Part shown: positions 1 to 64,000 of the stretch, in pieces
Layout: every line of letters starts with the position of its first letter
Position numbering within the stretch: position 1 is the stretch's first letter
The notes under the pieces: model-generated
What the model saw: only the letters and a program-made list of their open reading frames with translations
The model's database searches: none
What the model was told of the DNA's origin: nothing
Assembly (NCBI GenBank): GCA_964640175.1
Contig: CAZXFW010000001.1
Coordinates: 160,460-224,459 of the forward strand
Length of the DNA: 64,000 nt
Direction: 5' to 3'
Origin: an uncultured Polyangiales bacterium
Lineage (GTDB): Bacteria; Myxococcota_A; Polyangia; Polyangiales; GCA-016699535
Program-made: the position numbers and the translations under genes

Positions 1-567
1 GGAACGACTCATCTGTGTGTCGTTGACAAAGAAGGTAACGTTGCTGCCGTCACCACCACGATCAACTTGCCGTTTGGTTCGCGCATCACAGCGGATGGAA
101 TGTTTCTTAATAACCAAATGGATGACTTCGCAAGCCCCGGAAATACTGAGAACGCATTTCTATTAAGTTCGGGAGAAGTTAATTTCCCGGCTCCCAATAA
201 GCGCCCTGTATCCAGTGCAACTCCTACCATCGTACTTAAAGATGGACAGCCCGTTATGTGTATTGGCGGCGTCGGCGGCAGCCGAATCATTACTTCTGTT
301 TTACAAACAGCATATTATACCTTGCTCGACCGCCAAACTCCCGGAGATGCTGTAGCCCATGCCCGGATACACCACCAAGCAGAACCCAATGTTTTGTTTC
401 ACGAGTCCATGGAGCCAGACGTCTTAAATGCCCTTAAACGTATGGGATACAAGCTTGAAACATCCGATCATTATGGCGTCGTACAATTGATCCAGATCAC
501 TGATGGTGGAAAACGCCTACACGCTGCCAGCGACCCTCGTAAAGGTGGACATCCCGCCGGACGATAA
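1..567 (+). CDS. ggt: gamma-glutamyltransferase, C-terminal part (5' end outside window)
   Basis: Frame 1 is open from base 1 (GTTHLCVVDKEGNVAAVTTTINLPFGS...). The Thr-Thr-His autoprocessing site and the GGVGGSRIITSVLQ segment are typical of GGT small subunits. Stop at 565-567. Confidence 0.85.
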   Translation, partial: GTTHLCVVDKEGNVAAVTTTINLPFGSRITADGMFLNNQMDDFASPGNTENAFLLSSGEVNFPAPNKRPVSSATPTIVLKDGQPVMCIGGVGGSRIITSVLQTAYYTLLDRQTPGDAVAHARIHHQAEPNVLFHESMEPDVLNALKRMGYKLETSDHYGVVQLIQITDGGKRLHAASDPRKGGHPAGR

Positions 568-581
568 GTCACCGCTTTCTT

Positions 582-1349
582 TTATTCTGCAAGTGCTACG
601 ACGACTACTGTAATGTTGTCGTCGCCACCATGATCATTGGCTTGTGCTACTAAGCTTTGCACAGCTTTTTTCACATCGCTGCCACTTTCAACGACAATAT
701 TTTGGATCATGGTATCGGTAATCATCCCGCTCAACCCGTCCGAACACAATACATATTGATCATTGGGTTTTGGAAATTCCGTGTGCAAATCGACCATGAC
801 CATCTCCTGCATACCCAGTGCACGTGTGATCACATTCTTCGGCAGCTCATCCTGCTGTTCCTGAGTCAAATGCGGCATGATGGTGAGATAATCATTCACT
901 AACGAATGATCCTTGGTAAGCAACGTAATCTCTCCCTCACGTATTCGATAGGCCCGGCTATCGCCTACATGAGCTACATAAAGATGTCTCCTGTCCTCAG
1001 AAAAAAGTGCCCCAACAACCGTCGTGCCCATTCCACATAGATTTCGATCCAAACAAGAAGCATCAAAAATTTTCTTATTAGCCATTCGGATGCTTGTCAG
1101 CAATCGATTTTCTTCAGCAGACAGGTGGGTTTCATAATTGAAAGGCCATGTGGATTCATCCCCACCCATGTTGTTGAAAAACGCCCCTATGGTGTCTGTC
1201 GCCATTTGACTCGCGACATTACCAGCCCGGTGCCCACCCATACCATCGGCCACGACATAGAGTGCATCGTGGTCAATTATCAGAAAACTATCCTCGTTAT
1301 ACTCTCGTTGACGTCCAGTATCGGTTAGGCCTGCGGCTATTATTTGCAT
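582..1349 (-). CDS. PP2C-family Ser/Thr protein phosphatase
   Basis: 255-aa ORF with PP2C metal-site motifs: REYNEDSF, VVADGMGGHRAGNVAS, CSDGLSG, GGDDNITVVVV. Confidence 0.85.
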   Translation of the reverse strand: MQIIAAGLTDTGRQREYNEDSFLIIDHDALYVVADGMGGHRAGNVASQMATDTIGAFFNNMGGDESTWPFNYETHLSAEENRLLTSIRMANKKIFDASCLDRNLCGMGTTVVGALFSEDRRHLYVAHVGDSRAYRIREGEITLLTKDHSLVNDYLTIMPHLTQEQQDELPKNVITRALGMQEMVMVDLHTEFPKPNDQYVLCSDGLSGMITDTMIQNIVVESGSDVKKAVQSLVAQANDHGGDDNITVVVVALAE

Positions 1350-1502
1350 AACGCATACGACAACGAGTCAGAAGGTAATAAATGGACGATGAGCACAAAA
1401 ACCAGTGATAAAACCACACTTTAGCTTCCCATCAATGGGCCAGCCATGTCAACTGTCCTATTCTCTCTTGCGCAGGTTTTGCGTTGGTTTATCCTGCGCG
1501 GC

Positions 1503-1925
1503 ATGCGTTTTGCTATAAACCGTATTTATAGGCTATCGGCTGGCTTGATAGCTTTGGTAGCGTTATCTCTCCCGTCGGGATGTGCGCCGGAGATAGGCGA
1601 TGATTGCAAAACGTCCGATGACTGTTCCGTAAGTGGTGACCGGCTTTGTGACCGAAGTGTCCCCGGAAGTGGGGGATATTGCACCATAGCAGGCTGCGAT
1701 CAAGGAACCTGCCCTGACGAAGCCATCTGTGTGGAATTTCGCCCCGCTCCTGAACGGCTGTCATCCACATGGTGCATGGCTTCCTGTGATAACAATGGTG
1801 ACTGCCGCACAGGCGATGGTTTTTCGTGCGTGACTGCAACTGAGTTAGGAAACGGGGACGCGGATTTCGCTCGTGCTTTAGACGGAGCAGATAAACAATT
1901 CTGCGCTACAGTACCCTCCACCTAA
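1503..1925 (+). CDS. Cys-rich secreted lipoprotein, function unknown
   Basis: Signal peptide with lipobox (LSLPSGC), followed by about 115 aa with 12 Cys in D/G-rich spacing. The ORF track starts at 1446; ATG 1503 gives a better signal peptide. Confidence 0.5.
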   Translation: MRFAINRIYRLSAGLIALVALSLPSGCAPEIGDDCKTSDDCSVSGDRLCDRSVPGSGGYCTIAGCDQGTCPDEAICVEFRPAPERLSSTWCMASCDNNGDCRTGDGFSCVTATELGNGDADFARALDGADKQFCATVPST

Positions 1926-1927
1926 TT

Positions 1928-2857
1928 TTGATCGCCTATTTTATAAAGCGAGTTCTGCGTGCAACGCTCACCATCTTCGGAGTGGTGACATTGGTGTTTC
2001 TGCTTATCCGGATTATACCGGGTGACCCTGTCGAAGCCATCCTAGGCGAAGATGCATCTCCCGAAGATCGGGAGGCGATGCGCAGTACGCTCGCTTTAGA
2101 TCGGCCTTTTTTAGATCAATATACTTCTTTTATAAGCTCTATATCCGACGGCACTCTGGGACACTCGTTTCGCAATCGATCTACGACTGTGATTTCACTG
2201 ATTGCAAATGTATTGCGTCCAACCGCCCATCTTGCCATCAGCGCGCTCTTGCTTGCATGGCTCATTGCCATTCCACTTGGCCTGTTTGCCGCAACTCGCC
2301 ATAATTCCATCTATGACCGAATCGCCTCTGTTCTGGCCATTGCTGGACTTGCCATACCCAACATCTGGCTCGGCCCTTTGTTGATATTACTGTTTAGTGT
2401 CTTTCTGCGTTGGCTTCCGTTGCCAGGTGATGATTTCACCCGTCTTAGCGCACTTATATTACCTAGCGTTACCGTAGGTACAGCACTAGCTGCCTCTTTA
2501 TACCGTCACACTCGCTCAACCATGTTGGAGGTTCTACATCAACAATACATTTTGGCAGCCAGAGCCCGCGGCCTGCCAGCACATCGAGTGCTGTTCAAAC
2601 ACAGTTTGCGCAATGCCCTTTTGCCCCTCATGACAATTGGCGCAGCACAACTTGGAGCGTTGTTATCCGGCACAGTAATTGCCGAAAAGATCTTTGAACG
2701 TCCGGGCCTCGGAACCCTGTTTCTGGAGGCATTTTTCGCGCGTGATATCCCGGTAATCCAAGGATGTGTCCTTGTTGTCGCTATTGTCTATGTTACCCTC
2801 AATTTAGTTGTCGATCTCCTATACGGGCTCGTTGATCCACGGGTGCGGCTGTCATGA
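1928..2857 (+). CDS. ABC transporter permease, DppB/OppB-like
   Basis: 309 aa with the N-terminal FIxKRxL motif, multiple TM segments and an EAA-like loop (ARARGLPAHRVLFKHSLRNALLP). TTG start. Confidence 0.85.
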   Translation: MIAYFIKRVLRATLTIFGVVTLVFLLIRIIPGDPVEAILGEDASPEDREAMRSTLALDRPFLDQYTSFISSISDGTLGHSFRNRSTTVISLIANVLRPTAHLAISALLLAWLIAIPLGLFAATRHNSIYDRIASVLAIAGLAIPNIWLGPLLILLFSVFLRWLPLPGDDFTRLSALILPSVTVGTALAASLYRHTRSTMLEVLHQQYILAARARGLPAHRVLFKHSLRNALLPLMTIGAAQLGALLSGTVIAEKIFERPGLGTLFLEAFFARDIPVIQGCVLVVAIVYVTLNLVVDLLYGLVDPRVRLS

Positions 2858-3642
2858 TCGGCCTAGGTATTGTGATCCTCTTTTTCTTAATTGCCATCAT
2901 AGGTCCTTGGATGGCGCCATATCCGCCCGATCATATCGACCTAAATCAAGAGTTTACTAAAAGTTCCACACTGCACTGGTTAGGCACAACAGACAATGGC
3001 GTCGATGTTCTTAGCGTGCTGCTGCACGGCGCGCGCTTGGCTGCTAGTGTTGCCGTATGTGTAGTTATATTGAGCCTCGCTATCGGAACTTTGCTAGGTG
3101 TCGCAGCAGGCTATTTTGGCAAACGCGTTGATCATATCATCTCCGGCGCTGCCGATCTTATTCAAGCGTTTCCCGCGATTATCCTCAATATTGGCATTGT
3201 AGCGTTAGTAGCGCACGCAGGGCTTATCCATCTCATTTTTGCATTGGTAGTCACAGGTTGGGTGCTTTATACGCGGCTTGCTCGCGCAGAAACGTTATCT
3301 CTGCGTGAAAGAGACTTCATCCTAGCCGCGCGAGCGTTAGGAGCCTCTGAATGGCGTGTCGTCTGGCGACATATCGTTCCTAACCTTGCTGCACCCTTAA
3401 TTATTCAAGCAACCACAGGTATGGGCGGCGCCATCCTTGCAGAATCAACGTTGTCATTTCTTGGGCTGGGTCCCGGCACACATACGTCGTGGGGGGCGTT
3501 GCTTGATCAAGGAAGCGCCGTGCTTTTGCGTTATCCGCACGTCGCGCTTTGTGCAGGTAGCGCGATTGCATTGACCGTGCTCGGCTTTAACCTGCTTGGC
3601 GATTTTCTACGGGATCATCTTGATCCACGTCAAACCCGTTGA
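2854..3642 (+). CDS. ABC transporter permease, DppC/OppC-like
   Basis: 262 aa. Start overlaps the previous stop by 4 nt. EAA-like loop (AARALGASEWRVVWRHIVPNLAAP). Confidence 0.85.
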   Translation: MIGLGIVILFFLIAIIGPWMAPYPPDHIDLNQEFTKSSTLHWLGTTDNGVDVLSVLLHGARLAASVAVCVVILSLAIGTLLGVAAGYFGKRVDHIISGAADLIQAFPAIILNIGIVALVAHAGLIHLIFALVVTGWVLYTRLARAETLSLRERDFILAARALGASEWRVVWRHIVPNLAAPLIIQATTGMGGAILAESTLSFLGLGPGTHTSWGALLDQGSAVLLRYPHVALCAGSAIALTVLGFNLLGDFLRDHLDPRQTR

Positions 3643-3702
3643 TCTTCACACCTACGCAGCTTCTGATCCGCGCAGGGTGATACAGCTGCGGAATGCGTTT
3701 CG

Positions 3703-5376
3703 TTATTCAAACTTTGGAATGTACAGGCTAGTGCGTAATGGATTGTGCTTAAACATGGGCCAGTCAGCGCGCGCCGACTTGACCGGAAGATCCCAGACGC
3801 GGACATGGCTATTGGTGGTCACAAGCTCAACAATGCCATCACCATTCAGATCGCCCACCGCAGGCGTATTCAACAGCAAGCTCGCGATGTAACGGGGTCG
3901 TGTCAAATCTTCAAGGGAAGTGCTCGTGAGATGCTTCCCATCGCCGTCGATGATGGCGACAGTCCAACCAACGCTTACCACAATCTCCATTTTATTGTCG
4001 CAGTCAAAGTCAACCAAGACTGGGTTCTTATTAAATTCCTGGCTAGCGCTGTCGCCCTGATAGCCCAATGCGGTGACCGGAAACCCCTCGACAACGCTAC
4101 CGTCTGCATACCAGACATTGACCTGCCCCTTGGCATCATTGGTAGTGGAAAAAGCAACGACCTCGAGGGCAGCGTCGCCTGCGACATCGCCAACCGCGAC
4201 GGTAGCCTGTGTCGTCCCTTGTGTATTGACGCCGTTTTCCCAACCCGACAGCGCATTACCTTGATGATCGAATCCAAACACCCTAAAGGCGTGTTCAAAC
4301 ATCTTTTCGCTTTCCATGTGGTAAAACACTCCTGATCCCACAAAAATCTCAATGTCGCCATCGCCATCGATATCTGTCAGTACAGGCGATGAAAACATCG
4401 CTTCAAGAACATACCGAGGAAACCCTGCAATGCGCGCACCTTGCCCTGTGAAAGCATATAAGGACCCCCCACAGTAGTTATTATGTGGGGCCGGATAGGG
4501 GCATTGCCACGTACCGCCGCCGACAGGGTCAGAAACAAGATTACCCTCATCTGTACCAGTGATGACATCGAGCATGCCATCGCCGCTCAGGTCCGCAAGG
4601 CCAGGTGAACTCCAAATGGTATCGCGAAATTGGCCCTCATTCCCGTCGCCGTAAGCACCGCTCGCGGGAAAGCCTTGGACCAACGTGCCGTCATGATGCC
4701 AAGCGTAAAGTCGTTTATCAAAACTTCCAACGACAACTTCTAAGTCTTTATCCCCATCCAAATCGCCGAGCGCAGGCGTGGCATAGATCGGATCGGGACA
4801 CCCTCCTCCGGGAGGAATATACAAATCAAAGGGAACCTTTGGCCAACCTGGCTCGATGTCACCGGTATGCGAGTATGCAATCACCGCGCCAGCCCGACAC
4901 TCTGTCTCGGTGAGTTGGCCCGTCGCAATTACAATCTCGTCTTGCCCATCGTTATCGATGTCGCCGACCGCTGGCGCTGCTTGAATTGCCTGCGAGCCCA
5001 GGGCTCGGCCCATTCCTGCGGCGACATCGCGGTGCCACAGCTCCTCACCATTGCTTCGCAGTACATACACGCCACCCAGATTGGTAACAGCCACGATCTC
5101 AAGTGTGGTGGGATCGTCATCGACGTCCACGATGACCGGCGAGCCAAGATGACACTCTGTATGTCCACCGCAATCACGACTAGGTAACGGAAAACTCCAT
5201 TTCGGACTGACCTCGCCGCTGGGAAGAGGCAACGCTTCGCATCTCAAGTTGAGCGGTGCATCCGGCGAGCCCGTATCTTCTGATCCACCATCCCCTTTGG
5301 ACGTGCCCTTGCCGCCGCAATCAAGCAGCAACACGAAGAGCAAACTACCACTGACAAAGCGTCTACAGCATCGCAT
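3703..5376 (-). CDS. FG-GAP/VCBS-repeat (integrin-alpha-like beta-propeller) lipoprotein
   Basis: Lipobox LLLDCGG. Repeated Ca-binding D-x-D/N-x-D-G loops: GDIDNDGQDE, GDLDGDKDLE, DLSGDGMLD, DIDGDGDIE, GDVAGDAALE, GDLNGDGIVE. Confidence 0.75.
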   Translation of the reverse strand: MRCCRRFVSGSLLFVLLLDCGGKGTSKGDGGSEDTGSPDAPLNLRCEALPLPSGEVSPKWSFPLPSRDCGGHTECHLGSPVIVDVDDDPTTLEIVAVTNLGGVYVLRSNGEELWHRDVAAGMGRALGSQAIQAAPAVGDIDNDGQDEIVIATGQLTETECRAGAVIAYSHTGDIEPGWPKVPFDLYIPPGGGCPDPIYATPALGDLDGDKDLEVVVGSFDKRLYAWHHDGTLVQGFPASGAYGDGNEGQFRDTIWSSPGLADLSGDGMLDVITGTDEGNLVSDPVGGGTWQCPYPAPHNNYCGGSLYAFTGQGARIAGFPRYVLEAMFSSPVLTDIDGDGDIEIFVGSGVFYHMESEKMFEHAFRVFGFDHQGNALSGWENGVNTQGTTQATVAVGDVAGDAALEVVAFSTTNDAKGQVNVWYADGSVVEGFPVTALGYQGDSASQEFNKNPVLVDFDCDNKMEIVVSVGWTVAIIDGDGKHLTSTSLEDLTRPRYIASLLLNTPAVGDLNGDGIVELVTTNSHVRVWDLPVKSARADWPMFKHNPLRTSLYIPKFE

Positions 5377-5696
5377 GGGTCACTATACGAACCCCGCGAA
5401 GATCGAAGCAACATTCAGTGCCTCTGGTGAGATTCTTTTTCCTGCCAACGACGGCCACATCAGCAAAACTGCTTGCTAAACCGATGACAGACTTCAACAT
5501 GGGTACAGTCGGCACCAGGAAATACCTGTACACCCCATCATAACTATTGAGATCGTTGGCAAATTTCAATGGCATGGTTTTCGCAAGACGTTAGGACAAT
5601 AGGAGCTTCGTTATGATGCCTAAACTCACTCTTTCCGTTCGTTGGCGCTGGACTTTGGTTTCCATCTGGCTACTCACAACCCACTAGGTTTCAGTT

Positions 5697-6926
5697 CTAC
5701 ATTTCCACATTTGGGTGTTTCTCAGACTTCAGTCGCTTGCGACGTCGATACCACAAGATACTCCATCCGGCCGTGCCAGTGATGCCTAAACCCATCATGA
5801 CCAACACCACAGGAATGATGATTTCTCTAAAGCGTCCTAAACTCAACGGCGGCGGTCGTGGTGTTGAAATTGTCACATCCGGTGCATGTATCTTGGCCTG
5901 CGTGCCAGAGGCTTTCGCTGACAGGGCCTGGCCTTTGGCCGGAGCAATCACACCGATGTGATTCATCACTTCGCGCTCCACACCACGCACAAAAGCTTCT
6001 TCTTTACCCTCTTCGCCTATCCGCGTACGATGTTTGCCATTGTGGTGCTCTTCGGCTCCAAAGCCAAACCGAGCTGTCCAGCGACCACCACTTGGTGAGT
6101 TCACTACACCGCCTTCTTTGGCAATGAACACTGTACTGGAGCCACCGCCATCTAAGTTAATGGCATCTGTCGCTCCAAACTCCACGAATAGTTCTGCCAT
6201 TTCATACAGCGTTAATCCCCGACTATGTGACTGACGCCCACTTGCTACAATCAGAATCACGAGACGTCCTTCTTTACCAACTCCAACCGCACTGCGAGGA
6301 TGGCGGTAGCGCGCATAAGGAAAGGCTTCCAGAGACTTGTGATCCACCTGACCATGTCGCACCAGCTGAGGCATTCCAGAGACGGCTTGTGTGACTTGGT
6401 CTGCGGGCACGTGGTTCACCTCTGCCTCCGGTGGACTGATCCACGCGCGCCCCTGTCGCGTGATTGCAAAAAATCCTATCTCAGCATCATCTTCTCCTGT
6501 GGACCAACGTTCCCCGCCACCGGCAGCAACCCCCCAGGCCCGCATCATTTTCCCCCAAAATCCTCCATTGATTGCCACAGCCAAATGGTTGGCTTTGGCA
6601 AATTCACTCACAGTCTGCCAGCGTTGCTCATAGGGTGTCGTGATGACCCGTACGCCAGGTTTGGAAAGATCCACCAACACCACATGAATGCGACAGGGCA
6701 CATCGGTCAGCCGTAAAAGGTAGCGAACGCCTTCATTGGGCTCTGTCCATCGATCCTCAATAATATGAGCCTGGCGTTGGCTTTGGCTTGCCTGGGCGTA
6801 AACCGGGACAGCTCCAAGGCACCCGTACGCCACCATCAAAACACCACAGAAGATGGGAGCCGCAAATCGGCAGGCCAGGGTGCTCGTCTTGCATTGAGAC
6901 GCCACAACGTGCACAAAGCCAGCCAT
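5697..6926 (-). CDS. phosphodiester glycosidase family protein (DUF2233 / NAGPA-like) with C-terminal TM anchor
   Basis: AINLDGGGSST and SAVGV motifs are typical of the DUF2233 / uncovering-enzyme family. C-terminal hydrophobic helix IIIPVVLVMMGLGITGTAGWSILWY followed by RRRKR. Start uncertain: 6962, 6926 or 6836. Confidence 0.65.
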   Translation of the reverse strand: MAGFVHVVASQCKTSTLACRFAAPIFCGVLMVAYGCLGAVPVYAQASQSQRQAHIIEDRWTEPNEGVRYLLRLTDVPCRIHVVLVDLSKPGVRVITTPYEQRWQTVSEFAKANHLAVAINGGFWGKMMRAWGVAAGGGERWSTGEDDAEIGFFAITRQGRAWISPPEAEVNHVPADQVTQAVSGMPQLVRHGQVDHKSLEAFPYARYRHPRSAVGVGKEGRLVILIVASGRQSHSRGLTLYEMAELFVEFGATDAINLDGGGSSTVFIAKEGGVVNSPSGGRWTARFGFGAEEHHNGKHRTRIGEEGKEEAFVRGVEREVMNHIGVIAPAKGQALSAKASGTQAKIHAPDVTISTPRPPPLSLGRFREIIIPVVLVMMGLGITGTAGWSILWYRRRKRLKSEKHPNVEM

Positions 6927-8025
6927 GCGATGGCATCGGACCCTCCTCTTAGGCCTCAGCATGGCCGTCTGCTTAAGCCTTCAGAGCTGTAAGCGCAACA
7001 GGTCACAAAAGCAGCCTGCCCCTACGCCAAGCCTTGACGCTTCCGCCACAGCGCCGGCCCCCACGCCAAAACTCACCCCCCCAACCAACCTCTTTGGTGT
7101 CCAAGACGAACCCATTCGGGAAGCTCTTGCTCAAGGGCCCATCCAAAAAGTCGAACGAGGCCGTGGTGGACGCAGCCTGGCCTTTAAAATCACCTTAGCA
7201 GACGGCACTCAGGGCTATTTTAAGCCAGAACAAACGTTCTCTGCCGCGCATTGGTACGCCGAAGTTGCTGCCTATCACCTCGATCGCGAGCTTGGTCTAG
7301 GACGTGTGGCCCCCGTAGTGAGCCGACGCATTGCCTGGACAGATCTTAAACGCGCCGCTGGTTCGGATGAACGCATCGAAGAGCTCATCATCGATAAAGA
7401 TGGCTTTTTGCGCGGCGCATTTATTTGGTGGGTGCCTGGAGATCTCGTGCCTCTGTCCCTTTCACGCGGCTGGGAACGTTGGATTCGCATTGAACCATGG
7501 TCAGCTACGCGGATCTCACCCATGACTCGTCCTGCCGTGTTTCGCGAGGCCATCGATATGGCAAAAAATGGTCAAGAACCACTTACCAATTTTGATACAG
7601 ACCGACCTATCGCAGGCCGTTCAAGCCAACCCGGTCGGTCCCAAGAACTTTCTGATCTTACCGTGTTCGACTACCTCACCCATAACGTCGATCGCTGGGG
7701 TGGAGACAATACCAATGTGCGCGTCCTCGGACGAAAAGGCCCGTTGGTGTTTTTCGACAACGCGGCAGGCTTTCCTCCTGTGCAACAAATAGGCGGGATC
7801 ATGGAATCACGGCTCAAAGTGGTTCAACGCTTCAATAAATCGACCATTGACGCTGTATCCAACTTTAACATGGCCCACTATCGCAAACGCTTATCGGAAG
7901 AGCCTCTGACGCCCATACTAAGCGAAGAGCAACTTGAAGGCTTACAAACCCGTCAAAAAGCACTGTTGGATTATATCGCAACACTGAAAGAACGTTTTGG
8001 AGAGAGGATATATTCATGGCCATAG
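6925..8025 (+). CDS. FAM20 (Golgi casein kinase)-like exported kinase-fold lipoprotein
   Basis: Lipobox LSLQSC. Segments AEVAAYHLDRELGLGRVAPV, FDYLTHNVDRWGGDN and VFFDNAAGF match remembered FAM20C blocks ([43 protein letters not shown]). Confidence 0.6.
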   Translation: MRWHRTLLLGLSMAVCLSLQSCKRNRSQKQPAPTPSLDASATAPAPTPKLTPPTNLFGVQDEPIREALAQGPIQKVERGRGGRSLAFKITLADGTQGYFKPEQTFSAAHWYAEVAAYHLDRELGLGRVAPVVSRRIAWTDLKRAAGSDERIEELIIDKDGFLRGAFIWWVPGDLVPLSLSRGWERWIRIEPWSATRISPMTRPAVFREAIDMAKNGQEPLTNFDTDRPIAGRSSQPGRSQELSDLTVFDYLTHNVDRWGGDNTNVRVLGRKGPLVFFDNAAGFPPVQQIGGIMESRLKVVQRFNKSTIDAVSNFNMAHYRKRLSEEPLTPILSEEQLEGLQTRQKALLDYIATLKERFGERIYSWP

Positions 8026-9074
8026 ATTTACCTACCCACTGGGCTGCTGACGCTGAGTTTCGCAAGCTTGCCGAATGGGAGCCACACAAAGCCGTATGGG
8101 TTGCGTGGCCATGGGATGATACCGACTGGCAAGACGAATTACCGAAGGCACAACAAGAGCTTGCCCAACTTTGCCAGGGTATTATCAATCTGGATGACTC
8201 TAACGATGCTCAAGGCGAAGCGGTTCACATGTTGGTACGCAACCCAGACGACGAGCACGCCGCTCGTCTAGCACTGGGCATGTCTGCCAAGCATGTGAGA
8301 TTTTATCACCTGCCCACAGGGGATTTGTGGCTGAGAGACACCGCTCCGGTGTTTATGCGTAACGATGCGGGCAACGATGCAGCCGTGTGTTTTAAGTTCA
8401 ATGGCTGGGGCGGAAAGTACCTTTATCCCGACGATGTGCTGGTCGCAAAGCGCATCGCCGCTGCAAGTGAAGTGACGCGCTTTGATGTACCTTTGATTCT
8501 CGAAGGCGGTGGACTCGAGTTTGATGGAGAGGGAACATGTTTGACAACACGGCAATGCCTTTTGCATCCCAAACGTAACCCAACCCTCGACGAAGCCCAT
8601 ATTGAAGACATTCTTAAACGTTCACTCGGCATGCAAAAGGTACTTTGGCTCGATAAAGGTCTTTTAAACGATCATACCGACGGCCATATCGATAACTTGG
8701 CGCGCTTTGTGGCACCTGGGGCTGTGGTTTGCACATCACCTCATCCCAAAGAAGAACCCAACTCTGCCGTCTTATCCGACATTCACAACCAATTATCCTT
8801 GTTTAAGGATGCGCGTGGGCGTTCCCTTAAGGTCATGACCTTACCTTCCCCAGGCTTGGTGGCTCGCGAGGATGGCAGTCCATACCCTGCAAGCTATCTC
8901 AACTTTTACATCGCCAACTCCACAGTGATAGTGCCCGCATTTGGTAAAGAAACGGATACGGTTGCCAAAGACATTCTGGCTCCTCTGTTTCCTACCCGAC
9001 GCGTGATTAGCTTACCCGCGTTGTCCTTGCTCACGGGGGGCGGTACGTTTCACTGCATTACTCAACAACAATAA
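8016..9074 (+). CDS. aguA: agmatine deiminase
   Basis: 352 aa with EWEPHKAVWVAWPW near the N-terminus and C-terminal GGGTFHCITQQQ containing the catalytic Cys. Start overlaps the upstream stop. Confidence 0.85.
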   Translation: MAIDLPTHWAADAEFRKLAEWEPHKAVWVAWPWDDTDWQDELPKAQQELAQLCQGIINLDDSNDAQGEAVHMLVRNPDDEHAARLALGMSAKHVRFYHLPTGDLWLRDTAPVFMRNDAGNDAAVCFKFNGWGGKYLYPDDVLVAKRIAAASEVTRFDVPLILEGGGLEFDGEGTCLTTRQCLLHPKRNPTLDEAHIEDILKRSLGMQKVLWLDKGLLNDHTDGHIDNLARFVAPGAVVCTSPHPKEEPNSAVLSDIHNQLSLFKDARGRSLKVMTLPSPGLVAREDGSPYPASYLNFYIANSTVIVPAFGKETDTVAKDILAPLFPTRRVISLPALSLLTGGGTFHCITQQQ

Positions 9075-9091
9075 CTCCAAGGAAAAACGCC

Positions 9092-9931
9092 ATGCATCTT
9101 GCTGTTTTGCAATTCGCCATGACCGAGGATCGGCAAGCCAATCTAGCCAAAGCCACGGATCTCATTCGTGCCGCAGCAAGCCAGGGGGCCCAAGTGATTC
9201 TTCCACCCGAATTATTTCAAGGGCCTTACTTTCCGAAAACTGAAGACGCCTCGTTCTTTCGTTGGGCAGAACCCGCCTCCCAAAGCAAAACACTGCAACA
9301 TTTTTCAGAACTGGCTCGCGAATTAAAGGTGGTCCTACCCATCTCATTTTTCGAAAAGGACGGCCAAACCTATTACAACAGCGTAGCTATCCTAGACACG
9401 GATGGAACATGTTTAGGCATTTATCGTAAAAGCCACATTCCCGATGGTCCTGGCTACGAAGAAAAATTCTACTTCCGCCCAGGCAAAACAGGATTCAAGG
9501 TGTGGCCCACCCAATTTGGCACCCTGGGCGTGGGCATCTGCTGGGATCAATGGTTTCCAGAATGTGCACGCATCATGACCTTGCTGGGAGCCGATGTGTT
9601 ACTTTACCCAACGGCGATTGGTTCTGAACCGCTGGAGCCTACGCTGGATACGCGAGGCCCTTGGCGCCGTGCCATGCTTGGCCACGCTGTCTCGAACATG
9701 ATCCCCATTGCAGCCGCTAACCGCATCGGCACCGAACAACACCAAACATTTTACGGCACTTCGTTTATTTGTGACGCTCGGGGGGAAGTCCTTGCGGATT
9801 TGGGTTCTTCACAGGAAAGCATTGGTTATGCACAGCTTGACCTGGAGGCTGTGCGTAAGGATCGGGATTCTTTTGGTTTTTTTCGAGATCGTCGTCCCGA
9901 TCTTTATGCAGAAATCGTCAAAGATCGTTGA
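9092..9931 (+). CDS. aguB: N-carbamoylputrescine amidase (CN-hydrolase family)
   Basis: 279 aa nitrilase-superfamily protein (YRKSHIP, GVGICWDQWFPE with the catalytic Cys) immediately downstream of aguA. Confidence 0.85.
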   Translation: MHLAVLQFAMTEDRQANLAKATDLIRAAASQGAQVILPPELFQGPYFPKTEDASFFRWAEPASQSKTLQHFSELARELKVVLPISFFEKDGQTYYNSVAILDTDGTCLGIYRKSHIPDGPGYEEKFYFRPGKTGFKVWPTQFGTLGVGICWDQWFPECARIMTLLGADVLLYPTAIGSEPLEPTLDTRGPWRRAMLGHAVSNMIPIAAANRIGTEQHQTFYGTSFICDARGEVLADLGSSQESIGYAQLDLEAVRKDRDSFGFFRDRRPDLYAEIVKDR

Positions 9932-10248
9932 ATTCACGATGTATCAGTAACGATCCTTTTTTTAAATTAGTAATTTCAACAGATTGCAACCCATCTCTCA
10001 TATCAATTCTTAATTTTTTCTCCTGGGGCTGCCAATTGCCTCTCAACAATTTTTCATAGTAATTTGAGTGACTTACAAACTTTAAATGGATCAGCAATAG
10101 ACTCCCTGTATGGGCTCTGCTAGGTTGCCCTTCCTCTGTTGCACCATAGGGTGTGGTCATAGCTCGGCTCAGATGTGGGCTAGGTGGTGAGAAACAGGGC
10201 AGCCTTTCTAAAGAAGGCTTCCAGAGTTGTGTTGGGCGAGATCTAAGC

Positions 10249-10268
10249 TGTGGATAGCTTGTGGATCA
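10249..10268. promoter_or_regulatory. two tandem DnaA-box-like 9-mers upstream of dnaA
   Basis: TGTGGATAG (10249-10257) and TGTGGATCA (10260-10268). Each matches 8/9 of the complement of TTATCCACA and they are spaced 11 bp apart. An AT-rich tract lies at about 9950-10100. Confidence 0.55.
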
Positions 10269-10306
10269 ATGGAGGGTGGTGTGCAATTTTTAGGGAGAAA
10301 CTGGCT

Positions 10307-11653
10307 ATGAGCGCACTGTGGGAAGATGCGTTAAACACTCTACGAAGTCGGCTATCCCCGGAGAACTTCGAGACCTGGCTAAGCCCCATCGAATGCCGGA
10401 ACATCGAGCAACACACCCTGCACTTGGCCATTCCGAACAGCTTCTACGCGGAATGGATTGGCAGTCATTATCTTCCGCTTATTTTGGACACCATTCAGGC
10501 CCAACAAGGCGGTGTCCCCTACACCGTTCAGTGGACTGTGGACGAGTCGTTGCAGCCACCCACGCAATCATCCCCCACGGTACCCTCGGTAAGCCCAAGC
10601 CCTGCTCGCGTGACTTCTGTTCCTAAGGCACACTCGGGGCTCAATCCTAAGTACAGCTTTGATAACTTTGTTGTAGGTCCATCCAACCAACTCGCCTATG
10701 CCGCATGCATGTCTGCGGCTTCTAAGAGTGGCAAGCATGGCAATCCTTTGTTTATTTACGGTGGTGTGGGGTTAGGTAAAACTCATCTGGTCAATGCCGT
10801 AGGACACCGTTTTCTGGAACGTGAAGCCCGTTCACGTGTGCTTTATTTGTCCGCCGAATGTTTTACGAATGAGTTCATCTGGTCGCTGCAAAATGGCAAA
10901 ATGGACGATTTTCGGAATCGATACCGTAATCATTGCGATCTGTTGCTCATGGACGATATTCAGTTCCTTGCAGGAAGAGAGCAAACTCAAGAAGAATTTT
11001 TTCATACCTTTAACGCCCTTTATCATCTGGATCGACAGATTGTGGTCACCAGCGATGTTCCTCCTAAACAGATTCCAGGGATGCAAGAGCGGCTCATCAG
11101 TCGGTTTCAATGGGGCCTTGTCGCCGACATCCAAGCCCCCGAGCTCGACACGCGTATTGCGATTCTTCGCGCCAAAGCAGAGCAAGAACGTATTGAGCTT
11201 AGTAATGACGTAGCTCTGTTTTTAGCCCAAGCCATCCAAAGTAACGTGCGAGAACTTGAAGGCATCCTTCTTAGACTGGCTGTTAAGGCCGATCTGATGC
11301 AACGTCGTATCGACCTGGACTTTTCTAAAGAAGCGCTGCGGTCTGTGCTGCCTTGTCCTGATCAAGCCACCACCGTTGAGGACATTCAGCGTGCAGCCTG
11401 TGAATATTTCGGGATTAAAATCGCTGACATCAAGTCTCACCGACGTCACCGCGCCGTAGCGATGCCTCGAATGATCGCCATGTACCTCTGTCGACAACGT
11501 CTTGGCACAAGCTACCCCGAACTAGGAGACCGATTTGGTGGTAAAGACCACACAACTGTCATGAGCGCTGTGCGTAAAATCTCTTCCATCGTGGGAGACG
11601 ACTCCACCGTTCGTGAGGCTGTTCAATCCATTGAACGCAAACTTGGCTTGTGA
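10307..11653 (+). CDS. dnaA: chromosomal replication initiator DnaA
   Basis: Canonical N-terminus MSALWEDALNTLRSRLSPENFETWL, Walker A GGVGLGKTHL, and the C-terminal DNA-binding signature HTTVMSAVRKI. The ORF-track start at 10250 would overlap the DnaA boxes, so ATG 10307 is preferred. Confidence 0.95.
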   Translation: MSALWEDALNTLRSRLSPENFETWLSPIECRNIEQHTLHLAIPNSFYAEWIGSHYLPLILDTIQAQQGGVPYTVQWTVDESLQPPTQSSPTVPSVSPSPARVTSVPKAHSGLNPKYSFDNFVVGPSNQLAYAACMSAASKSGKHGNPLFIYGGVGLGKTHLVNAVGHRFLEREARSRVLYLSAECFTNEFIWSLQNGKMDDFRNRYRNHCDLLLMDDIQFLAGREQTQEEFFHTFNALYHLDRQIVVTSDVPPKQIPGMQERLISRFQWGLVADIQAPELDTRIAILRAKAEQERIELSNDVALFLAQAIQSNVRELEGILLRLAVKADLMQRRIDLDFSKEALRSVLPCPDQATTVEDIQRAACEYFGIKIADIKSHRRHRAVAMPRMIAMYLCRQRLGTSYPELGDRFGGKDHTTVMSAVRKISSIVGDDSTVREAVQSIERKLGL

Positions 11654-11870
11654 ATAGTTTGGTGGATAACCCTGGGGAATACGTGCTCATAACTCTTTTA
11701 TGGATTTCATTCACAACTTACCCCACCTCGAATCCACAAAGGCTTGTTCCTTAATTAACTAAGAAACAAAACTAGTTGCAAACCTTTTTCCCCAATTCAC
11801 AGTTTCTACGACGACTATTGATTTAAATTAAAAGGTATCTGATCTATAGAAGCAAAAGGGATAAGTTCTC
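11654..11870. other. candidate oriC segment (dnaA-dnaN spacer)
   Basis: 217-bp non-coding spacer with GGTGGATAA (11661-11669, 8/9 DnaA box), GAATCCACA (11730-11738, 7/9) and an AT-rich stretch at about 11810-11850 (ATTGATTTAAATTAAAAGGTATCTGATCTATAG). Confidence 0.45.
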
Positions 11871-13013
11871 ATGGAGTTCATCATAAGCAAACACAGCTTG
11901 CTACGAGGGTTGAACCGAACACATACGGTTGCCGATCGCAAAAGCTCGATGCCTATCCTTTCGAACATACTGCTCACTGTTCAAGGACCCGGTAAGCTCG
12001 AATTATCGTCAACAGATTTGTACCTCAGCGTGCAATCTCAGGTGGAAGCTGACGTCAAAAAAGGCGGCTCCATTGCCGTTTCGTCACGCACGCTTTACGA
12101 AATCGTCAAGAACTTACCAGATGCTGATATCCGTTGGCAGGTAACGGAAAACCATTCGTCTCAGCTTCAGTGCGGTAAGGTGAAATACAAGCTTCCTTGC
12201 CTCTCTGGCGAAGACTTTCCAACGTTACCAAGTCCTGGGAATGCCAAGTTTACAGAAGTCTCTACAGAGGCCTTATTGGAGCTTATCGGACTAACTCAGT
12301 ACGCCATGTCCCATGATGACACACGTCCTCATTTGGCGGGGGCATTGTTTGAAGGTGATGGCAATGTCATCCGAATGGTGGCAACGGATGGGCATCGCTT
12401 GTCAAAAGCTGAGTGTGCTCATAGCAGTGCCAAGGAACAATTAAACTTTTCAATGCTAATCCCGGCAAAAGGCATTACTGAGCTTAAACGCTTGATTGAA
12501 GACACAGGAGCCTCTCGTGGAAACAAATCCGAAGAAGGAGCTGCTTCAAGCGTGGAAATCGTCAAGGTTGGCAATAGCGCGTTTTTCCGACGAGGCGACG
12601 TTCAGCTAAGTGTAAAACTTTCTGAAGAGCAGTTTCCTCCCTACAACAAGGTTATTCCACAGTCACAGCAGCGTGAGATTGTAGCGCTGCGTACATCGTT
12701 GACAGAGGCACTCAAACGCATCAGTTTGGTGGCTTCTGACAAGAGTGGAGGGGTTCGGCTTAATATCAGCGCGGGGACCCTTCAAATCACTAGCGAAAAC
12801 CCAGATGTGGGTGAAGGCAGTGAAGAGTTAAGTGTGGATTTTGCAGGAGAGCCTATCGTTGTTGGATTTAATGCACGATACATGATTGATGTGCTTGGTG
12901 CGCTCAAATCAGACGAAGTGAAGCTTAGTTTAGGTGGAGAGTTGGATCCTGGCGTCCTTCGTTCCGTAAGTGACGCCAACTTTGTTGGGGTCATTATGCC
13001 GATGCGGATCTAA
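11871..13013 (+). CDS. dnaN: DNA polymerase III beta sliding clamp
   Basis: 380 aa in the expected position after dnaA. Conserved blocks: LSNILL, ATDGHRL, and C-terminal MPMRI. Confidence 0.95.
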   Translation: MEFIISKHSLLRGLNRTHTVADRKSSMPILSNILLTVQGPGKLELSSTDLYLSVQSQVEADVKKGGSIAVSSRTLYEIVKNLPDADIRWQVTENHSSQLQCGKVKYKLPCLSGEDFPTLPSPGNAKFTEVSTEALLELIGLTQYAMSHDDTRPHLAGALFEGDGNVIRMVATDGHRLSKAECAHSSAKEQLNFSMLIPAKGITELKRLIEDTGASRGNKSEEGAASSVEIVKVGNSAFFRRGDVQLSVKLSEEQFPPYNKVIPQSQQREIVALRTSLTEALKRISLVASDKSGGVRLNISAGTLQITSENPDVGEGSEELSVDFAGEPIVVGFNARYMIDVLGALKSDEVKLSLGGELDPGVLRSVSDANFVGVIMPMRI

Positions 13014-13014
13014 G

Positions 13015-14151
13015 GTGTGTGCTCAATCTAAGACACAACCCATTACGCCGTTACGCATTGTTTCTATTCATCTGGATAATTACCGAAACCTGGGCAAAGT
13101 TCGATTGTGTCCAGGTCCACGCTTTAACGTAATTTCCGGTCCAAACGGTGCTGGCAAAAGCAATCTTCTGGAAGCGATTTATTACATTAGCGCGCTCAAG
13201 AGCTACCGTCACTCGCGTACAGAAGACCTGATCTCCCATGATCACGTGGGCTGTCACATGGCAGCACGGATTAATGGAGAAGTACTTCCCGAAGATATTG
13301 CTATCGTCTTAAGTCGTACCGATCCAAGAAAAGTACGACGTAATGGAAAGCGACCAACATCAGCGGCTCACTATAAAACATATGTGCCTGCCGTTATTTT
13401 CCATCCAGGTGATATAGAATTACCTACAGGGAGCCCTGAGCTAAGACGAACATTTATAGACCGAATTTTAGAGCAAATGGATCCAACGTATACCGCGACC
13501 ATGAATACCTATAGACATGCGCTTCGAAGTCGCAATCGCATACTAAAAACAGATTCAAAAAACGTTGCTTCAATTCGCGCGTACGATGGCATTCTTGCTT
13601 CGTGTGCAGAAGTGATAGGAATTTCTCGAACGACGTTGTTAGAAGAACTTTCAGAAGAAGTTTCATCAGCGTTTCATTCAATTCACGGAGAAACGCACAA
13701 GGTTGAGTTAACGTATGCGCCCTCTGTTGCTCCTAATCGGAATGCACAATTGTCCGCGTTAGAAATCTCTTTGGAACGCGATCAACAAAAAGGTTACACA
13801 ACACGTGGGCCGCACGCTGACGATCTTATTATTGTGTTTAACAAAAAGCCCGTGAAACATTTTACGTCACAAGGACAAAACAGAGCGATTGTACTTGCGT
13901 TGAAAACCGCAGAACTTCAAATTCTTACTCGAAAAACATCGAGGGTTCCTATGCTCTTACTTGATGATGTTTCAAGTGAACTTGATCGAAAACGAAATAA
14001 ACAGTTTTTTGCGTTGCTCGCTGATTTGGGAGCACAGGTGTTTCTTAGCACAACACATCCAGAGTTTATTATTTTGGAAGATGAGCGAGAAGATTTTTTT
14101 ATAGAGAATGGTGTTATTGAACAAAGAAAATTAGAAGTAGCTGCCTGCTAA
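13015..14151 (+). CDS. recF: DNA replication/repair protein RecF
   Basis: Walker A GPNGAGKSNLLEA, signature SQGQNR, Walker B LLLDDVSSELD. GTG 13015 sits just after the dnaN stop; the ORF-track start at 12970 would overlap dnaN. Confidence 0.9.
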   Translation: MCAQSKTQPITPLRIVSIHLDNYRNLGKVRLCPGPRFNVISGPNGAGKSNLLEAIYYISALKSYRHSRTEDLISHDHVGCHMAARINGEVLPEDIAIVLSRTDPRKVRRNGKRPTSAAHYKTYVPAVIFHPGDIELPTGSPELRRTFIDRILEQMDPTYTATMNTYRHALRSRNRILKTDSKNVASIRAYDGILASCAEVIGISRTTLLEELSEEVSSAFHSIHGETHKVELTYAPSVAPNRNAQLSALEISLERDQQKGYTTRGPHADDLIIVFNKKPVKHFTSQGQNRAIVLALKTAELQILTRKTSRVPMLLLDDVSSELDRKRNKQFFALLADLGAQVFLSTTHPEFIILEDEREDFFIENGVIEQRKLEVAAC

Positions 14152-14152
14152 G

Positions 14153-15646
14153 GTGAGATGCGTGAAGGCAATTGTAATTGGTTCAGGGTTTGGTGGTCTT
14201 GCGGTAGCCATTCGGCTTGCTCGACGAGGATACGATGTGACCGTCCTGGAACGTTTAGACCAGCCAGGAGGAAGAGCGAGGGTTTTCAAACAAGATGGGT
14301 TTACATTTGATGCAGGCCCAACCGTAATTACAGCACCCTTTCTTTTCGAAGAACTTTGGTCGCTTTGTGGCCTTTGTATGAAAGACGAAATTGATCTGCG
14401 TCCCGTAGATCCATTTTATCGGATACGATTTGATGACGGAGAAGTATTTAATTACACCGGTGATCCGAATGCGATGCATACGGAGATTGCACGTATTAAT
14501 CCTGACGATGTCACAGGGTATGAAGCATTTTTTAAACAGAGTGAGGCGATTTTTCGAGTTGGTTTTCAAGAGCTTGCAGATGTTCCGTTTGATTCGATTC
14601 AAAGTATGCTGCGAATTGTGCCAAAAATGGCACGGCTTAAGAGCTATCGTACCGTCTACAATCTGGTTTCAAGCTATATAAAACATCCGAAGTTGAGACA
14701 GGTTTTTAGTTTTCATCCATTACTTGTTGGTGGAAACCCGTTTTCAACCACATCTATTTATGCACTGATTGCTTTTCTGGAACGAAAATGGGGAGTGCAT
14801 TTTCCCATGGGCGGGACAGGTGTTCTTGTACAGGGGATGGTTCGGCTACTCGAACGCTGTGGGGGTGAGTTGAAGTTGCGAACAAATGTGGAAGAAATTC
14901 TGGTTGAACAAAATCGGGTCAAAGGCGTGAGAATCTCTGGAGGGCAAGAACTAAATGCAGACATTATAGTTTCTAACGCAGATTCTGCATGGACCTACCG
15001 GTATCTGATTCCTCATAAATTCCGAAAGACGTGGACCGATCCTAAGCTTGATCGTGCGCGGTATTCCATGGGACTCTTTGTTTGGTACTTTGGAACATCG
15101 TGTGTCTATCCCGATGTAAAGCACCATACCATTCTTCTGGGACCGCGTTATCGTGAGTTGTTGCGCGACATTTTTGATCGTAGGATTCTTGCAAAAGATT
15201 TTAGCCTGTATTTGCATCGACCTACGGCAACCGATTCTCGTTTAGCCCCATCAGGCAAAGATGCATTTTATGTGCTTTCTCCGGTGCCTCATTTACAAAG
15301 TGGCATCAATTGGAATGAGACAGCCGAATATTATCGACAAGCGATTGCCTCTTATTTGTCGAGTTCGATTCTTCCTAATCTTGAAGCCAATGTTGTCACT
15401 TCAAAGGTGATGACTCCGCAGCATTTCCAAGATGAACTTTTAGCGTTTCGAGGTGCAGCGTTTAGTTTCGAGCCAATCTTCAGTCAAAGTGCTTACTTTC
15501 GTCCGCATAACCAAAGCAAAGATATCAAAGGCTTATATTTTGTCGGGGCAGGCACCCATCCAGGAGCAGGTGTTCCAGGCGTATTGTCGTCTGCACGTGT
15601 CATCGATCGACTATTGTCCACGAAGCCCTGCGGGGCTCAGGGTTAA
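14153..15646 (+). CDS. crtI: phytoene desaturase
   Basis: 497 aa with the N-terminal dinucleotide fold IVIGSGFGGLA, the C-terminal carotenoid-desaturase signature GLYFVGAGTHPGAGVPGV, and an adjacent crtB. Confidence 0.85.
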   Translation: MRCVKAIVIGSGFGGLAVAIRLARRGYDVTVLERLDQPGGRARVFKQDGFTFDAGPTVITAPFLFEELWSLCGLCMKDEIDLRPVDPFYRIRFDDGEVFNYTGDPNAMHTEIARINPDDVTGYEAFFKQSEAIFRVGFQELADVPFDSIQSMLRIVPKMARLKSYRTVYNLVSSYIKHPKLRQVFSFHPLLVGGNPFSTTSIYALIAFLERKWGVHFPMGGTGVLVQGMVRLLERCGGELKLRTNVEEILVEQNRVKGVRISGGQELNADIIVSNADSAWTYRYLIPHKFRKTWTDPKLDRARYSMGLFVWYFGTSCVYPDVKHHTILLGPRYRELLRDIFDRRILAKDFSLYLHRPTATDSRLAPSGKDAFYVLSPVPHLQSGINWNETAEYYRQAIASYLSSSILPNLEANVVTSKVMTPQHFQDELLAFRGAAFSFEPIFSQSAYFRPHNQSKDIKGLYFVGAGTHPGAGVPGVLSSARVIDRLLSTKPCGAQG

Positions 15647-15649
15647 AGC

Positions 15650-16561
15650 ATGTACCCAGAATATGAGTCAGACATACGTGTATGCCAACGCATTCTTGAA
15701 AAAGGTTCTAAGAGTTTTAGTCAAGCGGCAAGGCTTTTGCCTCGTTCCATGCGACAAGCAAGTTCTGCAGTATATGCATTTTGTCGAGTAGCTGACGACG
15801 CTATTGACACACGAGAAACACATACTGCGCTTAAAGATCTGCGCAACATGTTGAACCGTGTCTATTCAGACATACAGCATGATGGTGCTATTGAAAGGGC
15901 ATTGTGTGCTGTCGTAAAGCGTTATCGCATTCCACGCATAGTATTTGATGCATTATTGGAAGGGTTTTCTTGGGACCGTGAAAACCGTCAATATGCGGCG
16001 ATAGATGACTTGGAACATTATTGTGCGCGTGTGGCTTCGACCGTCGGAGTGATGATGACGTTAATTTCTGGGGTGCGTGATCCTTTGGTGCTTGCGAGAG
16101 CTTGTGAGATGGGTCTAGCCATGCAGCTTACTAACATTGCTCGAGATGTGGGAGAAGATGCTCGGCAAGGCAGAATCTATCTGCCACTTGAGTGGCTTCA
16201 AGTACATGGAGTGTCTCCAGAATCTTTGCTGAACAAACCTGTGTACAGTGACGAGCTTGGTTTAGTCGTTAAAAAACTACTTGAACGTGCCCAGCGGTAC
16301 TATGAGTCCGGCTCGTTGGGATTGGCATATTTGCCCAAAGAAAGCCAACCTGCGATGTGGGCTGCTCGATTTATCTATGCAGACATTGGCCGTGTGATTG
16401 CGAATCAAAAGTACAATAGCATTGATTCCCGTGCATACACGAGCTTTCCCCGAAAACTATGGTTGCTCTTGCGGGCCATTTTTGCTTACTCTAGTCAGCG
16501 AAAGCCTTTAACCATTACGACAACCAATTCAGTGCAGTTTTTAGTCCATGCTGTGGAATAA
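15650..16561 (+). CDS. crtB: phytoene synthase
   Basis: 303 aa of the squalene/phytoene synthase family: YAFCRVADDAID and NIARDVGEDARQGRIYLP Asp-rich motifs. Confidence 0.85.
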   Translation: MYPEYESDIRVCQRILEKGSKSFSQAARLLPRSMRQASSAVYAFCRVADDAIDTRETHTALKDLRNMLNRVYSDIQHDGAIERALCAVVKRYRIPRIVFDALLEGFSWDRENRQYAAIDDLEHYCARVASTVGVMMTLISGVRDPLVLARACEMGLAMQLTNIARDVGEDARQGRIYLPLEWLQVHGVSPESLLNKPVYSDELGLVVKKLLERAQRYYESGSLGLAYLPKESQPAMWAARFIYADIGRVIANQKYNSIDSRAYTSFPRKLWLLLRAIFAYSSQRKPLTITTTNSVQFLVHAVE

Positions 16562-17282
16562 CACATTAACTATCAAACAGGATCTCGCTAAACGTTTTGA
16601 TGAAATTGCTCATCGGTATGATCTTTTAGCAGCACTCAATCCTGGATACGCCAAACATTTGCACTGGAGTGCAAAGCGCATGGGATTGTCTAATAAATCA
16701 CGAATTTTAGATGTGTGCTGTGGTACGGGCCTTTCAACACTTGCTTTAAGCCATACATACCCAGACGCGACGATTGATGCTGTGGATATTTCCACAGAGA
16801 TGCTGGAACACGCAAAATCGAAATTTTATCAAGCAAGAGTGAATTTTGTAAAAGGGAACGCCATGTCGCTTCAAGATTCCGGAATACGGGGGCCCTATGA
16901 CGGCATTTTCATGGCATATGGGATACGGAATGTTCCCGATCCTGATTCCTGTTTGGAACACCTGCGTTCCTTACTTATTCCTCGTGGGACGCTATGCTTG
17001 CATGAGTATTCCGTGAGAGATTCGCTACGTAGTAAAACAATATGGAATGCTGTGAATTTGGGGGTGATCTGGCCGTGCGGGCTACTGACATCACCCAAAT
17101 CAGATATTTATCGGTATTTATGGAAAAGCGTCATGGAGTTTGATGGCGTTCGAGAGCTGGAAGGGCGACTAAGGAGCATGGGCTACACAGACGTCCATTC
17201 GAAAACTATGGATGGGTGGCAAAAAGATATCGTGCATTCGTTTTTAGCCACGGCTCCCTGTGAGCAGCACGGTAACGTGTGA
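16548..17282 (+). CDS. class I SAM-dependent methyltransferase (UbiE/COQ5-like)
   Basis: SAM motif I ILDVCCGTGLSTL. Overlaps crtB (14 nt) and the next gene (4 nt), which implies an operon. Confidence 0.75.
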   Translation: MLWNNTLTIKQDLAKRFDEIAHRYDLLAALNPGYAKHLHWSAKRMGLSNKSRILDVCCGTGLSTLALSHTYPDATIDAVDISTEMLEHAKSKFYQARVNFVKGNAMSLQDSGIRGPYDGIFMAYGIRNVPDPDSCLEHLRSLLIPRGTLCLHEYSVRDSLRSKTIWNAVNLGVIWPCGLLTSPKSDIYRYLWKSVMEFDGVRELEGRLRSMGYTDVHSKTMDGWQKDIVHSFLATAPCEQHGNV

Positions 17283-18808
17283 GTGCTTCAACCACAGATG
17301 TCTTAGTGGTAGGCGGAGGCCTTGCTGGAGTAGCTGCTGCAACAGCGATTGCAGAGCAGGGGATTAAAGTCACTTTACTTGAACAGGAAAATCATCTTGG
17401 CGGCAGGCTTGCAGGATGGACAGAGCAGTTGCCTGATGGGACCACACTTCAAATGGAACGTGGGTTTCACGCATTCTTCAGACAGTACTACAACCTCCGT
17501 CAGCTTTTGCGACGCATAGACCCCACTCTCACGAAGCTCAAACCCTTAAAAGACTATCCCATAGTGGGTCCCCATGGATTAAGTCAGTCATTTGCTGGCT
17601 TGCGTACACATGCGCCGATGAACGTGATTGATTTAGTAAGGCAGACGGACACACTCAAGCTAAAGCACCTTCTTAGGATTAATAAGCGTGCAGCATTGGA
17701 AATGTTGGCTTTTGATACGGAACAAAGCTATGCGATGTTTGATCAGCTTTCGGCTAAAGATTACCTGGATTCACTAAAGTTTCCTCAAGAAGCAAGGCAC
17801 ATGCTCTTTGATGTGTTTTCTCATTCTTTTTTCAATCCAGAAGACAACATGTCCGCTGCAGAAATGTTGGCCATGTTTCATTTCTACTTCATGGGCAATC
17901 CTGAAGGCTTGCTGTTTGATGTGATGCGAGAGCCTTTCTCCACAACCATATGGCATCCATTTGAGCAATATCTTGCCAAAACTGGCGTAATATTAATAAA
18001 AAATTGTCAAGCGTTACGTGTTCACCCGCGTCCACACGGTTTTACCATTCAAGCCCGACAAGACACGCAATACGCCGAGTTCCAGACAAAAACATTAATT
18101 CTGGCACTCAATGTACCAGGCATTCAACGTGTTATACGTGACTCACCTGAACTTGGGGATGTGTTGTGGAGAAAAAGCATTGAATCCCTGCGCACAACTG
18201 CTCGGTTTGTGGTGTGGAGATTGTGGTTGGATCGTCCTGTTTGGCCAGATCGTGCGGAATTTGTGGGAACGACTGGAGTGGGGCTTTTAGATAACATCTC
18301 TTTGTATCATCGCATTGAAAAAGAGTCTGCACAGTGGGCTACTCAGACAGGCGGAAGCGTGGTGGAGCTTCATGCGTATGCGGTGGCGCCTGAGATAGAG
18401 GAGGCAGCGATTAAGGAGAACCTCTTGCAGGGATTAAATGCGCTCTATCCAGAAACTTCACAAGCGGGTATCGTGCACCATCGCTTTATGATTCATCAGG
18501 ACTGTCCGGCGTTTGCTCCAGGAAGTTACACCTTGCGGCCAGGTGTTATCAGTAGTCATCCTCAGTTAATGATAGCCGGTGATTTTGTGCGCCTTCCCTT
18601 TCCGTCAGCGTTGATGGAGCGTGCTGTGACGAGTGGATTTCTTGCTGCGAATCATCTGTTGCAACAACAGGGGTTACCCACGGTGCCCATTCATCGGATT
18701 CCTTCAAAGGGCCTGGCTTCATGGATACACAAAAAGCCTGATTTTAAGGATGCATACCGCCATGTGCAAAACACAGTTCTAGAAAAAACTAACTTCTTAA
18801 GGTCTTAA
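17279..18808 (+). CDS. FAD-dependent oxidoreductase, amine-oxidase/carotenoid-desaturase superfamily
   Basis: N-terminal VLVVGGGLAGVAAA...LLEQENHLGGR dinucleotide fold, 509 aa, within the crt operon. The specific reaction cannot be assigned. Confidence 0.7.
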   Translation: MSASTTDVLVVGGGLAGVAAATAIAEQGIKVTLLEQENHLGGRLAGWTEQLPDGTTLQMERGFHAFFRQYYNLRQLLRRIDPTLTKLKPLKDYPIVGPHGLSQSFAGLRTHAPMNVIDLVRQTDTLKLKHLLRINKRAALEMLAFDTEQSYAMFDQLSAKDYLDSLKFPQEARHMLFDVFSHSFFNPEDNMSAAEMLAMFHFYFMGNPEGLLFDVMREPFSTTIWHPFEQYLAKTGVILIKNCQALRVHPRPHGFTIQARQDTQYAEFQTKTLILALNVPGIQRVIRDSPELGDVLWRKSIESLRTTARFVVWRLWLDRPVWPDRAEFVGTTGVGLLDNISLYHRIEKESAQWATQTGGSVVELHAYAVAPEIEEAAIKENLLQGLNALYPETSQAGIVHHRFMIHQDCPAFAPGSYTLRPGVISSHPQLMIAGDFVRLPFPSALMERAVTSGFLAANHLLQQQGLPTVPIHRIPSKGLASWIHKKPDFKDAYRHVQNTVLEKTNFLRS

Positions 18809-18812
18809 CACC

Positions 18813-20144
18813 ATGTCAGGTATTTCACTTCGTACCGCGATGTTTCTTGTCGTTGCCAGTATGGTTGGCACGGGGATTTTTACCACGACAGGACTTCTGG
18901 CAAGGGATTTGAGTTCTGGATGGTTAATTTTGCTTACTTGGATTCTTGGGGGTGGCCTTGCGTTATCGGGGGCGCTTGCTTACGCGGAATTGTGCTCTCG
19001 CTATCCACGTAGTGGAGGTGAGTATTGGCTACTTGGACAGGTGTATCATCCCGCATTGGGATTCATCGCAGGAATCGTTTCAATTTTTGTAGGATTTGCG
19101 GCTACGGTAGCGGTGTCTGCAGCTGCATTTGCACAGTACATGGGCCGTATATTTCCAGGAATTCCTCAGACGGTTATTTCCATAGGACTGGTTTTGGTGC
19201 TTTCTGTGGTGCACACGCTACGCACTCAAAGTGCAGCAGCATTTCAAGACATTACAACCATCGGGCGTTATGCACTCACTGTACTTGTGGCACTAATTAC
19301 CATTATTGTGGGGTGGGGTAACGTACCTGATCCTTGGATCGCAAGTACATCAGAGAAGATTTTTTCAGCACCCTCTTTTGCAGTGGGACTTGTCTGGGTG
19401 GTGTACGCTTACAGTGGGTGGAACGCAGCATCGTATATTGTGGATGATGTCGATAACCCACAATGGACAGTACCAAGGGCGTTGTTATATGGCGCAGCGA
19501 TTGTAACGGGGCTGTATGTTTTAGTGAATGTGGCGTACCTCGTGTCAGTACCACGTGCGGAGCTGGCCGGAGTCGTGGAAGTTGCCTATGTTGTGGGAGA
19601 CAAGGTAGGCGGGCAGATTGCAGCAAAACTTATTTCAGTGGTGATCGCCTTTGGATTGATTTCGACAGCAGGCGCATACACCATGATAGGTGCCCGCATA
19701 TACCAAGTCATCGCGGATGATTATCCTAAACTCCACTGGATGGCTCCCAATGCCAGCGCAACGCGTGTATCAAGACGCGCAGTATGGATACAAGCATTTA
19801 TAGTGTCCTCCTTGCTGTTGTCTGCAACCTTTGAAGGTCTTTTGACCTATGTAGGGTTCATGCTCTCTTTGTTTTCTGCACTTACTGTGGGCGGTGTTTT
19901 CGTGGCTCGTTGGCGAAACCCTTCCGTTAAGCCATCCTACACAACGTGGGGCTATCCATTCACGCCAGCGATGTTCCTAATATTCATGACATGGATCGTG
20001 GTATATGCAGCCATCGAGCGTCCCATGGTTGCAGTTGCAGGAGTTGCCATTTTTGTGGGTGGTGGAATTTTATATCGTTTTGTAGCTACTCCCACTGAGG
20101 CTCATGCCCTGAATGAGGCACATGGTAAGGAAGTAACTAACTAG
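18813..20144 (+). CDS. APC-superfamily amino acid/polyamine permease
   Basis: 443 aa with about 12 TM segments and an N-terminal VVASMVGTGIFTTTG motif typical of APC transporters. Confidence 0.8.
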   Translation: MSGISLRTAMFLVVASMVGTGIFTTTGLLARDLSSGWLILLTWILGGGLALSGALAYAELCSRYPRSGGEYWLLGQVYHPALGFIAGIVSIFVGFAATVAVSAAAFAQYMGRIFPGIPQTVISIGLVLVLSVVHTLRTQSAAAFQDITTIGRYALTVLVALITIIVGWGNVPDPWIASTSEKIFSAPSFAVGLVWVVYAYSGWNAASYIVDDVDNPQWTVPRALLYGAAIVTGLYVLVNVAYLVSVPRAELAGVVEVAYVVGDKVGGQIAAKLISVVIAFGLISTAGAYTMIGARIYQVIADDYPKLHWMAPNASATRVSRRAVWIQAFIVSSLLLSATFEGLLTYVGFMLSLFSALTVGGVFVARWRNPSVKPSYTTWGYPFTPAMFLIFMTWIVVYAAIERPMVAVAGVAIFVGGGILYRFVATPTEAHALNEAHGKEVTN

Positions 20145-21078
20145 ATTGTCGTAAACGATATTGACGTTCTGCATAGGCAGCATCATCAATCCATAGTCGT
20201 TTAGCAGAGCGAGCGATCCAAGGTCGCATAAGTTTAGCCGCTTTCGTGGCTAGCTTGAATCCAAATCGTTCTGAAGTGGCCAACGTGGCTTCTATAATGG
20301 CTGTTCGTCCTGCATCAATAGGTGTGGCATGGGTTTCAACCACAGAGCCGGTGCCTTCTCCATCGACAATTGTCATGACGATGGTACGAGGTTCAGGTGA
20401 GTGAAAACGTGCGTCAACCTCGACACTGATTGGGCCAAGTACACGGTATGCGACTCGTACGGTGATGGAATCTTGAGTTTTTGCAATTACGTTGAGTCGG
20501 GAAAAAGAATGGGGATGAAAATACACGCCGTGCCACGGATCCAGTCGATTGGCGATAACATCTTGGGGTTCACAAGAGGCTTCAAGGCGAATCACAGCAT
20601 CCACAAACTGAGAGGGTCGTTGTGTGAGGACAGGCTGAGATGTTAATGGTTCGGTAGTAGTGTCATCAAGTCGTACCCATAACAACACACCATCATCAAA
20701 GCTTAAAAACGGTTTCCATGAACCGTGCCCGTTAGGTCCAAGTCCTAACCCATGCCATGGGCAGCGCAATTGATTGTCAATCACCTTTCCGCACGAAAGA
20801 GAAGCGCCCATGTGAGGACAAGCATCAGGAGCTACCCAGAATCGATTGTCTGCGCGCCATACAACAAGATCACGGCCACATAAGCGATACAGTTTAGGCA
20901 GATCGCCAATAGCACGACAGCCGTCTACCACAAACCATCCGCCAGCTGGGCGCTCTATCGCACGATGCAGCGCTTGTTCGATATGCTTAGGGTTGGCTTG
21001 AGCCCAATCGGGGCGAGATTCGATGGAGGAATCTGTCGTCGATTTCGGTATTCGACCAATCGTCCATACGCGGTTCAT
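20137..21078 (-). CDS. Rieske [2Fe-2S] non-haem-iron oxygenase-like protein
   Basis: Rieske motif CPHMG...CPWHG, plus a downstream D-x2-H-x4-H motif (DPWHGVYFH) resembling the mononuclear-iron site of PAO/Tic55-type oxygenases. Confidence 0.75.
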   Translation of the reverse strand: MNRVWTIGRIPKSTTDSSIESRPDWAQANPKHIEQALHRAIERPAGGWFVVDGCRAIGDLPKLYRLCGRDLVVWRADNRFWVAPDACPHMGASLSCGKVIDNQLRCPWHGLGLGPNGHGSWKPFLSFDDGVLLWVRLDDTTTEPLTSQPVLTQRPSQFVDAVIRLEASCEPQDVIANRLDPWHGVYFHPHSFSRLNVIAKTQDSITVRVAYRVLGPISVEVDARFHSPEPRTIVMTIVDGEGTGSVVETHATPIDAGRTAIIEATLATSERFGFKLATKAAKLMRPWIARSAKRLWIDDAAYAERQYRLRQSS

Positions 21079-22829
21079 TAACGTTGTAAAGCGCTATGTG
21101 CGATCTTGCGCACTGCAGTGTTATCGTCTTCAGTTGCAGCGAGTAATACACTTTCAAAGCGCTTACGATCTAACTTCGCCATGGCATCAACCGCATAAAA
21201 CCGTACGACTGCATGAGGCGAACGAAAGTCAGCTTCCAGTTGTTGAGCGATATCGTTTCGTATTTGATCGTTTTTATGTTTGCGAAATCGCTCTACAAGG
21301 TCGTCATAGAACTCAGCACTGGGCAGCGTTTCGTTTTCTTTTTTTGATTTTCCTTTTTTGGCTGGGCCAGAACGAGCAGTGGCTTTTGCCTTTTCGCCTC
21401 CTTTACCTGTAGGTGTTACCGTGTGCTGTTCTTCGGAACCATGCATAGGTAAAGGTGGTGGAGATGAAATCGGACGGCGTGCAGGGGGAGGAAACCCTGT
21501 AGGCGAATGGTACGATCCTACAATAGGCATGGCAGGTTGACTATGGCTTGGTTGAGCCGGAGGAAATCCTGATGGCGAAGGCGTAGTGGTAGCGGTTGTT
21601 GGGCGGCGTGGATTGGGAGCGCCGGGCAGTGTGTTAATCATTTCTGGATTACGTACCCGTCCTCTTTCTGCGACTCGTCGTCTAGCGCCGCGGCCAAACA
21701 AGTCGAAAGATTCGATTTCTCCCAATTCCAACACAGGAAGGCTTTCATGAAGCTTGTCACTAAGGATCTTTCCTTCATCCCTTGCGCGATTTACCACATC
21801 TTGAATATGAGCGGGTAAAGCACGCGATACCGCAATCAATCTTAATGTTGAAGGTACCGAAGGATTGCTCAGTTGATAAATACCTACATCAATGGCAGCA
21901 CCGCGAGTTAAGTGTTTTAGTTCTTCGTTGAGCTGGTTGAACATAGCCATCGGTGTTTCTGCCAACACGGCCTCAGGTGTTTCAACGATTAAAGCCAAAT
22001 GGGATAGATGGGCTGGGTCAAATCCTGCTGGCATCAAATGACTTGCACTAAGGCTTTGTCGAACTAAATCAACAATATGAGCTGTATCCAGATGGGCTAC
22101 TTTGCTTTGAACAGTTTCGTAGTGAATGATGCCGCCTGCTAATAGCACTTTTCGAAAGTCTTCACCGTCGAATGCTCGAATCGCGTGTGTATCACTTCGT
22201 TCATTAAGTCGATTGAGTCTATCCAAGGGGTCGATGATGTGTTGATTGACCAACGTAAAATAATTTCGCGCGGCAGCGCTCTGATTGTGTAAAGCCAGCT
22301 GTGCGTTATCAATTAAGATCCAACCATCTAGAGCGCTTTCTAAGAGTTCATTGATAGCTCTTACAGCATTAACTTTGGCAATGCCGCTTTCACTATCCAT
22401 GGGAAGCGTCACTAAACACACAATGGGGATTGTAATTTCGCTAATGATTTTAATTAGCTCACGTACGGAAGAGCCTGTTCCACCACCAAGGCCTGCGGTT
22501 ACAACAATCACATCAGCGTCGGCGGTATGCTGACGCGCATGTTTGAGAATAAGCTCTGCGTTTTCGGCGATGCAACTACGACCATAGTCGGGATCGGCAC
22601 CGGCGCCATCGTAGCCGGCCATACCAATGTACACTCGTTCGTGATCTTCTAGGCCAGGTGATCCCCATTCGGTACCAAGCGCCGTTAAGTCAGTGCGGGC
22701 AGTATTGAAGGCTAACGCAGGGTAACCACGACGTTTTAGCTCAGCTGCTAGGTTGCCGCCGGCCTGGCCCAGACCAATCACTCGAATATCCAACGCTCGT
22801 CCTTGTAGTGCCACAGTGTTCTCCACCAT
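21078..22829 (-). CDS. divergent tubulin/FtsZ-superfamily GTPase with Pro-rich linker and HEAT-like C-terminus
   Basis: IRVIGLGQAGGN (FtsZ G1-like), tubulin signature AGLGGGTGSS, and LIDNAQL (FtsZ NDxL-like). These are followed by an approximately 90-aa P/S/T-rich region, a K-rich patch and a terminal HEAT-like repeat (DDNTAVRKIAHSAL). Confidence 0.65.
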   Translation of the reverse strand: MVENTVALQGRALDIRVIGLGQAGGNLAAELKRRGYPALAFNTARTDLTALGTEWGSPGLEDHERVYIGMAGYDGAGADPDYGRSCIAENAELILKHARQHTADADVIVVTAGLGGGTGSSVRELIKIISEITIPIVCLVTLPMDSESGIAKVNAVRAINELLESALDGWILIDNAQLALHNQSAAARNYFTLVNQHIIDPLDRLNRLNERSDTHAIRAFDGEDFRKVLLAGGIIHYETVQSKVAHLDTAHIVDLVRQSLSASHLMPAGFDPAHLSHLALIVETPEAVLAETPMAMFNQLNEELKHLTRGAAIDVGIYQLSNPSVPSTLRLIAVSRALPAHIQDVVNRARDEGKILSDKLHESLPVLELGEIESFDLFGRGARRRVAERGRVRNPEMINTLPGAPNPRRPTTATTTPSPSGFPPAQPSHSQPAMPIVGSYHSPTGFPPPARRPISSPPPLPMHGSEEQHTVTPTGKGGEKAKATARSGPAKKGKSKKENETLPSAEFYDDLVERFRKHKNDQIRNDIAQQLEADFRSPHAVVRFYAVDAMAKLDRKRFESVLLAATEDDNTAVRKIAHSALQR

Positions 22830-22889
22830 TTCCCGGGTTAATGTTTTTTACAAGCATAGCGCGAAGAGGCGTGTTATACACGGTAAATA

Positions 22890-24413
22890 TTGACCATTTT
22901 ATCCGTATGTCTTCGGGGTGCGAATTCACGTTGCGGTTTTGCACGAGGAGTTGAGCGCTGTGTTTTGGGGGGTTGTCTAGGCCTTATGCTCCTCACTGCG
23001 AACGGCTGTGGTGATGATAAAGAAAAGCATTGCCGTTATCCGCTTGATCCGGCCCACCAGGAAGGGGAAACCGTAGAGTGCGTCGATCTTAAAGTGCCAA
23101 ATCGGTGGGATAACCCGAATGGGTCTACCATGAACCTTCATCTTGCCGTATTTCGTGCCGATCCTGAAGCTCCAACGCCGCGCGCATGGTTATGGCTATT
23201 AGGTGGGCCAGGACAATCCTGGGCCACGAGTACTGAGATATTTTCGCCCGAGGTTATCCAAAACATTGGTCAAGATTTGATTATCCTGGATCAACGTGGA
23301 GTTGGGTTTAACTCTCCAAAACTGGATTGTTCTGACACAAAAGTTCCAGACCAGAGTTCCATCCAAACGTACATTGAAAAGTGTGTCGAAGACTTGCGTC
23401 GCGAGGGTGTGGTTATTGAGGGATATACCACATGGGAGATGGCCCGCGATATCGAAGCTGCACGCACACAGTTTGGTTATGAATCGTTGGATTTGCTCGG
23501 AGTCTCTTACGGCACGCGTTTGGCTTTGGAGTATTTGCGACTGTTTCCCAAAACCAGTCACACCGTGGCGCTGGATTCAGTATGGCCACCACAGTATCGC
23601 TTGTTTGAAACTTCCCTCGTTGCACGTAATGAAGCTGTAGATGAGCTTTTTGCGGCATGTGATGGAGATGACCAATGTCAAGAGGATTTTCCTGATCTCG
23701 AAACGCAATTTGAATCCGTGTATTCAGAACTTGAAGCAAAGCCGTTGGGCATGGACGATGATTCCATGGATGGTGATTCCTTCGTCGGGTTACTCGTTTC
23801 AACGATTTTATCGTTTTATCCTCCTGTGGCACCGGCTGTGATTTACGAGATGGCTGAAGCAATCGAAAAGAGCCAAGAAGAAGTTCCCTCCGACATTAAA
23901 TTATTGTTTGAGAAATTTAATGTGAGTCTGGATGAATCCGGAGGAGACGAATTATTGATCTCTGTCACGTGTGCAGAAAATCAAGATATATCGCTTGAAG
24001 AGATCCAAGCCAAACGAGACGTCGTTAGGCCTTCATTGCACGGTCTTGCAGGAGTAATTGAAGATTTACTTTATCCTGCGTGTCTAGGGTGGCCTTCGGT
24101 TCCGGTGCCCGACAATGCGTTTGATCCAGTGGTTAATTCAGATGTTCCGGTGTTGATGATGAGTGGAAGGCTAGATCCTCGAACCCCTGTGAGTTGGGCT
24201 CTTGAAAATCGCCAATATTTGGCCAAGTACAATCATGTAATTTTAGAGCATCAGGGACACAGTGTATCTACGAAAGCCGATGGGTGCTTGTTTCGGTATG
24301 CGTTGCAGTTTATGAAGGCAGGTGTTCCTCCGGAGGATTACGAGTGTGATGCTTCGCTTGACCCAGAGTTTTTTGGCTCGGTAAGCGAAGGGCTTGCAGC
24401 GTTAGGGAATTAA
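22890..24413 (+). CDS. secreted alpha/beta-hydrolase (tripeptidyl-aminopeptidase-like) lipoprotein
   Basis: Lipobox LLTANGC, GGPG oxyanion region (LLGGPGQS), nucleophile elbow GVSYGT, and a C-terminal H in EHQGHS. Confidence 0.7.
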   Translation: MTILSVCLRGANSRCGFARGVERCVLGGCLGLMLLTANGCGDDKEKHCRYPLDPAHQEGETVECVDLKVPNRWDNPNGSTMNLHLAVFRADPEAPTPRAWLWLLGGPGQSWATSTEIFSPEVIQNIGQDLIILDQRGVGFNSPKLDCSDTKVPDQSSIQTYIEKCVEDLRREGVVIEGYTTWEMARDIEAARTQFGYESLDLLGVSYGTRLALEYLRLFPKTSHTVALDSVWPPQYRLFETSLVARNEAVDELFAACDGDDQCQEDFPDLETQFESVYSELEAKPLGMDDDSMDGDSFVGLLVSTILSFYPPVAPAVIYEMAEAIEKSQEEVPSDIKLLFEKFNVSLDESGGDELLISVTCAENQDISLEEIQAKRDVVRPSLHGLAGVIEDLLYPACLGWPSVPVPDNAFDPVVNSDVPVLMMSGRLDPRTPVSWALENRQYLAKYNHVILEHQGHSVSTKADGCLFRYALQFMKAGVPPEDYECDASLDPEFFGSVSEGLAALGN

Positions 24414-25582
24414 TGGAGTAAGCGCATGCTTTTGATGGTTTGCATGGCAAAAGGAAGCATGGGCAGGGCTTTCATGATCTTGGATGCGTCTATGATAGAT
24501 CCATGATCTGTCAAAAACCGTACGAGCGTATCTGTTGAAACACCACAAAATAACTTCATGAAAATCTCAGGGCCTTGAGCAGGATGTTCTTTGAGGTAGT
24601 TTAAAAACACCCGGTCTAAAAACCGATTCAAAGGTCTACGTATCGTAGGGACACGGTAGATTTTTTCGAAAAATGGTTGTTGAGCCAGCTGATGGCTAAA
24701 CTCTTGAATGGCTAAAAACGCATAGCCTGTGGAAGGTTTTGCGAGGCCACCTCGGATTCCAATCGGAATCACACGTGCCGTTGCATGAGGGGCCAGCTGC
24801 TCGGTCGTCATGGGAATTTTTCCGTGTTCGTCCCAAATCACATCCCAGTGGGTTATCTCATAGTGAGTACAAAGATACCTATCAATGGAAGTAAGATAAC
24901 TTTCGTGCGGTAAGGTTGCTTCACTCATGTACGTATCTTCGACAAGCGCATGGTGCGGATCGAATGGCAACAGGTACATGAAATGGATGCCATGACTTTG
25001 ATCGACGCGAAAGTCCATGAGTGTGGCTGCGCTGGGATCGAAAACAGGTTTTTCACTACGAATGTATTGGCCATAAAAATGTTGATACAGTCTGATTTCT
25101 CCAGGAGGCAAACTGCCAAGTTCAGGGGGTCGGCTGTCGAATACATACAAAGCGCGGTAGCGTTGATTGGATGTGTGAAGGGTGACGCAGGCTTCGTGTT
25201 CCTGCAGAGAGAGTAGAGTTTCCCCAAGCTTTATCGTTACGCGTGGATCGCGGCTGAGCTGCTCCAAGGCAGAACGGTAAAACATGCCAGAATCGACATA
25301 ATTATAGTCATAAACATGACTCATATGTCGTTTTTCATACCCATCAATAGACACTGCAGTCCACTTGTTCCAGCGGTGTGTCACTGCGTTTTCAAAGGGA
25401 TGGGTGGCCATGTTCCAATAACACCAGCTTCGATCTCTGACATAGGCTGTGCGGGGTTCCAGGATGATCATGCGGTGCATGGGCAATGTGCGTTGACGCA
25501 ACAAATGGACTGCTAGACTCAGTCCTGCACAACCACCGCCTACTATTGCAATATCGACGTCTTCATACGAAGCCGTATGCAC
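24410..25582 (-). CDS. crtY: lycopene cyclase family protein
   Basis: 390 aa. N-terminal DIAIVGGGCAGLSLA, then RSWCYW, FMYLLP...LVEDTY and GGLAKPSTGYAF blocks paralleling CrtY. Confidence 0.8.
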   Translation of the reverse strand: MHTASYEDVDIAIVGGGCAGLSLAVHLLRQRTLPMHRMIILEPRTAYVRDRSWCYWNMATHPFENAVTHRWNKWTAVSIDGYEKRHMSHVYDYNYVDSGMFYRSALEQLSRDPRVTIKLGETLLSLQEHEACVTLHTSNQRYRALYVFDSRPPELGSLPPGEIRLYQHFYGQYIRSEKPVFDPSAATLMDFRVDQSHGIHFMYLLPFDPHHALVEDTYMSEATLPHESYLTSIDRYLCTHYEITHWDVIWDEHGKIPMTTEQLAPHATARVIPIGIRGGLAKPSTGYAFLAIQEFSHQLAQQPFFEKIYRVPTIRRPLNRFLDRVFLNYLKEHPAQGPEIFMKLFCGVSTDTLVRFLTDHGSIIDASKIMKALPMLPFAMQTIKSMRLLH

Positions 25583-25587
25583 GAGTG

Positions 25588-26898
25588 TTAATGCTTTCCT
25601 GAATGTACCAGCTTCATTAACGCAGCGATGGTTTGTGTAACATCGCTTTGCTCGTGAGAGTCCTGTCGCAAAAAAGCTTCAATGGCCTCCATACGATGGA
25701 TAGCATCGTCTAACATTAAATTGTGACCAGGCTTATAGGCGCCTAACACAACCATGTCGCGATGAGTTTCATAGGTAGCAATAATTTCTCGCAACTGTTG
25801 TGCTGCGTTACGATGCTCAACTGTCACGAGACGATCCATCACACGTGACAAGCTGTGTAACACGTCAATTGCAGGATAACGTCCGCGCATGCCTAGTTGT
25901 CTGTCTAAGACAATATGACCATCTAGAATGGCGCGTACCTCATCTGCAATAGGTTCATCCATGTCACCACCTTCTACAAGGACGGTGTAGAACGCTGTAA
26001 TTGAACCGTGTTCTGCATTTCCAGTGCGTTCCAATAACGCAGGTAGTGCAGCAAATACACTGGGCGGATAGCCTCGCCTGGTAGGCGGTTCTCCTGCAGC
26101 TAGACCAACTTCACGGGCTGCGCGAGCAAAACGCGTCACGCTATCCATGAGTAATGTAACCCGGTTTCCCTGCTCTCGAAACCACTCGGCGATGGACGTA
26201 GCAACATAGGCACTTTTAAAACGTGTTAATGCTGGTGCATCGCTACTCGCACACACAACAACACTGCGTTGCTGGCCTTGAGTGCCAAGAGTATCTTCAA
26301 TGAATTCGCGAATTTCACGGCCTCGCTCGCCTACAAGGCAAACCACACTGATGTCAGTTTCAGCTTGCCGTGCAATTTGTCCTAACAAACTGCTTTTGCC
26401 AGCACCGCTGCCTGCGAACACACCAATACGCTGACCGTGCCCAATGCTAAGTAAAGTGTCGATGCAACGAATACCCACAGAAAGCATGGTGTCAATGCGT
26501 TTGCGTCGTAACGCATTGGGAGGAGAACGCATGACATCCCAGCTTTCTCCTTGAATAGGGCGTTTGTCATCGATTGGCTGGCCTAACCCATCCAATACGC
26601 GACCTAAAAGCCTGGGGCCACAAGTAATGCGTAAGGGCTGACCCGTACTTCGTACAATATCGCCTGGTCCTACCCCTAATGTGGAGCCAAGAGGCATGAG
26701 TGTGGCACGCTCTTCCGTAAATGCCACGACCTCACATAGTAACGGTTGATCATCTTCACGCAACACCTCCACGCTATCGCCCAAACGTACGCCAGGAATG
26801 GTGGCACAAAGAGCTGGTCCAGCAGTGCTTTGTATTCTTCCCTGCACATGCAGCCCCTCGTGAGCTTCAAGCTTTTTTCGATAACGACTCAAATCCAT
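25588..26898 (-). CDS. FliI/YscN-family (type III secretion/flagellar) ATPase
   Basis: Walker A GSGAGKSSLLG, Walker B TLLMDSVTRFA, and the F1-beta-like RGYPPSVF motif. ATG 26898 (MDLSRYRKK...) is preferred over 26952. Confidence 0.85.
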   Translation of the reverse strand: MDLSRYRKKLEAHEGLHVQGRIQSTAGPALCATIPGVRLGDSVEVLREDDQPLLCEVVAFTEERATLMPLGSTLGVGPGDIVRSTGQPLRITCGPRLLGRVLDGLGQPIDDKRPIQGESWDVMRSPPNALRRKRIDTMLSVGIRCIDTLLSIGHGQRIGVFAGSGAGKSSLLGQIARQAETDISVVCLVGERGREIREFIEDTLGTQGQQRSVVVCASSDAPALTRFKSAYVATSIAEWFREQGNRVTLLMDSVTRFARAAREVGLAAGEPPTRRGYPPSVFAALPALLERTGNAEHGSITAFYTVLVEGGDMDEPIADEVRAILDGHIVLDRQLGMRGRYPAIDVLHSLSRVMDRLVTVEHRNAAQQLREIIATYETHRDMVVLGAYKPGHNLMLDDAIHRMEAIEAFLRQDSHEQSDVTQTIAALMKLVHSGKH

Positions 26899-27055
26899 CG
26901 CATGGAAGAATACCAGTAAGATAATTAAAAGACACCACTGATACCCGTGCAATGATTCTAAAAAGCAGCACTGGTAATTAGCAAATCGACTTTACCAAAT
27001 TCGTCAAGAGTGTATTTGACGGCATTCTCACATGCTGCATACCTTTGACCTTCAC

Positions 27056-27072
27056 TTGGCATGGTTGCTGCA
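27056..27072 (+). promoter_or_regulatory. sigma-54-type -24/-12 promoter candidate
   Basis: TTGGCATGGTTGCTGCA compared with the consensus YTGGCACG-N4-TTGCW, with GG and GC correctly spaced. An AAGGAGGG Shine-Dalgarno sequence and GTG 27102 follow. Confidence 0.45.
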
Positions 27073-27101
27073 TGTTCGTCTAAGCAAGGAGGGCGGAAGC
27101 C

Positions 27102-27500
27102 GTGAAGATATCGCAAATACTCGTGTTGTTTTTTATCCTGAATGGTTTCACGATTTCAGCATGTGCAAGGCCTTATGAAGGATACAAGCCTGCTACTGCT
27201 AAGGAAACAGCCAAGGCCCAGGAAACGACCATGGTCGGATCCATGGAGGAGCTTGTAGAAAATCCTGAACAAGTATCGAAGAACGACAAGCCTGCCTCGC
27301 GTCGAGACCAAACAAACCATTCAGGTGATGCTAACAGTAAGGACGTGACTGGCACGATGAGTAGGGGTGGTGCTCGAGAAAAAGCGCCATCCTCAAATAC
27401 GGATCGGGCACCGGGCATGATTACACCACCAAGCTCGAACACTTCCTCACTTCCTGTACCGCCGTCGGGAAGCGCTGGTGGTATTCCAGTTGGGCCATGA
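27102..27500 (+). CDS. small secreted low-complexity lipoprotein, unknown function
   Basis: Signal peptide with lipobox (FTISAC), then a K/E/S/P-rich, disordered-looking sequence. 132 aa. Confidence 0.45.
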   Translation: MKISQILVLFFILNGFTISACARPYEGYKPATAKETAKAQETTMVGSMEELVENPEQVSKNDKPASRRDQTNHSGDANSKDVTGTMSRGGAREKAPSSNTDRAPGMITPPSSNTSSLPVPPSGSAGGIPVGP

Positions 27501-27689
27501 GTGACGTATGTGATAGTGGAGGCAATTGTCCTCAAAAGTAGATAATTGCCTCACTTTCTAGAGGACACTGCACCCATTATCTCACCAGGTTCGTCTGCTT
27601 GACTTCCAAGCCACGCCAATCTTACATTCTTATTGGATTTCCAGCGTTTTGTGTAGTTGAGAGCGGTTGCTTGGGGGAAGGGCAGTGTC

Positions 27690-29048
27690 ATGAAAACGGA
27701 AGTATTGATCGTTGATGACGATAAGGATATGTGCGAGGCAATCCAAGCAGGCCTGTCCAGGTATGGCATGGAGACATACTGGTGCAACTCTGCAGAAGAG
27801 GCGCTCGTGTTGCTGCGGGAGCGAGATTACGATGTGATTTTGGCCGACCTCAATTTAGAGGAAATGAACGGTCTTGATCTGTGTAAACGTATTGTTGAAA
27901 ACAGACCTGATATTCCTGTCATTGTAATTACGGCATACGGCAGCATGGATTGGGCGATAGCAGCGATTCGGGCAGGCGCCTATGATTTCGTTAATAAACC
28001 GATAGAAATTGCAGCACTTGCTCACATTGTAGAGCGAGGCAAACAGCATCGGCATTTGCGAGAAGAGGTTAAACGTCTTCGAGAAAAAGCAGGAAACATC
28101 GATAATGGAGAGTTAATCGGAGAGAGTGCTGCAATCAAAAAAGTTTACGAAATGATTAGTCGGTTAAGCGATACTGACTCAACAGTTCTGATAACCGGTG
28201 AGAGTGGAACGGGAAAAGAATTAGTCGCACGGGCACTTCATGCGCACAGCCGGCGTGCAAACTTACCGTTTCTTCCTGTTAACTGTGCCGCAGTTCCAGC
28301 AAATCTTTTGGAAAGTGAAATGTTTGGACACGTTAAAGGTGCTTTTACCGATGCGTATGCCGATCGCAAAGGCTTGTTTGAGCAAGCCAATGGCGGCACT
28401 GTGCTGCTGGACGAAGTGGGTGAAATGCCCATGGAAATGCAGTCTAAGTTCTTGCGTATTTTGGAAGAACGCTCTGTACGTCCGATAGGTGGAGAAAAAG
28501 AGATTAGCTTTAACATCCGAATAGTTGCGTCTACAAATCGCGATTTGGAAACCGAAGTGGAAGAAAACCGGTTTCGCGAAGATCTGTATTATCGCCTCAA
28601 TGTAGTTCAAATCCATCTTCCGCCATTGCGTGCGCGCGGCAACGATATCTTACTGCTTGCACAACATTTCTTAAAGAAGATTGGTGCGAGGTTGCATAAA
28701 TCCGTTGAGGGAATTTCCAGCGAAGCTGCTCGAAAATTATTGGAATACGATTGGCCTGGCAATATTCGTCAGCTTCAAAACTCCATCGAACGTGCGGTGA
28801 CGCTAACGCAATTCAATCAAATTACAGTAGACGATTTACCTGATAAAATTAAACATTATGAAAGTAGCCGTATGGTTTTAGTGGACAGCGATGCTGAGCA
28901 TTTACTGACCTTGGAAGAGTTGGAAAAGCGTTATATCGAACGAGTACTTAAGGCAGTTGCAGGCAATAAAACCCAAGCAGCGAGTGTGTTGGGGATGGAT
29001 CGCCGTACACTGTACCGTAAGCTCGAACGGTATCAGGCGCTTTCCTAG
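27690..29048 (+). CDS. sigma-54-dependent response regulator (NtrC family bEBP)
   Basis: Receiver domain (VLIVDDD...ILADLNL), AAA+ core (GESGTGKE, GAFTDA loop, ESEMFGH) and a C-terminal Fis-type HTH (AASVLGMDRRTLYRKL). Confidence 0.9.
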   Translation: MKTEVLIVDDDKDMCEAIQAGLSRYGMETYWCNSAEEALVLLRERDYDVILADLNLEEMNGLDLCKRIVENRPDIPVIVITAYGSMDWAIAAIRAGAYDFVNKPIEIAALAHIVERGKQHRHLREEVKRLREKAGNIDNGELIGESAAIKKVYEMISRLSDTDSTVLITGESGTGKELVARALHAHSRRANLPFLPVNCAAVPANLLESEMFGHVKGAFTDAYADRKGLFEQANGGTVLLDEVGEMPMEMQSKFLRILEERSVRPIGGEKEISFNIRIVASTNRDLETEVEENRFREDLYYRLNVVQIHLPPLRARGNDILLLAQHFLKKIGARLHKSVEGISSEAARKLLEYDWPGNIRQLQNSIERAVTLTQFNQITVDDLPDKIKHYESSRMVLVDSDAEHLLTLEELEKRYIERVLKAVAGNKTQAASVLGMDRRTLYRKLERYQALS

Positions 29049-29122
29049 GTTATTTTAGACGCGAGGCTTAGAAAGCTGCAGTCATGAGTGTCCCTGGCTG
29101 GATGTGTCAAAACACCACACCT

Positions 29123-29137
29123 GATGCAATTTGCATC
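29123..29137. promoter_or_regulatory. perfect 7-1-7 inverted repeat, candidate enhancer (UAS)
   Basis: GATGCAA-T-TTGCATC, centred about 60 bp upstream of the -24 element at 29189. Confidence 0.3.
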
Positions 29138-29188
29138 TATAGATTGTAGGCGTATGTCTATAAATGAGGGATTTAAAAGTGACTCACA

Positions 29189-29204
29189 TGGCGCGATCAT
29201 TGCT
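29189..29204 (+). promoter_or_regulatory. sigma-54-type -24/-12 promoter candidate
   Basis: TGGCGCGATCATTGCT compared with TGGCACG-N4-TTGCW (one mismatch). It lies 42 bp upstream of ATG 29246. Confidence 0.55.
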
Positions 29205-29245
29205 TAGGTCTCAAGCACTAACTTTTTAATTGGGGAGTAAAAAGG

Positions 29246-29524
29246 ATGCTTGATATTAAAAAACTACTAAAGATTTTAAGCGTTAGCATTGTACTTGTCG
29301 CTAGTGTGGGCACGATGAGCTGCAGTGATGCTGAAAACGTAATTGATTGTTTGGACATATGTGAGACGGTTGAAGACTGCGCAGGAGATGATTTTGACGT
29401 CGATGAGTGCGTGGACTCCTGTGAAGATAATTCTGACAATCAAATTGATACCTGCGATCAGTGTTTGGATGAAAAGGACAGCTGCATAGACTGCACGTTG
29501 GACTGTGCCTTGCTGCTGACCTAA
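29246..29524 (+). CDS. small acidic Cys-rich lipoprotein, unknown function
   Basis: Signal peptide ending GTMSC. The mature 67 aa contain 11 Cys and 23 Asp/Glu. Confidence 0.5.
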   Translation: MLDIKKLLKILSVSIVLVASVGTMSCSDAENVIDCLDICETVEDCAGDDFDVDECVDSCEDNSDNQIDTCDQCLDEKDSCIDCTLDCALLLT

Positions 29525-29555
29525 TCTTCCAAATTTTATCAGTAATTCCGGTTGG

Positions 29556-30605
29556 TTAGGACTTCAAGCGTGTGGTGGGTGGCATAAGGGTATGACCGAG
29601 TTCTATGAGAAGCTGTCGTTGTTGATTTGTGATCTTTGATGGAATGTCCACTTCAACATGAACGTACTGGTCACCCTTGCCATACGCTCCCAACACAGGA
29701 AACCCTTTGCCACGTAGGCGAAAGATTTTTCCTGAAGCGGTTCCTGGTGGGATCTTGAGAACGACAGGGCCACTCACGGTAGGCACGTCAATTTCTGCGC
29801 CTAGCACTGCTTGAGGATAGGTAATGGAAACAGAGCAATGAATATCTGAGGCTTTCCTGGTGAATATTGGATGCTCTTTGATGTGAATATACAAATGCAA
29901 ATCCCCTGCATGGCTAAGGGTACGGTCTCCAGCGCCCCGCAATGTACGCGTGTTTCCATGTTCAATGCCAGCGGGTACCTGTACGAGTAATGCTTCGGTT
30001 CTCTGCATGACGCGTTTGCCTGAACAACGCATGCATGGGTTTTCAATGATTTGACCAGTTCCGTGACACACCTCACAGTCGCGCACGCCTTTAAAAACAC
30101 CTTTGCCTTTGTGCACGTGTCCTTGCCCTTTGCATGGAATGCAGGTCGTTGCTAGCGTTCCGATGGCAGCACCAGTACCGTCGCATTCGGTGCAAGGTAC
30201 CGAGCGATCCACTTGAATGGGTTTTTCTGTACCAAGAGCGGCCTCTTCGAAGGTGATCTCCAGGTGATAGCTCAAGTCTGCAGGCAAGTGACTGCGTCGA
30301 CGTCCGGAACGAAACATGTCCCGAATGCTTTCCAAAACTTCTTTAAGATCAATGCCGGAAGCATCTCCTTGTGCTCCAAACGCCGCATGACCAGTTTGGT
30401 CATAGCGTTTCCGTTTATCGGGGTGACTTAGAATAGCATAGGCTTGTACGCACAATTTAAACCGTTCTTCCGCTTCCGTATCCCCAGGATTACGATCGGG
30501 GTGATACTGTACGGCAAGTCTGCGGTAAGCGCGCTTGATTTCATCGGCTTCTGCAGTTTTGGTAACCCCAAGTACGGCGTAATAATCCTCAAAAGTCTCT
30601 ACCAT
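29556..30605 (-). CDS. dnaJ: molecular chaperone DnaJ (type I, with zinc finger)
   Basis: J domain (DYYAVLGV...YHPDRNP) and four CxxCxGxG-type motifs: CTECDGTG, CIPCKGQG, CEVCHGTG, CMRCSGKR. An alternative start is at 30623. Confidence 0.85.
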   Translation of the reverse strand: MVETFEDYYAVLGVTKTAEADEIKRAYRRLAVQYHPDRNPGDTEAEERFKLCVQAYAILSHPDKRKRYDQTGHAAFGAQGDASGIDLKEVLESIRDMFRSGRRRSHLPADLSYHLEITFEEAALGTEKPIQVDRSVPCTECDGTGAAIGTLATTCIPCKGQGHVHKGKGVFKGVRDCEVCHGTGQIIENPCMRCSGKRVMQRTEALLVQVPAGIEHGNTRTLRGAGDRTLSHAGDLHLYIHIKEHPIFTRKASDIHCSVSITYPQAVLGAEIDVPTVSGPVVLKIPPGTASGKIFRLRGKGFPVLGAYGKGDQYVHVEVDIPSKITNQQRQLLIELGHTLMPPTTRLKS

Positions 30606-30652
30606 TGTTGCCAAACCTGGCATGAGCGAAAATCATTAGCAAGAAACAACCC

Positions 30653-31573
30653 ATGACACGGACCAAAGAAGTTACAGAAGAACACATAGGGCAGAGGTTA
30701 GACGAGTGGTTGGCCGAGGTCGGTGTGGCGCCGAGTCGCCGGCAAGCCCAGATGATGGTTCGCAATGGTCAAGTGCGACTCAACAATCGTGTGGTCAGCA
30801 AAGCCAGGACATTAAGCAAGGGGGATGTGGTCAGCGTTGAGGGTGAGAGTTTGTCTTCAACATTTATCCCTTTACCCAACTCGTCTGTATTGCTTGATGT
30901 TGTTTACGAAGATGCATGGCTAGTGATAATCAACAAGCCTGCAGGGCTTCCTTGTCATCCACTAAAACCGCACGAACAGGAGACGTTAGTCAATGGACTA
31001 TTGGCACGTTATCCAGGCATGAGAGACGTCGGTTACAGTGCACGCGAAGCAGGCTTGATCCATCGATTAGACAATGACACCTCGGGTGCGTTAATCGCCG
31101 CGAAAACCAACGACGCATTTGAGTTTCTTAAAGACCTTCTTCAGCAAGGTCTTATGAACAAACGCTATGTAGCATTATGCCAAGGTCAGGTGACAGCTCC
31201 TTTGGATATTGCATTGCCACTAAGGCCTCATCCTAAGAATCGTCGTAAGATGTGTGTGGATCATGATACGAGCGATGTCACCCATCTCAGGCATAGCCGA
31301 ATTATCACTAGTCAACCTGTAAGTGAGTTTAGCCTTGTGGAGCTCAGCGTCAGTAAAGCCATGCGTCACCAAATCCGATGTCACCTAGCTGCACTGCAGC
31401 ATCCCATCGTTGGTGATGCACTGTACGGAGGTCCGATGGTAGACGGACTCACACATCATTTCTTGCATGCGAGTCAAGTAGGATTTTTGCATCCTCGCAT
31501 GAGCGAACATGTCTCAGTGGATATTCCACTGTCTTCACGCCATATACAGCTCTTAGAAAGTCTTAGGTCTTAA
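30653..31573 (+). CDS. RluA-family 23S rRNA pseudouridine synthase (RluD-like)
   Basis: N-terminal S4 domain (QRLDEWL) and catalytic [11 protein letters not shown] motif. Confidence 0.85.
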
Positions 31574-32339
31574 GACGATACCCAGTTTTAAAAACCCATC
31601 CGATGACGAGCAAACACGAGCCAAAAAAGATTAATGTCATGGCAAAGCTCAGACCAAATGCGACGTCGGATATGCCATAAAAACACCAACGAAATCCGTT
31701 AATTAGGTATACAATAGGATTAAACATCGTGACTGTTCGCCACGTGGGGTCAAGCATTTCGATCGAGTAAAACGCGCCACCTAAAAAGGTAAGAGGTGTA
31801 ATTACGAGCATGGGAATGAATTGCAGCTGTTCAAAGCTTTTGGACCAAAGGCCGATAATAAATCCAAACAAACTAAACGTAGATGCTGTAAGTACGAGAA
31901 AAGAAAGCATCCATATCGGATGAACAATATGAATAGGCACAAAACATGCTGCTGTAACTAAGATCACTGCACCAAGCACTACCGATTTGGTGGTGGCTGC
32001 CCCAACATATGCCAAGACAATTTCCAAGTACGATACCGGTGCTGATAGTAGTTCGTATATCGTGCCTGTGAACTTCGGGAAGTATATACCAAACGAGGCA
32101 TTTGAAATGCTTTCGGTAAAAACTGCCAGCATGATGAGCCCAGGCACAATAAAGGCGCCATAAGAGACTCCATCCACACTGTCCATGCGAGACCCGATAG
32201 CGGCACCAAAAACAACAAAGTAAAGTGATGTGGTGATCACGGGAGTAACGAGCGTTTGTACGACTGTGCGTAGTGCACGTGCCATTTCAAATTTATAAAT
32301 AGCCCAAACACCGTGTCGATTAAACCAACGTAGATTCAT
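31563..32339 (-). CDS. ABC-2 type exporter permease
   Basis: 258 aa with six TM segments. Start overlaps the upstream ATPase stop by 4 nt. Confidence 0.8.
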
Positions 32340-33292
32340 AATGATGACTTTGCTTGTTCTCGTTCGCGCACAAGGCTTACAAAGATATCTTCCAAGGATC
32401 GTTGATGCGTGTGCAAGTCTTGATAGCCAATGCCAAGTTCATCCAGGCGTCGCAACAATAAAGGAACATTATGAGAGGTGTTGCTTGCATCAAAACTATA
32501 GATGAGTTCGTTGCCATCTCCATGAGTTGAGAGGTTGAAGTCTGCGAGCTGTGCTGGAATGGCATGCAGGGGTTCTTTGAGAGTTATGGTGAGTTGTTTT
32601 TTCCCAAGCGTACTCATAAGGGTTGATTTTGCTTCGGCTAACAGCAGTTGGCCTTGACTCATGACACCGATTCTGTCTGCTAACTGTTCGGCTTCTTCGA
32701 TGTAATGTGTGGTTAAAATGATGGTGACGCCTCGATCTCGTAAATCACGTACCAACGACCACATGTCCTTGCGTAAATCCACGTCAACTCCAGCGGTTGG
32801 TTCGTCAAGAAAAAGAATGGCAGGCTCATGTGCCAATGCTTTGGCGATAAGGACTCTGCGTTTCATCCCGCCCGATAACGTTAGGATTTTGTCGTGCCTC
32901 TTATTCCACAGGGAAAGATCGCGTAAAATTTTTTCGATATAGTCTGGGTTTGGCGAAAGCCCAAAGAGATGACGGCTGAAATTTACAGTTGCCCATACTG
33001 TTTCAAACATATCGGTAGAAAGCTCTTGAGGCACCAGTCCTATGGAAGCCCGTGTTTTTCGATAGTCTTTAACAATGTGGTGTCCGGCGACATGCACCGT
33101 GCCTGTGCTGGCTGTAACAATTCCACAAACGATGCTGATCAGGGTGGTTTTGCCTGCACCATTGGGCCCTAACAATGCAAAAATTTCTCCTGAATAGATA
33201 TCAAGATTGATCTTTTTGAGCGCCTCAAGCCCGGAAGCATACGTCTTGCTGAGGTTTTCAATGCGTACGATGGGCACCATACCTGAATTCAT
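32336..33292 (-). CDS. ABC transporter ATP-binding protein
   Basis: Walker [10 protein letters not shown], signature LSGGMKRR, Walker B ILFLDEPT. Start at 33292 or 33280; the ORF track gives 33334. Confidence 0.85.
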
Positions 33293-33340
33293 AGAGAGGC
33301 TATGGTCTTTAAAGGAATGCACACAAAGCTGCAAGAGGAG

Positions 33341-35329
33341 TTATTGAGATGAATTTGTGGTGAGAGCACGCAGCCGATCTCGTAGACGGGCCGCTTTTTC
33401 AAAATCTAACATTTCTGCTGCTTCAAGCATTTGAGCACGAATAGTGTCAATGTCAGCTTGTGTTGCAGGTGAATTTTCGCCATCCCCTGATGCAGTCGAA
33501 GTCAAGGGCAGATAATCCGTGTTTCCAACATTGGGTCGCATATCTAAAACAGCTTTACGTATGGTCTGTGGAGTAATGTGGTGCTTTTTATTGTAAGCAC
33601 TTTGCACTGCGCGGCGTCGGTCAGTTTCGGTAATGGCGTAGTTCATAGCATGTGTAATTTTCTCTGCATACATGATGACTTTGCCGTGTTGATTGCGTGC
33701 GGCACGTCCAATCGTTTGAATCAACGATCGGGGTGATCTTAAAAAACCTTCCTTGTCGGCATCCAGAATGGCAACCAAAGAAACTTCGGGAAGATCAAGG
33801 CCTTCGCGTAATAAATTGATACCCACAAGCACATCAAACTCACCGCGCCGAAGATCTCGTAGAATTTCCATGCGTTCCAGCGTGTCGATATCGCTGTGCA
33901 GGTAACGCACACGAACATTAAGTTCAGCATAATACTCCGTGAGATCTTCAGCCATGCGTTTTGTTAGTGTAGTAATCAACACGCGTTCCTGTTTTTCGAT
34001 TCGCTTACGAATTTCTGCCAAGAGATCATCCACTTGGTTTTTGGCAGAACGTACTTCGATTTCAGGATCCGTCAGTCCTGTGGGACGGATGATTTGCTCT
34101 ACGACGACTCCCTGGGTTTGTTCAAACTCCCAATCTCCAGGAGTTGCGCTTACACAGATCATGCATCTGATGTGTTTGAGAAATTCCTCAAATCGTAATG
34201 GACGATTGTCCAATGCACTCGGAAGTCTAAAGCCATAGTCCACCAACGTTTGCTTTCTGGCACGATCGCCTCGATACATGGCGCCAAGCTGAGGCACAGT
34301 CTGGTGTGACTCATCGAGGACAATTAAAAAATCATCAGGGAAATATTCGAGCAACGTGGGCGGAGGATCTCCCCCATTTCTACTGGAAAGGTGACGGGAA
34401 TAGTTTTCAATCCCATGACAAAATCCCATTTGTTCTAACATTTCGAGATCGTACAACGTGCGTTGTTCGAGGCGTTGATATTCTAAAAGCTTGTTTTCGC
34501 TTTTTAATTTTCCAAGCTGTTCTCTTAGTTCAGTTTGAACAGATTGAATAGCACGTTTGATTTCATCTTCAGGTGTTACATAGTGAGATCCAGGATAAAC
34601 AGCGTATCGCTCAAGCTCTCGCAAGATGGTTCCTCGAATGGGATTGATCTCAGCAATACGTTCAATTTCATCCCCCCAAAACTCAATGCGTACGGCGCGG
34701 TCCTGTTCGTAAGTGGGATATACTTCAACGACATCGCCGCGTACTCGAAAACTACCACGATGAAAATCGGTATCGTTGCGTTCGTATTGGATATTCACTA
34801 GCTGACGCAATAAAGCATCTCTGCCGAGGGCATCTCCTTTTTTAAGTTGCACCAACATTTCGATATAGGTGCCTTTCGATCCAATGCCATAAATACACGA
34901 TACACTTGCCACAATGATCACGTCATCACGTGAAAGTAGTGAACGCGTAGCGCTATGACGCATGCGATCAATCTCATCATTGATCAATGCATCTTTTTCA
35001 ATAAACGTATCAGTGCTTGGAACGTAAGCCTCTGGTTGGTAGTAATCATAGTAACTGACGAAGTATTCCACGGCGTTGGTTGGAAACAGTTCGCGCATTT
35101 CAGCGTAAAGCTGTGCTGCGAGTGTTTTGTTGGGTGCAATAATTAAGGTGGGCTTTTGCACCTGCGCAATGACATTGGCTATCGTAAACGTTTTGCCGCT
35201 TCCCGTAATGCCAAGGAGCACCTGTATGTTATCACCACGCTGGACACCAGCCGTCAGCTCTTTTATGGCATTGGCTTGATCGCCAGCAGGCGCAAAACTT
35301 GAGCTTAAGACAAAACGTTGGGATGACAT
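33341..35329 (-). CDS. uvrB: excinuclease ABC subunit B
   Basis: [10 protein letters not shown], Walker A GITGSGKT, the DESH box and a C-terminal UVR domain ([13 protein letters not shown]). ATG 35329 avoids overlap with serC. Confidence 0.95.
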
Positions 35330-35348
35330 TATAGACGGTGGCGTAATG

Positions 35349-36440
35349 TCACCGGTTTGCTTTGGCAAACGTGTTCATGAATTCCACCAATCTGGCCACG
35401 TTTTCTTTGCTTACGGCATTATAAATGGATGCACGTATTCCGCCGACAGAGCGGTGGCCCTTAAGTCCAACCATGCCTGCTTGCGTTGATTCAGCGACGA
35501 ATTTTTTCTCTAGCGCTTCATTGGTTAAGTTAAACACCACGTTCATTATAGAACGTGACTCTTGTTCAACATCACATCGGTAAAACCCTTGATGTTGAAC
35601 AATCGTCTCGTAGAGCATGGCAGCCTTTTCTTGATTAACCTTACCAATGGCTGAAAGCCCACCTTCATCTTTGAGCCACCGAAGCACGTTACGCATCATG
35701 TAAATGGAAAATGTGGGTGGCGTGTTAAGCAATGAGTTTGCTTTTGCATGTGGCGCGTACTGAAAGATTTCAGGAATGTCTGTGCGTCCATTTTCAACCA
35801 AGTCTTTACGCACAATCACCACTGTGACTCCCGAAGGGCCTATGTTTTTCTGTGCACCTGCATAAATGAGACCAAACTTGGAAACATCGAGCTCGCGACA
35901 CAAGATGTCGCTCGACATGTCTGCAATCAACGGCACATCGCCGGTATCGGGAAACGAGTGAAATTGCGTACCAAAAATAGTGTTATTCGATGTCACATGC
36001 ACATAACACGCATTCGCCGACAGCTTAAGTTCAGAAGGCTTAGGGATACGTCGGTACACGCCGTCTACATGGGTACTGGCAGCAATGTTAACCTTTCCAA
36101 TCTTCTCAGCTTCTTTCGCTGCGCCTTCCGACCATGCACCAGTAAGCACGTAATCGGCAGACTGTCCTTGGCGAAGCAAGTTCATGGGCACCATGGCAAA
36201 CTGACCGCGCGCGCCTCCTTGTAAGAACAACACGTGGTACCTGTCGCTGATACCAAGAAGTTCGCGTAGCAATGAAATCGCTTCGTTGTGAGTGGCTTCG
36301 TATTCCTTGCCGCGATGGCTGTGTTCCATCACCGACATGCCGGTGCCTTCAAAATCAAGGAACTCTTTTTGCGCATATTCCAACGCTGCGAGCGGTAAAG
36401 CGCTTGGGCCTGGGTTGAAATTCACTATGCGATGCACCAT
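35349..36440 (-). CDS. serC: 3-phosphoserine aminotransferase
   Basis: N-terminal [10 protein letters not shown] and the PLP-lysine region [12 protein letters not shown]. Confidence 0.9.
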
Positions 36441-36469
36441 ATCAATGCTCCTTAACAAAAATCATCTCG

Positions 36470-36542
<73 letters not shown>

Positions 36543-36573
36543 TGAAGGCCACGTACTATACACGGCTACGATG

Positions 36574-37269
36574 TCACTGCAAACGCGACATAGCTAGGCA
36601 TATCTCAAGCAGTCCTGACTGAGCTGCGGCTAGAGCCAAAGCCTCATCCGTGTTGTCACAATAAGGAAAATTCACCACTGGAAGAGAGAGCCGTTCTTCC
36701 AAAATGCGTTGGTTATAGACTGTGCTTGCATCCGTGGATTCTCCTTGTACTAACACAACCGCTGCTAACGTGACGCCGGAGTGTTTCATGCACTCTGCGG
36801 TACTTAGCGTCCATGACAACACACCAAGCTGATCGTGACTCACTAAGATGGCAGGCAGCCGCAGCCGCGTGACAAGATCTGCCATGGTATGTGTCTTAGA
36901 GATCGGCACATAAAAACCACCCGCACCTTCCACAATGACGTAATCAACGTGAGCAACAGTTGCTTCTGTGGCTTGCACAAGTTCATCCAACACAAGAGGT
37001 GGATGGCTTCCCTGAATCTCAATCGCGTAAGGCGCAAGTGCTTCTTTAGCTCGATACCAACCTGCGGCATGTGCTATCTCAGGCCGATCACACGCTTTGG
37101 CCAACATCACGGCATCAGCGTGCTCCGGATTCCAACCTGTCTCGATGGGCTTAATGGCTGCAACATTCACGCCATGCTGACGTAACGCACGACTTAATCC
37201 ACGGCTTACCCATGTTTTACCTACGCTTGTCCCTGTGCCTGTGACAAACACTCCTGTGCGCATTGTCAT
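36574..37269 (-). CDS. bioD: dethiobiotin synthetase
   Basis: N-terminal FVTGTGTSVGKT P-loop. 231 aa. Coupled to bioF by a 1-nt overlap. Confidence 0.85.
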   Translation of the reverse strand: MTMRTGVFVTGTGTSVGKTWVSRGLSRALRQHGVNVAAIKPIETGWNPEHADAVMLAKACDRPEIAHAAGWYRAKEALAPYAIEIQGSHPPLVLDELVQATEATVAHVDYVIVEGAGGFYVPISKTHTMADLVTRLRLPAILVSHDQLGVLSWTLSTAECMKHSGVTLAAVVLVQGESTDASTVYNQRILEERLSLPVVNFPYCDNTDEALALAAAQSGLLEICLAMSRLQ

Positions 37270-38447
37270 TAACCCATGCTTGAAGATAAGTGACGCCGCA
37301 GATCACCAAATGTCTCGATGGTTTGCTCGATGTGTGAATCACTGTGGCTGGCCATCGGGGCGAGTCTCAAGCGACTTGTCCCCGAAGGGACGCTTGGCGG
37401 GCGAATGCCTTGGACAAAGACGCCATGCTGCAAAAGCCAGGCAGAAAGCTGCATCGTGAGCACAGGATCGCGCGTCACGATCGGAATGATCGGAGTTGCC
37501 CCTTCAAGCACTGGAAAATCGAGTTCTTGGAGTGCCTGGCGTAACCGGTGTGCATGCTTGAGCACACGCGCGCGCTCCGCATCAGCTCTGCGTACCAAAT
37601 CAGTAGCCACGATGATCGTCGCCGCCAGAAAAGGAGGTATCGCTGTAGAGAACACAAAGCTTCTTGCGCGGTTGATCAAATATCGGGTTATGACAGCGGG
37701 TCCTGCTAGAAACGCGCCGCTGAGTCCAAAGCTCTTGCCAAAGGTAGCCACGATCGCATCTGCTTTAACGTTAAGCGCTGCACATAAGCCACGGCCTTCT
37801 GGGCCCAATACCCCTAGCGCATGCGCTTCGTCCACCATCAAGAACGCATCATAGGCGTCACATAACTCCCGAAGACTTTCCAACGGTGCAAGGTCGCCAT
37901 CCATAGAAAACACGGACTCCGTAATCACCAACGCATGACGCCCTGAGTGTCGGTGAGTGCGTAATTGTTCCTCCAGATGTTGCACATCGCGATGATGATA
38001 GATGTGAACGGCTGCGTTGCTGAGGCGGCATCCGTCAATCAAACTGGCATGGTTGATACTGTCGCTAAACACCACGTCATCTTCGGTGACCAATGCCGAA
38101 ACCGTACCAACGTTGCTCGCGTATCCACTCGAAAATATCAATGCATCTTCTGTTCCTAAATAATCCGCGAGATATTTTTCGGCTCGTCGGTGGCTTTCAA
38201 GAGTACCGGAGACTAGGCGGGAAGAGCCTGCCCCCACGCCTTCACGTGTAACCGCTTCTTGGATGGCGGCTACAAGAAGCGAATGATTGGCAAATCCGAG
38301 GTAGTTGTTGGAACAGAGGCAGAGCACCTCTTTGCCATCAATCTGAACCGTAGGGCCCATGGGGCCGGTGATAGTGAAAGGAGAGCGCAGAAGCCCTGCA
38401 TGCGATAGGTCGTCGAGGGTATGTTGGAGGTGTTGTAAGAGCCCCAT
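37269..38447 (-). CDS. bioF: 8-amino-7-oxononanoate synthase
   Basis: Alpha-oxoamine synthase family: NNYLGF and the PLP-lysine region TFGKSFG. 392 aa. Confidence 0.85.
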   Translation of the reverse strand: MGLLQHLQHTLDDLSHAGLLRSPFTITGPMGPTVQIDGKEVLCLCSNNYLGFANHSLLVAAIQEAVTREGVGAGSSRLVSGTLESHRRAEKYLADYLGTEDALIFSSGYASNVGTVSALVTEDDVVFSDSINHASLIDGCRLSNAAVHIYHHRDVQHLEEQLRTHRHSGRHALVITESVFSMDGDLAPLESLRELCDAYDAFLMVDEAHALGVLGPEGRGLCAALNVKADAIVATFGKSFGLSGAFLAGPAVITRYLINRARSFVFSTAIPPFLAATIIVATDLVRRADAERARVLKHAHRLRQALQELDFPVLEGATPIIPIVTRDPVLTMQLSAWLLQHGVFVQGIRPPSVPSGTSRLRLAPMASHSDSHIEQTIETFGDLRRHLSSSMG

Positions 38448-38761
38448 AGTCGCCGTGTTTATGGATATAGCTCAAATCGAGCACTGAGGGAACGTCGTTC
38501 GTGGTCTCAGGTGGCTTCTTGTAAAGAGACCTAGACCGTCCGATGTTTCACGTGGAAAACAAGTAATTACAATAAGATACAGAGATCGCGCACCGGTGCT
38601 ACGTTTAGGGATACATCCATCAGTTTTTTTCATCCCCTTGTTTGTGGACGCCTTCTGCGAGTCGGTGCGAGTGCTTTGGTGGCGGGACGGCCGGCTTCCT
38701 ACACAAGGCGGGAAGAAGCCTTGCGGTCTCAACTATGAGCCGGATACACTGTGTCCAAACC

Positions 38762-39745
38762 ATGGCTGAAACCGACTATTATCACGAGCTTGGGGTTGCG
38801 CGGACGGCTAGCCCTGCGGAGATCAAGACGGCCTATCGTAAACTGGCCAGAGAACTGCATCCCGATCGAAATCCGGACAACAAAACCGCGGAAGAACGCT
38901 TCAAGCGTGTAGCGCACGCGTACGACATTCTGTCGGATGACAAAAAACGTAAGCTTTACGATGAGTTCGGGGAGATTGGCCTCCGAGAAGGGTTTGATCC
39001 GGAACGGGTGCGTCAGTATCAGCAGTGGGGCGGAGCTCAGGGGGGACAGCAGGGCCACGTTCAATGGGGCGGCAATCTGGAGGACTTATTCAGCAGTATT
39101 GGGGGCACTCAAGGGGTTAACTTTGGAGATCTTGGCGAAATCTTTGGACACGTTAGAGGTCGTCCAGGACGCCGCGCAGCCCGGCCGGCTGTGGGCCAAG
39201 ACATTGAAACCATGGTCGATGTGGATTTCATGGATGCCGTCAAGGGGGGCGAAAAAGACATCAGTTTTAATGATCCAGGTACAGGCCGCAGAAAGAATCT
39301 ACGCGTACGTTTGCCTGCCGGTATCAAAAATGGTCATACCCTACGGCTAAAAGGACAGGGATTGCCGGCTCCAGGAAAAGGTCGTCCAGGAGATTTGTTG
39401 CTTCAGATTCATGTAGGAAATCACCCGTTTTTATGGCGTGAGGAGCAAGAATTACACATGAATTTGCCGGTGACGGTGGGTGAGGCGTGGCGCGGTGCCA
39501 AAATCCAAGTTCCTACACCGCAGGGAGATGTTTCTTTGCGTATCCCTCCTGAAACCCAGGGTGGCACCACATTAAGACTTAAAGGCAAAGGTATCACCCT
39601 AGCTTCAGACAAACAGGGAGATTTGTTTGTACATATACAAATTAGACTCCCAAGGGGTGGAACTGCTGCGAAAGGTATCATCGAAGCCCTGGAAGTCCTT
39701 GATAACGCGTATCAAGCAGATATTCGGGCTGACATAAAGCTTTAA
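38762..39745 (+). CDS. J-domain co-chaperone without zinc finger (CbpA-like)
   Basis: [12 protein letters not shown]...LHPDRNP J domain, a G/Q-rich linker, and DnaJ C-terminal domains with no CxxCxGxG motifs. The ORF-track start at 38642 has no supporting features. Confidence 0.8.
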
Positions 39746-39851
39746 ACAAAAGCAATGTTTCACGTGAAACGTCACTACGAGATGTATCTTGTAAAATTAC
39801 AATATTTGTGTAATATGTTTTCTTCTACTTAAAGCGTGCTATGCGGCGGTT

Positions 39852-40634
39852 ATGACGAGTGTGTTGAACTTGCAAACCCTGCCTTCTCACATTGCCATCA
39901 TCATGGATGGCAATGGGCGGTGGGCTCAGCAACGACACCAAGCTCGCGCATTTGGCCATCGCAGTGGCAGCGAAGCGGTGAGACGCACGGTTAAAGCATG
40001 TAGGCGCTTAGGCATTCGAGCGTTGACGTTGTATGCGTTCAGTGAGCAAAATTGGCAACGCCCCAGTGCCGAAGTCAGCATTTTGATGCAGTTGCTTGAG
40101 GATTTCCTTATTTCAGAACGCGAGGAAGTGAAAACCAATCGGATCCGCTTTATGGCGTTGGGTCGCATCGAACGGTTGCCTACAAGTTTGCAAACACTGT
40201 TACGTAGTTTGGAGCAGGAGACGCGTGAGTTTGATGGCATGACATTGTCGATCGCAGTGTCGTATGGTGGTCATGAAGAAATTGCAGATGCTGCTCAAGC
40301 ACTTGCGCGGCAAGTCGAGCAAGGCACGCTGCGTGCGGAGCAAGTGGATATGACGTTGCTTGAACAAACGTTGCCATCCATGCAGCTTGGGCCGGTGGAT
40401 TTGTTAATACGCACCGGCGGTGAACAGCGCATAAGCAACTTCTTGCTATGGGGAGCAGCCTATGCAGAGCTTTATTTCAGCTCGACATACTGGCCTGATT
40501 TTGATGAAAAAGATTTGTATGAAGCCATTGCTGCTTATCAACATCGAGAGCGGCGTTATGGAAAAATTACGAGTGTAGAGGAGCGTGTCTCCGTGGATGG
40601 TGAGTCGTTAGATACAAGTACTGTAGCTTCTTGA
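39852..40634 (+). CDS. uppS: di-trans,poly-cis-undecaprenyl-diphosphate synthase
   Basis: IIMDGNGRWA and RTGGEQRISNFLLW motifs. Confidence 0.9.
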   Translation: MTSVLNLQTLPSHIAIIMDGNGRWAQQRHQARAFGHRSGSEAVRRTVKACRRLGIRALTLYAFSEQNWQRPSAEVSILMQLLEDFLISEREEVKTNRIRFMALGRIERLPTSLQTLLRSLEQETREFDGMTLSIAVSYGGHEEIADAAQALARQVEQGTLRAEQVDMTLLEQTLPSMQLGPVDLLIRTGGEQRISNFLLWGAAYAELYFSSTYWPDFDEKDLYEAIAAYQHRERRYGKITSVEERVSVDGESLDTSTVAS

Positions 40635-40641
40635 AATTCGC

Positions 40642-41448
40642 ATGCGATCAAATCTAGGCAAACGGATTGCTTCAGCTGCGGTGCTCATACCGCTTGTGCT
40701 TTGGATAATTCTAAAAGCACCAGCGTGGCTCTTCATGGCAGTGATAAGTCTCTGTGCAGCGCTATGTGCATGGGAGCTTTTGCGAATGGTGTTTAAAGAA
40801 CAGCCGCTTGTGCAGTTTGCAGGTGCGCTGATGACCATGGTGGGCATGTTGCATACACGCTATGCGGGAAATGCTCACGATCTTGCGGCAGCATGGATGG
40901 TGTTGCTTATCGTGCTTGCGACGATCGGGCTGATCAGTCTTGGCAGATACCCTTCCTATTATTCACGGATTGGATGGCTTTTGGTGCCGCCTTTTTATAT
41001 TGGCCTTCCGTTGACTGCGTTGGCGTTATTGCACGCAGAGCCAGAAGGTGCTGCATGGGTGGTGCTGGCACTCACTCTGGCGTTTGTGGGTGATACAGGT
41101 GGTTATGTGGTGGGTAGCCTTTGGGGGACACGTAAGCTTGCTCCAACGATTTCCCCCAACAAAACTGTTCAAGGTGCAGCTGGTGGTCTTATGGGAAGTC
41201 TCATTGCCGCTGTGATCGCCCATGTGTGGTATTTGCCCAGCGTGTCATGGATAGGTGCGTTGGGGCTTGGCTTTGTGGGCGGGGTAGCTGCTCAAGTCGG
41301 AGATTTGTTTGAGTCTTTGATCAAACGTGGCTTTTCGATTAAAGACAGCAGTCAATTGATTCCTGGACATGGGGGCTTATTGGACAGATTGGACGCCGTC
41401 ATTTTTACTTCTGTAGTGACATGGCTGTATGTTGGATATGTGCACTGA
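40642..41448 (+). CDS. cdsA: phosphatidate cytidylyltransferase
   Basis: C-terminal signature SLIKRGFSIKDSSQLIPGHGGLLDRLD. Multi-TM protein located after uppS. Confidence 0.85.
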   Translation: MRSNLGKRIASAAVLIPLVLWIILKAPAWLFMAVISLCAALCAWELLRMVFKEQPLVQFAGALMTMVGMLHTRYAGNAHDLAAAWMVLLIVLATIGLISLGRYPSYYSRIGWLLVPPFYIGLPLTALALLHAEPEGAAWVVLALTLAFVGDTGGYVVGSLWGTRKLAPTISPNKTVQGAAGGLMGSLIAAVIAHVWYLPSVSWIGALGLGFVGGVAAQVGDLFESLIKRGFSIKDSSQLIPGHGGLLDRLDAVIFTSVVTWLYVGYVH

Positions 41449-41583
41449 TGGCGTTTGAGGACATATCAAATATAACGCAGTGCGCCATGTGTGGGTCCTG
41501 ACTGTATGTTGACGAGGTGAGTAGGGAGTTCTATAGCGGCTTTCGTGTGTGGCTCAGGCAGCCTAAATCAGGAGTGGTTAACA

Positions 41584-42849
41584 ATGAGTACCGAACGTTA
41601 TCAGTTTTTCGATGTCATTCAGGCCTATCTGGAAGAGGCTGCAAAGCTGATCAATTTGCCGCCACACATTGCGAACTTATTGTCGCAGCCCAAGAATGAA
41701 CTGATCGTTCACTTTCCTGTCCAGATGGACAATGGAGAAATACGAGTCCTCAAAGGCTATCGCATTCAGCACAACAATCTGCTTGGCCCGTACAAAGGTG
41801 GCTTGCGCTACCACGAAACAGTGTCATTGGATGACCTCAAAGCACTTTCTTCGATGATGACGTGGAAGTGTGCGCTGATGGAGATCCCTTTTGGTGGCGC
41901 GAAAGGGGGCATCAAAGTTAATCCGCGTGAGCTTTCCCAAGGCGAACTCATGCGAATGACGCGACGTTTTACGCACGCCCTGGGTTCCAACATAGGGCCG
42001 GACTACGACATCCCTGCCCCTGATGTGGGAACCAATGCTCAGATCATGGTGTGGATGATGGATACATACATGAACACCATTGGTCATGTAGAGAAAAACG
42101 CGCAGCGACGGATTGTCACAGGCAAGAGCATTACTTCGGGTGGCTCGCATGGCCGTGAGAAAGCTACAGCGCAAGGCGTTGTGCATTGCATTACGGAATG
42201 GGCGCGTGATCAGCACATGGATCTTGAAGCGAAAACTGCCATTATCCAGGGGTTTGGAAACGTGGGGTCGAATACAGCAATGTTACTTGCGAAGCTTGGC
42301 GTATCGACGTTAGCGGTAGGGGATCACTCTGGGTACATGCAAAATCCAGAAGGGTTCAATCCCCATAAGCTTGCGGAATATTGCAAGCAACATGGTTCAA
42401 TCTCTGGATACCCTCAAGGCCAACCTTGCAGCCGTGAGGAATTTTTTGCGACCAAAGCAGATATTTTCATTCCAGCGGCTTTGGAAAATCAGGTAGGTGA
42501 AGAAGAGGCACGTGCGCTTCAGGTGCGTTTGGTGGCTGAAGGCGCCAATGGTCCGTTGAATCCAAAAGGTGAGAAGATTTTACAAGAGCGAGGCATCGAC
42601 ATCGTTCCAGACATTTTGGCGAACAGTGGTGGTGTCACAGTCAGCTACTATGAATGGGTGCAAAATCGGCGCAGTGAAACGTGGGATTTGGAAGAAGTCG
42701 ATGCGCGTTTGGAAAAGACCATGAAACGTAATTACCAGCGGGTTTCACTGATGGCTCGACAGCTCAAGTGCAGCATGCGCCTTGCGGCCTATGGCTTAGC
42801 GTTGCAATCTCTGAAAGCCGCATACATTGAACGTGGCATTTTTCCGTAG
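41584..42849 (+). CDS. gdhA: Glu/Leu/Phe/Val-family glutamate dehydrogenase
   Basis: Catalytic-Lys motif IPFGGAKGGI and Rossmann motif QGFGNVG. ATG 41584 (MSTERYQFF) is preferred. Confidence 0.9.
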   Translation: MSTERYQFFDVIQAYLEEAAKLINLPPHIANLLSQPKNELIVHFPVQMDNGEIRVLKGYRIQHNNLLGPYKGGLRYHETVSLDDLKALSSMMTWKCALMEIPFGGAKGGIKVNPRELSQGELMRMTRRFTHALGSNIGPDYDIPAPDVGTNAQIMVWMMDTYMNTIGHVEKNAQRRIVTGKSITSGGSHGREKATAQGVVHCITEWARDQHMDLEAKTAIIQGFGNVGSNTAMLLAKLGVSTLAVGDHSGYMQNPEGFNPHKLAEYCKQHGSISGYPQGQPCSREEFFATKADIFIPAALENQVGEEEARALQVRLVAEGANGPLNPKGEKILQERGIDIVPDILANSGGVTVSYYEWVQNRRSETWDLEEVDARLEKTMKRNYQRVSLMARQLKCSMRLAAYGLALQSLKAAYIERGIFP

Positions 42850-42914
42850 TTGCCAAGGCATCCCGGGCAAAAGCCGTATTTGCGGCAGTTTCGTAAATGT
42901 GATGTAAGCCGAAC

Positions 42915-44483
42915 ATGAGGACGGGTGCGATGGCAACCAAGCTCTTCGGACGGCGCCATTGTCTTTGGGCCGCGTGGGTTGGCGTGCTGGTTGGCATGAT
43001 TGGCCCGTTTGCGCCTTCGGCTGTAAGTGCACAAACGCAGCAAGCCCCTGTCATGTCAGGCGGGGGCCTGAGCGCAGACAATCCGACGGGGCAAATACGT
43101 TATATTGTTGAAAAGATTGATGTTTTAGGAAATCGGTATACCTCCAGTCGGATCATTAAAGATTACTTAGAGCTTCATCCTGGTGATGTCATTGACGTGG
43201 ACGATCCCCGTTTTGAAGCGGTGCGCTGGCGGCTATTGGGGACGGGGTATTTCGATGCGGTTCGGCTAAGGCTTGCTCGTGGCAGCCAGCGGGGACGGAT
43301 AGTGCTGGTGGTCGAGGTAGAGGAGCGTAATACCTTTATTATTGATCAGGTGGCGATGGGTATTGCCGAAGGTGTGCGTAACAGCACCGACCGGTCTGCG
43401 GAAATCGAACCATACTTCGGATTGAGCGTGACCGAGCGCAACATGTTTGGGCAAGGGCTTGGGCTGACGGCCGCAACTGCACTGGCACCTTCTCAGCAAG
43501 GGTTTCGCTTAAGCGTGGATTATCCGCGTGCTGTTAATCGAGATCTTTCACTCCATGCGATGGCATTTTTTAACAATGCCAGAGAATTTTTCGGAGGAGA
43601 TGATGTGTTGGTTAGCATTCAATGCCCTCCTGTGGATGCCAACGATCCGGAACCATGTCCGGAAGAGGTACAGTCCAAAAATGCTGTAGTTAAATACAAG
43701 CGTGTAGGCTTGAGCTTTGGCACAGGCCAAGACATCGGCAATGCGTTGCGTTACACCTTGGATTGGCAAGGCGAGTTGATCGATGTCTCGACCATGCCTG
43801 ATGCTGCTACCGAGCTTCGAGGCGATGAAGTGGTTCCCATCGATTTTTCGATCAATCCGGATCAAAGCTGGATGTCGATGGTTCGGTTTGGCTTGAGTTA
43901 CGATCGACGCAACAATCCAGCATTAACCACGAGTGGACTCTGGATCAATTTTCGCGGCGACTTAGCCACGCAAGTCTTGTTGAGTGATTATGATTTTGTA
44001 CGCTTGCAGCTTCAGGTCAGGCATTGGTTTGCATTGCCATGGAAGCATGTGTTGCGTGTGGGTGCCTATGGAGGTGTCATTTTTGGCAGAGCCCCGTTTT
44101 TCTACAAGTTCTATGTGTCAGATTTAAGCGATCTGCTTCCATCGCGCATGTTGGAGTTAAATTTTGATCGTCGAACTCCACCTAGCCTGTTGGGTACTTC
44201 TGTCAAAGAAATGCGCAGCGAAGACATTGCTGCCAGAGTTGACCTTGAATATGCCTACCCCCTGCATAGAGCGAGTAAAGGTACGCGTGCCGTCGATTTG
44301 TTTTTAGGAGGCGGGCTTTACTTTTTGGCGTCACGTCGAGATTTAGAGGTTTCGATACCAGGGTATGATGGATTTTCGAGCATTCCCATAGATCTCACGT
44401 TTGACTTTGGAGTGCGGATCGATACGGACGTGGGCGTTTTTCAAGTGGCATTTTCCAACTTGTTAGGATTTCTCGTTCTGTGA
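42915..44483 (+). CDS. Omp85/BamA-family outer-membrane protein (single POTRA plus barrel)
   Basis: Signal peptide ending SAVSAQ, a POTRA-like block (IRYIVEKIDVLGNRYTSSRIIKDYLELHPGDVID), and a beta-rich C-terminal region ending GVFQVAFSNLLGFLVL. Confidence 0.6.
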   Translation: MRTGAMATKLFGRRHCLWAAWVGVLVGMIGPFAPSAVSAQTQQAPVMSGGGLSADNPTGQIRYIVEKIDVLGNRYTSSRIIKDYLELHPGDVIDVDDPRFEAVRWRLLGTGYFDAVRLRLARGSQRGRIVLVVEVEERNTFIIDQVAMGIAEGVRNSTDRSAEIEPYFGLSVTERNMFGQGLGLTAATALAPSQQGFRLSVDYPRAVNRDLSLHAMAFFNNAREFFGGDDVLVSIQCPPVDANDPEPCPEEVQSKNAVVKYKRVGLSFGTGQDIGNALRYTLDWQGELIDVSTMPDAATELRGDEVVPIDFSINPDQSWMSMVRFGLSYDRRNNPALTTSGLWINFRGDLATQVLLSDYDFVRLQLQVRHWFALPWKHVLRVGAYGGVIFGRAPFFYKFYVSDLSDLLPSRMLELNFDRRTPPSLLGTSVKEMRSEDIAARVDLEYAYPLHRASKGTRAVDLFLGGGLYFLASRRDLEVSIPGYDGFSSIPIDLTFDFGVRIDTDVGVFQVAFSNLLGFLVL

Positions 44484-45154
44484 GGCACGTAGTTACAGTC
44501 TTAGCAGGCCTTTGGCTTACACTTGTGTGTTATCCAACAGCCTATGCTCAGGATACCGCAACGCTTAGTCAACGGCGTTTTGGTGGCGGCTGGGTTGGAC
44601 AGGAGCTATCTGTTGATGTTTCTGTAGCAGATTTTTTAAACCGTGATGTCCAACACAAGTTACGAAGTGGCTTACCACAGACCCTTGTCATGCAAACGGT
44701 TGTGTATACGGATAAGTCAAAAAAACCTTTGGTCGCTTATGCACAAACATGTCGTGTGGTGTTTGATATTTGGGACGAAATTTACCGCGTTGAGCGACTT
44801 ACGCCGCGACAACAAAACACGTTTTTACTGCACACTCCCGCTGAAATTTCCAAAGTGTGCTTGGAACTTCAAAAGGTTCGTTTGGGAAATGCTGGCATCT
44901 TTCAAGATCGTGTTGGCGACAGCGTATATGTGGGGCTGTTGGTCGAGCTTAACCCTCTTTCCGAAAAAACTGTCGAACGCATCCGACGGTGGCTTGTGCG
45001 TCCTGGTGGTAGCAAAGGCTTAGCAGACGATAGTTTCTACGGCTCATTTGTCAGCCTGTTTGTTAATCCGAGAATCGGTACAGCAGACCGTACCTTGCGC
45101 ATTCGCTCTCAAACCATGCAAGTGCCTGGGCGAAAAGGAGTGAAGCGCCCATGA
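44480..45154 (+). CDS. exported hypothetical protein
   Basis: Signal peptide ending PTAYAQD. Overlaps both neighbours by 4 nt. No recognisable motif; it may be DUF4390-like given the NtrY-like kinase downstream, but this is unverified. Confidence 0.45.
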   Translation: MRHVVTVLAGLWLTLVCYPTAYAQDTATLSQRRFGGGWVGQELSVDVSVADFLNRDVQHKLRSGLPQTLVMQTVVYTDKSKKPLVAYAQTCRVVFDIWDEIYRVERLTPRQQNTFLLHTPAEISKVCLELQKVRLGNAGIFQDRVGDSVYVGLLVELNPLSEKTVERIRRWLVRPGGSKGLADDSFYGSFVSLFVNPRIGTADRTLRIRSQTMQVPGRKGVKRP

Positions 45155-46677
45155 TTCGGCTTAGCCGCTTTGAGCGTAAAGTGTTATGGCTCATGGTGGC
45201 AGTCACCTGTGCGCCCTTGATAGCTGCGCTCATCTTAGGCCAAGTTGCACTGCGTGAAAATTATCAATTGGGTCTTAATGAGCGGGTGTTGGGGTCGCTT
45301 CAGCGGTATCTCGCCGTGTATCAAGAACACCTTGAACTGTTACGTGATCAAGCAGAACAAGAAGCCGATGCCGTAGCCAATCATTGGCGCGTCCGTGCTG
45401 CGTTGGAGCAAGGTGATGCCAAACGTATTGCAACTGTGCTTGAACAGGTGATAGCGAATCGTGCTTCGATTGTAGCCGTAGCAGTGCAGATGCCGAAAGG
45501 TCAGGATAAGGTGGTTGTTAATAAAGCATCCACTAAGCCAAGCCATACAACCAAAGTGTTTGTACGCGAGCTCGACAATGACAGGGCTATGGTTGTGACA
45601 GTCAACGTGCCTCAATGGATGTTCAAGGAATATACAGAGGCGGGACAGTTTGTGCGGGACTTTGAAGTGTTGGTGCGTGGCACTTCCTATATCTCGAACC
45701 GATACCTTGCTGTGTATGCCATGCTCGTCTTGGCAGTGATTGCGGCTGCATTGGGATTAGGAATATGGGGTGCACGCCAAGTGACACGCCGAGTCGCCTT
45801 GCTTGCTTTGGCAACCCAACAAGTGGGTGCAGGTGACTGGACCGTGCAAGTGCCGTTGTCGGGCAATGACGAAATCACAGCGTTGACTCAAGCATTTAAC
45901 ACCATGGTCCGGGATATGCGCGAATCACGAGACAGGATTGCGTATTTGCAGCGTATCAGTGCGTGGCAAGACGTCGCGCGCCGGCTGGCTCATGAAATTA
46001 AAAATCCACTAACGCCTATTTTATTGGCGGTCCAGGAACTCGACACAGGATTTGACACGGTTAAGGACCCAACCTATGCCCATAAACTTAAAGAGGCTCG
46101 TAGCATTGTGGAAGAAGAAGTGGCCACCCTTAAGCGGCTGGTTGAGGAATTCAGAACGTTTGCAAAATTGCCTTCGGTGCAGCCTGAGCTCATGGACCTC
46201 CGAAGCTTTGTACAACAGGCAACCCGCACGTTGTGGTTAGGCAAAGAACGCGAGGCCGACCAAGCGGCCGACATTCAGATTGACATCGAGCTTGGCCAAG
46301 ATGCTATTCCCGTCAAACTGGATGCGATGTTGCTGAAGGGATGCCTCGACAATTTAATTCTCAATGCGCGTCAAGCGATCGAAGCCCAGAAAGCTCCGGC
46401 CAAGAAAGGTCACATCCGAATCTCTACGCGTCGAACAGCGACCAAGGGCATTATAGAAGTGGAAGATGATGGCCCTGGTGTATCAATTGAGTATCAAGAA
46501 CGAGTCTTTGATCCTTATCACACCAGTAAGCCCACAGGGACGGGACTAGGCTTAGCCATTGTAAAGAAAGTGGTTTTAGAGCATGGAGGGGATGTATATT
46601 GTACACGCTCTACGTTGGGTGGTGCTTCATTTGTGATACATTTGCCCTTGGATCTTAGTGCGCGTGTGCTAAGCTAA
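45151..46677 (+). CDS. sensor histidine kinase (NtrY-like: TM-periplasmic-TM-HAMP-HisKA-HATPase)
   Basis: H-box LAHEIKNPLTPI, N-box NLILNARQA, G-boxes EDDGPG and GTGLGLAIV, and a HAMP segment (ITALTQAFNTMVRDM). Confidence 0.85.
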   Translation: MIRLSRFERKVLWLMVAVTCAPLIAALILGQVALRENYQLGLNERVLGSLQRYLAVYQEHLELLRDQAEQEADAVANHWRVRAALEQGDAKRIATVLEQVIANRASIVAVAVQMPKGQDKVVVNKASTKPSHTTKVFVRELDNDRAMVVTVNVPQWMFKEYTEAGQFVRDFEVLVRGTSYISNRYLAVYAMLVLAVIAAALGLGIWGARQVTRRVALLALATQQVGAGDWTVQVPLSGNDEITALTQAFNTMVRDMRESRDRIAYLQRISAWQDVARRLAHEIKNPLTPILLAVQELDTGFDTVKDPTYAHKLKEARSIVEEEVATLKRLVEEFRTFAKLPSVQPELMDLRSFVQQATRTLWLGKEREADQAADIQIDIELGQDAIPVKLDAMLLKGCLDNLILNARQAIEAQKAPAKKGHIRISTRRTATKGIIEVEDDGPGVSIEYQERVFDPYHTSKPTGTGLGLAIVKKVVLEHGGDVYCTRSTLGGASFVIHLPLDLSARVLS

Positions 46678-46739
46678 GTCAGATCAAGGCTTGGGCCAGG
46701 CTTCGTCAGGTTGACCCAGGCCTTTTTAAGCTGCTAGGC

Positions 46740-47606
46740 TTGCAACGACTCTGGGGCACATCCCCCGACATTTGGAGAGAAGTTATTACAGCTGCACAGT
46801 TACAGAGCACTTCTACAGCAACGGTAGAGCCTGCAAACTATGTCACCCGACAAAGTTTGGAAGAGCGGGTGTGTTTACTTAGAGAGCTGATGAGTGAAGC
46901 GGACGTTGAGGATCAAGCACTCTTTCGTGAGCGTCTGACCATGTCATGGATTTACCATGACAGTGCACTGGAGGGGAACGTATACACGCCCCATGAGCTC
47001 AAGGCGGCGATTGATAACCAGATCGTAAGTGATACATCATTGATCCCGGTCTACGACGAGATTCGGCAACATCAGCAGGCGATTGAACTGGTGCGTCAGC
47101 TTGCAGAGAAAAAGCGACTGCCACTCAATTTAGACGTGTTGCACAAGATATACGCGATCATGGATCCGGAAGAAACCGACCATAAAGGTCTTCCAAAGTA
47201 TCGCAAGGACATTCCGCTACACCGTTTGTATTTTCACGAGATTGCGCCACCTGATAAAATCGCCTCGCGCATGCGTCAGGTGATGCAGGGGCTTAATACC
47301 GCAGAGACCAAGCGCAGTGTGCATACGGTGCGCATGGTCGCCAAGCTCCAGTTTCAGCTGTTACAGGTGTACCCATTTCCTAAGCACAGCGGGAAGATTG
47401 TGCGGTTGTTTACGAACTTGATGCTGTTACGGCAGGGGTACCCTCCATGCATTATTCATGCCACGGATAGGCAGCGATACTACGAGGCGCTCAAGACCTC
47501 GGATGCTGCGTTGGCGCATTTGATATCGGAGTCGCTCTCTGCTGGAATTGAAAGCGCAATTAAGTATTTTGAAGACCGTCCCCAAGGTGGCGCCCAGAGC
47601 GCCTGA
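46740..47606 (+). CDS. Fic/DOC-family protein with degenerate active-site motif
   Basis: The Fic fold context is conserved (LLQVYPFPKHSGKIVRLFTNLMLLRQGYP), but the canonical HPFxDGNGRxxR reads YPFPKHSGKIVR. TTG start is uncertain. Confidence 0.65.
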   Translation: MQRLWGTSPDIWREVITAAQLQSTSTATVEPANYVTRQSLEERVCLLRELMSEADVEDQALFRERLTMSWIYHDSALEGNVYTPHELKAAIDNQIVSDTSLIPVYDEIRQHQQAIELVRQLAEKKRLPLNLDVLHKIYAIMDPEETDHKGLPKYRKDIPLHRLYFHEIAPPDKIASRMRQVMQGLNTAETKRSVHTVRMVAKLQFQLLQVYPFPKHSGKIVRLFTNLMLLRQGYPPCIIHATDRQRYYEALKTSDAALAHLISESLSAGIESAIKYFEDRPQGGAQSA

Positions 47607-47649
47607 TGAGGGGTGTCGCAAAAAGATGGGACTGAGTGCTTAGCACGGG

Positions 47650-49533
47650 CTAAGGCGTCTGAGAGGTTCCTTTTAGGAGGGGCACATCGACGGCGTCTGG
47701 GTCGGATGGTTCAGGGCGCGCGCCACTGGAACGGATCGTGCCAATACGAAGCCCGTGGGTGCGAATGGCGAGCGCTTGGGCCTGGGTAAGAACATGGCGT
47801 GTCTCGGCGAGGTCGCCTCGGCGTAAATGGGCCGGGGAGAACAGTCCGTCAAATGGAAGTACCACGTTGGGTGGTTTGCGCTCATGGCCAATGCGAAGTG
47901 CAAGATCGGAAGGACAGGGTGCGTGAGCATAGAGCTTCAATAAAAGCGTGTTATTTTTCAAGGTTGCATTGACGGCCGAGAGGCATGACGTGAGCGCGAC
48001 ACCGTGAGCAGGAACATTGCGTTTGAGAATGTAAGTAGCTGCATAAGGCCCAGTGCGTGCTTGAGGGCCATGTTCTAGAACTGCAAAATCGAGATTTGCA
48101 AAACGCAGTACGTAGTCAGAGCGTGATAACCAGTCGCGGGTGCTGGGGTCTTGTGCGGTGCGTAACACCGTTCCATCTGAAGTGTAATGTTGGCGGTAGG
48201 CCATATCGAGTAACACAAACTTGGTGTTCATATCCGGAGGCGGTCCGCGGTGTACGCGATCGCGTTCTGCTAGATGTGAAAGCAATGCATCGGGAGCTTG
48301 CACGCTCGCGTCTGAAGAAACCAACGTTAATGCTTGGCGTGCATGAAAGGAGCGGGCGTCGACGCGAAAGTCAGTGGCTTGGTAATCGTGTGACCACGGC
48401 ATGCCTCCAAATAGAACATGCGTGGTGATTGAAGCACCAAACACGAGGATCAGGGGCAGAGATTTCAGGGAAACCCACAGGGGTTTAGCTGCGTGTGCAA
48501 GGCGTTGGCTTACAACGTGGGCACCGTCAATCGCCGCAATCACAATAAAAGGAAGTGCTGGCGTTAAATAATGAGAATCCAAACGGGTGACACCCGGAAA
48601 CTCTGAAAGAAAATTAATAGCAAATGTAGGAAGGGCTAAAATCAACCATTGAGGCCGTAGCCACGGAAATACCAGTCCAACGGTAAGTGCGACGCTCGGG
48701 ATGTACCAAGCACGTGAAGATGCAGACAGGTGTGTCCACAGCTCAAGAGGATGTGTTATCAAATACCAAGCCACGTGCGGCAAGCTTGTGCCCCACTGGC
48801 CAAAGTGAAGAGACAGTGAACCGTGATGAGGGCCAAAAAGGGGCAACATCACCAGCGAGAACAGTGCAAAATAGATAAGTGAATAGAGCGCAATTTTTTT
48901 TCCAAGCGCACGCAGTTCAAGCGATTCGGTTCGCATGGCTAAGCATCCAAACAAGAATGTCACCAACGCGAAGTCTTCACGGCAGCATAAAATGGCAATG
49001 ATGCTCCATTTAAACATTTGCGAGGCTCGTTGATCCAAGGCATATGCCGCCCATGCCATAGGGAGCACAGCCAATGTGCCTGGATGAAACTCGTCAGTGA
49101 CAACATGTCCAAGGTTGGGATGCAAAAGCCAAACCATGGCAGTGACAGGTGCAGCCCATCCACCAAAACGGTGCGCGGCAAGCTTAGCCAATGGCCATGC
49201 GGTGAGGGAAACAATGGCTGCTTGTGCAATTAGTAAAACAGGCACCACATCAAACAACGTTCCCAGTATTCCCAGAGGCAAAAGCACCGGCGAAAGATGC
49301 ACGCCCCAAAACCAAGCGCTTACAAAGGGATCCCATAAGTTGGCGTGCGCGTAACCCCACGCCATGCGGGCGTACATGGCCAAGTCAAATGTGTGATTGT
49401 GGAAAGTAAGCCAGCGGCGGAAAGCCTGAAAACTCAGTAAGGCAGTGCTTAAAGACACCAGTCCCGCAACAAGTCTGGCGTAAGGAAGTGTAGATCTAAA
49501 AGACAACATAGAATCCGATGAATTTGACGACAA
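47650..49533 (-). CDS. large polytopic membrane protein (DUF2079-like, putative glycosyltransferase-C type)
   Basis: 627 aa. The N-terminal half has about 12 TM helices and an FHNHTFDLAMY motif reminiscent of DUF2079. The C-terminal approximately 230 aa is soluble. Confidence 0.55.
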   Translation of the reverse strand: MSSNSSDSMLSFRSTLPYARLVAGLVSLSTALLSFQAFRRWLTFHNHTFDLAMYARMAWGYAHANLWDPFVSAWFWGVHLSPVLLPLGILGTLFDVVPVLLIAQAAIVSLTAWPLAKLAAHRFGGWAAPVTAMVWLLHPNLGHVVTDEFHPGTLAVLPMAWAAYALDQRASQMFKWSIIAILCCREDFALVTFLFGCLAMRTESLELRALGKKIALYSLIYFALFSLVMLPLFGPHHGSLSLHFGQWGTSLPHVAWYLITHPLELWTHLSASSRAWYIPSVALTVGLVFPWLRPQWLILALPTFAINFLSEFPGVTRLDSHYLTPALPFIVIAAIDGAHVVSQRLAHAAKPLWVSLKSLPLILVFGASITTHVLFGGMPWSHDYQATDFRVDARSFHARQALTLVSSDASVQAPDALLSHLAERDRVHRGPPPDMNTKFVLLDMAYRQHYTSDGTVLRTAQDPSTRDWLSRSDYVLRFANLDFAVLEHGPQARTGPYAATYILKRNVPAHGVALTSCLSAVNATLKNNTLLLKLYAHAPCPSDLALRIGHERKPPNVVLPFDGLFSPAHLRRGDLAETRHVLTQAQALAIRTHGLRIGTIRSSGARPEPSDPDAVDVPLLKGTSQTP

Positions 49534-49615
49534 TTTGCCAGCCTATTGGAAGTATTGGTAGTCAGGGTCTAGCGGGGCCTTGGGTCGCGCGAATGTGTGT
49601 ATAGGGGTTTTAGCC

Positions 49616-50488
49616 ATGTGTGTTCGAGGAAGTTTCTTTCTTTTGGGGTTTGTATTCATGGTGCCATCGGTTGTGCAAGCACAAGCGGGTGCGGCAACGA
49701 TGGAGACAAGCCGAGGAGTGGGATTAGGCACGGGAGTACGTGCTTCGGCAATGTCCACTTCGGCGTTACTTTACAATGCTGCGAGCATGCCTCTAGGGCG
49801 CTCCTATCATATTGAAGGCACAGGGGCTTATGAGCCGCAGGCCGGCCGGTTTGGTGTTATGGCGGCAGCCACAGATTCCATGCTCAACGAGAATTTTTCA
49901 GCGGGTCTGGCTGCACGGGGTATTTTTAGCGACGGCGAACAGGGGTATTCCGGCTTTGATGGGCGCCTTGGTGTAGCGGTGCCCATTGCGGACGTGGTGG
50001 GTATTGGCTTAGCTGCGCGGTATCTGAATCTTTCATCGCAAGGGCTGCCAGCCGGTCAAAGCGATACGGCACCCGATGGCTTCACCATGGATGCTTCATT
50101 GCGAGTGACACTGGCTAACACGATTCAACTTGCTGGCATGATTTATAACTTTATCGATCTGGATTCGCCGTATGCCCCGGTTACAGTGGGTGGTAGCGCG
50201 TCTTTTCAATTGATGGATAGCTTTACGGCAGGTGGAGATGTGCTGTTTGACTTGACGAGTTATGACAGCACCAAGATGCAAGTCGGTGGTGGCGTAGAAT
50301 ATCTGGCCAACGGAGCTATTCCGCTTCGTGTGGGGTATTTTTACGACGCTGGCTTGGATGTCCACGCGATATCAGGTGGACTGGGTTATATCTCTCAGTC
50401 CGTTGGTATCGAGTTTTCCATTCGGCAGCAGCTCTCAGGAGAAAACGACACCTACCTGATCAGCTCATTGCGTTATTTTGTGTACTGA
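49616..50488 (+). CDS. putative outer-membrane beta-barrel protein
   Basis: Signal peptide ending VVQAQAG, alternating-hydrophobicity strands, and a C-terminal aromatic ending (SSLRYFVY). Confidence 0.5.
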   Translation: MCVRGSFFLLGFVFMVPSVVQAQAGAATMETSRGVGLGTGVRASAMSTSALLYNAASMPLGRSYHIEGTGAYEPQAGRFGVMAAATDSMLNENFSAGLAARGIFSDGEQGYSGFDGRLGVAVPIADVVGIGLAARYLNLSSQGLPAGQSDTAPDGFTMDASLRVTLANTIQLAGMIYNFIDLDSPYAPVTVGGSASFQLMDSFTAGGDVLFDLTSYDSTKMQVGGGVEYLANGAIPLRVGYFYDAGLDVHAISGGLGYISQSVGIEFSIRQQLSGENDTYLISSLRYFVY

Positions 50489-51312
50489 GCAAAGGCGTTT
50501 CCAAAGACGTAGTCTGTTGGCTTTTGCGTCGTGTAAGCGCGCAAAATGACTTTGCCGTCCTCGTGCCAGCCTTCAACGATAAGTGTATCGCCGGGGTACA
50601 CTGGATTACGAAATTGGCCTTGCAAAGACGTAAGCTTGGTGGGGTCATCCCCACACGCGTGGTGCAACACCGCGCGTCCCACAATGCCGTAAGTACATAA
50701 ACCGTGTAGAATTGGGCCTCCAAAGCCCACCTTTTCACCCAAGGCAGGATCGGCATGCAAAGGATTGAGATCCCCACTTAGGCGGTAAAGCAATGCTTGC
50801 TCTGGGCTGATGGCCTGCTCAAACTGCCAGTCTGGAGCACGTTCGGGAGGCCTGACTTGTCCTCGCCGAGGCGGAGGCGAGCCTCCAAACCCACCATCGA
50901 GGCGATAGAGGATGGACCATTCGGTTTCAGCAAGCAGAGTTCCAGACTCATTGCGGGTTTCGGTCGTGATGATGGCTTGTGCCATACGCTTGAGGTCGTA
51001 AAGACCGCTCACTTTGCCAATGGTTTTGACAGTGCCGGCGGGTGCAAAAGGCTGATGCAGGCTGATGCGTTGGCTTCCGTGCACCACACCCTCAAGATTG
51101 CCCCCAATGCCCGCAAATAAAGCTTCCGCGGCGGCAAATGCGGGCACTACGGCAAAGGTGGGCATGACTTTGGGGCCCCGGCCTTCATAGAGAAAATCGA
51201 GTTCTTCGCGTGTGGCCCCAATGCCTAGCGCATAAAGCACGGCGTCTTGCCACCGGTAGCTGTAGAGCAGCTCAGGGGTGGTTTTGCCTAAGGCCTGAGG
51301 ATTGAGGGCCAT
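50473..51312 (-). CDS. MaoC-family (R)-specific enoyl-CoA hydratase, double hot-dog
   Basis: The SGDLNPLHADPALGEKVGFGGPILHGLCTYG motif is typical of hydratase-2/MaoC dehydratases. Confidence 0.8.
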   Translation of the reverse strand: MALNPQALGKTTPELLYSYRWQDAVLYALGIGATREELDFLYEGRGPKVMPTFAVVPAFAAAEALFAGIGGNLEGVVHGSQRISLHQPFAPAGTVKTIGKVSGLYDLKRMAQAIITTETRNESGTLLAETEWSILYRLDGGFGGSPPPRRGQVRPPERAPDWQFEQAISPEQALLYRLSGDLNPLHADPALGEKVGFGGPILHGLCTYGIVGRAVLHHACGDDPTKLTSLQGQFRNPVYPGDTLIVEGWHEDGKVILRAYTTQKPTDYVFGNAFAQYTK

Positions 51313-51323
51313 AGGGTCCGAAC

Positions 51324-51557
51324 CTAAAACCGGGTATCAAACTGCCGAACGCGTTTGCGCCTACGACGGGCAGCTTCAGCCGATTTTTTACGCTTTTTGA
51401 CCGATGGCTTCATGTAATGACGGCGCCGCTTAAGCTCGCGTAAAATGCCTTCAGAGGCCATTTTGCGCTTCAGGTGCTTGATTGCGCGGTCCACCCCTCG
51501 GTCGCCTACGATAATCTCAAGAGGTCTGGATTCCACCGGTTCGGGAGCATCTACCAT
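51324..51557 (-). CDS. rpsU: 30S ribosomal protein S21
   Basis: VDRAIKHLKRKMASEGILRELKRRRHYMKPSVKKRKKSAEAARRR matches the S21 pattern. It carries a short N-terminal extension. Confidence 0.85.
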   Translation of the reverse strand: MVDAPEPVESRPLEIIVGDRGVDRAIKHLKRKMASEGILRELKRRRHYMKPSVKKRKKSAEAARRRRKRVRQFDTRF

Positions 51558-51781
51558 GTTTAAGTCACCACCTTACAGCCGGGTCAGAGCCCGCTCACAC
51601 GTCAAGGGTGCGCACCCTGCCACAAACTCGGGCAAACGGCAAGTCAGCGCCTAGAGGCGTTCCAGAAAGGGATTGGCTGGTGCGCACGAGAGGAACCACC
51701 GGCAACGATCGAGCCAGGCGCTTAGCGCTCAGCAATTCATGCGCGTGGATCTTGGGGTATGGCCGATTTAAGCAATGACTA

Positions 51782-52549
51782 TCACTTTGAGGATTGCCAG
51801 ATAAACTCAGGTGGCTTTCCTGCAACCACTTGGGTTTCGATTGCGCGTGCCGCTTGGCTGCCTGGTTCAAAACGCACCACAGGACATGTAGAGCCTGTAC
51901 AGTTTTTTGCCTCAGCGATCGCGTCAAAGTCCACATCGAGCAGCCATGATGCGGGATCAACCTGCACAAGAAGATGATCTCCCATGTGGATCGCATGCTC
52001 AAATGTCACTGCGTCGCTACCGCTTCGCACAACAGGTATGCCCTGTTCTGTCGCTTCCTCTTGCTGAAAAACCAGCTCGGCGACAAATGGGATCGTGGTT
52101 TGATCCAGCACTGCCTTGCCCACCAGCCGTAACGAGTTGTTACCCAGCACTTGCGCTGCGTCCGTCACGAGAGGCTCTGACTGGGTGAGCAATGAAACAA
52201 ACCCAAGATCGTACATCCAGGAACGAACGAAACCCGAGATGGCATTCATTTCGCCCGCAGGTACCGGTATTGGATCGAGTGTGTTGACGATGGTAGCGCT
52301 TGTCCATTCGGCTTGCGCCGTCTCGCACAGCTCGCCCGCTTGCACTCCCGCACAAAGATAGAGCGGACCAAAAACAAGCCAGGCCTGATCAAGCTCAGTC
52401 TGCCAACCATTCCGGCCCACGACCGGTGCATCTTGCTGCACGCCGCTTACCGAAAGCGAAATACCAACACGCTCCTGACCGGTGTCAACGCAGCCAACCC
52501 AGCCAGGAACGAATGCAAACAGCAAGGCTACTTGGACCACGTACTTCAT
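51782..52549 (-). CDS. lipoprotein, distant member of the DGW-lipoprotein family of this island
   Basis: Lipobox GWVGC. NGWQTELDQAWLVFGPLYL resembles DGWQVRFESYIAVLGDIHL of the 55224 gene. Start overlaps the stop of the TonB-dependent receptor gene by 4 nt. Confidence 0.5.
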   Translation of the reverse strand: MKYVVQVALLFAFVPGWVGCVDTGQERVGISLSVSGVQQDAPVVGRNGWQTELDQAWLVFGPLYLCAGVQAGELCETAQAEWTSATIVNTLDPIPVPAGEMNAISGFVRSWMYDLGFVSLLTQSEPLVTDAAQVLGNNSLRLVGKAVLDQTTIPFVAELVFQQEEATEQGIPVVRSGSDAVTFEHAIHMGDHLLVQVDPASWLLDVDFDAIAEAKNCTGSTCPVVRFEPGSQAARAIETQVVAGKPPEFIWQSSK

Positions 52550-55122
52550 AGGCGGATCTCCAGGGTGGCCATGATCGTACGCGGCGCGCCTGCAGAAATA
52601 TGGCGGGCCGGCACTCGTGACGGCATGCCACTCGGATTCCAGTTCGAAACAAAGTTGTATTCGAGGGCAGCATACCGATCGTCAAACAGATTAAAAATCT
52701 CTAGTCCCAGCTCAACGTTACGCCAGCCAACACCTACGGAGGCGTCAAACAGAGAGACCACCGACGCAAAATCGCCGTGCGGTAGCGGTCGAGACGACAA
52801 CAACGAGTAGCCTATGCCTGCACGGCCCCGCAGATCTGCTGCGTACACATCTCTCACTAAACGGCCCTTGGCCCCCAAATCTAAACGCAACACCAAGGGC
52901 GGTATGTAGGGCAGATTCTGCCCCTCTTTGAATGCAGGTTGAGGATTTTGAGCCGTCGCTGGAGGCGGTTCTAGAAGCTCTGCATCCACGTAAGTAATAG
53001 ACGCTGCACCCAATAGCCATGGGTACGGTTGTGTTTTGGCGTAAAGCACCGTGCCTGCCCGGCGCGTCTCGCCGATGCGTTCGGCGCGCCCTTCTGAAGC
53101 ATCAAAAGCAATGTCATCGGATAGCCACGTGTAAAAGCCGGTAAGAGAAAGCTCCAAGCGCTCATCCCAGCGCATGCGCACACCCACATCGCCAGAGCGT
53201 ACCTTGGTAAAAGGCGCTTGTTCACCGTCCTCAAGCGTACGTGCTTGAGGTGAACGATATCCTTCACCGTAGGCGCCAAGCAACGACACCCACTTTTGTA
53301 ACTTGATCTCGGTACTCGCACGTGGCCCCCAGGCGAGGCCAAACGACGTGCGTTCAAAGCCCGTGATATAGGTATCGTCTGGCCGCGTAAGCGGTGCAAG
53401 ATTGCCCAGCTTGTCATTCACATCATAGTAAAGTGCATCCGCCCGCAACCCCGCGCGCACGTTCACAAAAGGTGTCAATGACCAATCCAGATCGCCCCAC
53501 ATGCCAAGGTCTACCCCCTGAATCTGCGCATCCACACGCTTATCCCAGATCTGGTTGTGTACCGCTGCATCGAGCAGGGCTTGGGTTTGATCAATAGAGT
53601 CCATACGTCCGGTGAGACCAAGCTCCAGTGTCCCCTGCGCCCATGACGCGGGCCGATACGGCGCCGTACGGTAGCGGCCGTGCAGGCCAAGCGATGTTGT
53701 GCGATTGTTTTGCGCGATCAAATCGCCGCGACCCGATACATTCTCCAGAGTCTGGGAACGCTGGGTAAATCCAGTGAAGTTTTCGTGAAGCTGAAAGTTA
53801 TCGTAACTGAGCCATGCACCCGCCTCGGCGTTATCGCCCGCTGTGCCGCGGTACTCCGCAGTCAACCCCGCCATGAGGCGCCCGCTCAGTGCATTTTGCT
53901 TCTGGGCTGTGGGCAATGGATACACATCGTAGAATCCCACGCTGCCTGCATCGATGTCGTCTTTTCGCAACACACCGGCCATGTCTGCCCGCGAACCATA
54001 GAGCACGCCAAGGGCACGATAGCGCCAACGTTTGGAACCAAACGTATGCTGGAAAATGCCGCTTGCACTTTGACCCGCGCGATTTTGTCCAAAGCCATCG
54101 GTACGGCGGTATTGCACGGCACCGAACGACTCCGAAGATAAGTCCGGTGGAGCCCACAACGCGAGTTGACGAAACGTGTTAAACGACCCGTAGCCTGACT
54201 TAAGCAAGACGCCGCGCTCTTTCACACCAAGATCAAAATCTACCGTTCCTGCGACGGCAAAATCACCTTGGCGCGGATCGTACACACCTTCGGTGATGCG
54301 TAGGTTTTGAACAACTTCGGACATCAAAAACCCGAGATCGGCATAGCCTTGGCTGTGAATATGAGACGGCAAATTGATCGGAAGTCCACCGACACGCAAT
54401 TCCAAATCCTGACCATGCTCCGCATCGAAGCCACGCAGCATGATATTGTGCGCAACGGCATCGCCCTCTGAGCGCGCGATATAGACTCCGGGAGCTGAGC
54501 GCAAAATTTCTGCGCCTTCGGCATGGGGCGCAGCTCGCAACACCTCGCTATCAATCCGAAAATGACTGCTGCTGCGATTCTCGGTGCGCAGTGTAGTGGG
54601 ATCGACTCGAGCGGTGGCGCTGTACGCCTTCTTTTTTGGCACCGGCTTGAGATGCGGATCGGCGACCATGTGCGTGGGCGGATGTTCATCGCGTGCTGCA
54701 CCTGAAGCGCCGGGCTCTGTTGTCGCCAAGTCAAACAGCGGTAGCTCAAAATGCACGGCCACATGAACGCGGCTGGCGACTGGCTGATCACCCTGGCGAG
54801 CAGGCGCAAACTTCCAACTGCGCAGAGCTTGCAGCGCGGCACGATCAAAATCGGCGCCTGCCGAATGCTCCACCTTGGTAGCCATGATCTGCCCCGTTTC
54901 ACTGAGAACCACCTCAATCATCACCGTGGGGTGCAATCCCTCCTTGATCCGTGCAGGCGGATACTCAGGTGGCGGCGCCTCTAACAAGCGGGGCGGCTCC
55001 AAAGCCAGCTTATCTACGCTAGGCGAAGGAGCTTGCTGTGCCATTGCCCCCTGAGGTAGCCAAGGGCCAATCGTGATGCTCAGAAGCAGCCAACCGTGCA
55101 GTTTTGGACGGCAATTCCACAT
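52546..55122 (-). CDS. TonB-dependent receptor-like outer-membrane protein with N-terminal TonB_C domain
   Basis: The N-terminus after the signal peptide carries a TonB C-terminal-type domain (PEYPPARIKEGLHPTVMIEVVLSETGQIMATKVEHSAGADFDRAALQALRSWKFAPA). This is followed by a plug-like region (ILRSAPGVYIARSEGDAVAHNIMLRGFD) and an approximately 600-aa beta-rich barrel. Confidence 0.75.
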   Translation of the reverse strand: MWNCRPKLHGWLLLSITIGPWLPQGAMAQQAPSPSVDKLALEPPRLLEAPPPEYPPARIKEGLHPTVMIEVVLSETGQIMATKVEHSAGADFDRAALQALRSWKFAPARQGDQPVASRVHVAVHFELPLFDLATTEPGASGAARDEHPPTHMVADPHLKPVPKKKAYSATARVDPTTLRTENRSSSHFRIDSEVLRAAPHAEGAEILRSAPGVYIARSEGDAVAHNIMLRGFDAEHGQDLELRVGGLPINLPSHIHSQGYADLGFLMSEVVQNLRITEGVYDPRQGDFAVAGTVDFDLGVKERGVLLKSGYGSFNTFRQLALWAPPDLSSESFGAVQYRRTDGFGQNRAGQSASGIFQHTFGSKRWRYRALGVLYGSRADMAGVLRKDDIDAGSVGFYDVYPLPTAQKQNALSGRLMAGLTAEYRGTAGDNAEAGAWLSYDNFQLHENFTGFTQRSQTLENVSGRGDLIAQNNRTTSLGLHGRYRTAPYRPASWAQGTLELGLTGRMDSIDQTQALLDAAVHNQIWDKRVDAQIQGVDLGMWGDLDWSLTPFVNVRAGLRADALYYDVNDKLGNLAPLTRPDDTYITGFERTSFGLAWGPRASTEIKLQKWVSLLGAYGEGYRSPQARTLEDGEQAPFTKVRSGDVGVRMRWDERLELSLTGFYTWLSDDIAFDASEGRAERIGETRRAGTVLYAKTQPYPWLLGAASITYVDAELLEPPPATAQNPQPAFKEGQNLPYIPPLVLRLDLGAKGRLVRDVYAADLRGRAGIGYSLLSSRPLPHGDFASVVSLFDASVGVGWRNVELGLEIFNLFDDRYAALEYNFVSNWNPSGMPSRVPARHISAGAPRTIMATLEIRL

Positions 55123-55157
55123 ACGTAATGCCCAGGGCTATCGTATTTTTAGTCCGT

Positions 55158-55174
55158 TTGCAACGTACTTGCAT
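55158..55174. promoter_or_regulatory. TTGCAA-N5-TTGCAT operator (copy b), divergent promoter region
   Basis: TTGCAACGTACTTGCAT, in the 101-bp spacer between the receptor gene (55122, minus strand) and the lipoprotein gene (55224, plus strand). Confidence 0.5.
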
Positions 55175-55223
55175 TAGTAATTCAATTGCGTTAACTTACG
55201 GCTCCATGTCGAATAGGGAGACG

Positions 55224-56192
55224 ATGATGGACCGTATTAAATGGATAACGCTCTGGTCTTTGCTTGGGATTTTGGCGTGTGGCGACGATTCCGGCGGGGG
55301 CACGCTGACCGTTGCGATTGAAGCAGAGGACTCCATCACCAGCGGCCTCGATCCAGGAGCGGAAGTCGAAAACATTCAAGATGGCTGGCAGGTGCGTTTT
55401 GAGTCTTACATCGCAGTGCTTGGAGACATCCACTTAAACTTTGCAACCGATGCCACCACGGAAGCGCACGCAGAGCAACTGTATGCCGTGGATTTGACTT
55501 CCGTGCCTCAAAATGGATTAGCACTATGGACAGTTCCGGCTTTGAAGGCAGGAGACTGGAATTTCAGTTATGCCTTAGGTGATGGCAGTCTCGCTGAGCC
55601 GCATGCAAGCGTGAGCGAAGAGGCCTTTGCGCAGATCAGCGAGCAGGATTTGACGTATATGATCACCGGAACGCTTTCTAAAACGGATGGTGAGTCATGT
55701 CCGCCAAACAGCCTCGCCGAGCCCGGCTCTGCCACACCCGTTGGCACCAACGCTGGCGGCGATCACTGCTACACCAACGCGGCTGTGAAGTTTAGTATTT
55801 CACTCAATGCCGAGACCCACTACACCTTCTGCGGCCTGGACGATGCAAAGAGCTTCAATATGCCCACGGCTGGCACGCAACACGTGGCCATCACCATCCA
55901 TGGCGACCACATGTTTTTCAATGGTTTTCCTGAGGGCGACGAGGGCGGCACCTTGCGCCTTGCACAGTGGCTCGCGGATTGTGATTTGAATCTCGACGGA
56001 CAGGTAGATATGGATGAACTTGCGCAGATTGCGCCCGCAGACTTGTCCGAGCTTGATGACCGCTACCAATTGGGAGGCTCCAGCATCGAGCTCGACACCA
56101 TGCAAGACTATGTAAAGGCACAACTTAAAACGCAGGGGCACATCCAGGGCGAAGGCGAATGCGCCATCGATGGCCAATCCCACCACCACTAA
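55224..56192 (+). CDS. lipoprotein of the DGW family with EF-hand-like loop and His-rich C-terminus
   Basis: Lipobox GILAC. Clear paralogue of the 63376 ORF: DGWQVRFESYIAVLGD vs DGWEVRFDKYVAVVGD; SCPPNSLAEPGS vs TCPPPDVAEPGS. Has a DLNLDGQVDMDE EF-hand-type loop and ends GQSHHH. Start 55224 or 55227. Confidence 0.55.
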   Translation: MMDRIKWITLWSLLGILACGDDSGGGTLTVAIEAEDSITSGLDPGAEVENIQDGWQVRFESYIAVLGDIHLNFATDATTEAHAEQLYAVDLTSVPQNGLALWTVPALKAGDWNFSYALGDGSLAEPHASVSEEAFAQISEQDLTYMITGTLSKTDGESCPPNSLAEPGSATPVGTNAGGDHCYTNAAVKFSISLNAETHYTFCGLDDAKSFNMPTAGTQHVAITIHGDHMFFNGFPEGDEGGTLRLAQWLADCDLNLDGQVDMDELAQIAPADLSELDDRYQLGGSSIELDTMQDYVKAQLKTQGHIQGEGECAIDGQSHHH

Positions 56193-56246
56193 TCCGGGGG
56201 ATTATTCAGCGTGGCCAAAACCCCACTGATCGCAAGAAAATTTGCC

Positions 56247-56687
56247 CTACGTTCTTCGGCGGCATGAGGCACATTTGCCGGTGATCTCGAGTTCGTTATC
56301 TTTGAACGCCTTGCTCCACTTGGGATCTTGGAGTGTCTGAAGAATCTCTGGAGGTACGCACTCAACTTGTCCACATACGCGGCACGCAAAATGCGGATGG
56401 TGGTGCAAGTCCTCAGACTCCCCCACGTATTGGTAGCGGACGATTCCTCCAATGCGGCTGGCAACACGTGCCAAGTTGACCTCTACCAAGTCAGTTAAGT
56501 TTCGATACAACGTAGACTGATCCCAGTCGTCCGTTCCTAGGTGTGTCGCGACGTCCCTCTGTGACAATGGTTTTTTCGCTTCTTTGAGCAATCGAAGCAC
56601 CGCTACTCGGGGCGCGGTAGCGCGCAGCCCCTTGTCCCGTATCTTTTCTCGGAACGCCTCTTTTTTGCTTCCTGTCGATGGCACCAC
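56247..56687 (-). CDS. Fur-family metalloregulator (metal specificity unknown)
   Basis: Winged-helix region (GLRATAPRVAVLRLL), an HHHPHF metal-site stretch, and CRVC...CASC structural-Zn cysteines. GTG 56687 is preferred because the ORF-track N-terminus (to 56735) would be encoded by the operator repeats. Confidence 0.8.
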   Translation of the reverse strand: MVPSTGSKKEAFREKIRDKGLRATAPRVAVLRLLKEAKKPLSQRDVATHLGTDDWDQSTLYRNLTDLVEVNLARVASRIGGIVRYQYVGESEDLHHHPHFACRVCGQVECVPPEILQTLQDPKWSKAFKDNELEITGKCASCRRRT

Positions 56688-56699
56688 AACAGAAGCATT

Positions 56700-56724
56700 A
56701 TTGCATTTGCAAACCAAATGCAAT
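56700..56724. promoter_or_regulatory. operator (copy a) in the fur-family gene promoter
   Basis: ATTGCATTTG-CAAAC-CAAATGCAAT is a perfect 10-bp inverted repeat. It contains TTGCAA-ACCAA-ATGCAA (56707-56723). Confidence 0.5.
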
Positions 56725-56806
56725 GCAATTTTCACGCCAGAATTGATTAATCATGCCGAGGAGCCGTGTTTAATGCAATCAATATGCTTTTGCTATCTAA
56801 AGCCTA

Positions 56807-56823
56807 TTGCAATCTACTTGCAT
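56807..56823. promoter_or_regulatory. TTGCAA-N5-TTGCAT operator (copy c)
   Basis: TTGCAATCTACTTGCAT followed by a TATGCT -10-like hexamer. It lies about 18 bp upstream of ATG 56841. Confidence 0.55.
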
Positions 56824-56840
56824 TATGCTAAGTGTCTGCC

Positions 56841-57185
56841 ATGAAGCAACACGCCGGCCCTCTCAGCATAGTCATAGTCGCGATTCTGTTCTTTACGGCT
56901 TGTGAAGCACCGCAGGTTGTTCACGATGACCTAGCATTCGATCCAGCGGCGATTGAAAATATTGAATTGCCACCCGAGGTCATCAAAGTGATCTGTGGTG
57001 TGGCTGGTGGCACGATTCTTGTTGGCTTTGTGGGCTGGCTCCTAGAGAACTACGGAGAAGGCGTGGTTGCTGAGTATCTTTCCGTAAGGCATGCAGTGGG
57101 ATCAGATGCATACTGGCGTGCTAGGGCGGCATTTTTGCGGACCTCGACGATGACGCGCTGGACCTCATTAAACCAACTTTACTAG
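56841..57185 (+). CDS. small lipoprotein/membrane protein, possibly the 5' part of a frameshifted longer gene
   Basis: Lipobox LFFTAC, then a TM helix (VICGVAGGTILVGFVGWLL). The downstream ORF's frame is already open from 57125. Confidence 0.4.
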   Translation: MKQHAGPLSIVIVAILFFTACEAPQVVHDDLAFDPAAIENIELPPEVIKVICGVAGGTILVGFVGWLLENYGEGVVAEYLSVRHAVGSDAYWRARAAFLRTSTMTRWTSLNQLY

Positions 57186-57220
57186 AAGTCGAAGACCTTA
57201 CTGCGAACGTTGAAACAGCC

Positions 57221-58405
57221 GTGGGCGGCCAATCCTTTCTTGATCATCACGCGCATTTCCACAGCGAGGATGACGGGCCTGATCACCACCATCATCACCA
57301 CGATTCCGATCCGCTGGGTGTGCCCGAACGTAACACCGTGACCAGCTATCTTGGGGCGATGCGCCAGCAGCGGCCGGATTTTCTGCAAGGCTTTAGCGAT
57401 GCCGAAGTCATCGCGCTTGTGGAAATTCGGCGAGGCGCAACTGCCACCGTTGCGTATCAGGATTTGTCTGCCGCGTTGACGCAGTTGGCGGTGCGCAGCG
57501 GTTTTGCTGAGCAAAGCTTGATACATTTGTCCCCCACAGCCAATGATGCTTTGGTGATCAACGGTCTGATGAGCGAACTACATGACAGCGTTCATCATGC
57601 TGCCGATGCGATTGATGCAAAGCGAAGCCGATCTGCCATGCTTCGTGAGGTGTTGTTCTCCGTCGCCACGGGCTTTTTCGATTTGCTTTACAACCATCTT
57701 CCAACTTGGCTGTTTGGACCGAAATCAAGGCCGGTGATGCGTTCAACCCGCGTGGCCAACTTTTTCTTCCACTGGTTTCCTTTCATTCCAGGAGCAGCGA
57801 CTGGAGCCCTTGGTTTTCTGAAATGTCCCCAATTTCAACCCACTGTCACAGCCGACCAACTTTGCGTCGCAGCCGGAGAACTTGCGGGGGTTCCGGTCGC
57901 CTACCACACTGCATTTCACGAAAGTTACTTTGCAGAAGCCAAAAATCAGAGCCTTTACATCAATTTGCAAGGCCCCTCAGAAAGCGCTTCTATCGTGGAA
58001 CGTTTTGAGCTCACCCCTGCCCACGAAAACGATCGGCTCATTTGGCGATACCGCTCACCGAGTTGTGATGAGCAAAGTTCAACGGAAACCTGCCATGAGC
58101 TGGAGGCCAGAGGGGTATCCATTCGAGATATCTTAAGGGAGAGTTCGGATCTGAGCGAAGACGCAATTCAAGCATTGCCTCAAGAATACCGATTGCAAAT
58201 CAGTCATCGCTATTCGGGTGAGTTTGTAGAGCAAACGAACGAAAACATGGTTTCCGAATGTCTTGAGATTCCCGGATCGGAAGATCTCGAACGCGATTGT
58301 TCGCCCTTTTCGCAGGGACACGTATGCATCCCGGGCACACCCAGCGCAGAACAATGCTGTAACTACTGCCATGCGCTCCCCGGCGTAGGCGGTCACTGCC
58401 ACTGA
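57221..58405 (+). CDS. His-rich / C-terminally Cys-rich protein, unknown function
   Basis: N-terminus DHHAHFHSEDDGPDHHHHHHDSD. C-terminus CSPFSQGHVCIPGTPSAEQCCNYCHALPGVGGHCH. GTG start with no signal peptide of its own. Confidence 0.5.
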   Translation: MGGQSFLDHHAHFHSEDDGPDHHHHHHDSDPLGVPERNTVTSYLGAMRQQRPDFLQGFSDAEVIALVEIRRGATATVAYQDLSAALTQLAVRSGFAEQSLIHLSPTANDALVINGLMSELHDSVHHAADAIDAKRSRSAMLREVLFSVATGFFDLLYNHLPTWLFGPKSRPVMRSTRVANFFFHWFPFIPGAATGALGFLKCPQFQPTVTADQLCVAAGELAGVPVAYHTAFHESYFAEAKNQSLYINLQGPSESASIVERFELTPAHENDRLIWRYRSPSCDEQSSTETCHELEARGVSIRDILRESSDLSEDAIQALPQEYRLQISHRYSGEFVEQTNENMVSECLEIPGSEDLERDCSPFSQGHVCIPGTPSAEQCCNYCHALPGVGGHCH

Positions 58406-58469
58406 GTCGGAGGGGCTATGGAATCTGCCCGTCGGCTACTTTTTGGATGGCTGCTGATGTCATGCGCAG

Positions 58470-59171
58470 GTGCAGTGCGCCGCTGAAAACGCATCGCCCG
58501 AGAAACGCACCGCCTATTTCAACGCCTTGAAATCAGAAATGCTGGCGCAGCTCCGCTCCGCAGACAAACTCGGCCACGAGCAACAAAAAATCTATGGAAG
58601 TCCTGATTTCTCCGGTTACGATGCAAACTTCGAAGAGCAGGCCCGTACCGACTTTCATATCCTGAAAAGCGCAGCCAGTCGCCAAAAAAACCTTGATGAG
58701 CTCATTCAAACGCATAGCCTCAAAGCACAGCAAGCAAGTTTTGTGCAGCAAAACATCAATTTCTATTTGTTTTCTGAAAATGGGCGAAGTGAATGGCAAA
58801 ACTATCGTTTCGCAGCGGAGCGAAGCATCATCGAATCGCTCAGCGCCCTCTACGATGTTGCGGTGTTGGACCAGGGGAAACAGTTGGTCTGGGACGGAAC
58901 TTTAAACGAGGGGCATGGCGGCATTGTGCGCGAAACGTTTACTGGAAGCTGCGGCCAGAGCCACCACTGCTTGGATTTGCAGCGTGATATTCGCTACGTA
59001 CTCGACTCACCGATAGACGCCGAACATGTCCGCTTCAGCCGTCTCGCACACATCTCGCGTCACATTCAAAGCGAAGTGGAGCAACTAAAAATTGTGGCGG
59101 GTGAAGAAGATCTCTACTTTCCCATATTGCTCGCGAAAATTTCGTGGAACAAACGACTCGGCAATGGATGA
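58470..59171 (+). CDS. hypothetical protein (possibly a frameshifted lipoprotein)
   Basis: 233-aa ORF with a GTG start and no family motif. A lipoprotein signal peptide is encoded out of frame just upstream (58418-58486). Confidence 0.4.
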   Translation: MQCAAENASPEKRTAYFNALKSEMLAQLRSADKLGHEQQKIYGSPDFSGYDANFEEQARTDFHILKSAASRQKNLDELIQTHSLKAQQASFVQQNINFYLFSENGRSEWQNYRFAAERSIIESLSALYDVAVLDQGKQLVWDGTLNEGHGGIVRETFTGSCGQSHHCLDLQRDIRYVLDSPIDAEHVRFSRLAHISRHIQSEVEQLKIVAGEEDLYFPILLAKISWNKRLGNG

Positions 59172-59358
59172 AAAAAGCGCGGCCTTACTTGCAAGTTACG
59201 ATTCCGTGCGTATTCGGATACTCGAGCACGCACCAGAGTTTGCTGCCGTCGATTGTGTGATTAGTTCAGAAACCACCTGGCAAGAACGTATAGACATCAT
59301 TGAGTCTCATGTGTGGACAGCCGTTGACGGCCTGCTTCTCGGCGTGGACGATCTATGA
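59164..59358 (+). CDS. small hypothetical protein (64 aa)
   Basis: ATG 59164 overlaps the upstream stop (ATGGATGA), which suggests translational coupling. No recognisable motif. Confidence 0.3.
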   Translation: MDEKSAALLASYDSVRIRILEHAPEFAAVDCVISSETTWQERIDIIESHVWTAVDGLLLGVDDL

Positions 59359-59370
59359 CGCATCCATGCA

Positions 59371-60555
59371 TTACGAGGTGGGGTAAAGGCCCAAAGGGGC
59401 CACAGGCTGGATAAACTTTCCCTGCCAAAGCAAAGTAAGAAACTCTTGCCAAGGATAAACCACGATGTTGTCATGGGTGCGTCGCATCTCACTGTCACGT
59501 GATACAAGCACATAATCACGAACCAGCTGTTCCTCCTTGAGCGCGCGCAGTCCTTTTAGGTGTTTGTCCGTCGCGAGGTTGGTTGATTTGATCTCAATGG
59601 CCATCTGCTTGCCGAGCACCAGATCGACTTCAAACTGGGAGGTGCTTCGCCAATACTGCATCTCTAAATCAACGCGAGCGTAACTCAAAAAGGCACGCAC
59701 TTCGTTGATAATAAAGTGCTCGAATGCTCGGCCAAAAAGCTCCGAACCGTCTAAGATCGCGCCCCGTTTGGCCAGGGTGTTCGTGATGCCGACATCAAAA
59801 AGATAAACTTTCTTGCGGGTGATCGCTTTTCGTTTCAGGGTGTATCGAAACGGAGCCAGTGCATATGCAATCAAGGTGTCTTCCGCGATTTGCAGATAGT
59901 TATGCAGGGTGCGCGCTGGAACACCGCAATCACTCGCCCAGGATTCGTAGTTGACTTCTTCACCATTACTTAGGGCGAGCGTATCAAGAAATCGAGCATA
60001 GTTCGGTAGGTTTCGCACGAGGCCTTCGGCCTGTATCTCTTCGCGCAAATAGAGATTGGCATAGCTGCGTAACTCCTCGTGAGGCACCCGACTTGTATAG
60101 ATCGCCGGAAGCCCTCCTCGGTTGAGATAGCGCAGCAGATCGAAGTCACTAATCTCCAAGAAGCTCAGCGGAAAAAGAGAAGCCCAGAAAGCACGTCCTG
60201 CGAGTAAATTCGCCGCACCTCGGCGTAGTTTACGCGCGCTGCTGCCAGTGAACAAAAAGCGTCTGCCCTCAAGCTCGATCAGGCGGTGCGCTTCGTCGAG
60301 GAGTTGCGGCAGTTTTTGGATCTCGTCAATGACAAGCAGCTGCTTCGGATCAGGATTCTGTTCCTGAAGCAGCTTGGGTCGACGCACTAATGACGCGAAG
60401 ATTTCGGCATCCAGTAAGTCGTATACACGGGCGTCGCTCAACTGCTGTCGAATGAGGGTGGTCTTACCTGTGGCTCGCGGCCCAAATAGAAAAAAAGACT
60501 TTAGTTTCAATAGGTTGGATAAATCCAACGCGCGCGTATAGATGATATTCCGCAT
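59371..60555 (-). CDS. AAA+ ATPase of the AAA_14/DUF4143 type
   Basis: Walker A FGPRATGKTTL, Walker B LLVIDEIQ. The C-terminal half resembles the DUF4143 region (YWRSTSQFEVDLVL). Confidence 0.75.
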   Translation of the reverse strand: MRNIIYTRALDLSNLLKLKSFFLFGPRATGKTTLIRQQLSDARVYDLLDAEIFASLVRRPKLLQEQNPDPKQLLVIDEIQKLPQLLDEAHRLIELEGRRFLFTGSSARKLRRGAANLLAGRAFWASLFPLSFLEISDFDLLRYLNRGGLPAIYTSRVPHEELRSYANLYLREEIQAEGLVRNLPNYARFLDTLALSNGEEVNYESWASDCGVPARTLHNYLQIAEDTLIAYALAPFRYTLKRKAITRKKVYLFDVGITNTLAKRGAILDGSELFGRAFEHFIINEVRAFLSYARVDLEMQYWRSTSQFEVDLVLGKQMAIEIKSTNLATDKHLKGLRALKEEQLVRDYVLVSRDSEMRRTHDNIVVYPWQEFLTLLWQGKFIQPVAPLGLYPTS

Positions 60556-60655
60556 GTCTATGACAGAATATCATGATAATCCGCCATAGAAAAGCGATCT
60601 GTCTTATCCTCGCAGAAGCTATTGCAGTCTGCATACTAAACCAGATATGACGCTA

Positions 60656-60672
60656 TTGCAATCCACTTGCAT
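60656..60672. promoter_or_regulatory. TTGCAA-N5-TTGCAT operator (copy d)
   Basis: TTGCAATCCACTTGCAT followed by TATGCT. The 27-nt block 60653-60679 is identical to 56804-56830 except for one base. Confidence 0.55.
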
Positions 60673-60704
60673 TATGCTAGTAGTAGCCGCAAAGAGTGCC
60701 CTGT

Positions 60705-61622
60705 ATGAGTTTTTTTCGATTTCTGATCGCCGCAATAACCCTTTGTGTTCTAGGTTGCGCAGCACAAACACAACAGAACCCCATCGAAAGCGATGGCAAC
60801 GGACAACAACTATGTGGCGCAGTCGAGGATATCATCGTCCATGGGTGCGCGGGCCACGGCAGAGCCGCTTTAACCAATCCCAGCTTTCCTCCGCAGGTTT
60901 TTCCGATTCCCAACGCAGACATCGGGCTTTCCGACGCTCTTCCGATCGGGGCTGCACCGGAAGTCGCGCGTCTGGGACACACGGTATTCAAGCTCGAACT
61001 ATCCGATGGTCAACCCTTCTACGTTCTGCCAGAAGCGCCGATAGGCCACGAGTACGAAACGCAGCTCTGGAGCATTTTTGTGGGTGCCTACACAAGCGAC
61101 GGTGCCGTAGTCACGCCTCTACTGGAGATAAAAAGAAACGGAGAATGGGTAAACGCAGAGTATTCCATTGCCCCGCTCGGCGGGGGAGGTGCGGCTTGCC
61201 AAGGCATGTTCTCACACGAACAATCCTTTTTGCTGCAACGGTTACTGCCCTACGAAGTAAGGGTTTTGGCTCCAGGAGCAGACACCATCTTCGTACTCTT
61301 CGATCCGTCTTGGCAGCTCTACTTCGACCAAACCAATGGATATCGTTGCCAAAGTGTCGTCGAGGAGATGCTCACATCGATCGCTACTCCCGCCCTGGAA
61401 TGCGGAGCGGAGCCCGATTACAAGGTGATCGATGGAGTTTGCATGCCAAGTTGCGGCCAAGCTTCGCGCAACTATTACGGTGCGAACCACCTACGCGGCG
61501 ACGATACGGCAGAAGAACAGCGCGCGTATTTAGCCTGTGTTGATTCGGGCATAGCCACGGGAGATTCCCTAGACCTCGGCAACACCCACGACTGCACAAA
61601 ATGCATTCTCGTATGGCCCTAA
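60705..61622 (+). CDS. H-x-C-x2-H lipoprotein, paralogue 1
   Basis: Lipobox VLGC. VHGCAGH motif followed by GHTVFKLEL. 305 aa from ATG 60705. Confidence 0.55.
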   Translation: MSFFRFLIAAITLCVLGCAAQTQQNPIESDGNGQQLCGAVEDIIVHGCAGHGRAALTNPSFPPQVFPIPNADIGLSDALPIGAAPEVARLGHTVFKLELSDGQPFYVLPEAPIGHEYETQLWSIFVGAYTSDGAVVTPLLEIKRNGEWVNAEYSIAPLGGGGAACQGMFSHEQSFLLQRLLPYEVRVLAPGADTIFVLFDPSWQLYFDQTNGYRCQSVVEEMLTSIATPALECGAEPDYKVIDGVCMPSCGQASRNYYGANHLRGDDTAEEQRAYLACVDSGIATGDSLDLGNTHDCTKCILVWP

Positions 61623-62710
61623 CACCACGATTCATTAGCGCCTTGCTATTTTTCTTCTCGGCCTGCGCAGTTAGCAGCTCTGATGAATTGGATAGCCAAC
61701 AGAGCTCCCTGGCAAGCTTCTGCTCCGGCGGCGTTAGCCTTGCAGCTCCAAGCTGCTCCGCACTTGATGCCTCGCATCAAATTCATATCTGTGGGCATGA
61801 TTCATTGGCGCTGGATCCCGAGGCTGAAGCTTCTGGATGGATTTTACGAGGGGATGGTGTTCGGTCGCCTAAGCCTCATACGGTCTACAAACTGACCCAG
61901 GACAACACCATGTCCTTCGCTCAGAGTTTCATATCCGAAGTCGCGATTGTCACCAAAAATCTCAGTCTGTCTGTACCGAACGCCACTGCCATCTATCAGG
62001 GGCCCAATGGTTGCACAGAGGGATTCTTCACTCAAACCTCCAGCTATTTTGTGGGCGCCGGCAGCGAACTGGACTTGAGGCTTTCGATTGAAAATCCTGA
62101 GGAGGACGGTTTTCTGTTGATCGATCCGGAAACAGTCGTGCAAGAAGTCAAGCTTGACGGCGATTGTGACGGTACGGGGGGCGCTTCTTTCTGGATCGCC
62201 AATCCAGAGGCGCGTGGCTGCAAAGGGAGCGTCGGAACGGATTCGGCACCCGATCCCAACGACGCGGATCCTTGCACGCCGAATATCAGTGCGGCCCCAT
62301 CATGCGCTCCAGAGCAGCCGAAGGACGGCTCCGAGAGTGAGGAGGAGTCAACCGAAGAGGATGAACATCCAAATCAAAGTACCTATTCCGTTTGTGACCT
62401 AAATACCTTTCCATCCAATTGCTATCTTCGAAACATTGATGGAGCGGCTCGCGCGACTGATGCACGCGATGCCGATGCCAGTGCTCAGCCCCTCGCACTC
62501 GCATGCACCTACGATGCCATCGCTGCCGTCGGTGGAGAGTACCCTGGGCTTGATAAAGGTGAGCGCTGGCGTTGCGAACAGGATCAAACACAAAATCGCT
62601 TGTGGTGGGCTGGACCCTATTGCGAGCAGGGTTACCAAGAATGCCCGTATTACCAACGAACCACTAAAGCTGTTCGTTGTTGGCCACAGAATCAGGCTTG
62701 CCCGGAATAA
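61613..62710 (+). CDS. H-x-C-x-H lipoprotein, paralogue 2 (with acidic Cys-rich C-terminal extension)
   Basis: Lipobox FFSAC. IHICGHD motif followed by PHTVYKLT. Start overlaps the upstream stop. Confidence 0.55.
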   Translation: MALTPRFISALLFFFSACAVSSSDELDSQQSSLASFCSGGVSLAAPSCSALDASHQIHICGHDSLALDPEAEASGWILRGDGVRSPKPHTVYKLTQDNTMSFAQSFISEVAIVTKNLSLSVPNATAIYQGPNGCTEGFFTQTSSYFVGAGSELDLRLSIENPEEDGFLLIDPETVVQEVKLDGDCDGTGGASFWIANPEARGCKGSVGTDSAPDPNDADPCTPNISAAPSCAPEQPKDGSESEEESTEEDEHPNQSTYSVCDLNTFPSNCYLRNIDGAARATDARDADASAQPLALACTYDAIAAVGGEYPGLDKGERWRCEQDQTQNRLWWAGPYCEQGYQECPYYQRTTKAVRCWPQNQACPE

Positions 62711-62714
62711 AACG

Positions 62715-63383
62715 ATGCACATCACCCAACGCACAATGATGTCATGGTTCCTAGTGTTTATGTCACTCGTGGGCTGTGCCGCCGACACAGGGAGTAAGGA
62801 ACCCAACACGCCGCAATCCGGCGACGGAGACGCCGGTACGAAAGACGACACCGGCCCCAACCTTCCGCAATTCACTCTCGAAGAGGACCCCTGCGCGTCT
62901 ATGCTTATCCCAGGAGCAGTGGACCACGCATGCATTCATGCGCTGCGAGGTCCCTATTCGACCGTAAAGGCCAGTGGCACCTTTGACACAGATGTTAACA
63001 TCTCCGAACGCCATACGTTTTTCACCATTGAACTCTCAGAAACTGAAGGTGGTTATCACGGATACCTGCGGTTTCGCCATGAACAGCCCGTCGCCTTCCC
63101 CAATTATCCGCAACCCTACTTCATGCTGGGCACAGGAAACGAAAACTTACAATTGTTCGTACTTGATTCGGCTCAAAATCCAAGCACTGCGCGCTATGCA
63201 GATAGGGTTAGCCCCAGAAACCCTCAGTGCGGTTTGCGCTATGCCTTTGTCTACCCCCTTGCTACCGCCCTCACACATACCTTTTACCTCTACTCACCCA
63301 CGCGTTCCGAAGTGACCTTGGTTGCAGAGCACCTTTTCGACTACGTGGATGCCCAGTGGGTGCAGGAGTGTGCGGATGAATAG
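62715..63383 (+). CDS. H-x-C-x-H lipoprotein, paralogue 3
   Basis: Lipobox SLVGC. DHACIHA motif followed by RHTFFTIEL. ATG 62715 lies just after the upstream stop; the ORF-track start at 62436 lies inside the previous gene. Confidence 0.55.
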   Translation: MHITQRTMMSWFLVFMSLVGCAADTGSKEPNTPQSGDGDAGTKDDTGPNLPQFTLEEDPCASMLIPGAVDHACIHALRGPYSTVKASGTFDTDVNISERHTFFTIELSETEGGYHGYLRFRHEQPVAFPNYPQPYFMLGTGNENLQLFVLDSAQNPSTARYADRVSPRNPQCGLRYAFVYPLATALTHTFYLYSPTRSEVTLVAEHLFDYVDAQWVQECADE

Positions 63384-64000
63384 CCCCGCCGTGCGATTTC
63401 TTACTTGGTTTGTCGCTGCTTTTTGCGCTCTTGCCTTTGCTTGCACAGAGGAGGATGCCGGATCCATCTCGATCCTCTTGGAGCCTGAAACCACCATCTT
63501 GGATGGAATCTTGCCTGGCGATGACGTCGAGCATATTCGTGACGGCTGGGAGGTACGGTTTGACAAATACGTCGCCGTGGTTGGGGATGTGTTGCTGAAG
63601 CGTTCCAACGACCAGCAAGTCACTGCGCAGGACCGCACTATTTATGCAGTTGACCTTCATACCTTGCCGGCTAACGGGATAACTCTTTGGAGAATCGAGG
63701 ACCTGGCGTCGGTGCGTTGGGACTTTACCTATGCGCTTTCGGGAGGCATTCATGGTGCGTTGCAACACGAGAGCGTGAGCGATAGCGACTTTCACGACAT
63801 CGTGGATCACGATTGGAGCTACCTTATTGAAGGAAGCATAATCAACGTACAAGGTGTAACGTGTCCTCCGCCTGATGTAGCCGAACCTGGTTCTATTCAA
63901 AGCACCGAGGAACGCCGCGGTGTCCCTTGCTACCCGAATCCCGAAATCAGTTTTCGCTTTGCACTAACGGCAGAAACGCTCTACGGTCCGTGCGAAATCG
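63376..64000 (+). CDS. DGW-family lipoprotein, paralogue of 55224-56192 (3' end outside window)
   Basis: Absent from the ORF track because it has no stop in the window. ATG 63376 overlaps the upstream stop (ATGAATAG). Lipobox LAFAC. I read it through to base 64000 without a stop. Confidence 0.6.
   Translation, partial: MNSPAVRFLTWFVAAFCALAFACTEEDAGSISILLEPETTILDGILPGDDVEHIRDGWEVRFDKYVAVVGDVLLKRSNDQQVTAQDRTIYAVDLHTLPANGITLWRIEDLASVRWDFTYALSGGIHGALQHESVSDSDFHDIVDHDWSYLIEGSIINVQGVTCPPPDVAEPGSIQSTEERRGVPCYPNPEISFRFALTAETLYGPCEI

What the first reader, a model, noticed from the sequence alone, without database searches (positions are those of the whole stretch)
20137..22829. Non-canonical tubulin/FtsZ-like GTPase translationally coupled to a Rieske oxygenase
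The 583-aa ORF has the FtsZ/tubulin nucleotide-binding motifs (IGLGQAGGN, GGGTGSS, IDNAQL). It is not in a dcw context. It continues into an approximately 90-aa Pro/Ser/Thr-rich linker, a Lys-rich patch and a HEAT-like terminal repeat. Its stop overlaps the Rieske start by one base (TAATG at 21076-21080).

This domain architecture and the partnership with a redox enzyme do not match FtsZ, BtubA/B, TubZ or, as far as I recall, the FtsZl families. It could be a scaffold or cytoskeletal element for a membrane or pigment-associated process.
Basis: partly seen in the sequence, partly recalled or inferred. Interest (0 to 1): 0.6.

Follow-up and report, generated by a model that had tools for sequence, protein, structure and literature searches.

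The report
Myxobacterial TubZ-like GTPase with HEAT tail
The gene encodes a real but uncharacterised tubulin/FtsZ-type filament protein, of a family found across uncultured myxobacteria; its overlap with a Rieske oxygenase gene occurs only in a few close relatives and does not point to a shared function.

Summary
ORFs 21078-22829(-) and 20137-21078(-), the GTP-binding motifs and the TAATG stop/start overlap are all present.

The 583-aa protein (more likely 578 aa, from GTG 22814) is not FtsZ: it scores 75.7 bits against TIGR00065, whose cutoff is 295. It is not FtsZl1 either. Its core is closest to plasmid TubZ/RepX and archaeal CetZ by profile, BLASTP and predicted fold.

It belongs to a large family seen only in Myxococcota MAGs, with more than 500 hits. 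The family's fixed architecture is:
- a TubZ-like core with acidic T7 residues;
- a conserved LELGEIE..LF motif;
- a 47-320 aa disordered linker;
- an ~85-aa HEAT-like domain at the extreme C-terminus.

No TubR gene, centromere repeats or shared operon partner were found in 77 loci.

The Rieske gene is a genuine alpha3-type Rieske non-haem-iron oxygenase. Elsewhere its family sits with a lycopene cyclase, a methyltransferase and an FAD oxidoreductase, without the GTPase. The overlap with the GTPase gene occurs only in relatives of at least 69% identity.

Best reading: a GTP-driven filament with a built-in adaptor, placed beside a carotenoid gene by a local rearrangement near oriC. I rate it a new variant of a known kind, of moderate interest.

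The parts
21078..22829 (-). Whole ORF of the TubZ/CetZ-like tubulin-superfamily GTPase (583 aa from ATG 22829; probably 578 aa from GTG 22814).
   Evidence: ORF list. PF00091 at 67 bits. More than 500 homologues, nearly all from Myxococcota MAGs. Public gene call of 578 aa. SD-like GGTGGAG lies before GTG 22814.
22293..22787 (-). N-terminal GTP-binding domain (res 15-179), with the T1 loop GLGQAGGN, T3 DGAGADP, T4 GLGGGTGS, T5 TLPxxxESG and T6 IDN.
   Evidence: Pfam Tubulin hit on res 15-179. These columns are invariant in 34 family members. pLDDT is above 90.
21732..22271 (-). H7 helix, T7-like loop (I217..D221-G-E-D224-F-R226), TubZ-like C-terminal (activation) domain and long terminal helix (res 340-366).
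   Evidence: The profile aligns through this region to RepX/TubZ 4ei7, with FDGEDF opposite FDASEF. Relatives pass PF22453 TubZ-like_C at 27-38 bits against a cutoff of 26. The AF2 model is confident to res 366. Foldseek's top hit is 4ei7.
21690..21740 (-). Conserved short motif LPVLELGEIESFDLFGR (res 364-380) directly after the terminal helix. Family consensus: LP.L[ED]LG[ED]I..[ED]LF[RK], followed by basic residues.
   Evidence: L367, L369 and G370 are invariant. The motif is found in all 18 core-clade members examined, in a few divergent members and in the HEAT-less relative P0293. Model confidence is low here.
21333..21689 (-). Disordered Pro/Ser/Thr/Ala/Gly-rich linker (res 381-499), ending in the Lys-rich patch AKKGKSKK.
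   Evidence: pLDDT below 50 for res 367-499. Composition and linker lengths of 47-320 aa across the family. No column conservation.
21081..21332 (-). C-terminal HEAT-like helical repeat domain (res 500-583), the signature of the family.
   Evidence: pLDDT 93-98, five helices. The family profile matches alphaRep/HEAT designs. Pfam HEAT_2 is sub-threshold at 20.2 bits. A C-terminal HMM finds this domain at the extreme C-terminus of every clade member, including those with 30-37% core identity, and in no TubZ, CetZ or FtsZ reference.
21076..21080 (-). TAATG: one-base overlap of the GTPase stop and the Rieske start.
   Evidence: Sequence. The same one-base overlap is seen in L001, L083-85 and L095.
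20137..21078 (-). Rieske [2Fe-2S] plus DUF5914 protein: an alpha3-type Rieske non-haem-iron oxygenase of the carotenoid gene set.
   Evidence: PF00355 at 47 bits and PF19299 at 244 bits. Invariant C87-P-H89...C106-P-W-H109, N177-R-L-D-P-W-H183...H188 and D299. AF2 pLDDT 90. Foldseek top hits are GxtA/SxtT, KshA and dicamba monooxygenase. Neighbours in other phyla are a lycopene cyclase, methyltransferase and FAD oxidoreductase.
22830..22889 (.). 60-bp intergenic spacer between the GTPase gene and the divergent alpha/beta-hydrolase gene. There is no room for a TubR-type gene and no iterons.
   Evidence: ORF coordinates. No repeat arrays. Plasmid tubZ/repX genes all have a 90-120 aa gene directly upstream. 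A promoter-like site at 22924-22896(-) is not above chance.
22890..24413 (+). Divergently transcribed secreted-type alpha/beta hydrolase (TAP-like). It is the only neighbour that stays with the GTPase gene down to 61% identity.
   Evidence: Pfam Abhydrolase_1 and Abhydrolase_4. Adjacent in the window, L001 and L002 only.
14153..18808 (+). Carotenoid genes crtI, crtB, a UbiE-like methyltransferase and an HpnE-like FAD oxidoreductase. These are the usual partners of the Rieske gene.
   Evidence: NCBIfam crtI_fam at 614 bits; CrtB; Ubie_methyltran; Amino_oxidase. The same set flanks the Rieske gene in L086-L088.
24410..25582 (-). Lycopene cyclase. It lies directly upstream of the Rieske gene in genomes that lack the hydrolase+GTPase pair at this site.
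   Evidence: PF05834 at 202 bits. In L086 the cyclase and Rieske genes are 40 bp apart; L087 and L088 are similar.

Best explanation
The ORF encodes a member of an uncharacterised family of chromosomal tubulin-superfamily GTPases. So far the family is seen only in uncultured Myxococcota (Polyangiales, Sandaracinaceae and relatives).

The globular part is a TubZ/CetZ-type two-domain core. All GTP-binding loops and two acidic T7 residues (D221, D224) are conserved. I therefore infer that it assembles head-to-tail into filaments, with GTP hydrolysis activated by the next subunit, as in TubZ, CetZ and FtsZ.

After the long terminal helix come three further elements:
- a conserved acidic-hydrophobic-basic peptide (LELGEIE..LF-R);
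- a disordered linker of very variable length;
- a folded ~85-aa HEAT-like domain at the extreme C-terminus.

The layout mirrors FtsZ (core, variable linker, partner-binding end) and TubZ (a tail that binds the TubR adaptor). I therefore infer that the HEAT domain is a built-in adaptor that tethers the filament to a partner, cargo or surface. The peptide would serve either as a subunit-to-subunit tail contact, as in TubZ, or as a second docking site.

The protein is probably not the division FtsZ, and it is not a TubZRC plasmid-partition module.

The Rieske gene that overlaps its stop codon is a carotenoid-cluster oxygenase. In one shallow lineage a rearrangement in the dnaA-dnaN-recF region placed the hydrolase+GTPase pair and the Rieske gene side by side. 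The two are probably co-transcribed there, but nothing indicates that they work together.

Shown: family membership, architecture, motif conservation, fold, lack of conserved partners, and the carotenoid context of the Rieske gene. Inferred: polymerisation, GTPase activation, the adaptor role of the HEAT domain, and co-transcription.
For: Identity of the core:
- PF00091 at 67 bits.
- The family profile's best PDB match is RepX/TubZ 4ei7, at 94.5 bits over profile positions 7-340. CetZ scores 62-71 bits and FtsZ 66 bits or less.
- BLASTP to RepX gives 28% identity over 248 aa, E 6e-16, running through the T7 loop. E. coli FtsZ gives E 0.02 over the N-terminal domain only.
- The AF2 model has pLDDT above 90 for res 8-366. 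Foldseek's top hits are TubZ 4ei7 (TM 0.78), CetZ 3zid/4b46 and TubZ 2xka.
- Relatives pass Pfam TubZ-like_C.

Catalytic and GTP-binding motifs are invariant in 34 members.

Family:
- 534 hits among the 8000 candidates scored, E down to 1e-277.
- 133 genome loci, 80 listed, of which about 75 are family members in Myxococcota-type MAGs (L076 and L080-L082 are remote outgroups).
- 85 representatives at 50% clustering with E<=1e-30.
- The clade has 80% NJ bootstrap support.

Architecture:
- The C-terminal domain is found at the extreme C-terminus in every clade member, down to 30% core identity, and nowhere else among the references.
- The linker ranges from 47 to 320 aa.
- The peptide motif is conserved.

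No partner:
- No neighbour family occurs in more than 17 of 77 loci.
- Several unrelated syntenic blocks surround the gene.

Rieske gene:
- It is adjacent only in the window, L001, L083-85 and L095.
- In L086 the same dnaA-dnaN-recF-crtI-crtB-MT-FADox / Rieske-cyclase-FliI-DnaJ-RluA synteny exists without the GTPase.
- In L002 the same site holds the hydrolase+GTPase pair without any crt genes.
- L087 (Gemmatimonadota) and L088 also link the Rieske gene to the cyclase, methyltransferase and FAD oxidoreductase.
Against: - No experiment exists for any member. Polymerisation and GTPase activity are inferred from motif conservation only.
- The position equivalent to FtsZ N207 in the T7 loop is Ala/Ser.
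- The query itself does not reach Pfam TubZ-like_C or HEAT_2 cutoffs.
- Placement relative to TubZ versus CetZ is unresolved: 47% NJ bootstrap, a small reference set and a distance method only.
- I could not check whether the source genome also has a canonical ftsZ.
- The one-base overlap with the Rieske gene is kept in three different downstream contexts within the subclade (window/L001 versus L095). That is slightly more than a single accident would predict.
- The peptide motif also occurs in one relative without the HEAT domain (P0293), so a motif-to-HEAT interaction is not implied.
Confidence: 0.6

Rival explanations
1. The GTPase and the Rieske oxygenase form a functional pair. The filament would scaffold or localise a carotenoid-modifying enzyme.
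For: - The one-base stop/start overlap implies co-transcription and possibly translational coupling.
- The overlap is preserved in the window, L001, L083-85 and L095, although the gene downstream of the Rieske gene differs: a permease/crt genes in one case and a TonB receptor in the other.
- Carotenoid genes lie on both sides.
Against: - The pairing is confined to relatives of at least 69% identity.
- It is absent at 61% identity (L002) and in all 80 genome loci (L003-L082).
- The Rieske family has 4931 hits across several phyla. In L086-L088 it sits with a cyclase, methyltransferase and FAD oxidoreductase, with no tubulin-like gene nearby.
- L086 has the same chromosomal synteny with the cyclase directly upstream of the Rieske gene.
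Confidence: 0.06
2. It is a divergent FtsZ paralogue that takes part in cell division, either as a second Z-ring component or as the only FtsZ of these organisms.
For: - JGI annotates many members as 'cell division GTPase FtsZ'.
- It hits TIGR00065 at E 4e-21.
- The core-linker-terminal module layout parallels FtsZ.
Against: - TIGR00065 scores 75.7 bits against a cutoff of 295.
- No FtsZ_C domain is reported.
- There is no FtsA/ZipA-type C-terminal peptide at the end; a folded HEAT-like domain is there instead.
- No dcw genes were found in the window ORFs scanned or in the neighbourhoods of 77 loci.
- Sequence and fold are closer to TubZ and CetZ.
- From general knowledge, characterised Myxococcota such as Myxococcus xanthus have a canonical FtsZ.
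Confidence: 0.1
3. It is the motor of a TubZRC-like (type III) DNA-segregation system, acting on the chromosome origin or on an integrated element.
For: - The closest characterised relative is plasmid TubZ/RepX.
- In the window, L001 and L002 the gene lies about 6-11 kb from dnaA-dnaN-recF.
- The linker is basic in this subclade.
Against: - There is no TubR-size gene upstream: 60 bp to a divergent hydrolase gene. All four plasmid references have such a gene.
- No iteron or centromere-like repeats are present.
- No recF was found within 8 kb in the other 80 loci.
- There are no plasmid matches closer than remote Bacillus-type TubZ/RepX at 23-29% identity (two short Haloarcula hits aside) and no phage matches at all.
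- The neighbours are housekeeping genes.
Confidence: 0.1
4. It is a non-polymerising GTPase or pseudo-cytoskeletal regulator that only keeps the tubulin fold.
For: - No experimental data exist.
- The FtsZ N207-equivalent residue is not conserved.
- Makarova and Koonin raised the same possibility for FtsZl1, which lacks T6-H7 (PMC2875224).
Against: - Unlike FtsZl1, this family keeps T1-T7, helix H7 and the complete C-terminal domain.
- The two acidic T7 residues that act across the subunit interface are invariant. That is hard to explain without longitudinal contacts.
Confidence: 0.1

Closest known systems
TubZ / RepX (type III plasmid and phage partition GTPases of Bacillus and Clostridium; PDB 4ei7, 2xka)
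   Same: - Best sequence-profile, BLASTP and fold match.
- Two-domain core with a TubZ-like C-terminal domain and a long terminal helix.
- The T7 loop reads FD..[DE]F.
- A flexible tail follows the helix.
   Different: - Only about 25-29% identity.
- Chromosomal, in Myxococcota.
- No upstream tubR gene and no tubC repeats.
- Carries a long disordered linker and a terminal HEAT-like domain that no TubZ reference has.
CetZ (archaeal tubulin-superfamily cell-shape proteins; PDB 4b45, 4b46, 3zid)
   Same: - Second-best profile and fold matches.
- Chromosomal and not linked to division genes.
- JGI names one member 'tubulin-like protein CetZ'.
- In the NJ tree it groups with CetZ+TubZ against FtsZ.
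   Different: - Bacterial, not archaeal.
- The branching order with CetZ is unresolved (47% bootstrap).
- CetZ has no linker plus HEAT module.
- The 2023 survey of the superfamily reports bacterial CetZ-like groups only in Chloroflexota and Firmicutes (PMC9871819).
FtsZ
   Same: - Same superfamily and the same GTP-binding loops.
- The same overall logic of core, disordered linker of very variable length, and a conserved C-terminal interaction module.
   Different: - TIGR00065 is far below its cutoff; no FtsZ_C domain; no dcw context.
- The C-terminal module is an ~85-aa folded HEAT-like domain rather than a ~10-aa peptide.
FtsZl1 / FtsZl2 (Makarova and Koonin 2010, PMC2875224)
   Same: Divergent, non-division FtsZ-like proteins with family-specific C-terminal regions.
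   Different: - FtsZl1 corresponds to Pfam Tubulin_2, has no recognisable T6-H7, carries a coiled coil, and sits in operons with vWA, GTPase and OmpA genes.
- This protein scores 15.9 bits against a cutoff of 27 on Tubulin_2, keeps T6-T7 and has none of those neighbours.
- FtsZl2 is proteobacterial with a ~300-aa alpha/beta C-terminal region. It was not compared directly.
alpha3-type Rieske non-haem-iron monooxygenases (GxtA/SxtT, KshA, dicamba monooxygenase), for the downstream gene
   Same: - Same fold (Foldseek E about 1e-13, TM about 0.6).
- Rieske CxH...CxxH and DxxHxxxxH motifs.
   Different: - 16-19% identity.
- The catalytic domain is Pfam DUF5914.
- The substrate is unknown.
- The gene context is carotenoid biosynthesis.

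Membership tests
Tubulin/FtsZ superfamily | GTPase domain matching PF00091 above the gathering score, with the GGGTG[ST] signature. | tested here: met
   67 bits against a cutoff of 33, res 15-179. G115-G-G-T-G-S120 is invariant in the family.
Tubulin/FtsZ superfamily | T7 loop with acidic residues that complete the active site of the neighbouring subunit. | tested here: met
   D221 and D224 (FDGEDF) are invariant. They align to FDASEF of RepX. Activity itself cannot be tested with these tools.
Canonical FtsZ | Reaches the TIGR00065 equivalog cutoff. | tested here: not met
   75.7 bits against a cutoff of 295.2.
Canonical FtsZ | FtsZ_C domain (PF12327) and a short conserved C-terminal peptide. 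| tested here: not met
   PF12327 is not reported at E<=0.01. The C-terminus is a folded helical domain.
Canonical FtsZ | Location in or near the dcw/ftsQAZ cluster. | tested here: not met
   The neighbours are a hydrolase, a Rieske gene, crt genes and dnaA-dnaN-recF. No dcw genes were found in the window ORFs scanned or in 77 loci.
TubZ (type III partition, TubZRC) | TubZ-type two-domain fold with a long C-terminal helix. | tested here: met
   Foldseek's top hit is 4ei7 (TM 0.78). The profile aligns over both domains.
TubZ (type III partition, TubZRC) | Pfam TubZ-like_C (PF22453) above the gathering score. | tested here: inconclusive
   It is not reported for the query at E<=0.01. Relatives pass: P0005 at 30.7, P0010 at 38.4 and P0036 at 31.9 bits, against a cutoff of 26.
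TubZ (type III partition, TubZRC) | An upstream tubR adaptor gene and tubC centromere repeats. | tested here: not met
   60 bp separate the gene from a divergent hydrolase gene, and there are no repeat arrays. Plasmid references all carry a 90-120 aa upstream gene.
TubZ (type III partition, TubZRC) | Carried on a plasmid or phage. | tested here: not met
   It lies about 9.4 kb from dnaA on a chromosome-like contig. Contigs of relatives reach 4-11 Mb. Only remote plasmid hits (mostly 23-29% identity) and no phage hits were found.
CetZ | Falls inside the archaeal CetZ clade. | tested here: inconclusive
   In the NJ tree the family+TubZ+CetZ group separates from FtsZ in 100% of replicates, but the internal order has 47% support and only two archaeal references were available.
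FtsZl1 | Pfam Tubulin_2 (PF13809) above the gathering score; coiled coil; vWA/GTPase/OmpA operon. | tested here: not met
   15.9 bits against a cutoff of 27. The model shows no coiled coil. The neighbours are unrelated.
FtsZl2 | Similarity to PFL_1302-type proteins with a ~300-aa alpha/beta C-terminal region; Proteobacteria only. | not tested
The description is taken from PMC2875224. The architecture here differs: a TubZ-like C-domain, a linker and a HEAT-like domain.
Bacterial/eukaryotic tubulin (BtubA/B) | Tubulin_C domain and closest similarity to tubulins. | tested here: not met
   No Tubulin_C hit. No tubulin appears among the 60 best PDB sequence hits or the 50 best fold hits.
HEAT repeat | Pfam HEAT/HEAT_2 above the gathering score; helical hairpin repeats. 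| tested here: inconclusive
   HEAT_2 scores 20.2 bits against a cutoff of 27.7, and relatives reach at most 25.2 bits. However, the family profile matches alphaRep HEAT designs repeat by repeat, and the model shows five confident helices.
Rieske non-haem-iron oxygenase (downstream gene) | Rieske CxH...CxxH cluster ligands, a mononuclear-iron DxxHxxxxH plus Asp, and the oxygenase alpha-subunit fold. | tested here: met
   PF00355 at 47 bits. The motifs are invariant in 24 homologues. Foldseek matches GxtA, KshA and DMO.

The most novel reading that the evidence does not exclude
This is an undescribed bacterial tubulin-superfamily cytoskeleton specific to Myxococcota. It would consist of chromosomal TubZ/CetZ-like cytomotive filaments that carry their own adaptor (a terminal HEAT domain on an FtsZ-like disordered tether) and so need no TubR-type partner. 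Such filaments could act in cell morphogenesis or in positioning an intracellular cargo. The family would be one branch of a wider, modular set of TubZ-like cores fused to different C-terminal modules (NTF2-like Cds6_C, ParA/MinD ATPase).
Probability: 0.4. Interest if true: 0.65.

Novelty: new variant of a known kind. Interest (0 to 1): 0.42.

Why it matters
Bacterial tubulin-superfamily filaments with a known role are few: FtsZ, plasmid and phage TubZ/PhuZ, and BtubAB. The CetZ-type cell-shape function is known only from archaea.

This family is large, well conserved, chromosomal and lineage-wide in Myxococcota. Its core is TubZ/CetZ-like, and it adds an FtsZ-style tether ending in a folded HEAT domain. 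That makes it a candidate for a further bacterial cytoskeletal system in a phylum known for complex cell biology. It also gives a concrete set of constructs to test.

The finding also corrects a tempting over-reading. The overlap with a Rieske oxygenase gene results from a local gene rearrangement next to the replication origin, and the comparative data give no sign of a shared function.

Tried and rejected
- Conserved operon partner: tblastn of all window neighbours against 82 loci, then de novo clustering of flanking ORFs. No neighbour family occurs in more than 17 of 77 loci. The commonest are Ser/Thr kinases and PilZ-type proteins, which are abundant in Myxococcota.
- TubR and centromere search: no small upstream gene and no iterons.
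- Plasmid or phage origin: only remote Bacillus-type TubZ hits and no phage hits.
- oriC link: DnaA-box-like sites are enriched in the window as a whole but are not clustered. recF/dnaN lie near the gene only in the window's subclade.
- Promoter and terminator scan: nothing above the shuffled expectation.
- Literature: searches for DUF5914, TubZ+myxobacteria, Myxococcota+tubulin-like, TubZ-like and CrtU+Rieske found no description of either family.
- Names of remote relatives: none available.

Full report
**Observation.** The window has a 583-aa ORF at 21078..22829(-) and a 313-aa ORF at 20137..21078(-). On the minus strand the junction reads caacgtTAATGaacc, so the TAA stop and the ATG start share one base. 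The quoted motifs are present. The N-terminal 165 residues match Pfam Tubulin (PF00091) at 67 bits against a cutoff of 33. The downstream protein matches Rieske (47 bits) and DUF5914 (244 bits).
- The disordered stretch is about 120-133 aa rather than about 90 aa.
- The Lys-rich patch is shared only by the nearest relatives.
- The HEAT call is sub-threshold in Pfam (20.2 against 27.7 bits) but is supported by other evidence.
- The true start is probably GTG 22814, giving a 578-aa product as in public gene calls, with GGTGGAG upstream.

**What the GTPase is not.** It is not a canonical FtsZ. TIGR00065 scores 75.7 bits against a cutoff of 295, no FtsZ_C domain is reported, and there is no dcw context. 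It is not FtsZl1. Pfam Tubulin_2 scores 15.9 bits against 27. Unlike FtsZl1 as described by Makarova and Koonin (PMC2875224), it keeps T6, H7, T7 and a full C-terminal domain.

**What the GTPase is closest to.** Several lines of evidence point to TubZ/RepX and then to CetZ:
- A profile of 34 family members finds RepX/TubZ (4ei7) as the best solved relative, at 94.5 bits over both domains. CetZ follows at 62-71 bits and FtsZ at 66 bits or less.
- BLASTP gives 28% identity over 248 aa to Bacillus RepX (E 6e-16), running through the T7 loop. E. coli FtsZ gives only E 0.02.
- The AlphaFold model is confident for residues 8-366, disordered for 367-499 and confident again for 500-583.
- Foldseek ranks TubZ 4ei7 first (TM 0.78), then CetZ, TubZ-Bt and FtsZ.
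- Relatives pass Pfam TubZ-like_C.

**The family.** The homologue search returned 534 hits among the 8000 candidates scored, with E values down to 1e-277. Where named, they come from Myxococcota MAGs and are labelled hypothetical, 'FtsZ' or 'CetZ'. A genome-collection scan found 133 loci. About 75 of the 80 listed are family members in MAGs of Polyangiales, Sandaracinaceae, Polyangiaceae and similar groups. An exhaustive phmmer search against 1.84 billion cluster representatives found 85 representatives at E<=1e-30. Invariant columns cover T1 (GLGQxGxN), T3 (DGAG), T4 (GxGGGTGS), T5 (TxP...ES), T6 (DN) and the T7-like D221-G-E-D224. After the terminal helix comes the conserved peptide LP.L[ED]LG[ED]I..[ED]LF[RK]. 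Next is a linker of 47-320 aa with no column conservation. Last is an ~85-aa domain that an HMM detects at the extreme C-terminus of every clade member, even at 30-37% core identity. The same HMM finds it in no TubZ, CetZ, FtsZ or core-only relative. In an NJ tree (368 columns, 100 replicates) the core clade has 80% support. The group family+TubZ+CetZ separates from FtsZ in all replicates, but its internal order is unresolved. I found no paper describing this family. The 2023 superfamily survey lists bacterial CetZ-like groups only in Chloroflexota and Firmicutes (PMC9871819).

**Neighbourhood.** There is no TubR-size gene upstream: 60 bp separate the gene from a divergent alpha/beta-hydrolase gene. 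There are no iterons. All four plasmid tubZ/repX references have a 90-120 aa gene directly upstream. Across 77 loci no neighbour family is shared by more than 17, and several unrelated syntenic blocks are seen. In most loci the gene is separated from its neighbours by a gap or a strand change (crude gene calls). It therefore appears to be usually a stand-alone gene.

**The Rieske gene.** It is a genuine alpha3-type Rieske non-haem-iron oxygenase. CPH...CPWH, NRLDPWH....H and D299 are invariant in 24 homologues. The model has pLDDT 90. Its best fold matches are GxtA/SxtT, KshA and dicamba monooxygenase. Its family has 4931 hits in several phyla, and JGI labels many of them 'isorenieratene synthase'.

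- In a Sandaracinaceae MAG (L086) the chromosome reads dnaA-dnaN-recF-crtI-crtB-MT-FADox on one strand. The Rieske gene, preceded by the lycopene cyclase 40 bp upstream, then FliI-like ATPase, DnaJ and RluA complete the region. This is the window's synteny without the GTPase, the hydrolase and the permease.
- A Gemmatimonadota MAG (L087) and another genome (L088) also link the Rieske gene to the cyclase, methyltransferase and FAD oxidoreductase.
- Conversely, the 61%-identical GTPase in a complete 4.0-Mb genome (L002) sits at the same site, between the FliI-like ATPase and recF-dnaN-dnaA. It has the hydrolase beside it but no crt genes and no Rieske gene.
- The overlap with the Rieske gene is seen only in the window, L001 (69%), L083-85 (identical Rieske protein) and L095 (73%). 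In L095 a TonB-dependent receptor follows the Rieske gene instead of the permease and crt genes.
- It is absent from all 80 genome loci (L003-L082).

The pairing is therefore a shallow, lineage-specific juxtaposition in a rearrangement-prone stretch next to the replication origin. Co-transcription there is likely. A functional partnership has no comparative support, although the overlap persisting in two downstream contexts keeps a small probability alive.

**Mechanism (inferred).** A complete tubulin-type nucleotide pocket plus invariant acidic T7 residues argues for head-to-tail assembly, with hydrolysis activated across the subunit interface, as in TubZ, CetZ and FtsZ. The layout of core, variable disordered tether and conserved terminal module is that of FtsZ. 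In FtsZ the terminal peptide recruits membrane anchors and regulators, and in TubZ the tail binds TubR on DNA. Here the terminal module is a folded HEAT-like domain, a typical protein-binding surface. I propose that it is a built-in adaptor linking the filament to an unknown partner or cargo. The conserved peptive after the terminal helix may contact the next subunit, as the TubZ tail does, or it may be a second docking site. One relative without the HEAT domain also has this peptide, so the two elements need not interact.

**Wider context seen in passing.** More remote relatives (28-37% identity) carry other C-terminal modules. These include an NTF2-like Cds6_C domain and a ParA/MinD-type ATPase, and some relatives have no C-terminal module at all. 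TubZ-like cores with exchangeable adaptors may therefore be a broader theme in uncultured bacteria.

**Verdict.** It is partly wrong: the core is TubZ/CetZ-like, and the redox partnership is not a family trait. The protein is a new variant of a known kind, namely an uncharacterised Myxococcota family within the tubulin superfamily. Interest is moderate. It would rise if filaments and a HEAT-domain partner were demonstrated.

Noticed in passing
window 10250-14151: dnaA (10250-11653), dnaN (11871-13013) and recF (12970-14151) lie just upstream of the carotenoid genes, and the cumulative GC skew reaches its minimum at about 10-12 kb. The window therefore probably spans the chromosomal replication origin. 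DnaA-box-like 9-mers are enriched in the window (24 against 12.8 expected) but are not tightly clustered.
   Followed up: partly
window 14153-18808, 20137-21078, 24410-25582; L086, L087, L088: A UbiE-like methyltransferase, an HpnE-like FAD oxidoreductase and the Rieske/DUF5914 oxygenase travel together with a lycopene cyclase in Myxococcota, Gemmatimonadota and other genomes. JGI labels the Rieske protein 'isorenieratene synthase', but DUF5914 appears in no searchable paper. This looks like an uncharacterised carotenoid-modifying module.
   Followed up: partly
window 25588-26952 (-); L001, L002, L086: A FliI/YscN-family type III secretion or flagellar export ATPase (TIGR01026 at 553 bits) stands alone next to the lycopene cyclase. 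Its synteny with DnaJ and an RluA-type pseudouridine synthase is conserved in three other Myxococcota genomes. No other secretion or flagellar genes were seen beside it.
   Followed up: no
P0306, P0311, P0337, P0330 (not in the window): Remote relatives of the GTPase core (25-32% identity) carry other modules. Two have a C-terminal NTF2-like Cds6_C domain, one is fused to a ParA/MinD-type P-loop ATPase, and one has a 150-aa N-terminal extension. All come from unnamed metagenomic contigs.
   Followed up: partly
window 22814-22829: The 583-aa ATG start is probably not the one used. GTG at 22814 has a GGTGGAG Shine-Dalgarno-like sequence upstream, matches the N-termini of relatives (M-x-x-x-G-R-A-L-D-I) and matches the 578-aa public gene call.
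   Followed up: partly
L095 673-5561; L002 10001-13994: In the 73%-identical relative the order is GTPase, Rieske, TonB-dependent receptor, 361-aa protein. In the 61% relative it is GTPase, TonB-dependent receptor, 371-aa protein. The Rieske gene therefore looks inserted between the GTPase gene and the receptor gene in one lineage. The window's lineage instead has the permease and crt genes downstream.
   Followed up: partly
window 8016-9931: An agmatine-deiminase-type gene (PAD_porph, 369 bits) is followed by a carbon-nitrogen hydrolase gene just upstream of dnaA. The same CN_hydrolase lies next to dnaA in L002. This is likely an agmatine-to-putrescine pair.
   Followed up: no
L003-L075: PilZ-domain-like proteins (two different clusters, 11 and 10 loci) and Ser/Thr kinases (17 loci) recur within a few kb of the GTPase gene in different subclades. 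Both families are very abundant in Myxococcota, so this may be chance.
   Followed up: no

Follow-up and report, generated by a model that had tools for sequence, protein, structure and literature searches.

Four intergenic copies of a palindromic motif were found around a gene for a Fur-family regulator in the 64-kb stretch of DNA that we analysed (the window). We infer that this regulator binds the four sites, acts as a repressor and takes zinc as its effector. Because the same palindrome precedes zinc-homeostasis genes in related genomes, the sites are probably operators of an autoregulated, Zur-like putative repressor, with zinc as the metal most likely sensed.

Palindromic sites around the regulator gene

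The initial annotation had reported four intergenic copies of a TTGCAA-N5-TTGCAT operator, and direct reading of the sequence found all four where it had placed them, each between genes. As a common motif, this pattern held exactly for operators A, C and D, whereas operator B deviated at 2 of the 12 specified positions and kept only the TGCA-N7-TGCA core. The sites and the regulator gene are as follows.

55158..55174, operator A, TTGCAACGTACTTGCAT; exact pattern match, PWM score 21.1 bits
56700..56724, operator B, autoregulatory site, with the 6-5-6 site TTGCAAACCAAATGCAA at 56707-56723; PWM score 20.4 bits
56804..56830, operator C with flanks, CTATTGCAATCTACTTGCATTATGCTA, core TTGCAATCTACTTGCAT at 56807-56823; exact match, PWM score 25.2 bits
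60653..60679, operator D with flanks, CTATTGCAATCCACTTGCATTATGCTA, core TTGCAATCCACTTGCAT at 60656-60672; exact match, PWM score 25.8 bits
56247..56684, minus strand, regulator gene, 145-aa Fur-family protein with a GTG start; Pfam FUR

Operator B lies within a perfect 10-5-10 inverted repeat, ATTGCATTTG/CAAAC/CAAATGCAAT, which had been described in front of the regulator gene and was read at 56700-56724. It is centred 31 nt before the GTG start of the regulator, with additional TTGCAT and ATGCAA hexamers at its flanks. The exact TTGCAA-N5-TTGCAT pattern matched 3 times in the 64-kb window compared with 0.04 expected, and none of 100 shuffles reached 3. The shorter TGCA-N7-TGCA core matched 6 times compared with 2.6 expected, with four of the six being the sites listed above. 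The remaining motif-like matches in the 64 kb were weaker and intragenic (29895 in dnaJ; 2202 in an ABC permease gene).

Operator A occupies a 104-nt region (55123-55226) common to the divergent genes of a TonB-dependent receptor (start 55122, minus strand) and a lipoprotein (start 55224/55227, plus strand). Operators B and C share the region 56685-56840, which separates the regulator gene from a second lipoprotein gene; 17 nt lie between the core of operator C and the ATG at 56841. Operator D lies in the region 60556-60704, with an AAA ATPase gene on one side and a lipoprotein gene on the other, and 32 nt separate its core from the ATG at 60705. Overall, 17–49 nt separate the sites from the start codons downstream of them, which makes promoter overlap likely. 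The -10-like hexamers pointed out earlier, from which the initial annotation had suggested possible short or leaderless mRNAs, are present as strings beside the sites, but scanning for the sigma-70 consensus yielded no promoter call at these four positions.

Conservation of the palindrome in related loci

We compared the window with 80 loci or genomes carrying relatives of the regulator, which covered Myxococcota, Gemmatimonadota and Acidobacteriota. In these relatives, the palindrome wTGCAA-N5-TTGCAw was found directly upstream of the regulator gene. The TGCA-N7-TGCA core occurred 63 times in the 80 loci compared with 8.8 expected from base composition, and 30 of the 63 matches fell within 200 bp upstream of the regulator, a portion that makes up 1.9% of the DNA (binomial P ~1e-34). 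Another 11 core matches lay no more than 250 bp past the regulator stop codon. At a PWM threshold of at least 14 bits, a site was present upstream of the regulator in 50 of the 80 loci as well as in the window, and the sites in related loci clustered 29–113 nt upstream of the regulator start. Across loci, the spacer preference was G/T-Y-N-R-C/A with A or T as the outer base. The conservation of the palindrome before orthologues in many genomes supports the earlier proposal that the sites are predicted operators of the adjoining regulator.

The repeats might instead be something other than operators of this regulator, namely a shared promoter element (for example, a -35-like TTGCAA read by an alternative sigma factor), sites of another factor or leftovers of a duplicated promoter segment. 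TTGCAA resembles the -35 hexamer TTGACA. Moreover, the 27-nt blocks at 56804-56830 and 60653-60679 are identical at 26 of 27 nt (96%), which bears out the single-base difference claimed to be beyond chance and exceeds what a 17-bp operator needs. In this repeat family (D1; reference copy, block C), a third copy at 55155-55181 is 67% identical, and a decayed third copy also occurs at 60615-60639. However, the motif is palindromic, with two-fold symmetry and a fixed 11-bp arm spacing, and it travels with regulator orthologues across at least three phyla, whereas other spacings do not: N3–N6 and N8–N11 gave 0–2 matches upstream of the regulator in the 80 loci, and N7 alone was enriched. The sequences flanking the 27-nt blocks are unrelated, and some of the additional conservation is consistent with a wider palindrome seen across loci, C-W-N-W-TGCAA…TTGCA-W-N-W-G. 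We therefore consider a non-operator origin very unlikely.

The regulator and its probable metal

The regulator is, by its sequence, a divergent Fur-family protein. It matched Pfam FUR at 45 bits (cutoff 23; E 1e-11), and an identical 145-aa protein (P0001) is present in a public collection. In the NCBIfam search, no subfamily model reached its cutoff, and the Zur model scored 22 bits against a cutoff of 167. The protein has a structural Cys4 site (C101, C104, C138 and C141) and an HHHPH motif (H94–H98), of which H96 and H98 are conserved in the family. C109 is invariant in the family and aligns with PaFur Glu100 and VcFur Glu101, and the family residues at the positions of PaFur His86 and Asp88 are Leu/Val and Pro. 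Such a His/Cys sensor site would suit zinc better than iron. Of 120 relatives, 116 have His at position 42, where Gln occurs only in the window regulator (H42Q), and 96 have Glu at position 85, where the window regulator again has Gln (E85Q). Positions 42 and 85 are probable sensor ligands, so the metal response of the window regulator may be different or weakened.

In related loci, the palindrome precedes genes for a ZigA-type zinc chaperone, ZnuA, a ZIP transporter, a TonB-dependent receptor and a RibA paralog. Of 44 genes scanned directly downstream of sites, 15 were cobW/COG0523, and others in this position included genes for ZIP, ZnuA/AztC-like proteins, TonB-dependent receptors, GTP cyclohydrolase II and MerC-like proteins. 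COG0523 (ZigA) genes adjoined the regulator in 27–29 of the 80 loci, and those divergent from it scored 609–632 bits against the NCBI ZigA equivalog cutoff of 600. In L002, L003 and L018, the motif also lay upstream of orthologues of the receptor and lipoprotein genes of the window. Classical zinc genes (znuABC, ZIP, COG0523 or a ribosomal-protein paralog) are absent from the 64-kb window, and the assignment of zinc as the most likely effector rests on orthologues outside it.

A different effector (nickel, cobalt, copper, iron or manganese) acting on the same operators and regulator, with the cluster importing that metal, is unlikely. The arms are the same as those of the nickel-responsive Nur box, the glutamines at positions 42 and 85 are peculiar to the window regulator, and alignments to solved structures place its family nearer by sequence to iron-sensing Fur than to any solved Zur. 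The receptor faintly matches a TonB-copper receptor model (E 5e-4), the sole and weak fold match of a 322-aa lipoprotein is the copper protein MbnP (E 3e-4; TM ~0.25), and the His6 and His3 tracts encoded nearby would also suit nickel or cobalt. These copper hints, however, are far below any threshold. The ZigA-equivalog chaperone genes adjoin orthologous regulators in about one-third of the loci, boxes precede ZnuA and ZIP, and no nik, cbi, sodF, siderophore, mntH or sit genes were found among the site-adjacent genes scanned.

The Nur box of Streptomyces coelicolor is the 6-5-6 motif tTGCaa-N5-ttGCAA (An et al. 2009, NAR 37:3442, PMC2691836), as had been stated in the initial annotation. The window site shares its 6-5-6 architecture and TGCAA arms, unlike the n-1-n boxes of Fur and Zur, and both regulators are Fur-family proteins with a Cys4 site and an HxHxH motif, where H94-x-H96-x-H98 mirrors the Nur M-site (His86, His88 and His90). 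A true Nur orthologue, that is, a nickel-sensing Streptomyces-type repressor acquired by or ancestral to the lineage, is nevertheless extremely improbable. The unique nickel site of Nur (His70, His72 and His126), essential for its DNA binding, has no counterpart in the window regulator, which has no His in residues 49–93 or after residue 98, and an invariant Pro occupies the position of Nur His33. The regulator shows little sequence similarity to Nur, and in the PDB matches the Nur structure 3eyy ranked 11th of 13 and 16th of 21, after both Fur and Zur structures. Nur controls nik transporters and sodF, whereas the motif here neighbours zinc genes, with no nickel transporter or sodF gene in the window or beside the motif in the related loci scanned. 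Nickel/Nur identity was thus not supported, because the nickel site is absent and no nickel genes lie nearby.

Compared by box rather than by protein, the closest precedent, nearer than the Nur box, is the ZUR_D box of Desulfovibrio, ATGCAACnnnGTTGCAT, a computational prediction upstream of znuABC-zur operons (Rodionov et al. 2004, Genome Biol 5:R90, PMC545781). Both are 17-bp palindromes with identical ATGCAA/TTGCAT arms and 5-nt spacing, and in both the regulator belongs to its own regulon with a link to zinc uptake genes (PMC545781). The Desulfovibrio consensus differs in fixing C and G at the spacer ends and in targeting znuABC, whereas the targets here are a TonB-dependent receptor and uncharacterised lipoproteins. 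A metagenome scan with the exact ZUR_D box returned 120 loci; in 26 of them, a Fur-family gene adjoined the site or sat in an operon starting there, and many of these proteins share an HxHF-C-xx-C-x4-C signature with the family of the window regulator. Neighbours in the ZUR_D-box loci included TonB-dependent receptors, ZIP, ZnuA, ZrgA and cobW. As this operator type has been predicted since 2004 for Desulfovibrio Zur, the element described here is solid but fairly ordinary.

Canonical Zur of E. coli, B. subtilis, Streptomyces and Mycobacterium follows the same logic, with a metal-loaded Fur-family dimer repressing uptake genes, COG0523 chaperones and TonB-dependent receptors, and likewise has a structural Cys4, a Cys-containing sensor site and promoters that often carry more than one box (PMC6103462). 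Its boxes are AT-rich 7-1-7, 9-1-9 or 23-bp palindromes (PMC6103462), unlike the 6-5-6 site here, and the window protein falls below the NCBIfam Zur cutoff. In Myxococcus and Sorangium, canonical Zur profiles detected no sites close to ribosomal-protein paralogs.

Proposed regulation and downstream genes

In the favoured Zur-like model, the regulator would bind as a dimer when loaded with metal, most likely Zn(II), and would place one recognition helix (…STLYRNL…, Tyr60-Arg61) on each TGCAA arm, the 11 bp between arms corresponding to one helical turn. As every site is less than 50 nt from a start codon, bound repressor should block RNA polymerase; occlusion is assumed from this distance only, as the scan placed no sigma-70-like promoter across the sites. 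When metal is scarce, the repressor would leave the DNA and release four transcription units: the TonB-dependent outer-membrane receptor with its partner lipoprotein, the conserved HGDH-motif lipoprotein, two operons encoding His-rich or Cys-rich lipoproteins and, through the weaker variant site, its own gene. The genes concerned are as follows.

51782..52549, minus strand, predicted 255-aa lipoprotein directly downstream of the receptor gene, conserved partner
52546..55122, minus strand, TonB-dependent receptor with N-terminal TonB_C; Pfam TonB_C and Plug
55224..56192, plus strand, 322-aa lipoprotein, lipobox ILAC, C-terminal SHHH; family annotated only as hypothetical
56841..58405, plus strand, first operon downstream of operator C (from translations)
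58419..59171, plus strand, next gene of the operator C operon (from translations)
60705..63383, plus strand, operon downstream of operator D, three Cys-rich predicted lipoproteins (from translations)

The TonB-dependent receptor probably serves the regulon as its uptake gate, and the receptor orthologues (52–56% identical) adjoin the regulator in L002, L003, L010, L018 and L075. The 255-aa lipoprotein had no Pfam match, and in five related loci the receptor gene is followed by a homologue of it. The 322-aa lipoprotein, also without a Pfam match, has more than 500 homologues, conserved HGDH and DCDLNLDG motifs and an AlphaFold model with a pLDDT of 86.5; its orthologues are preceded by the motif in L002 and L003, and a Shine-Dalgarno GGGAG lies 5' of its 55224 start.

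Downstream of operator C, 56841-57185 (plus strand) encodes a 114-aa lipoprotein ORF, followed in a different frame by a His-rich ORF open from 57125 with DHHAHFH and HHHHHH tracts. The 56841-58405 products had no Pfam or NCBIfam match and no homologue in the 80 related loci. The 58419-59171 gene combines a lipoprotein signal (MESARRLLFGWLLMSC) with a subsequent 233-aa ORF (58470-59171), the two lying in different frames. The operator D lipoproteins, none with a Pfam match, are encoded on the plus strand by ORFs at 60705-61622, 61601-62710 and ~62715-63383, with the lipoboxes VLGC, FSAC and LVGC, respectively.

Operator sites in the window and in related loci

The four window sites are a genuine, conserved Fur-family operator set, with a 6-5-6 box (two 6-nt arms around a 5-nt spacer) of the type known for Nur and predicted for Desulfovibrio Zur (ZUR_D). 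Positions 54800-61200 were re-read directly, and the coordinates that the initial annotation had assigned to all four sites proved correct. On the window gene map, all of them (4/4) lay outside genes, as it had also claimed. The operators and their neighboring genes are as follows.

Features discussed in the text
55158-55174, operator A core, TTGCAACGTACTTGCAT, from direct sequence reading of 54800-61200
56707-56723, operator B core, TTGCAAACCAAATGCAA, within the perfect 10-5-10 inverted repeat 56700-56724
56807-56823, operator C core, TTGCAATCTACTTGCAT, from direct sequence reading
60656-60672, operator D core, TTGCAATCCACTTGCAT, from direct sequence reading
56247-56684, minus strand, regulator gene, GTG start, 145 aa, identical to public protein P0001
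52546-55122, minus strand, TonB-dependent receptor gene
51782-52549, minus strand, gene for a 255-aa lipoprotein
55224-56192, plus strand, gene for a 322-aa HGDH lipoprotein

The exact motif TTGCAA-N5-TTGCAT had three occurrences in the 64 kb, where 0.04 were expected, and no shuffle attained this count. With two mismatches allowed, the count in the 64-kb window matched background (14 vs 12.3), so it is the exact copies that carry the significance. The claimed sites account for four of the window's six TGCA-N7-TGCA cores, for which the expectation was 2.6. A repeat search bore out the near-identical 27-nt blocks, with 96% identity between 56804-56830 and 60653-60679, and a third member of this repeat family lies at 55155-55181 (67% identity). 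Two weaker PWM matches were not accepted as sites because they fall within genes, one at 29895 in dnaJ and one at 2202 in an ABC permease gene.

The related-locus search provided 80 loci with orthologous regulators from Nannocystales, Polyangia, Bradymonadia, Gemmatimonadota and Acidobacteriota; the cultured species Enhygromyxa salina (L054) and Plesiocystis pacifica SIR-1 (L058) are among them. In the 841 kb of these loci, TGCA-N7-TGCA was present 63 times, compared to 8.8 expected by composition. Thirty of the 63 matches fell in the 200 bp ahead of the regulator start, a region comprising 1.9% of the DNA (P 1e-34), and 11 further matches lay within 250 bp past the regulator stop. Spacers of 3-6 and 8-11 gave just 0-2 upstream matches. 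The count matrix yielded the consensus wTGCAA-(G/T)(C/T)N(G/A)(C/A)-TTGCAw with a weaker outer symmetry (C-W-N-W…W-N-W-G), which explains part of the identity of the 27-nt blocks. A PWM scan placed a site upstream of the regulator in 50/80 loci, plus the window. The initial annotation had named an even spread over coding or unrelated DNA as evidence against an operator; across the 80 loci the motif was instead concentrated upstream of the regulator. The pairing of operator and regulator is well supported, and we hold it with high confidence.

Operator B begins 22 nt upstream of the regulator start codon and operator A 35 nt upstream of the receptor start codon; distances from site end to downstream start codon were 17, 32 and 49 nt. 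Judged by these distances, repression would proceed through overlap of site and promoter. Scanning 55050-60800 for sigma-70 promoters and terminators revealed no promoter at the sites. By hand, TTGCAA/TTGCAT as -35 and TATGCT/TAGTAA as -10 gave 12-nt spacings or poor -10 hexamers, and for this reason no promoter call was made. The start at 55224 has a Shine-Dalgarno sequence ahead of it; therefore, the gene starting at 56841 is the only possible leaderless one.

Several additional motif-like elements were observed. Between operators B and C, the PWM gives 11.8 bits to a weak site, ATGCAATCAATATGCTT (56773-56789). At 60615-60639, 34 nt upstream of operator D, the operator block recurs in decayed form (GCTATTGCAGTCTGCATACTAA vs GCTATTGCAATCCACTTGCATTATGCTA, with arms 4 nt closer); this copy may be the remnant of a duplicated operator or a piece of the divergent AAA ATPase promoter. 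Operator B is flanked by additional TTGCAT/ATGCAA hexamers at 56701, 56718 and 56723, and related locus L075 has a comparable array upstream of its regulator; as patterns in the DNA, these arrays suggest possible multi-dimer binding.

The regulator and its putative sensor site

The regulator belongs to the Fur family: it matched Pfam FUR (PF01475) over residues 18-128 with 45.3 bits (cutoff 23.1) and aligned end to end with Fur structures. Fur proteins have a winged-helix N-terminal domain with a Tyr-Arg pair kept in the recognition helix, and a C-terminal dimerisation domain in which CxxC follows a His-rich motif. Here Y60-R61, H94/H96/H98, C101-x2-C104 and C138-x2-C141 were invariant or nearly so among 120 relatives. 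No curated subfamily cutoff in NCBIfam was reached, those of the Fur, Zur, PerR and Irr equivalogs included; the best score was for Bacillus-type Fur (47 bits vs cutoff 220), and the curated Zur model PRK11639 gave 22.4 bits, below its cutoff of 167. Fur proteins were the closest solved structures, with Zur and Nur scoring worse (Nur structure 3eyy: E 1e-3 by single sequence, 3e-6 by family profile). Relatives of ~50% identity came from Myxococcota MAGs, and searching 1.8 billion representatives with a profile returned 49 clusters at E ≤ 1e-30 and 1653 at E ≤ 1e-10.

With the residue equivalences of PMC2691836, family positions were mapped onto PaFur and VcFur by alignment, and conservation was counted in 120 close relatives and, more widely, in 149 representatives. 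E85, H96 and H98 corresponded to PaFur Glu80, His87 and His89, and an invariant C109 to Glu100. The PaFur His32 position was an invariant Pro, and a conserved His, H42, followed one helical turn later.

Conservation of putative sensor residues (close relatives; wider representatives)
H96: 120/120; 140/149
H98: 120/120; 138/149
C109: 120/120; 138/149
H42: 116/120; 124/149
E85: 96/120; 107/149

The Cys4 site is present in the window regulator, and by alignment the putative sensor set H42/E85/H96/H98/C109 is kept in the family. Such a His3-Glu-Cys set would fit zinc sensing. The window regulator itself has Gln at 42, the only one among the 120 relatives, and Gln at 85; its nearest relative, P0002, has Cys at 42 and Gln at 85. 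Residues 42 and 85 are, by alignment, probable sensor-site ligands. The second regulatory site of PaFur consists of His86, Asp88, Glu107 and His124. This iron-Fur site is absent from the family, in which the His86 position is occupied by hydrophobic Leu/Val or by His, and the Asp88 position by Pro.

Comparison with known boxes

The Nur box given in the initial annotation is correct: it is tTGCaa-N5-ttGCAA, of 6-5-6 architecture (PMC2691836). Both the window motif TTGCAA-N5-TTGCAT and the family consensus wTGCAA-N5-TTGCAw share this layout. The Nur nickel site is formed by His70, His72 and His126, each essential (PMC2691836). It is missing here: the window regulator has no His at 49-93 or past 98, and none is conserved at these positions in the family. 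As to the Nur M-site (His33/86/88/90), H94/H96/H98 align with His86/88/90 via PaFur, the His33 position is the invariant Pro, and H94 is kept in 69/149 wider relatives. No gene of the Nur regulon (nikABCDE, nikMNOQ, sodF) was found in the window or among 44 + 87 genes next to sites in other loci. The 6-5-6 architecture reported for Nur does not require the Nur nickel site, a point relevant to how this architecture has been explained structurally.

Unlike the n-1-n box of iron Fur, GATAATGATnATCATTATC (PMC2691836, PMC545781), the motif conserved here has TGCAA arms in a 6-5-6 layout. Among known Zur boxes, all AT-rich palindromes, the layout is 7-1-7 or 9-1-9 or the length is 23 bp (PMC6103462), and in Myxococcus and Sorangium canonical profiles turned up no Zur site close to a ribosomal-protein paralog (PMC3087516). 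We found no description of a Zur or Fur box for Myxococcota in the literature. Rodionov et al. 2004 predicted a second ZUR box type, the ZUR_D box ATGCAACnnnGTTGCAT (PMC545781), and the window motif has the same arms and the same spacing.

A scan of metagenome contigs with ATGCAACNNNGTTGCAT returned at least 120 loci; among the matches listed, 26 of 120 encoded a Fur-family protein, with the site upstream of the Fur-family gene or its preceding gene(s), or just past its stop. Many of these listed Fur-family proteins have the HxHF-C-xx-C-x4-C-L signature of the window family. Neighbors among the matches listed included TonB-dependent receptors (7), ZIP (2), MerC (2), ZnuA, ZrgA, cobW and a cation-efflux protein, amid unrelated chance matches. 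The alpha-proteobacterial Mur box may contain TGCAAT arms. Comparison with this box, which is shown as a logo (PMC1698941), was dropped, as the logo gives a 19-bp palindrome only.

Genes behind the operators

ORFs beginning just downstream of sites in related loci were clustered and then scanned. COG0523/cobW accounted for 15/44 scanned ORFs, and the others included TonB-dependent receptors, MerC-like His-rich membrane proteins, DUF3450/ExbB, His/Asp-rich lipoproteins, ZIP transporters (L015, L020), a ZnuA/AztC-like binding protein (L041), and GTP cyclohydrolase II/RibA paralogs, the RibA paralogs in 5 loci. The full-length COG0523 divergent from the regulator scored as a ZigA equivalog (609-632 bits vs NCBI threshold 600) and adjoined the regulator in 27-29/80 loci by tblastn, with the box in the common intergenic region. 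Zur regulons typically hold this gene set, COG0523, ZIP, ZnuA and TonB-dependent receptors among them (review PMC6103462). Zinc uptake or sparing genes are thus found behind the operators for the family, whereas the window itself has only the receptor and uncharacterised lipoproteins. The family data support zinc as the effector, with less certainty for the window protein, and because of this we regard a Zur-like repressor acting on operators A-D as probable rather than firmly established.

In L001-L080, an excess of TGCA-N5-TGCA was also seen (43 matches, e.g., L042 5570 and L055 5563). It was rejected as a second operator type, the matches being codons of the COG0523 GCICC metal-binding motif (…GGCTGCATCTGCTGCAC…), and serves as a cheap DNA marker of COG0523 chaperone genes. 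A ~400-aa FAD/NAD(P)-binding oxidoreductase (Pyr_redox_3, NAD_binding_9) adjoins the regulator/ZigA pair in 12 loci, including L015, L020, L032, L038, L042, L055, L058, L063, L070, L074 and L078, and lies directly behind the box in some.

In the window, the receptor gene is divergent from operator A and is followed by the 255-aa lipoprotein gene. A TonB C-terminal domain is fused at the receptor's own N-terminus (residues 50-127), before the plug, an order shared with the myxochelin receptor model MxcH and the L002, L003 and L018 orthologues. On the other side of operator A lies the 322-aa lipoprotein, with C-terminal SHHH. These three proteins occur together beside orthologous regulators in L002, L003, L010, L018 and L075. 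The 322-aa family (~330 aa; P0121-P0240 among homologues) had >500 matches, all annotated hypothetical and none with a Pfam match, and the invariant motifs HGDH, DCDLNLDG (an EF-hand-like loop) and KTQGHxQGEGEC. Its AlphaFold model reached pLDDT 86.5; Foldseek against the PDB returned MbnP alone (TM ~0.25) and no convincing structural neighbor, and we take the model's match to MbnP as a possible hint, not an assignment. Operators C and D each stand ahead of a lipoprotein gene with a clear lipobox that leads an operon, and the His-rich/Cys-rich proteins of these operons had no Pfam or NCBIfam match. The zinc exoprotein ZepA (PMC10957091) was set aside, as it shows no link to the window proteins.

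The most interesting aspect is the Fur-family branch with the uncharacterised genes under its control; the window operators do not overturn current understanding. The motif wTGCAA-N5-TTGCAw is a usable operator model for this branch where canonical Zur profiles find nothing, making metal-limitation regulons readable from sequence in Myxococcota, Gemmatimonadota and Acidobacteriota MAGs. The conserved trio of TonB_C-fused receptor, 255-aa lipoprotein and HGDH lipoprotein is a candidate import route for zinc or another trace metal. A joint reading of all these features as a large new Fur-family branch, with a 6-5-6 TGCAA operator, a His/Cys sensor, a shifted window regulator and a new metal-acquisition module, is speculative and, as a whole, rather unlikely. 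On that reading, the branch occurs in Myxococcota, Gemmatimonadota and Acidobacteriota, and the Desulfovibrio Zur_D type probably belongs to it as well; its operator may be of the TGCAA type otherwise known from Nur only; and sensing may use a His/Cys site with Cys in place of the Fur Glu100 ligand. The Q42/Q85 window regulator may have altered metal specificity or affinity, and the TonB_C-fused receptor, the HGDH lipoprotein family (>500 unannotated) and the His-/Cys-rich lipoproteins may form an outer-membrane metal-acquisition module.

Within the lipoprotein operons, a His-rich ORF opens at 57125 in another frame, overlapping the end of the 114-aa lipoprotein ORF (56841-57185; next ORF 57221-58405). 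It reads as a continuation of that ORF (…DLDDDALDLIKPTLLEVEDL…), with a T5 run at 57131-57135, and the pattern at 57125-57185 looks like a possible frameshift. The sequence recurs without indel in L081 (SRR25788007), a Logan assembly made independently, so this is no one-off assembly error. In the same operon, an ATG at 58419 starts a lipoprotein signal peptide (MESARRLLFGWLLMSCAG…) with a stop at 58485, and a 233-aa ORF runs from 58470 in another frame, an apparent second frameshift or overlapping start (58419-58490). The run of lipoprotein operons is broken by an AAA_14/DUF4143 ATPase gene (59371-60555), over whose start codon lies a 46-nt imperfect palindrome (60551-60596; 81% complementary).

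Follow-up and report, generated by a model that had tools for sequence, protein, structure and literature searches.

Three tandem lipoprotein genes with a common His/Cys signature in a putative metal-responsive island of a Polyangiales bacterium

What is the role of three consecutive lipoprotein genes of no recognised family that encode the same arrangement of histidines and cysteines? Genes A, B and C lie near the end of a 64,000-nt stretch of DNA from an uncultured Polyangiales bacterium, hereafter the window (Table 1). They are translationally coupled: A and B overlap by 22 or 10 nt, depending on whether B starts at 61601 or at an alternative ATG at 61613, and C starts 4 nt past the stop codon of B. 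Each product has an N-terminal signal peptide ending in a lipobox, judged by the pattern [LVIF]-x-[GAS]-C, and so do the orthologues described below. These observations bear out a sequence-only reading of this DNA, which had described three consecutive lipobox genes with coupled or overlapping starts. The tandem triplet it proposed is present as well, but the operon is not limited to three genes. A fourth gene, D, overlaps C by 8 nt and encodes a lipoprotein of an unrelated family (full length 327 aa, L001) with a His-rich C-terminus. The three proteins end in ...CTKCILVWP (A), ...WPQNQACPE (B) and ...WVQECADE (C), with CxxC-like motifs at the C-terminal ends of A and B. Simple scans for promoters and terminators gave no useful information.

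Table 1. Features of the island, with positions in the window
Feature	Position	Strand	Description
p255	51782-52549	-	lipoprotein; operon partner after the receptor
TonB-dependent receptor	52546-55122	-	N-terminal TonB_C domain
Box	55158-55174	+	divergent promoter region of the receptor operon and D'
D'	55206-56192	+	lipoprotein, D paralogue (49% identity), His-rich tail
Fur-family regulator gene	56247-56735	-	PF01475, E 1.3e-11
Box	56707-56723		just upstream of the probable start of the Fur-family gene
Box	56807-56823	+	17 nt upstream of the p114-p394-p233 operon
Putatively co-regulated operon	56841-59358	+	also present in L008
p114	56841-57185	+	small lipoprotein or membrane protein
p394	57221-58405	+	poly-His N-terminus HHAHFHSEDDGPDHHHHHHD; end CCNYCH..GGHCH
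p233	58470-59171	+	with p64, split fragments of a longer gene
p64	59164-59358	+	see p233
Box TTGCAA-TCCAC-TTGCAT	60656-60672	+	32 nt upstream of gene A, 1 mismatch
Gene A	60705-61622	+	305-aa lipoprotein, lipobox VLGC (Cys18)
A, core domain	60804-61370	+	residues 34-222
A, HGCAGH	60840-60857	+	
A, HTVF	60978-60989	+	
A, Cys-rich tail			residues 223-305
Gene B	61601-62710	+	369-aa lipoprotein, lipobox FSAC (Cys22)
B, core domain	61745-62188		residues 49-196; acidic linker and Cys-rich tail C-terminal to the core
B, HICGH	61784-61798	+	
B, HTVY	61877-61888	+	
Gene C	62715-63383	+	222-aa lipoprotein, lipobox LVGC (Cys21)
C, core domain	62883-63380		residues 57-222, after a ~35-aa flexible linker
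C, HACIH	62925-62939	+	
C, HTFF	63012-63023	+	
Gene D	63376-64000	+	fourth operon gene, cut by the window end; lipoprotein of unrelated family

The pattern found in each of the three proteins is C-x(8-10)-H-x-C-x(1,2)-H ... H-T-[VF]-[FY]. It is formed by C37, H46-G-C48-A-G-H51 and H92-T-V-F in A, by C52, H62-I-C64-G-H66 and H93-T-V-Y in B, and by C60, H71-A-C73-I-H75 and H100-T-F-F in C, where residues are counted from the ATG at 62715. Two more cysteines are common to all three proteins, at A165/B138/C172 and A215/B189/C219 (protein, then residue number). By itself the HxCx(1,2)H cluster is common, with 18 matches in the six-frame translation and an occurrence in ~1% of shuffled sequences. 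The full collinear pattern, in contrast, is matched exactly three times when the 64-kb window is translated in six frames, once in each of A, B and C, and composition-preserving shuffles reproduced it 0, 1 and 0 times per 200,000 for A, B and C, respectively (at most 5e-6). The common signature noticed in the sequence-only reading is thus real and above chance, while two of its details have to be corrected: the HT motif follows the last His of the cluster by 25-41 residues instead of 30-45, and its Thr is not conserved, as orthologues carry HH, HI or HS.

The same reading took the three proteins for paralogues, which stands only in part. In an alignment of eight family members (L-INS-i/MAFFT) the motifs do occupy equivalent positions, with the H, C, H and H of the signature and a mid-domain Cys as invariant columns; at 15-35% identity, the invariant residues number just seven: three His, two Cys, one Phe and one Leu. 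When A, B and C were aligned at full length, default MAFFT misplaced the motif. In the A subfamily an additional residue separates the Cys from the second His (HGCxxH), hence the helical spacing of the two His differs between subfamilies. Pairwise and profile statistics fail to prove kinship. Among A, B and C, BLASTP gave no significant match (E 0.16-0.74), Smith-Waterman z-scores against shuffles were 1.5, 1.7 and -0.6, leave-one-subfamily-out HMMs were not significant (best left-out match E 0.036), and hhalign of the subfamily profiles gave P 0.002-0.04, which does not establish homology statistically. With no significant overall similarity, the case for a common origin is made by the collinear motif, the cysteine arrangement, the shared architecture and the adjacency of the genes, and A, B and C are best explained as three paralogues that diverged long ago within a very rare lipoprotein family without a name.

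An exhaustive profile search of 1.84 billion representative proteins places this family in only three organisms; it returned an A orthologue (P0004, E 2e-11) and a C orthologue (P0006, E 8.5e-4). Another match, P0005 (E 5e-6), is a 2220-aa repeat protein with a score summed over 7 Ig-like repeats and was regarded as spurious. In a second, distant organism (L008), A', B' and C' follow each other in A-B-C order with ~30% identity per orthologue, and a fourth paralogue, E, is also present; the third organism (L007) has an A orthologue with a further lipoprotein gene after it. The gene order kept in a distant organism shows that the triplication is old, with each copy retained. Word-indexed homologue searches with C, A and the 8-sequence profile found only the queries themselves or already known members, and scans of metagenome contigs with the A subfamily and with p394 gave no match. 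That the family was not recognised from sequence is borne out: A, B and C match nothing in Pfam or NCBIfam even at E up to 1 and nothing in PADLOC up to E 0.01, and the family profile matches no PDB sequence. An hhalign comparison of the A/B/C and D-family profiles indicated no relationship, and a literature search for the 'HxCxH' motif was without result.

An AF2 model of the C core is of moderate confidence (pLDDT 73, pTM 0.72); a model of A from a two-sequence alignment was unusable (pLDDT 46). In the C-core model, a helix at model residues 5-24 bears C6, H17, C19 and H21, H46 opens the strand 46-52, and C164 is located on the C-terminal helix. With H17 and H21 at i/i+4, the two residues lie on a common helical face. 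Each protein is predicted to be lipid-anchored by its N-terminal Cys and a flexible linker and to carry a ~165-aa domain with an N-terminal helix on a beta-sandwich. In such a domain the three invariant His, two from the helical H-x-C-x(1,2)-H cluster and the one opening the strand, may together bind a divalent metal as a tri-His site.

The cysteines are less likely to be part of this site. The first motif Cys (C1) and the C-terminal Cys (C4) are missing together in the paralogue E (E2), in which, the motif Cys aside, the second invariant Cys is the only non-lipobox Cys that is kept. This joint loss makes C1-C4 and C2-C3 look like disulfide pairs and not like ligands. Two disulfides therefore probably staple the domain, and the first Cys, initially counted among the metal-site residues, is probably no ligand, while the invariant Cys pair could act as ligands instead of forming a disulfide. 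A Foldseek search of the PDB with the C model found only generic jelly-roll matches with TM < 0.45, including the phiX174 G protein, the ColG collagen-binding domain and CUB, and no cupredoxin was among the 50 best PDB matches listed. Pfam, NCBIfam, PDB sequences and Foldseek yielded no relative, by sequence or by fold, whose metal site is known.

Independent support for a metal role comes from the genomic context, as the same box, resembling a Fur-family operator, precedes the A/B/C operon, the Fur-family gene, the poly-His operon and the TonB-dependent receptor module. The A-B-C-D operon is one of four boxed transcription units in a 12-kb island. With at most one mismatch, the box (TTGCAA-N5-TTGCA[AT]) occurs four times in 64 kb, always within the island and always at a promoter position. 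A 27-bp stretch upstream of A (60653-60679) and the corresponding stretch upstream of p114 are identical in 26/27 positions, and the 19-base form TTGCAA-N3-ACTTGCATTA has three matches versus 0.04 expected by chance. The box recurs in relatives: in L008 it is found upstream of the p394-like operon, A'B'C' and E, in L007 upstream of A with two mismatches and followed by the same TATGCTA, and in other Myxococcota (L012, L016, L017) upstream of Fur-family or TonB-dependent receptor genes. L012 has a further copy ~40 bp upstream of a gene for a COG0523 (ZigA/CobW-type) GTPase, which adjoins the gene for the Co/Ni exporter DmeF. The core is shared with the footprinted Nur (Ni) box of Streptomyces, tTGCaa-N5-ttGCAA (PMC2691836), and with a Zur box, ATGCAACnnnGTTGCAT, that has been predicted ahead of znuABC-zur in Desulfovibrio (PMC545781). 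The 6-5-6 arrangement of TTGCAA half-sites at a promoter, as in a Nur/Zur-type regulon, is thus present at the level of sequence, whereas the classical Fur box GATAATGATAATCATTATC has no match in the window even with three mismatches.

The regulator gene of the island, with a probable true start GTG at 56687 or 56684, encodes a Fur-family protein that has no close counterpart among the characterised Fur, Zur, Nur or PerR proteins and is equally distant from Fur, PerR and Zur models and structures. Its signal could hence be another metal, or even peroxide. The TonB-dependent receptor resembles the myxochelin receptor MxcH in its N-terminal part, and its barrel weakly matches models of heme, hemoglobin and siderophore receptors; all these matches are far below the family cut-offs. 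Receptor, p255 and D-family genes form a module that is conserved in Myxococcota MAGs. The receptor gene itself lies outside the A/B/C operon, 5.5 kb away and on the opposite strand, with the common box as the sole link, and in L008 no such gene occurs within 20 kb.

On this evidence we give a probability of about one half to the reading that A, B and C are extracytoplasmic metal-binding lipoproteins of an uptake regulon controlled by the Fur-family protein. When metal is plentiful, the metal-loaded repressor would occupy the boxes; when it is scarce, the island would be derepressed, and the lipoproteins would capture metal in the periplasm or at the cell surface and hand it to, or receive it from, the TonB-dependent receptor pathway. 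Zinc is the more likely first guess, suggested by COG0523, the Desulfovibrio Zur box and the poly-His tracts, with nickel or cobalt second; these clues conflict with the Nur box and with DmeF beside the boxed COG0523 gene. A more specific version is tentative and rather doubtful as a whole: A, B and C may represent a new fold family, with the H-x-C-x-H helix and the strand His on a doubly stapled beta-sandwich, and may work together, in relay or as a hetero-complex, to scavenge Zn (or Ni/Co) and feed a Myxococcota-wide TonB-dependent uptake module (receptor, p255 and a D-family lipoprotein) controlled by a Zur/Nur-like repressor.

Other explanations have to be weighed against the metal-uptake reading. 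The His and Cys may be structural or serve another ligand, in which case A, B and C would be envelope lipoproteins for adhesion, predation or metallophore binding that merely sit in the regulon. Very low overall conservation, no metal-binding homologue, fold matches to generic jelly-roll and carbohydrate/collagen-binding modules, and the confinement of the family to three organisms, which makes it accessory, would fit such proteins. We consider this unlikely, since three His among seven invariant residues at such low identity are hard to explain structurally and the regulon context is metal-related throughout; if the His cluster binds no metal, A, B and C are fast-evolving orphan lipoproteins only. 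Iron is what a Fur-family regulator beside a TonB-dependent receptor most commonly signals, and the likeness to MxcH together with the heme, hemoglobin and siderophore receptor matches would agree with heme- or iron-related lipoproteins of a classical Fur regulon, in which two conserved His are axial heme ligands or form an Fe site. The weakness of these receptor matches, the operator with its Nur/predicted-Zur core in place of a Fur box, and the poly-His tracts and the boxed COG0523 GTPase of a relative, which are hallmarks of Zn or Ni, make an iron function improbable.

His-Cys-His clusters on a beta-sandwich also recall blue or red copper sites, and the motif Cys is invariant, so that this Cys and its flanking His, either alone or joined by the strand His, could ligate Cu directly in a cupredoxin-like (His2Cys-type) site of copper chaperones or electron-transfer lipoproteins. 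Several features render this very improbable. Cupredoxin ligands follow the order Cys-x(n)-His-x(n)-Met near the C-terminus, while the cluster of A, B and C lies towards the N-terminus and is modelled as part of a helix; in this helix the motif Cys is two residues from each His and hence faces the other side. The second invariant Cys, retained in E2, suggests a disulfide partner, Pfam gave no cupredoxin or copper-binding match, and Fur-family control is, to our knowledge, unusual for copper systems. We attach hardly any weight to a PerR-like oxidative-stress regulon, in which the Fur-family protein would sense peroxide and A, B and C would be thiol/His redox proteins of the envelope. The regulator scores nearly equally on PerR and Fur models and the CxxC-like ends of A and B would suit a redox role, but TonB-dependent receptors and poly-His proteins are, as far as we know, not typical PerR targets, and the island has no peroxidase, catalase or thioredoxin-fold genes. 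The box is also unlike the PerR boxes listed in PMC545781.

The metal-uptake reading can be compared with known systems. ZinT and ZnuA, periplasmic zinc-binding accessory proteins with His-rich sites, are likewise extracytoplasmic and are induced on metal limitation; with these sites they probably take up the metal and deliver it to a transporter, a role also discussed in PMC10957091. They differ from A, B and C in fold and family, the latter being lipoproteins with putative disulfide-stapled domains, and no ABC importer is encoded near A, B and C. Surface lipoproteins of the TbpB/HpuA type are genetically linked to a TonB-dependent receptor, co-regulated by a metal-responsive repressor and act as its ligand-capturing partner. 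Unlike these, A, B and C lie outside the receptor operon, where p255 and D' are the receptor's own partners, and no fold or sequence similarity to them was found. If A, B and C do take part in metal uptake, they would be tied to a conserved, uncharacterised module of a TonB-dependent receptor and two lipoproteins.

With the Nur regulon of Streptomyces coelicolor and the predicted Zur regulon of Desulfovibrio the island shares the 6-5-6 architecture and the half-site, here at promoters beside a Fur-family gene. It differs in its regulator, for which models and structures indicate no closer relation to Nur or Zur than to Fur or PerR, and in its targets, as no nikABCDE, sodF or znuABC is present in the window. 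Metal-limitation regulons of Myxococcota are essentially unexplored, and, if the metal-uptake reading holds, the candidate operator/regulator pair would define such a regulon across Polyangia and Nannocystales-like genomes.

A functional parallel is ZepA of Anabaena, a Zur-regulated cell-surface exoprotein with a beta-sandwich domain for which a tri-His zinc site with almost invariant His has been proposed and a role in zinc uptake is experimentally supported (PMC10957091). A, B and C resemble it as cell-periphery proteins with putative Fur-family control, a predicted beta-sandwich, three His and a sporadic, rare occurrence in bacteria. No sequence relationship to ZepA was found, and its motif H-X2-9-H-[FY]-H is absent in 8/8 A/B/C family members by regex. 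ZepA is encoded by a single gene, in contrast to the triplet, and has a C-terminal PEP-CTERM anchor, whereas A, B and C have an N-terminal lipid and their C-termini no VPEP with transmembrane segment and basic tail. If the metal-uptake reading is correct, A, B and C would constitute a new protein family whose candidate tri-His site is compact and easy to mutate and, after ZepA, the second case of a rare, lineage-restricted envelope protein recruited for trace-metal capture.

The three consecutive genes A, B and C and an unrelated fourth lipoprotein gene, D, are translationally coupled on the plus strand, and a lipobox ends the signal peptide in all four products. Six independent sequencing runs each yielded this locus, and the assembled copies are 100% identical. 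The shared signature described by the sequence-only reading, here written C-x(8-10)-H-x-C-x(1,2)-H ... H-T-[VF]-[FY], was borne out: the peptides are as quoted, and the six-frame translation of the window contains the full collinear pattern three times, only in A, B and C. Shuffles of A, B and C (200,000 each) gave it 0, 1 and 0 times, respectively; HxCx(1,2)H by itself is common in translation and shuffles. Two more Cys are common to the three proteins (protein and residue A165/B138/C172 and A215/B189/C219).

Genes and operator-like boxes of the island (window coordinates; island entries run from left to right)
Feature	Position	Strand	Remarks
A	60705-61622	+	305 aa; motif residues C37, H46-G-C48-A-G-H51, H92-T-V-F
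B	61601-62710	+	369 aa; 22-nt overlap with A (10 nt with the alternative ATG 61613); motif residues C52, H62-I-C64-G-H66, H93-T-V-Y
C	62715-63383	+	222 aa; starts 4 nt past the B stop; motif residues (numbered from ATG 62715) C60, H71-A-C73-I-H75, H100-T-F-F
D	from 63376, past window end	+	8-nt overlap with C; 327 aa in the identical contig L001
19-base motif site			32 nt upstream of A
19-base motif site			17 nt upstream of p114
19-base motif site			divergent region between TonB-dependent receptor operon and D'
Fourth box	56707-56723		immediately upstream of where the Fur-family regulator gene probably starts
Receptor/p255/D module	51782-56192		
Island 1: p255 and TonB-dependent receptor		minus	
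Island 2: D' (paralogue of D)			49% identical to D
Island 3: Fur-family gene		minus	
Island 4: p114, p394, p233, p64			p394, 57221-58405; p233, 58470-59171; p64, 59164-59358
Island 5: AAA_14/DUF4143 ATPase gene	59371-60555	minus	
Island 6: A, B, C, D			

Pairwise comparison of A, B and C gave no significant similarity by BLASTP (E 0.16-0.74) and Smith-Waterman z-scores of at most 1.7. HMMs built with one subfamily left out missed that subfamily, the best being B', the B counterpart in contig L008, at E 0.036 among 2,590 ORFs. Alignment of the small subfamily profiles by hhalign was collinear with P values of 0.002-0.04, and an alignment of eight family members placed every motif position in a single column. 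All three proteins consist of a lipobox, a linker and a domain of 150-190 aa. Because the motif is far beyond chance and the Cys pattern, architecture, gene adjacency and single-column alignment coincide, a common origin is very likely, though short of formal proof; the sequence statistics by themselves do not establish it.

The family is extremely rare. Word-indexed searches returned no proteins beyond the queries themselves, and 1.84 billion representatives, searched exhaustively by HMM, yielded one orthologue each of A (P0004, contig L007, followed by another lipoprotein gene) and C (P0006). The latter sits in the 32-kb contig L008, where A' (310 aa), B' (426 aa) and C' (228 aa) occur in A-B-C order and a fourth paralogue, E (181 aa), is found close by. 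Orthologues from the window and L008 are only 29-32% identical, hence the triplication is old and each copy has been retained. A further match, P0005 (2220 aa), was rejected as probably additive chance scoring on its many ~90-aa Ig-like repeats (…SWHTIGTDNTIDGSF…), in which profile positions 21-88 matched seven times (summed E 5e-6). Between C' and E in L008, a 393-aa orphan (10715-11896, minus strand) with His-rich stretches such as VDHQSHIH has no Pfam/NCBIfam match and no counterpart in the window.

The island surrounding the trio shares an operator-like box. The window contains exactly three copies of a 19-base motif, TTGCAA-N3-ACTTGCATTA (0.04 expected), and TTGCAA-N5-TTGCAA with at most one mismatch has four sites in 64 kb, all within the island. 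A mechanical call of the Fur-family ORF takes GTG 56735 as its start, which would leave its own operator-like box within the ORF. Since solved Fur proteins align only from residue 26 onward, translation more likely begins at GTG 56687 or 56684. Such a start would place the box in the promoter and suggests autoregulation. L008 has perfect or near-perfect boxes ahead of A'B'C', of E and of the operon of a p114/p394 fusion; in L007 the box upstream of the A orthologue has two mismatches, and the TATGCTA seen in the window follows it.

The island's TonB-dependent receptor combines an MxcH-like N-terminal part with a TonB_C domain, a plug and a barrel. Searching with a D-family profile gave 14 loci, which all belong to Myxococcota MAGs (Enhygromyxa, Polyangia, Sandaracinaceae); none has A/B/C-like ORFs. 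Receptor, p255 and D occur together in 12 of them, and a Fur-family gene adjoins in three. L012, L016 and L017 have boxes upstream of the receptor or of Fur-family genes. In L012 (13835-16480) a GTPase gene of the COG0523 (YjiA/CobW/ZigA) type also has a perfect box, TTGCAAC-AGA-GTTGCAA, ~40 bp upstream; it lies ~5 kb from the receptor/p255/D module of this MAG and is divergent from genes for an RcnR/CsoR-like protein and a DmeF-type Co/Ni CDF exporter, a neighbourhood that bears on which metal the regulon senses.

In all eight sequences the H-x-C-x(1,2)-H cluster keeps both its His and its Cys; also invariant are the 'HT' His, a mid-domain Cys, one Phe and one Leu. The Thr varies (HH, HI and HS in orthologues). 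The first and C-terminal Cys occur in seven sequences and are jointly missing in E, which suggests disulfides pairing the four core Cys, in order, as C1-C4 and C2-C3. Members of the A and B subfamilies have an additional Cys-rich tail, often with a CxxC end. An AF2 model of the C core (six-sequence alignment; pLDDT 73, pTM 0.72) consists of an N-terminal helix (model residues 5-24) bearing C6, H17, C19 and H21, then a β-sandwich whose strand 46-52 begins with H46; C164 is on a C-terminal helix. Being spaced i, i+4, H17 and H21 lie on one helical face, and C19 would face the opposite side, fitting a staple to the sandwich. A model of A built on two sequences was unusable. The interpretation in the sequence-only reading is supported in part. 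The proposed metal site stays plausible in altered form: the three invariant His may form it, and the context now backs a metal role. The Thr and first Cys fall outside the conserved ligand set. A His2Cys copper site, set beside the suggested C2-C3 pairing, is very unlikely. That A/B/C carry no metal site at all is unlikely. Foldseek of the C model against the PDB gave only generic jelly-roll matches (TM <0.45), and the family profile matched no PDB sequence.

The box shares the core TGCAA-N5-TTGCA with the footprinted Nur (nickel) box of Streptomyces coelicolor, tTGCaa-N5-ttGCAA (PMC2691836), and with the Zur box predicted upstream of Desulfovibrio znuABC-zur, ATGCAACnnnGTTGCAT (PMC545781). 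The regulator stands equally far from the models and structures of Fur, PerR and Zur. A classical Fur box is absent from the window; an iron/heme role for A/B/C is rather improbable. Membership of a PerR-type redox regulon is scarcely credible. The boxed COG0523 gene, poly-His tracts, the Desulfovibrio precedent and analogy to ZepA point to zinc, the Nur precedent and the DmeF neighbour to Ni/Co; our guess for the sensed or bound metal is zinc first, Ni/Co second. Our main reading (probability about 0.5) is that A/B/C are extracytoplasmic, disulfide-stabilised lipoproteins with a tri-His metal site, expressed on derepression under metal scarcity. A Fur-family repressor would leave the shared box when metal is scarce, and A/B/C may then serve TonB-dependent uptake as accessory capture or hand-off proteins. 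Their closest functional analogue is ZepA, a Zur-regulated β-sandwich exoprotein with a tri-His site (PMC10957091); its tri-His motif and PEP-CTERM anchor are both missing from A/B/C, which therefore fall outside the ZepA family. They would represent a new, very rare family of a functional kind already known, metal-regulated envelope binding proteins.

The receptor/p255/D module (L009-L022), kept in at least 12 Myxococcota MAG loci, is with its Nur/Zur-like operator arguably as interesting as the trio. Its receptor has the TonB_C domain fused at the N-terminus, and p255 and the D family are lipoproteins with no Pfam or NCBIfam annotation. IHGDHxFF and QGHxxGEGEC are invariant motifs of D proteins, which also have an EF-hand-like DxDxDG loop and, in many cases, a His-rich C-terminus. 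The orphan p394 combines an N-terminal poly-His HHAHFHSEDDGPDHHHHHHD tract with a conserved C-terminal CCNYCH-x5-GGHCH and shares 48% identity over ~400 aa with a segment of an L008 protein of 549 aa (3548-5197), whose N-terminal fusion corresponds to p114, a separate gene in the window. The metagenome-contig scan did not turn up p394; the window organism and L008 both carry it together with A/B/C. Since p233 and p64 correspond to successive stretches of a single 719-aa L008 protein, they resemble a gene that has been frameshifted and truncated at its 3' end. The place of the missing 3' part is occupied by the AAA_14/DUF4143 ATPase gene, whose product matches PDC-S01, a candidate defence family of PADLOC (E 3e-57).
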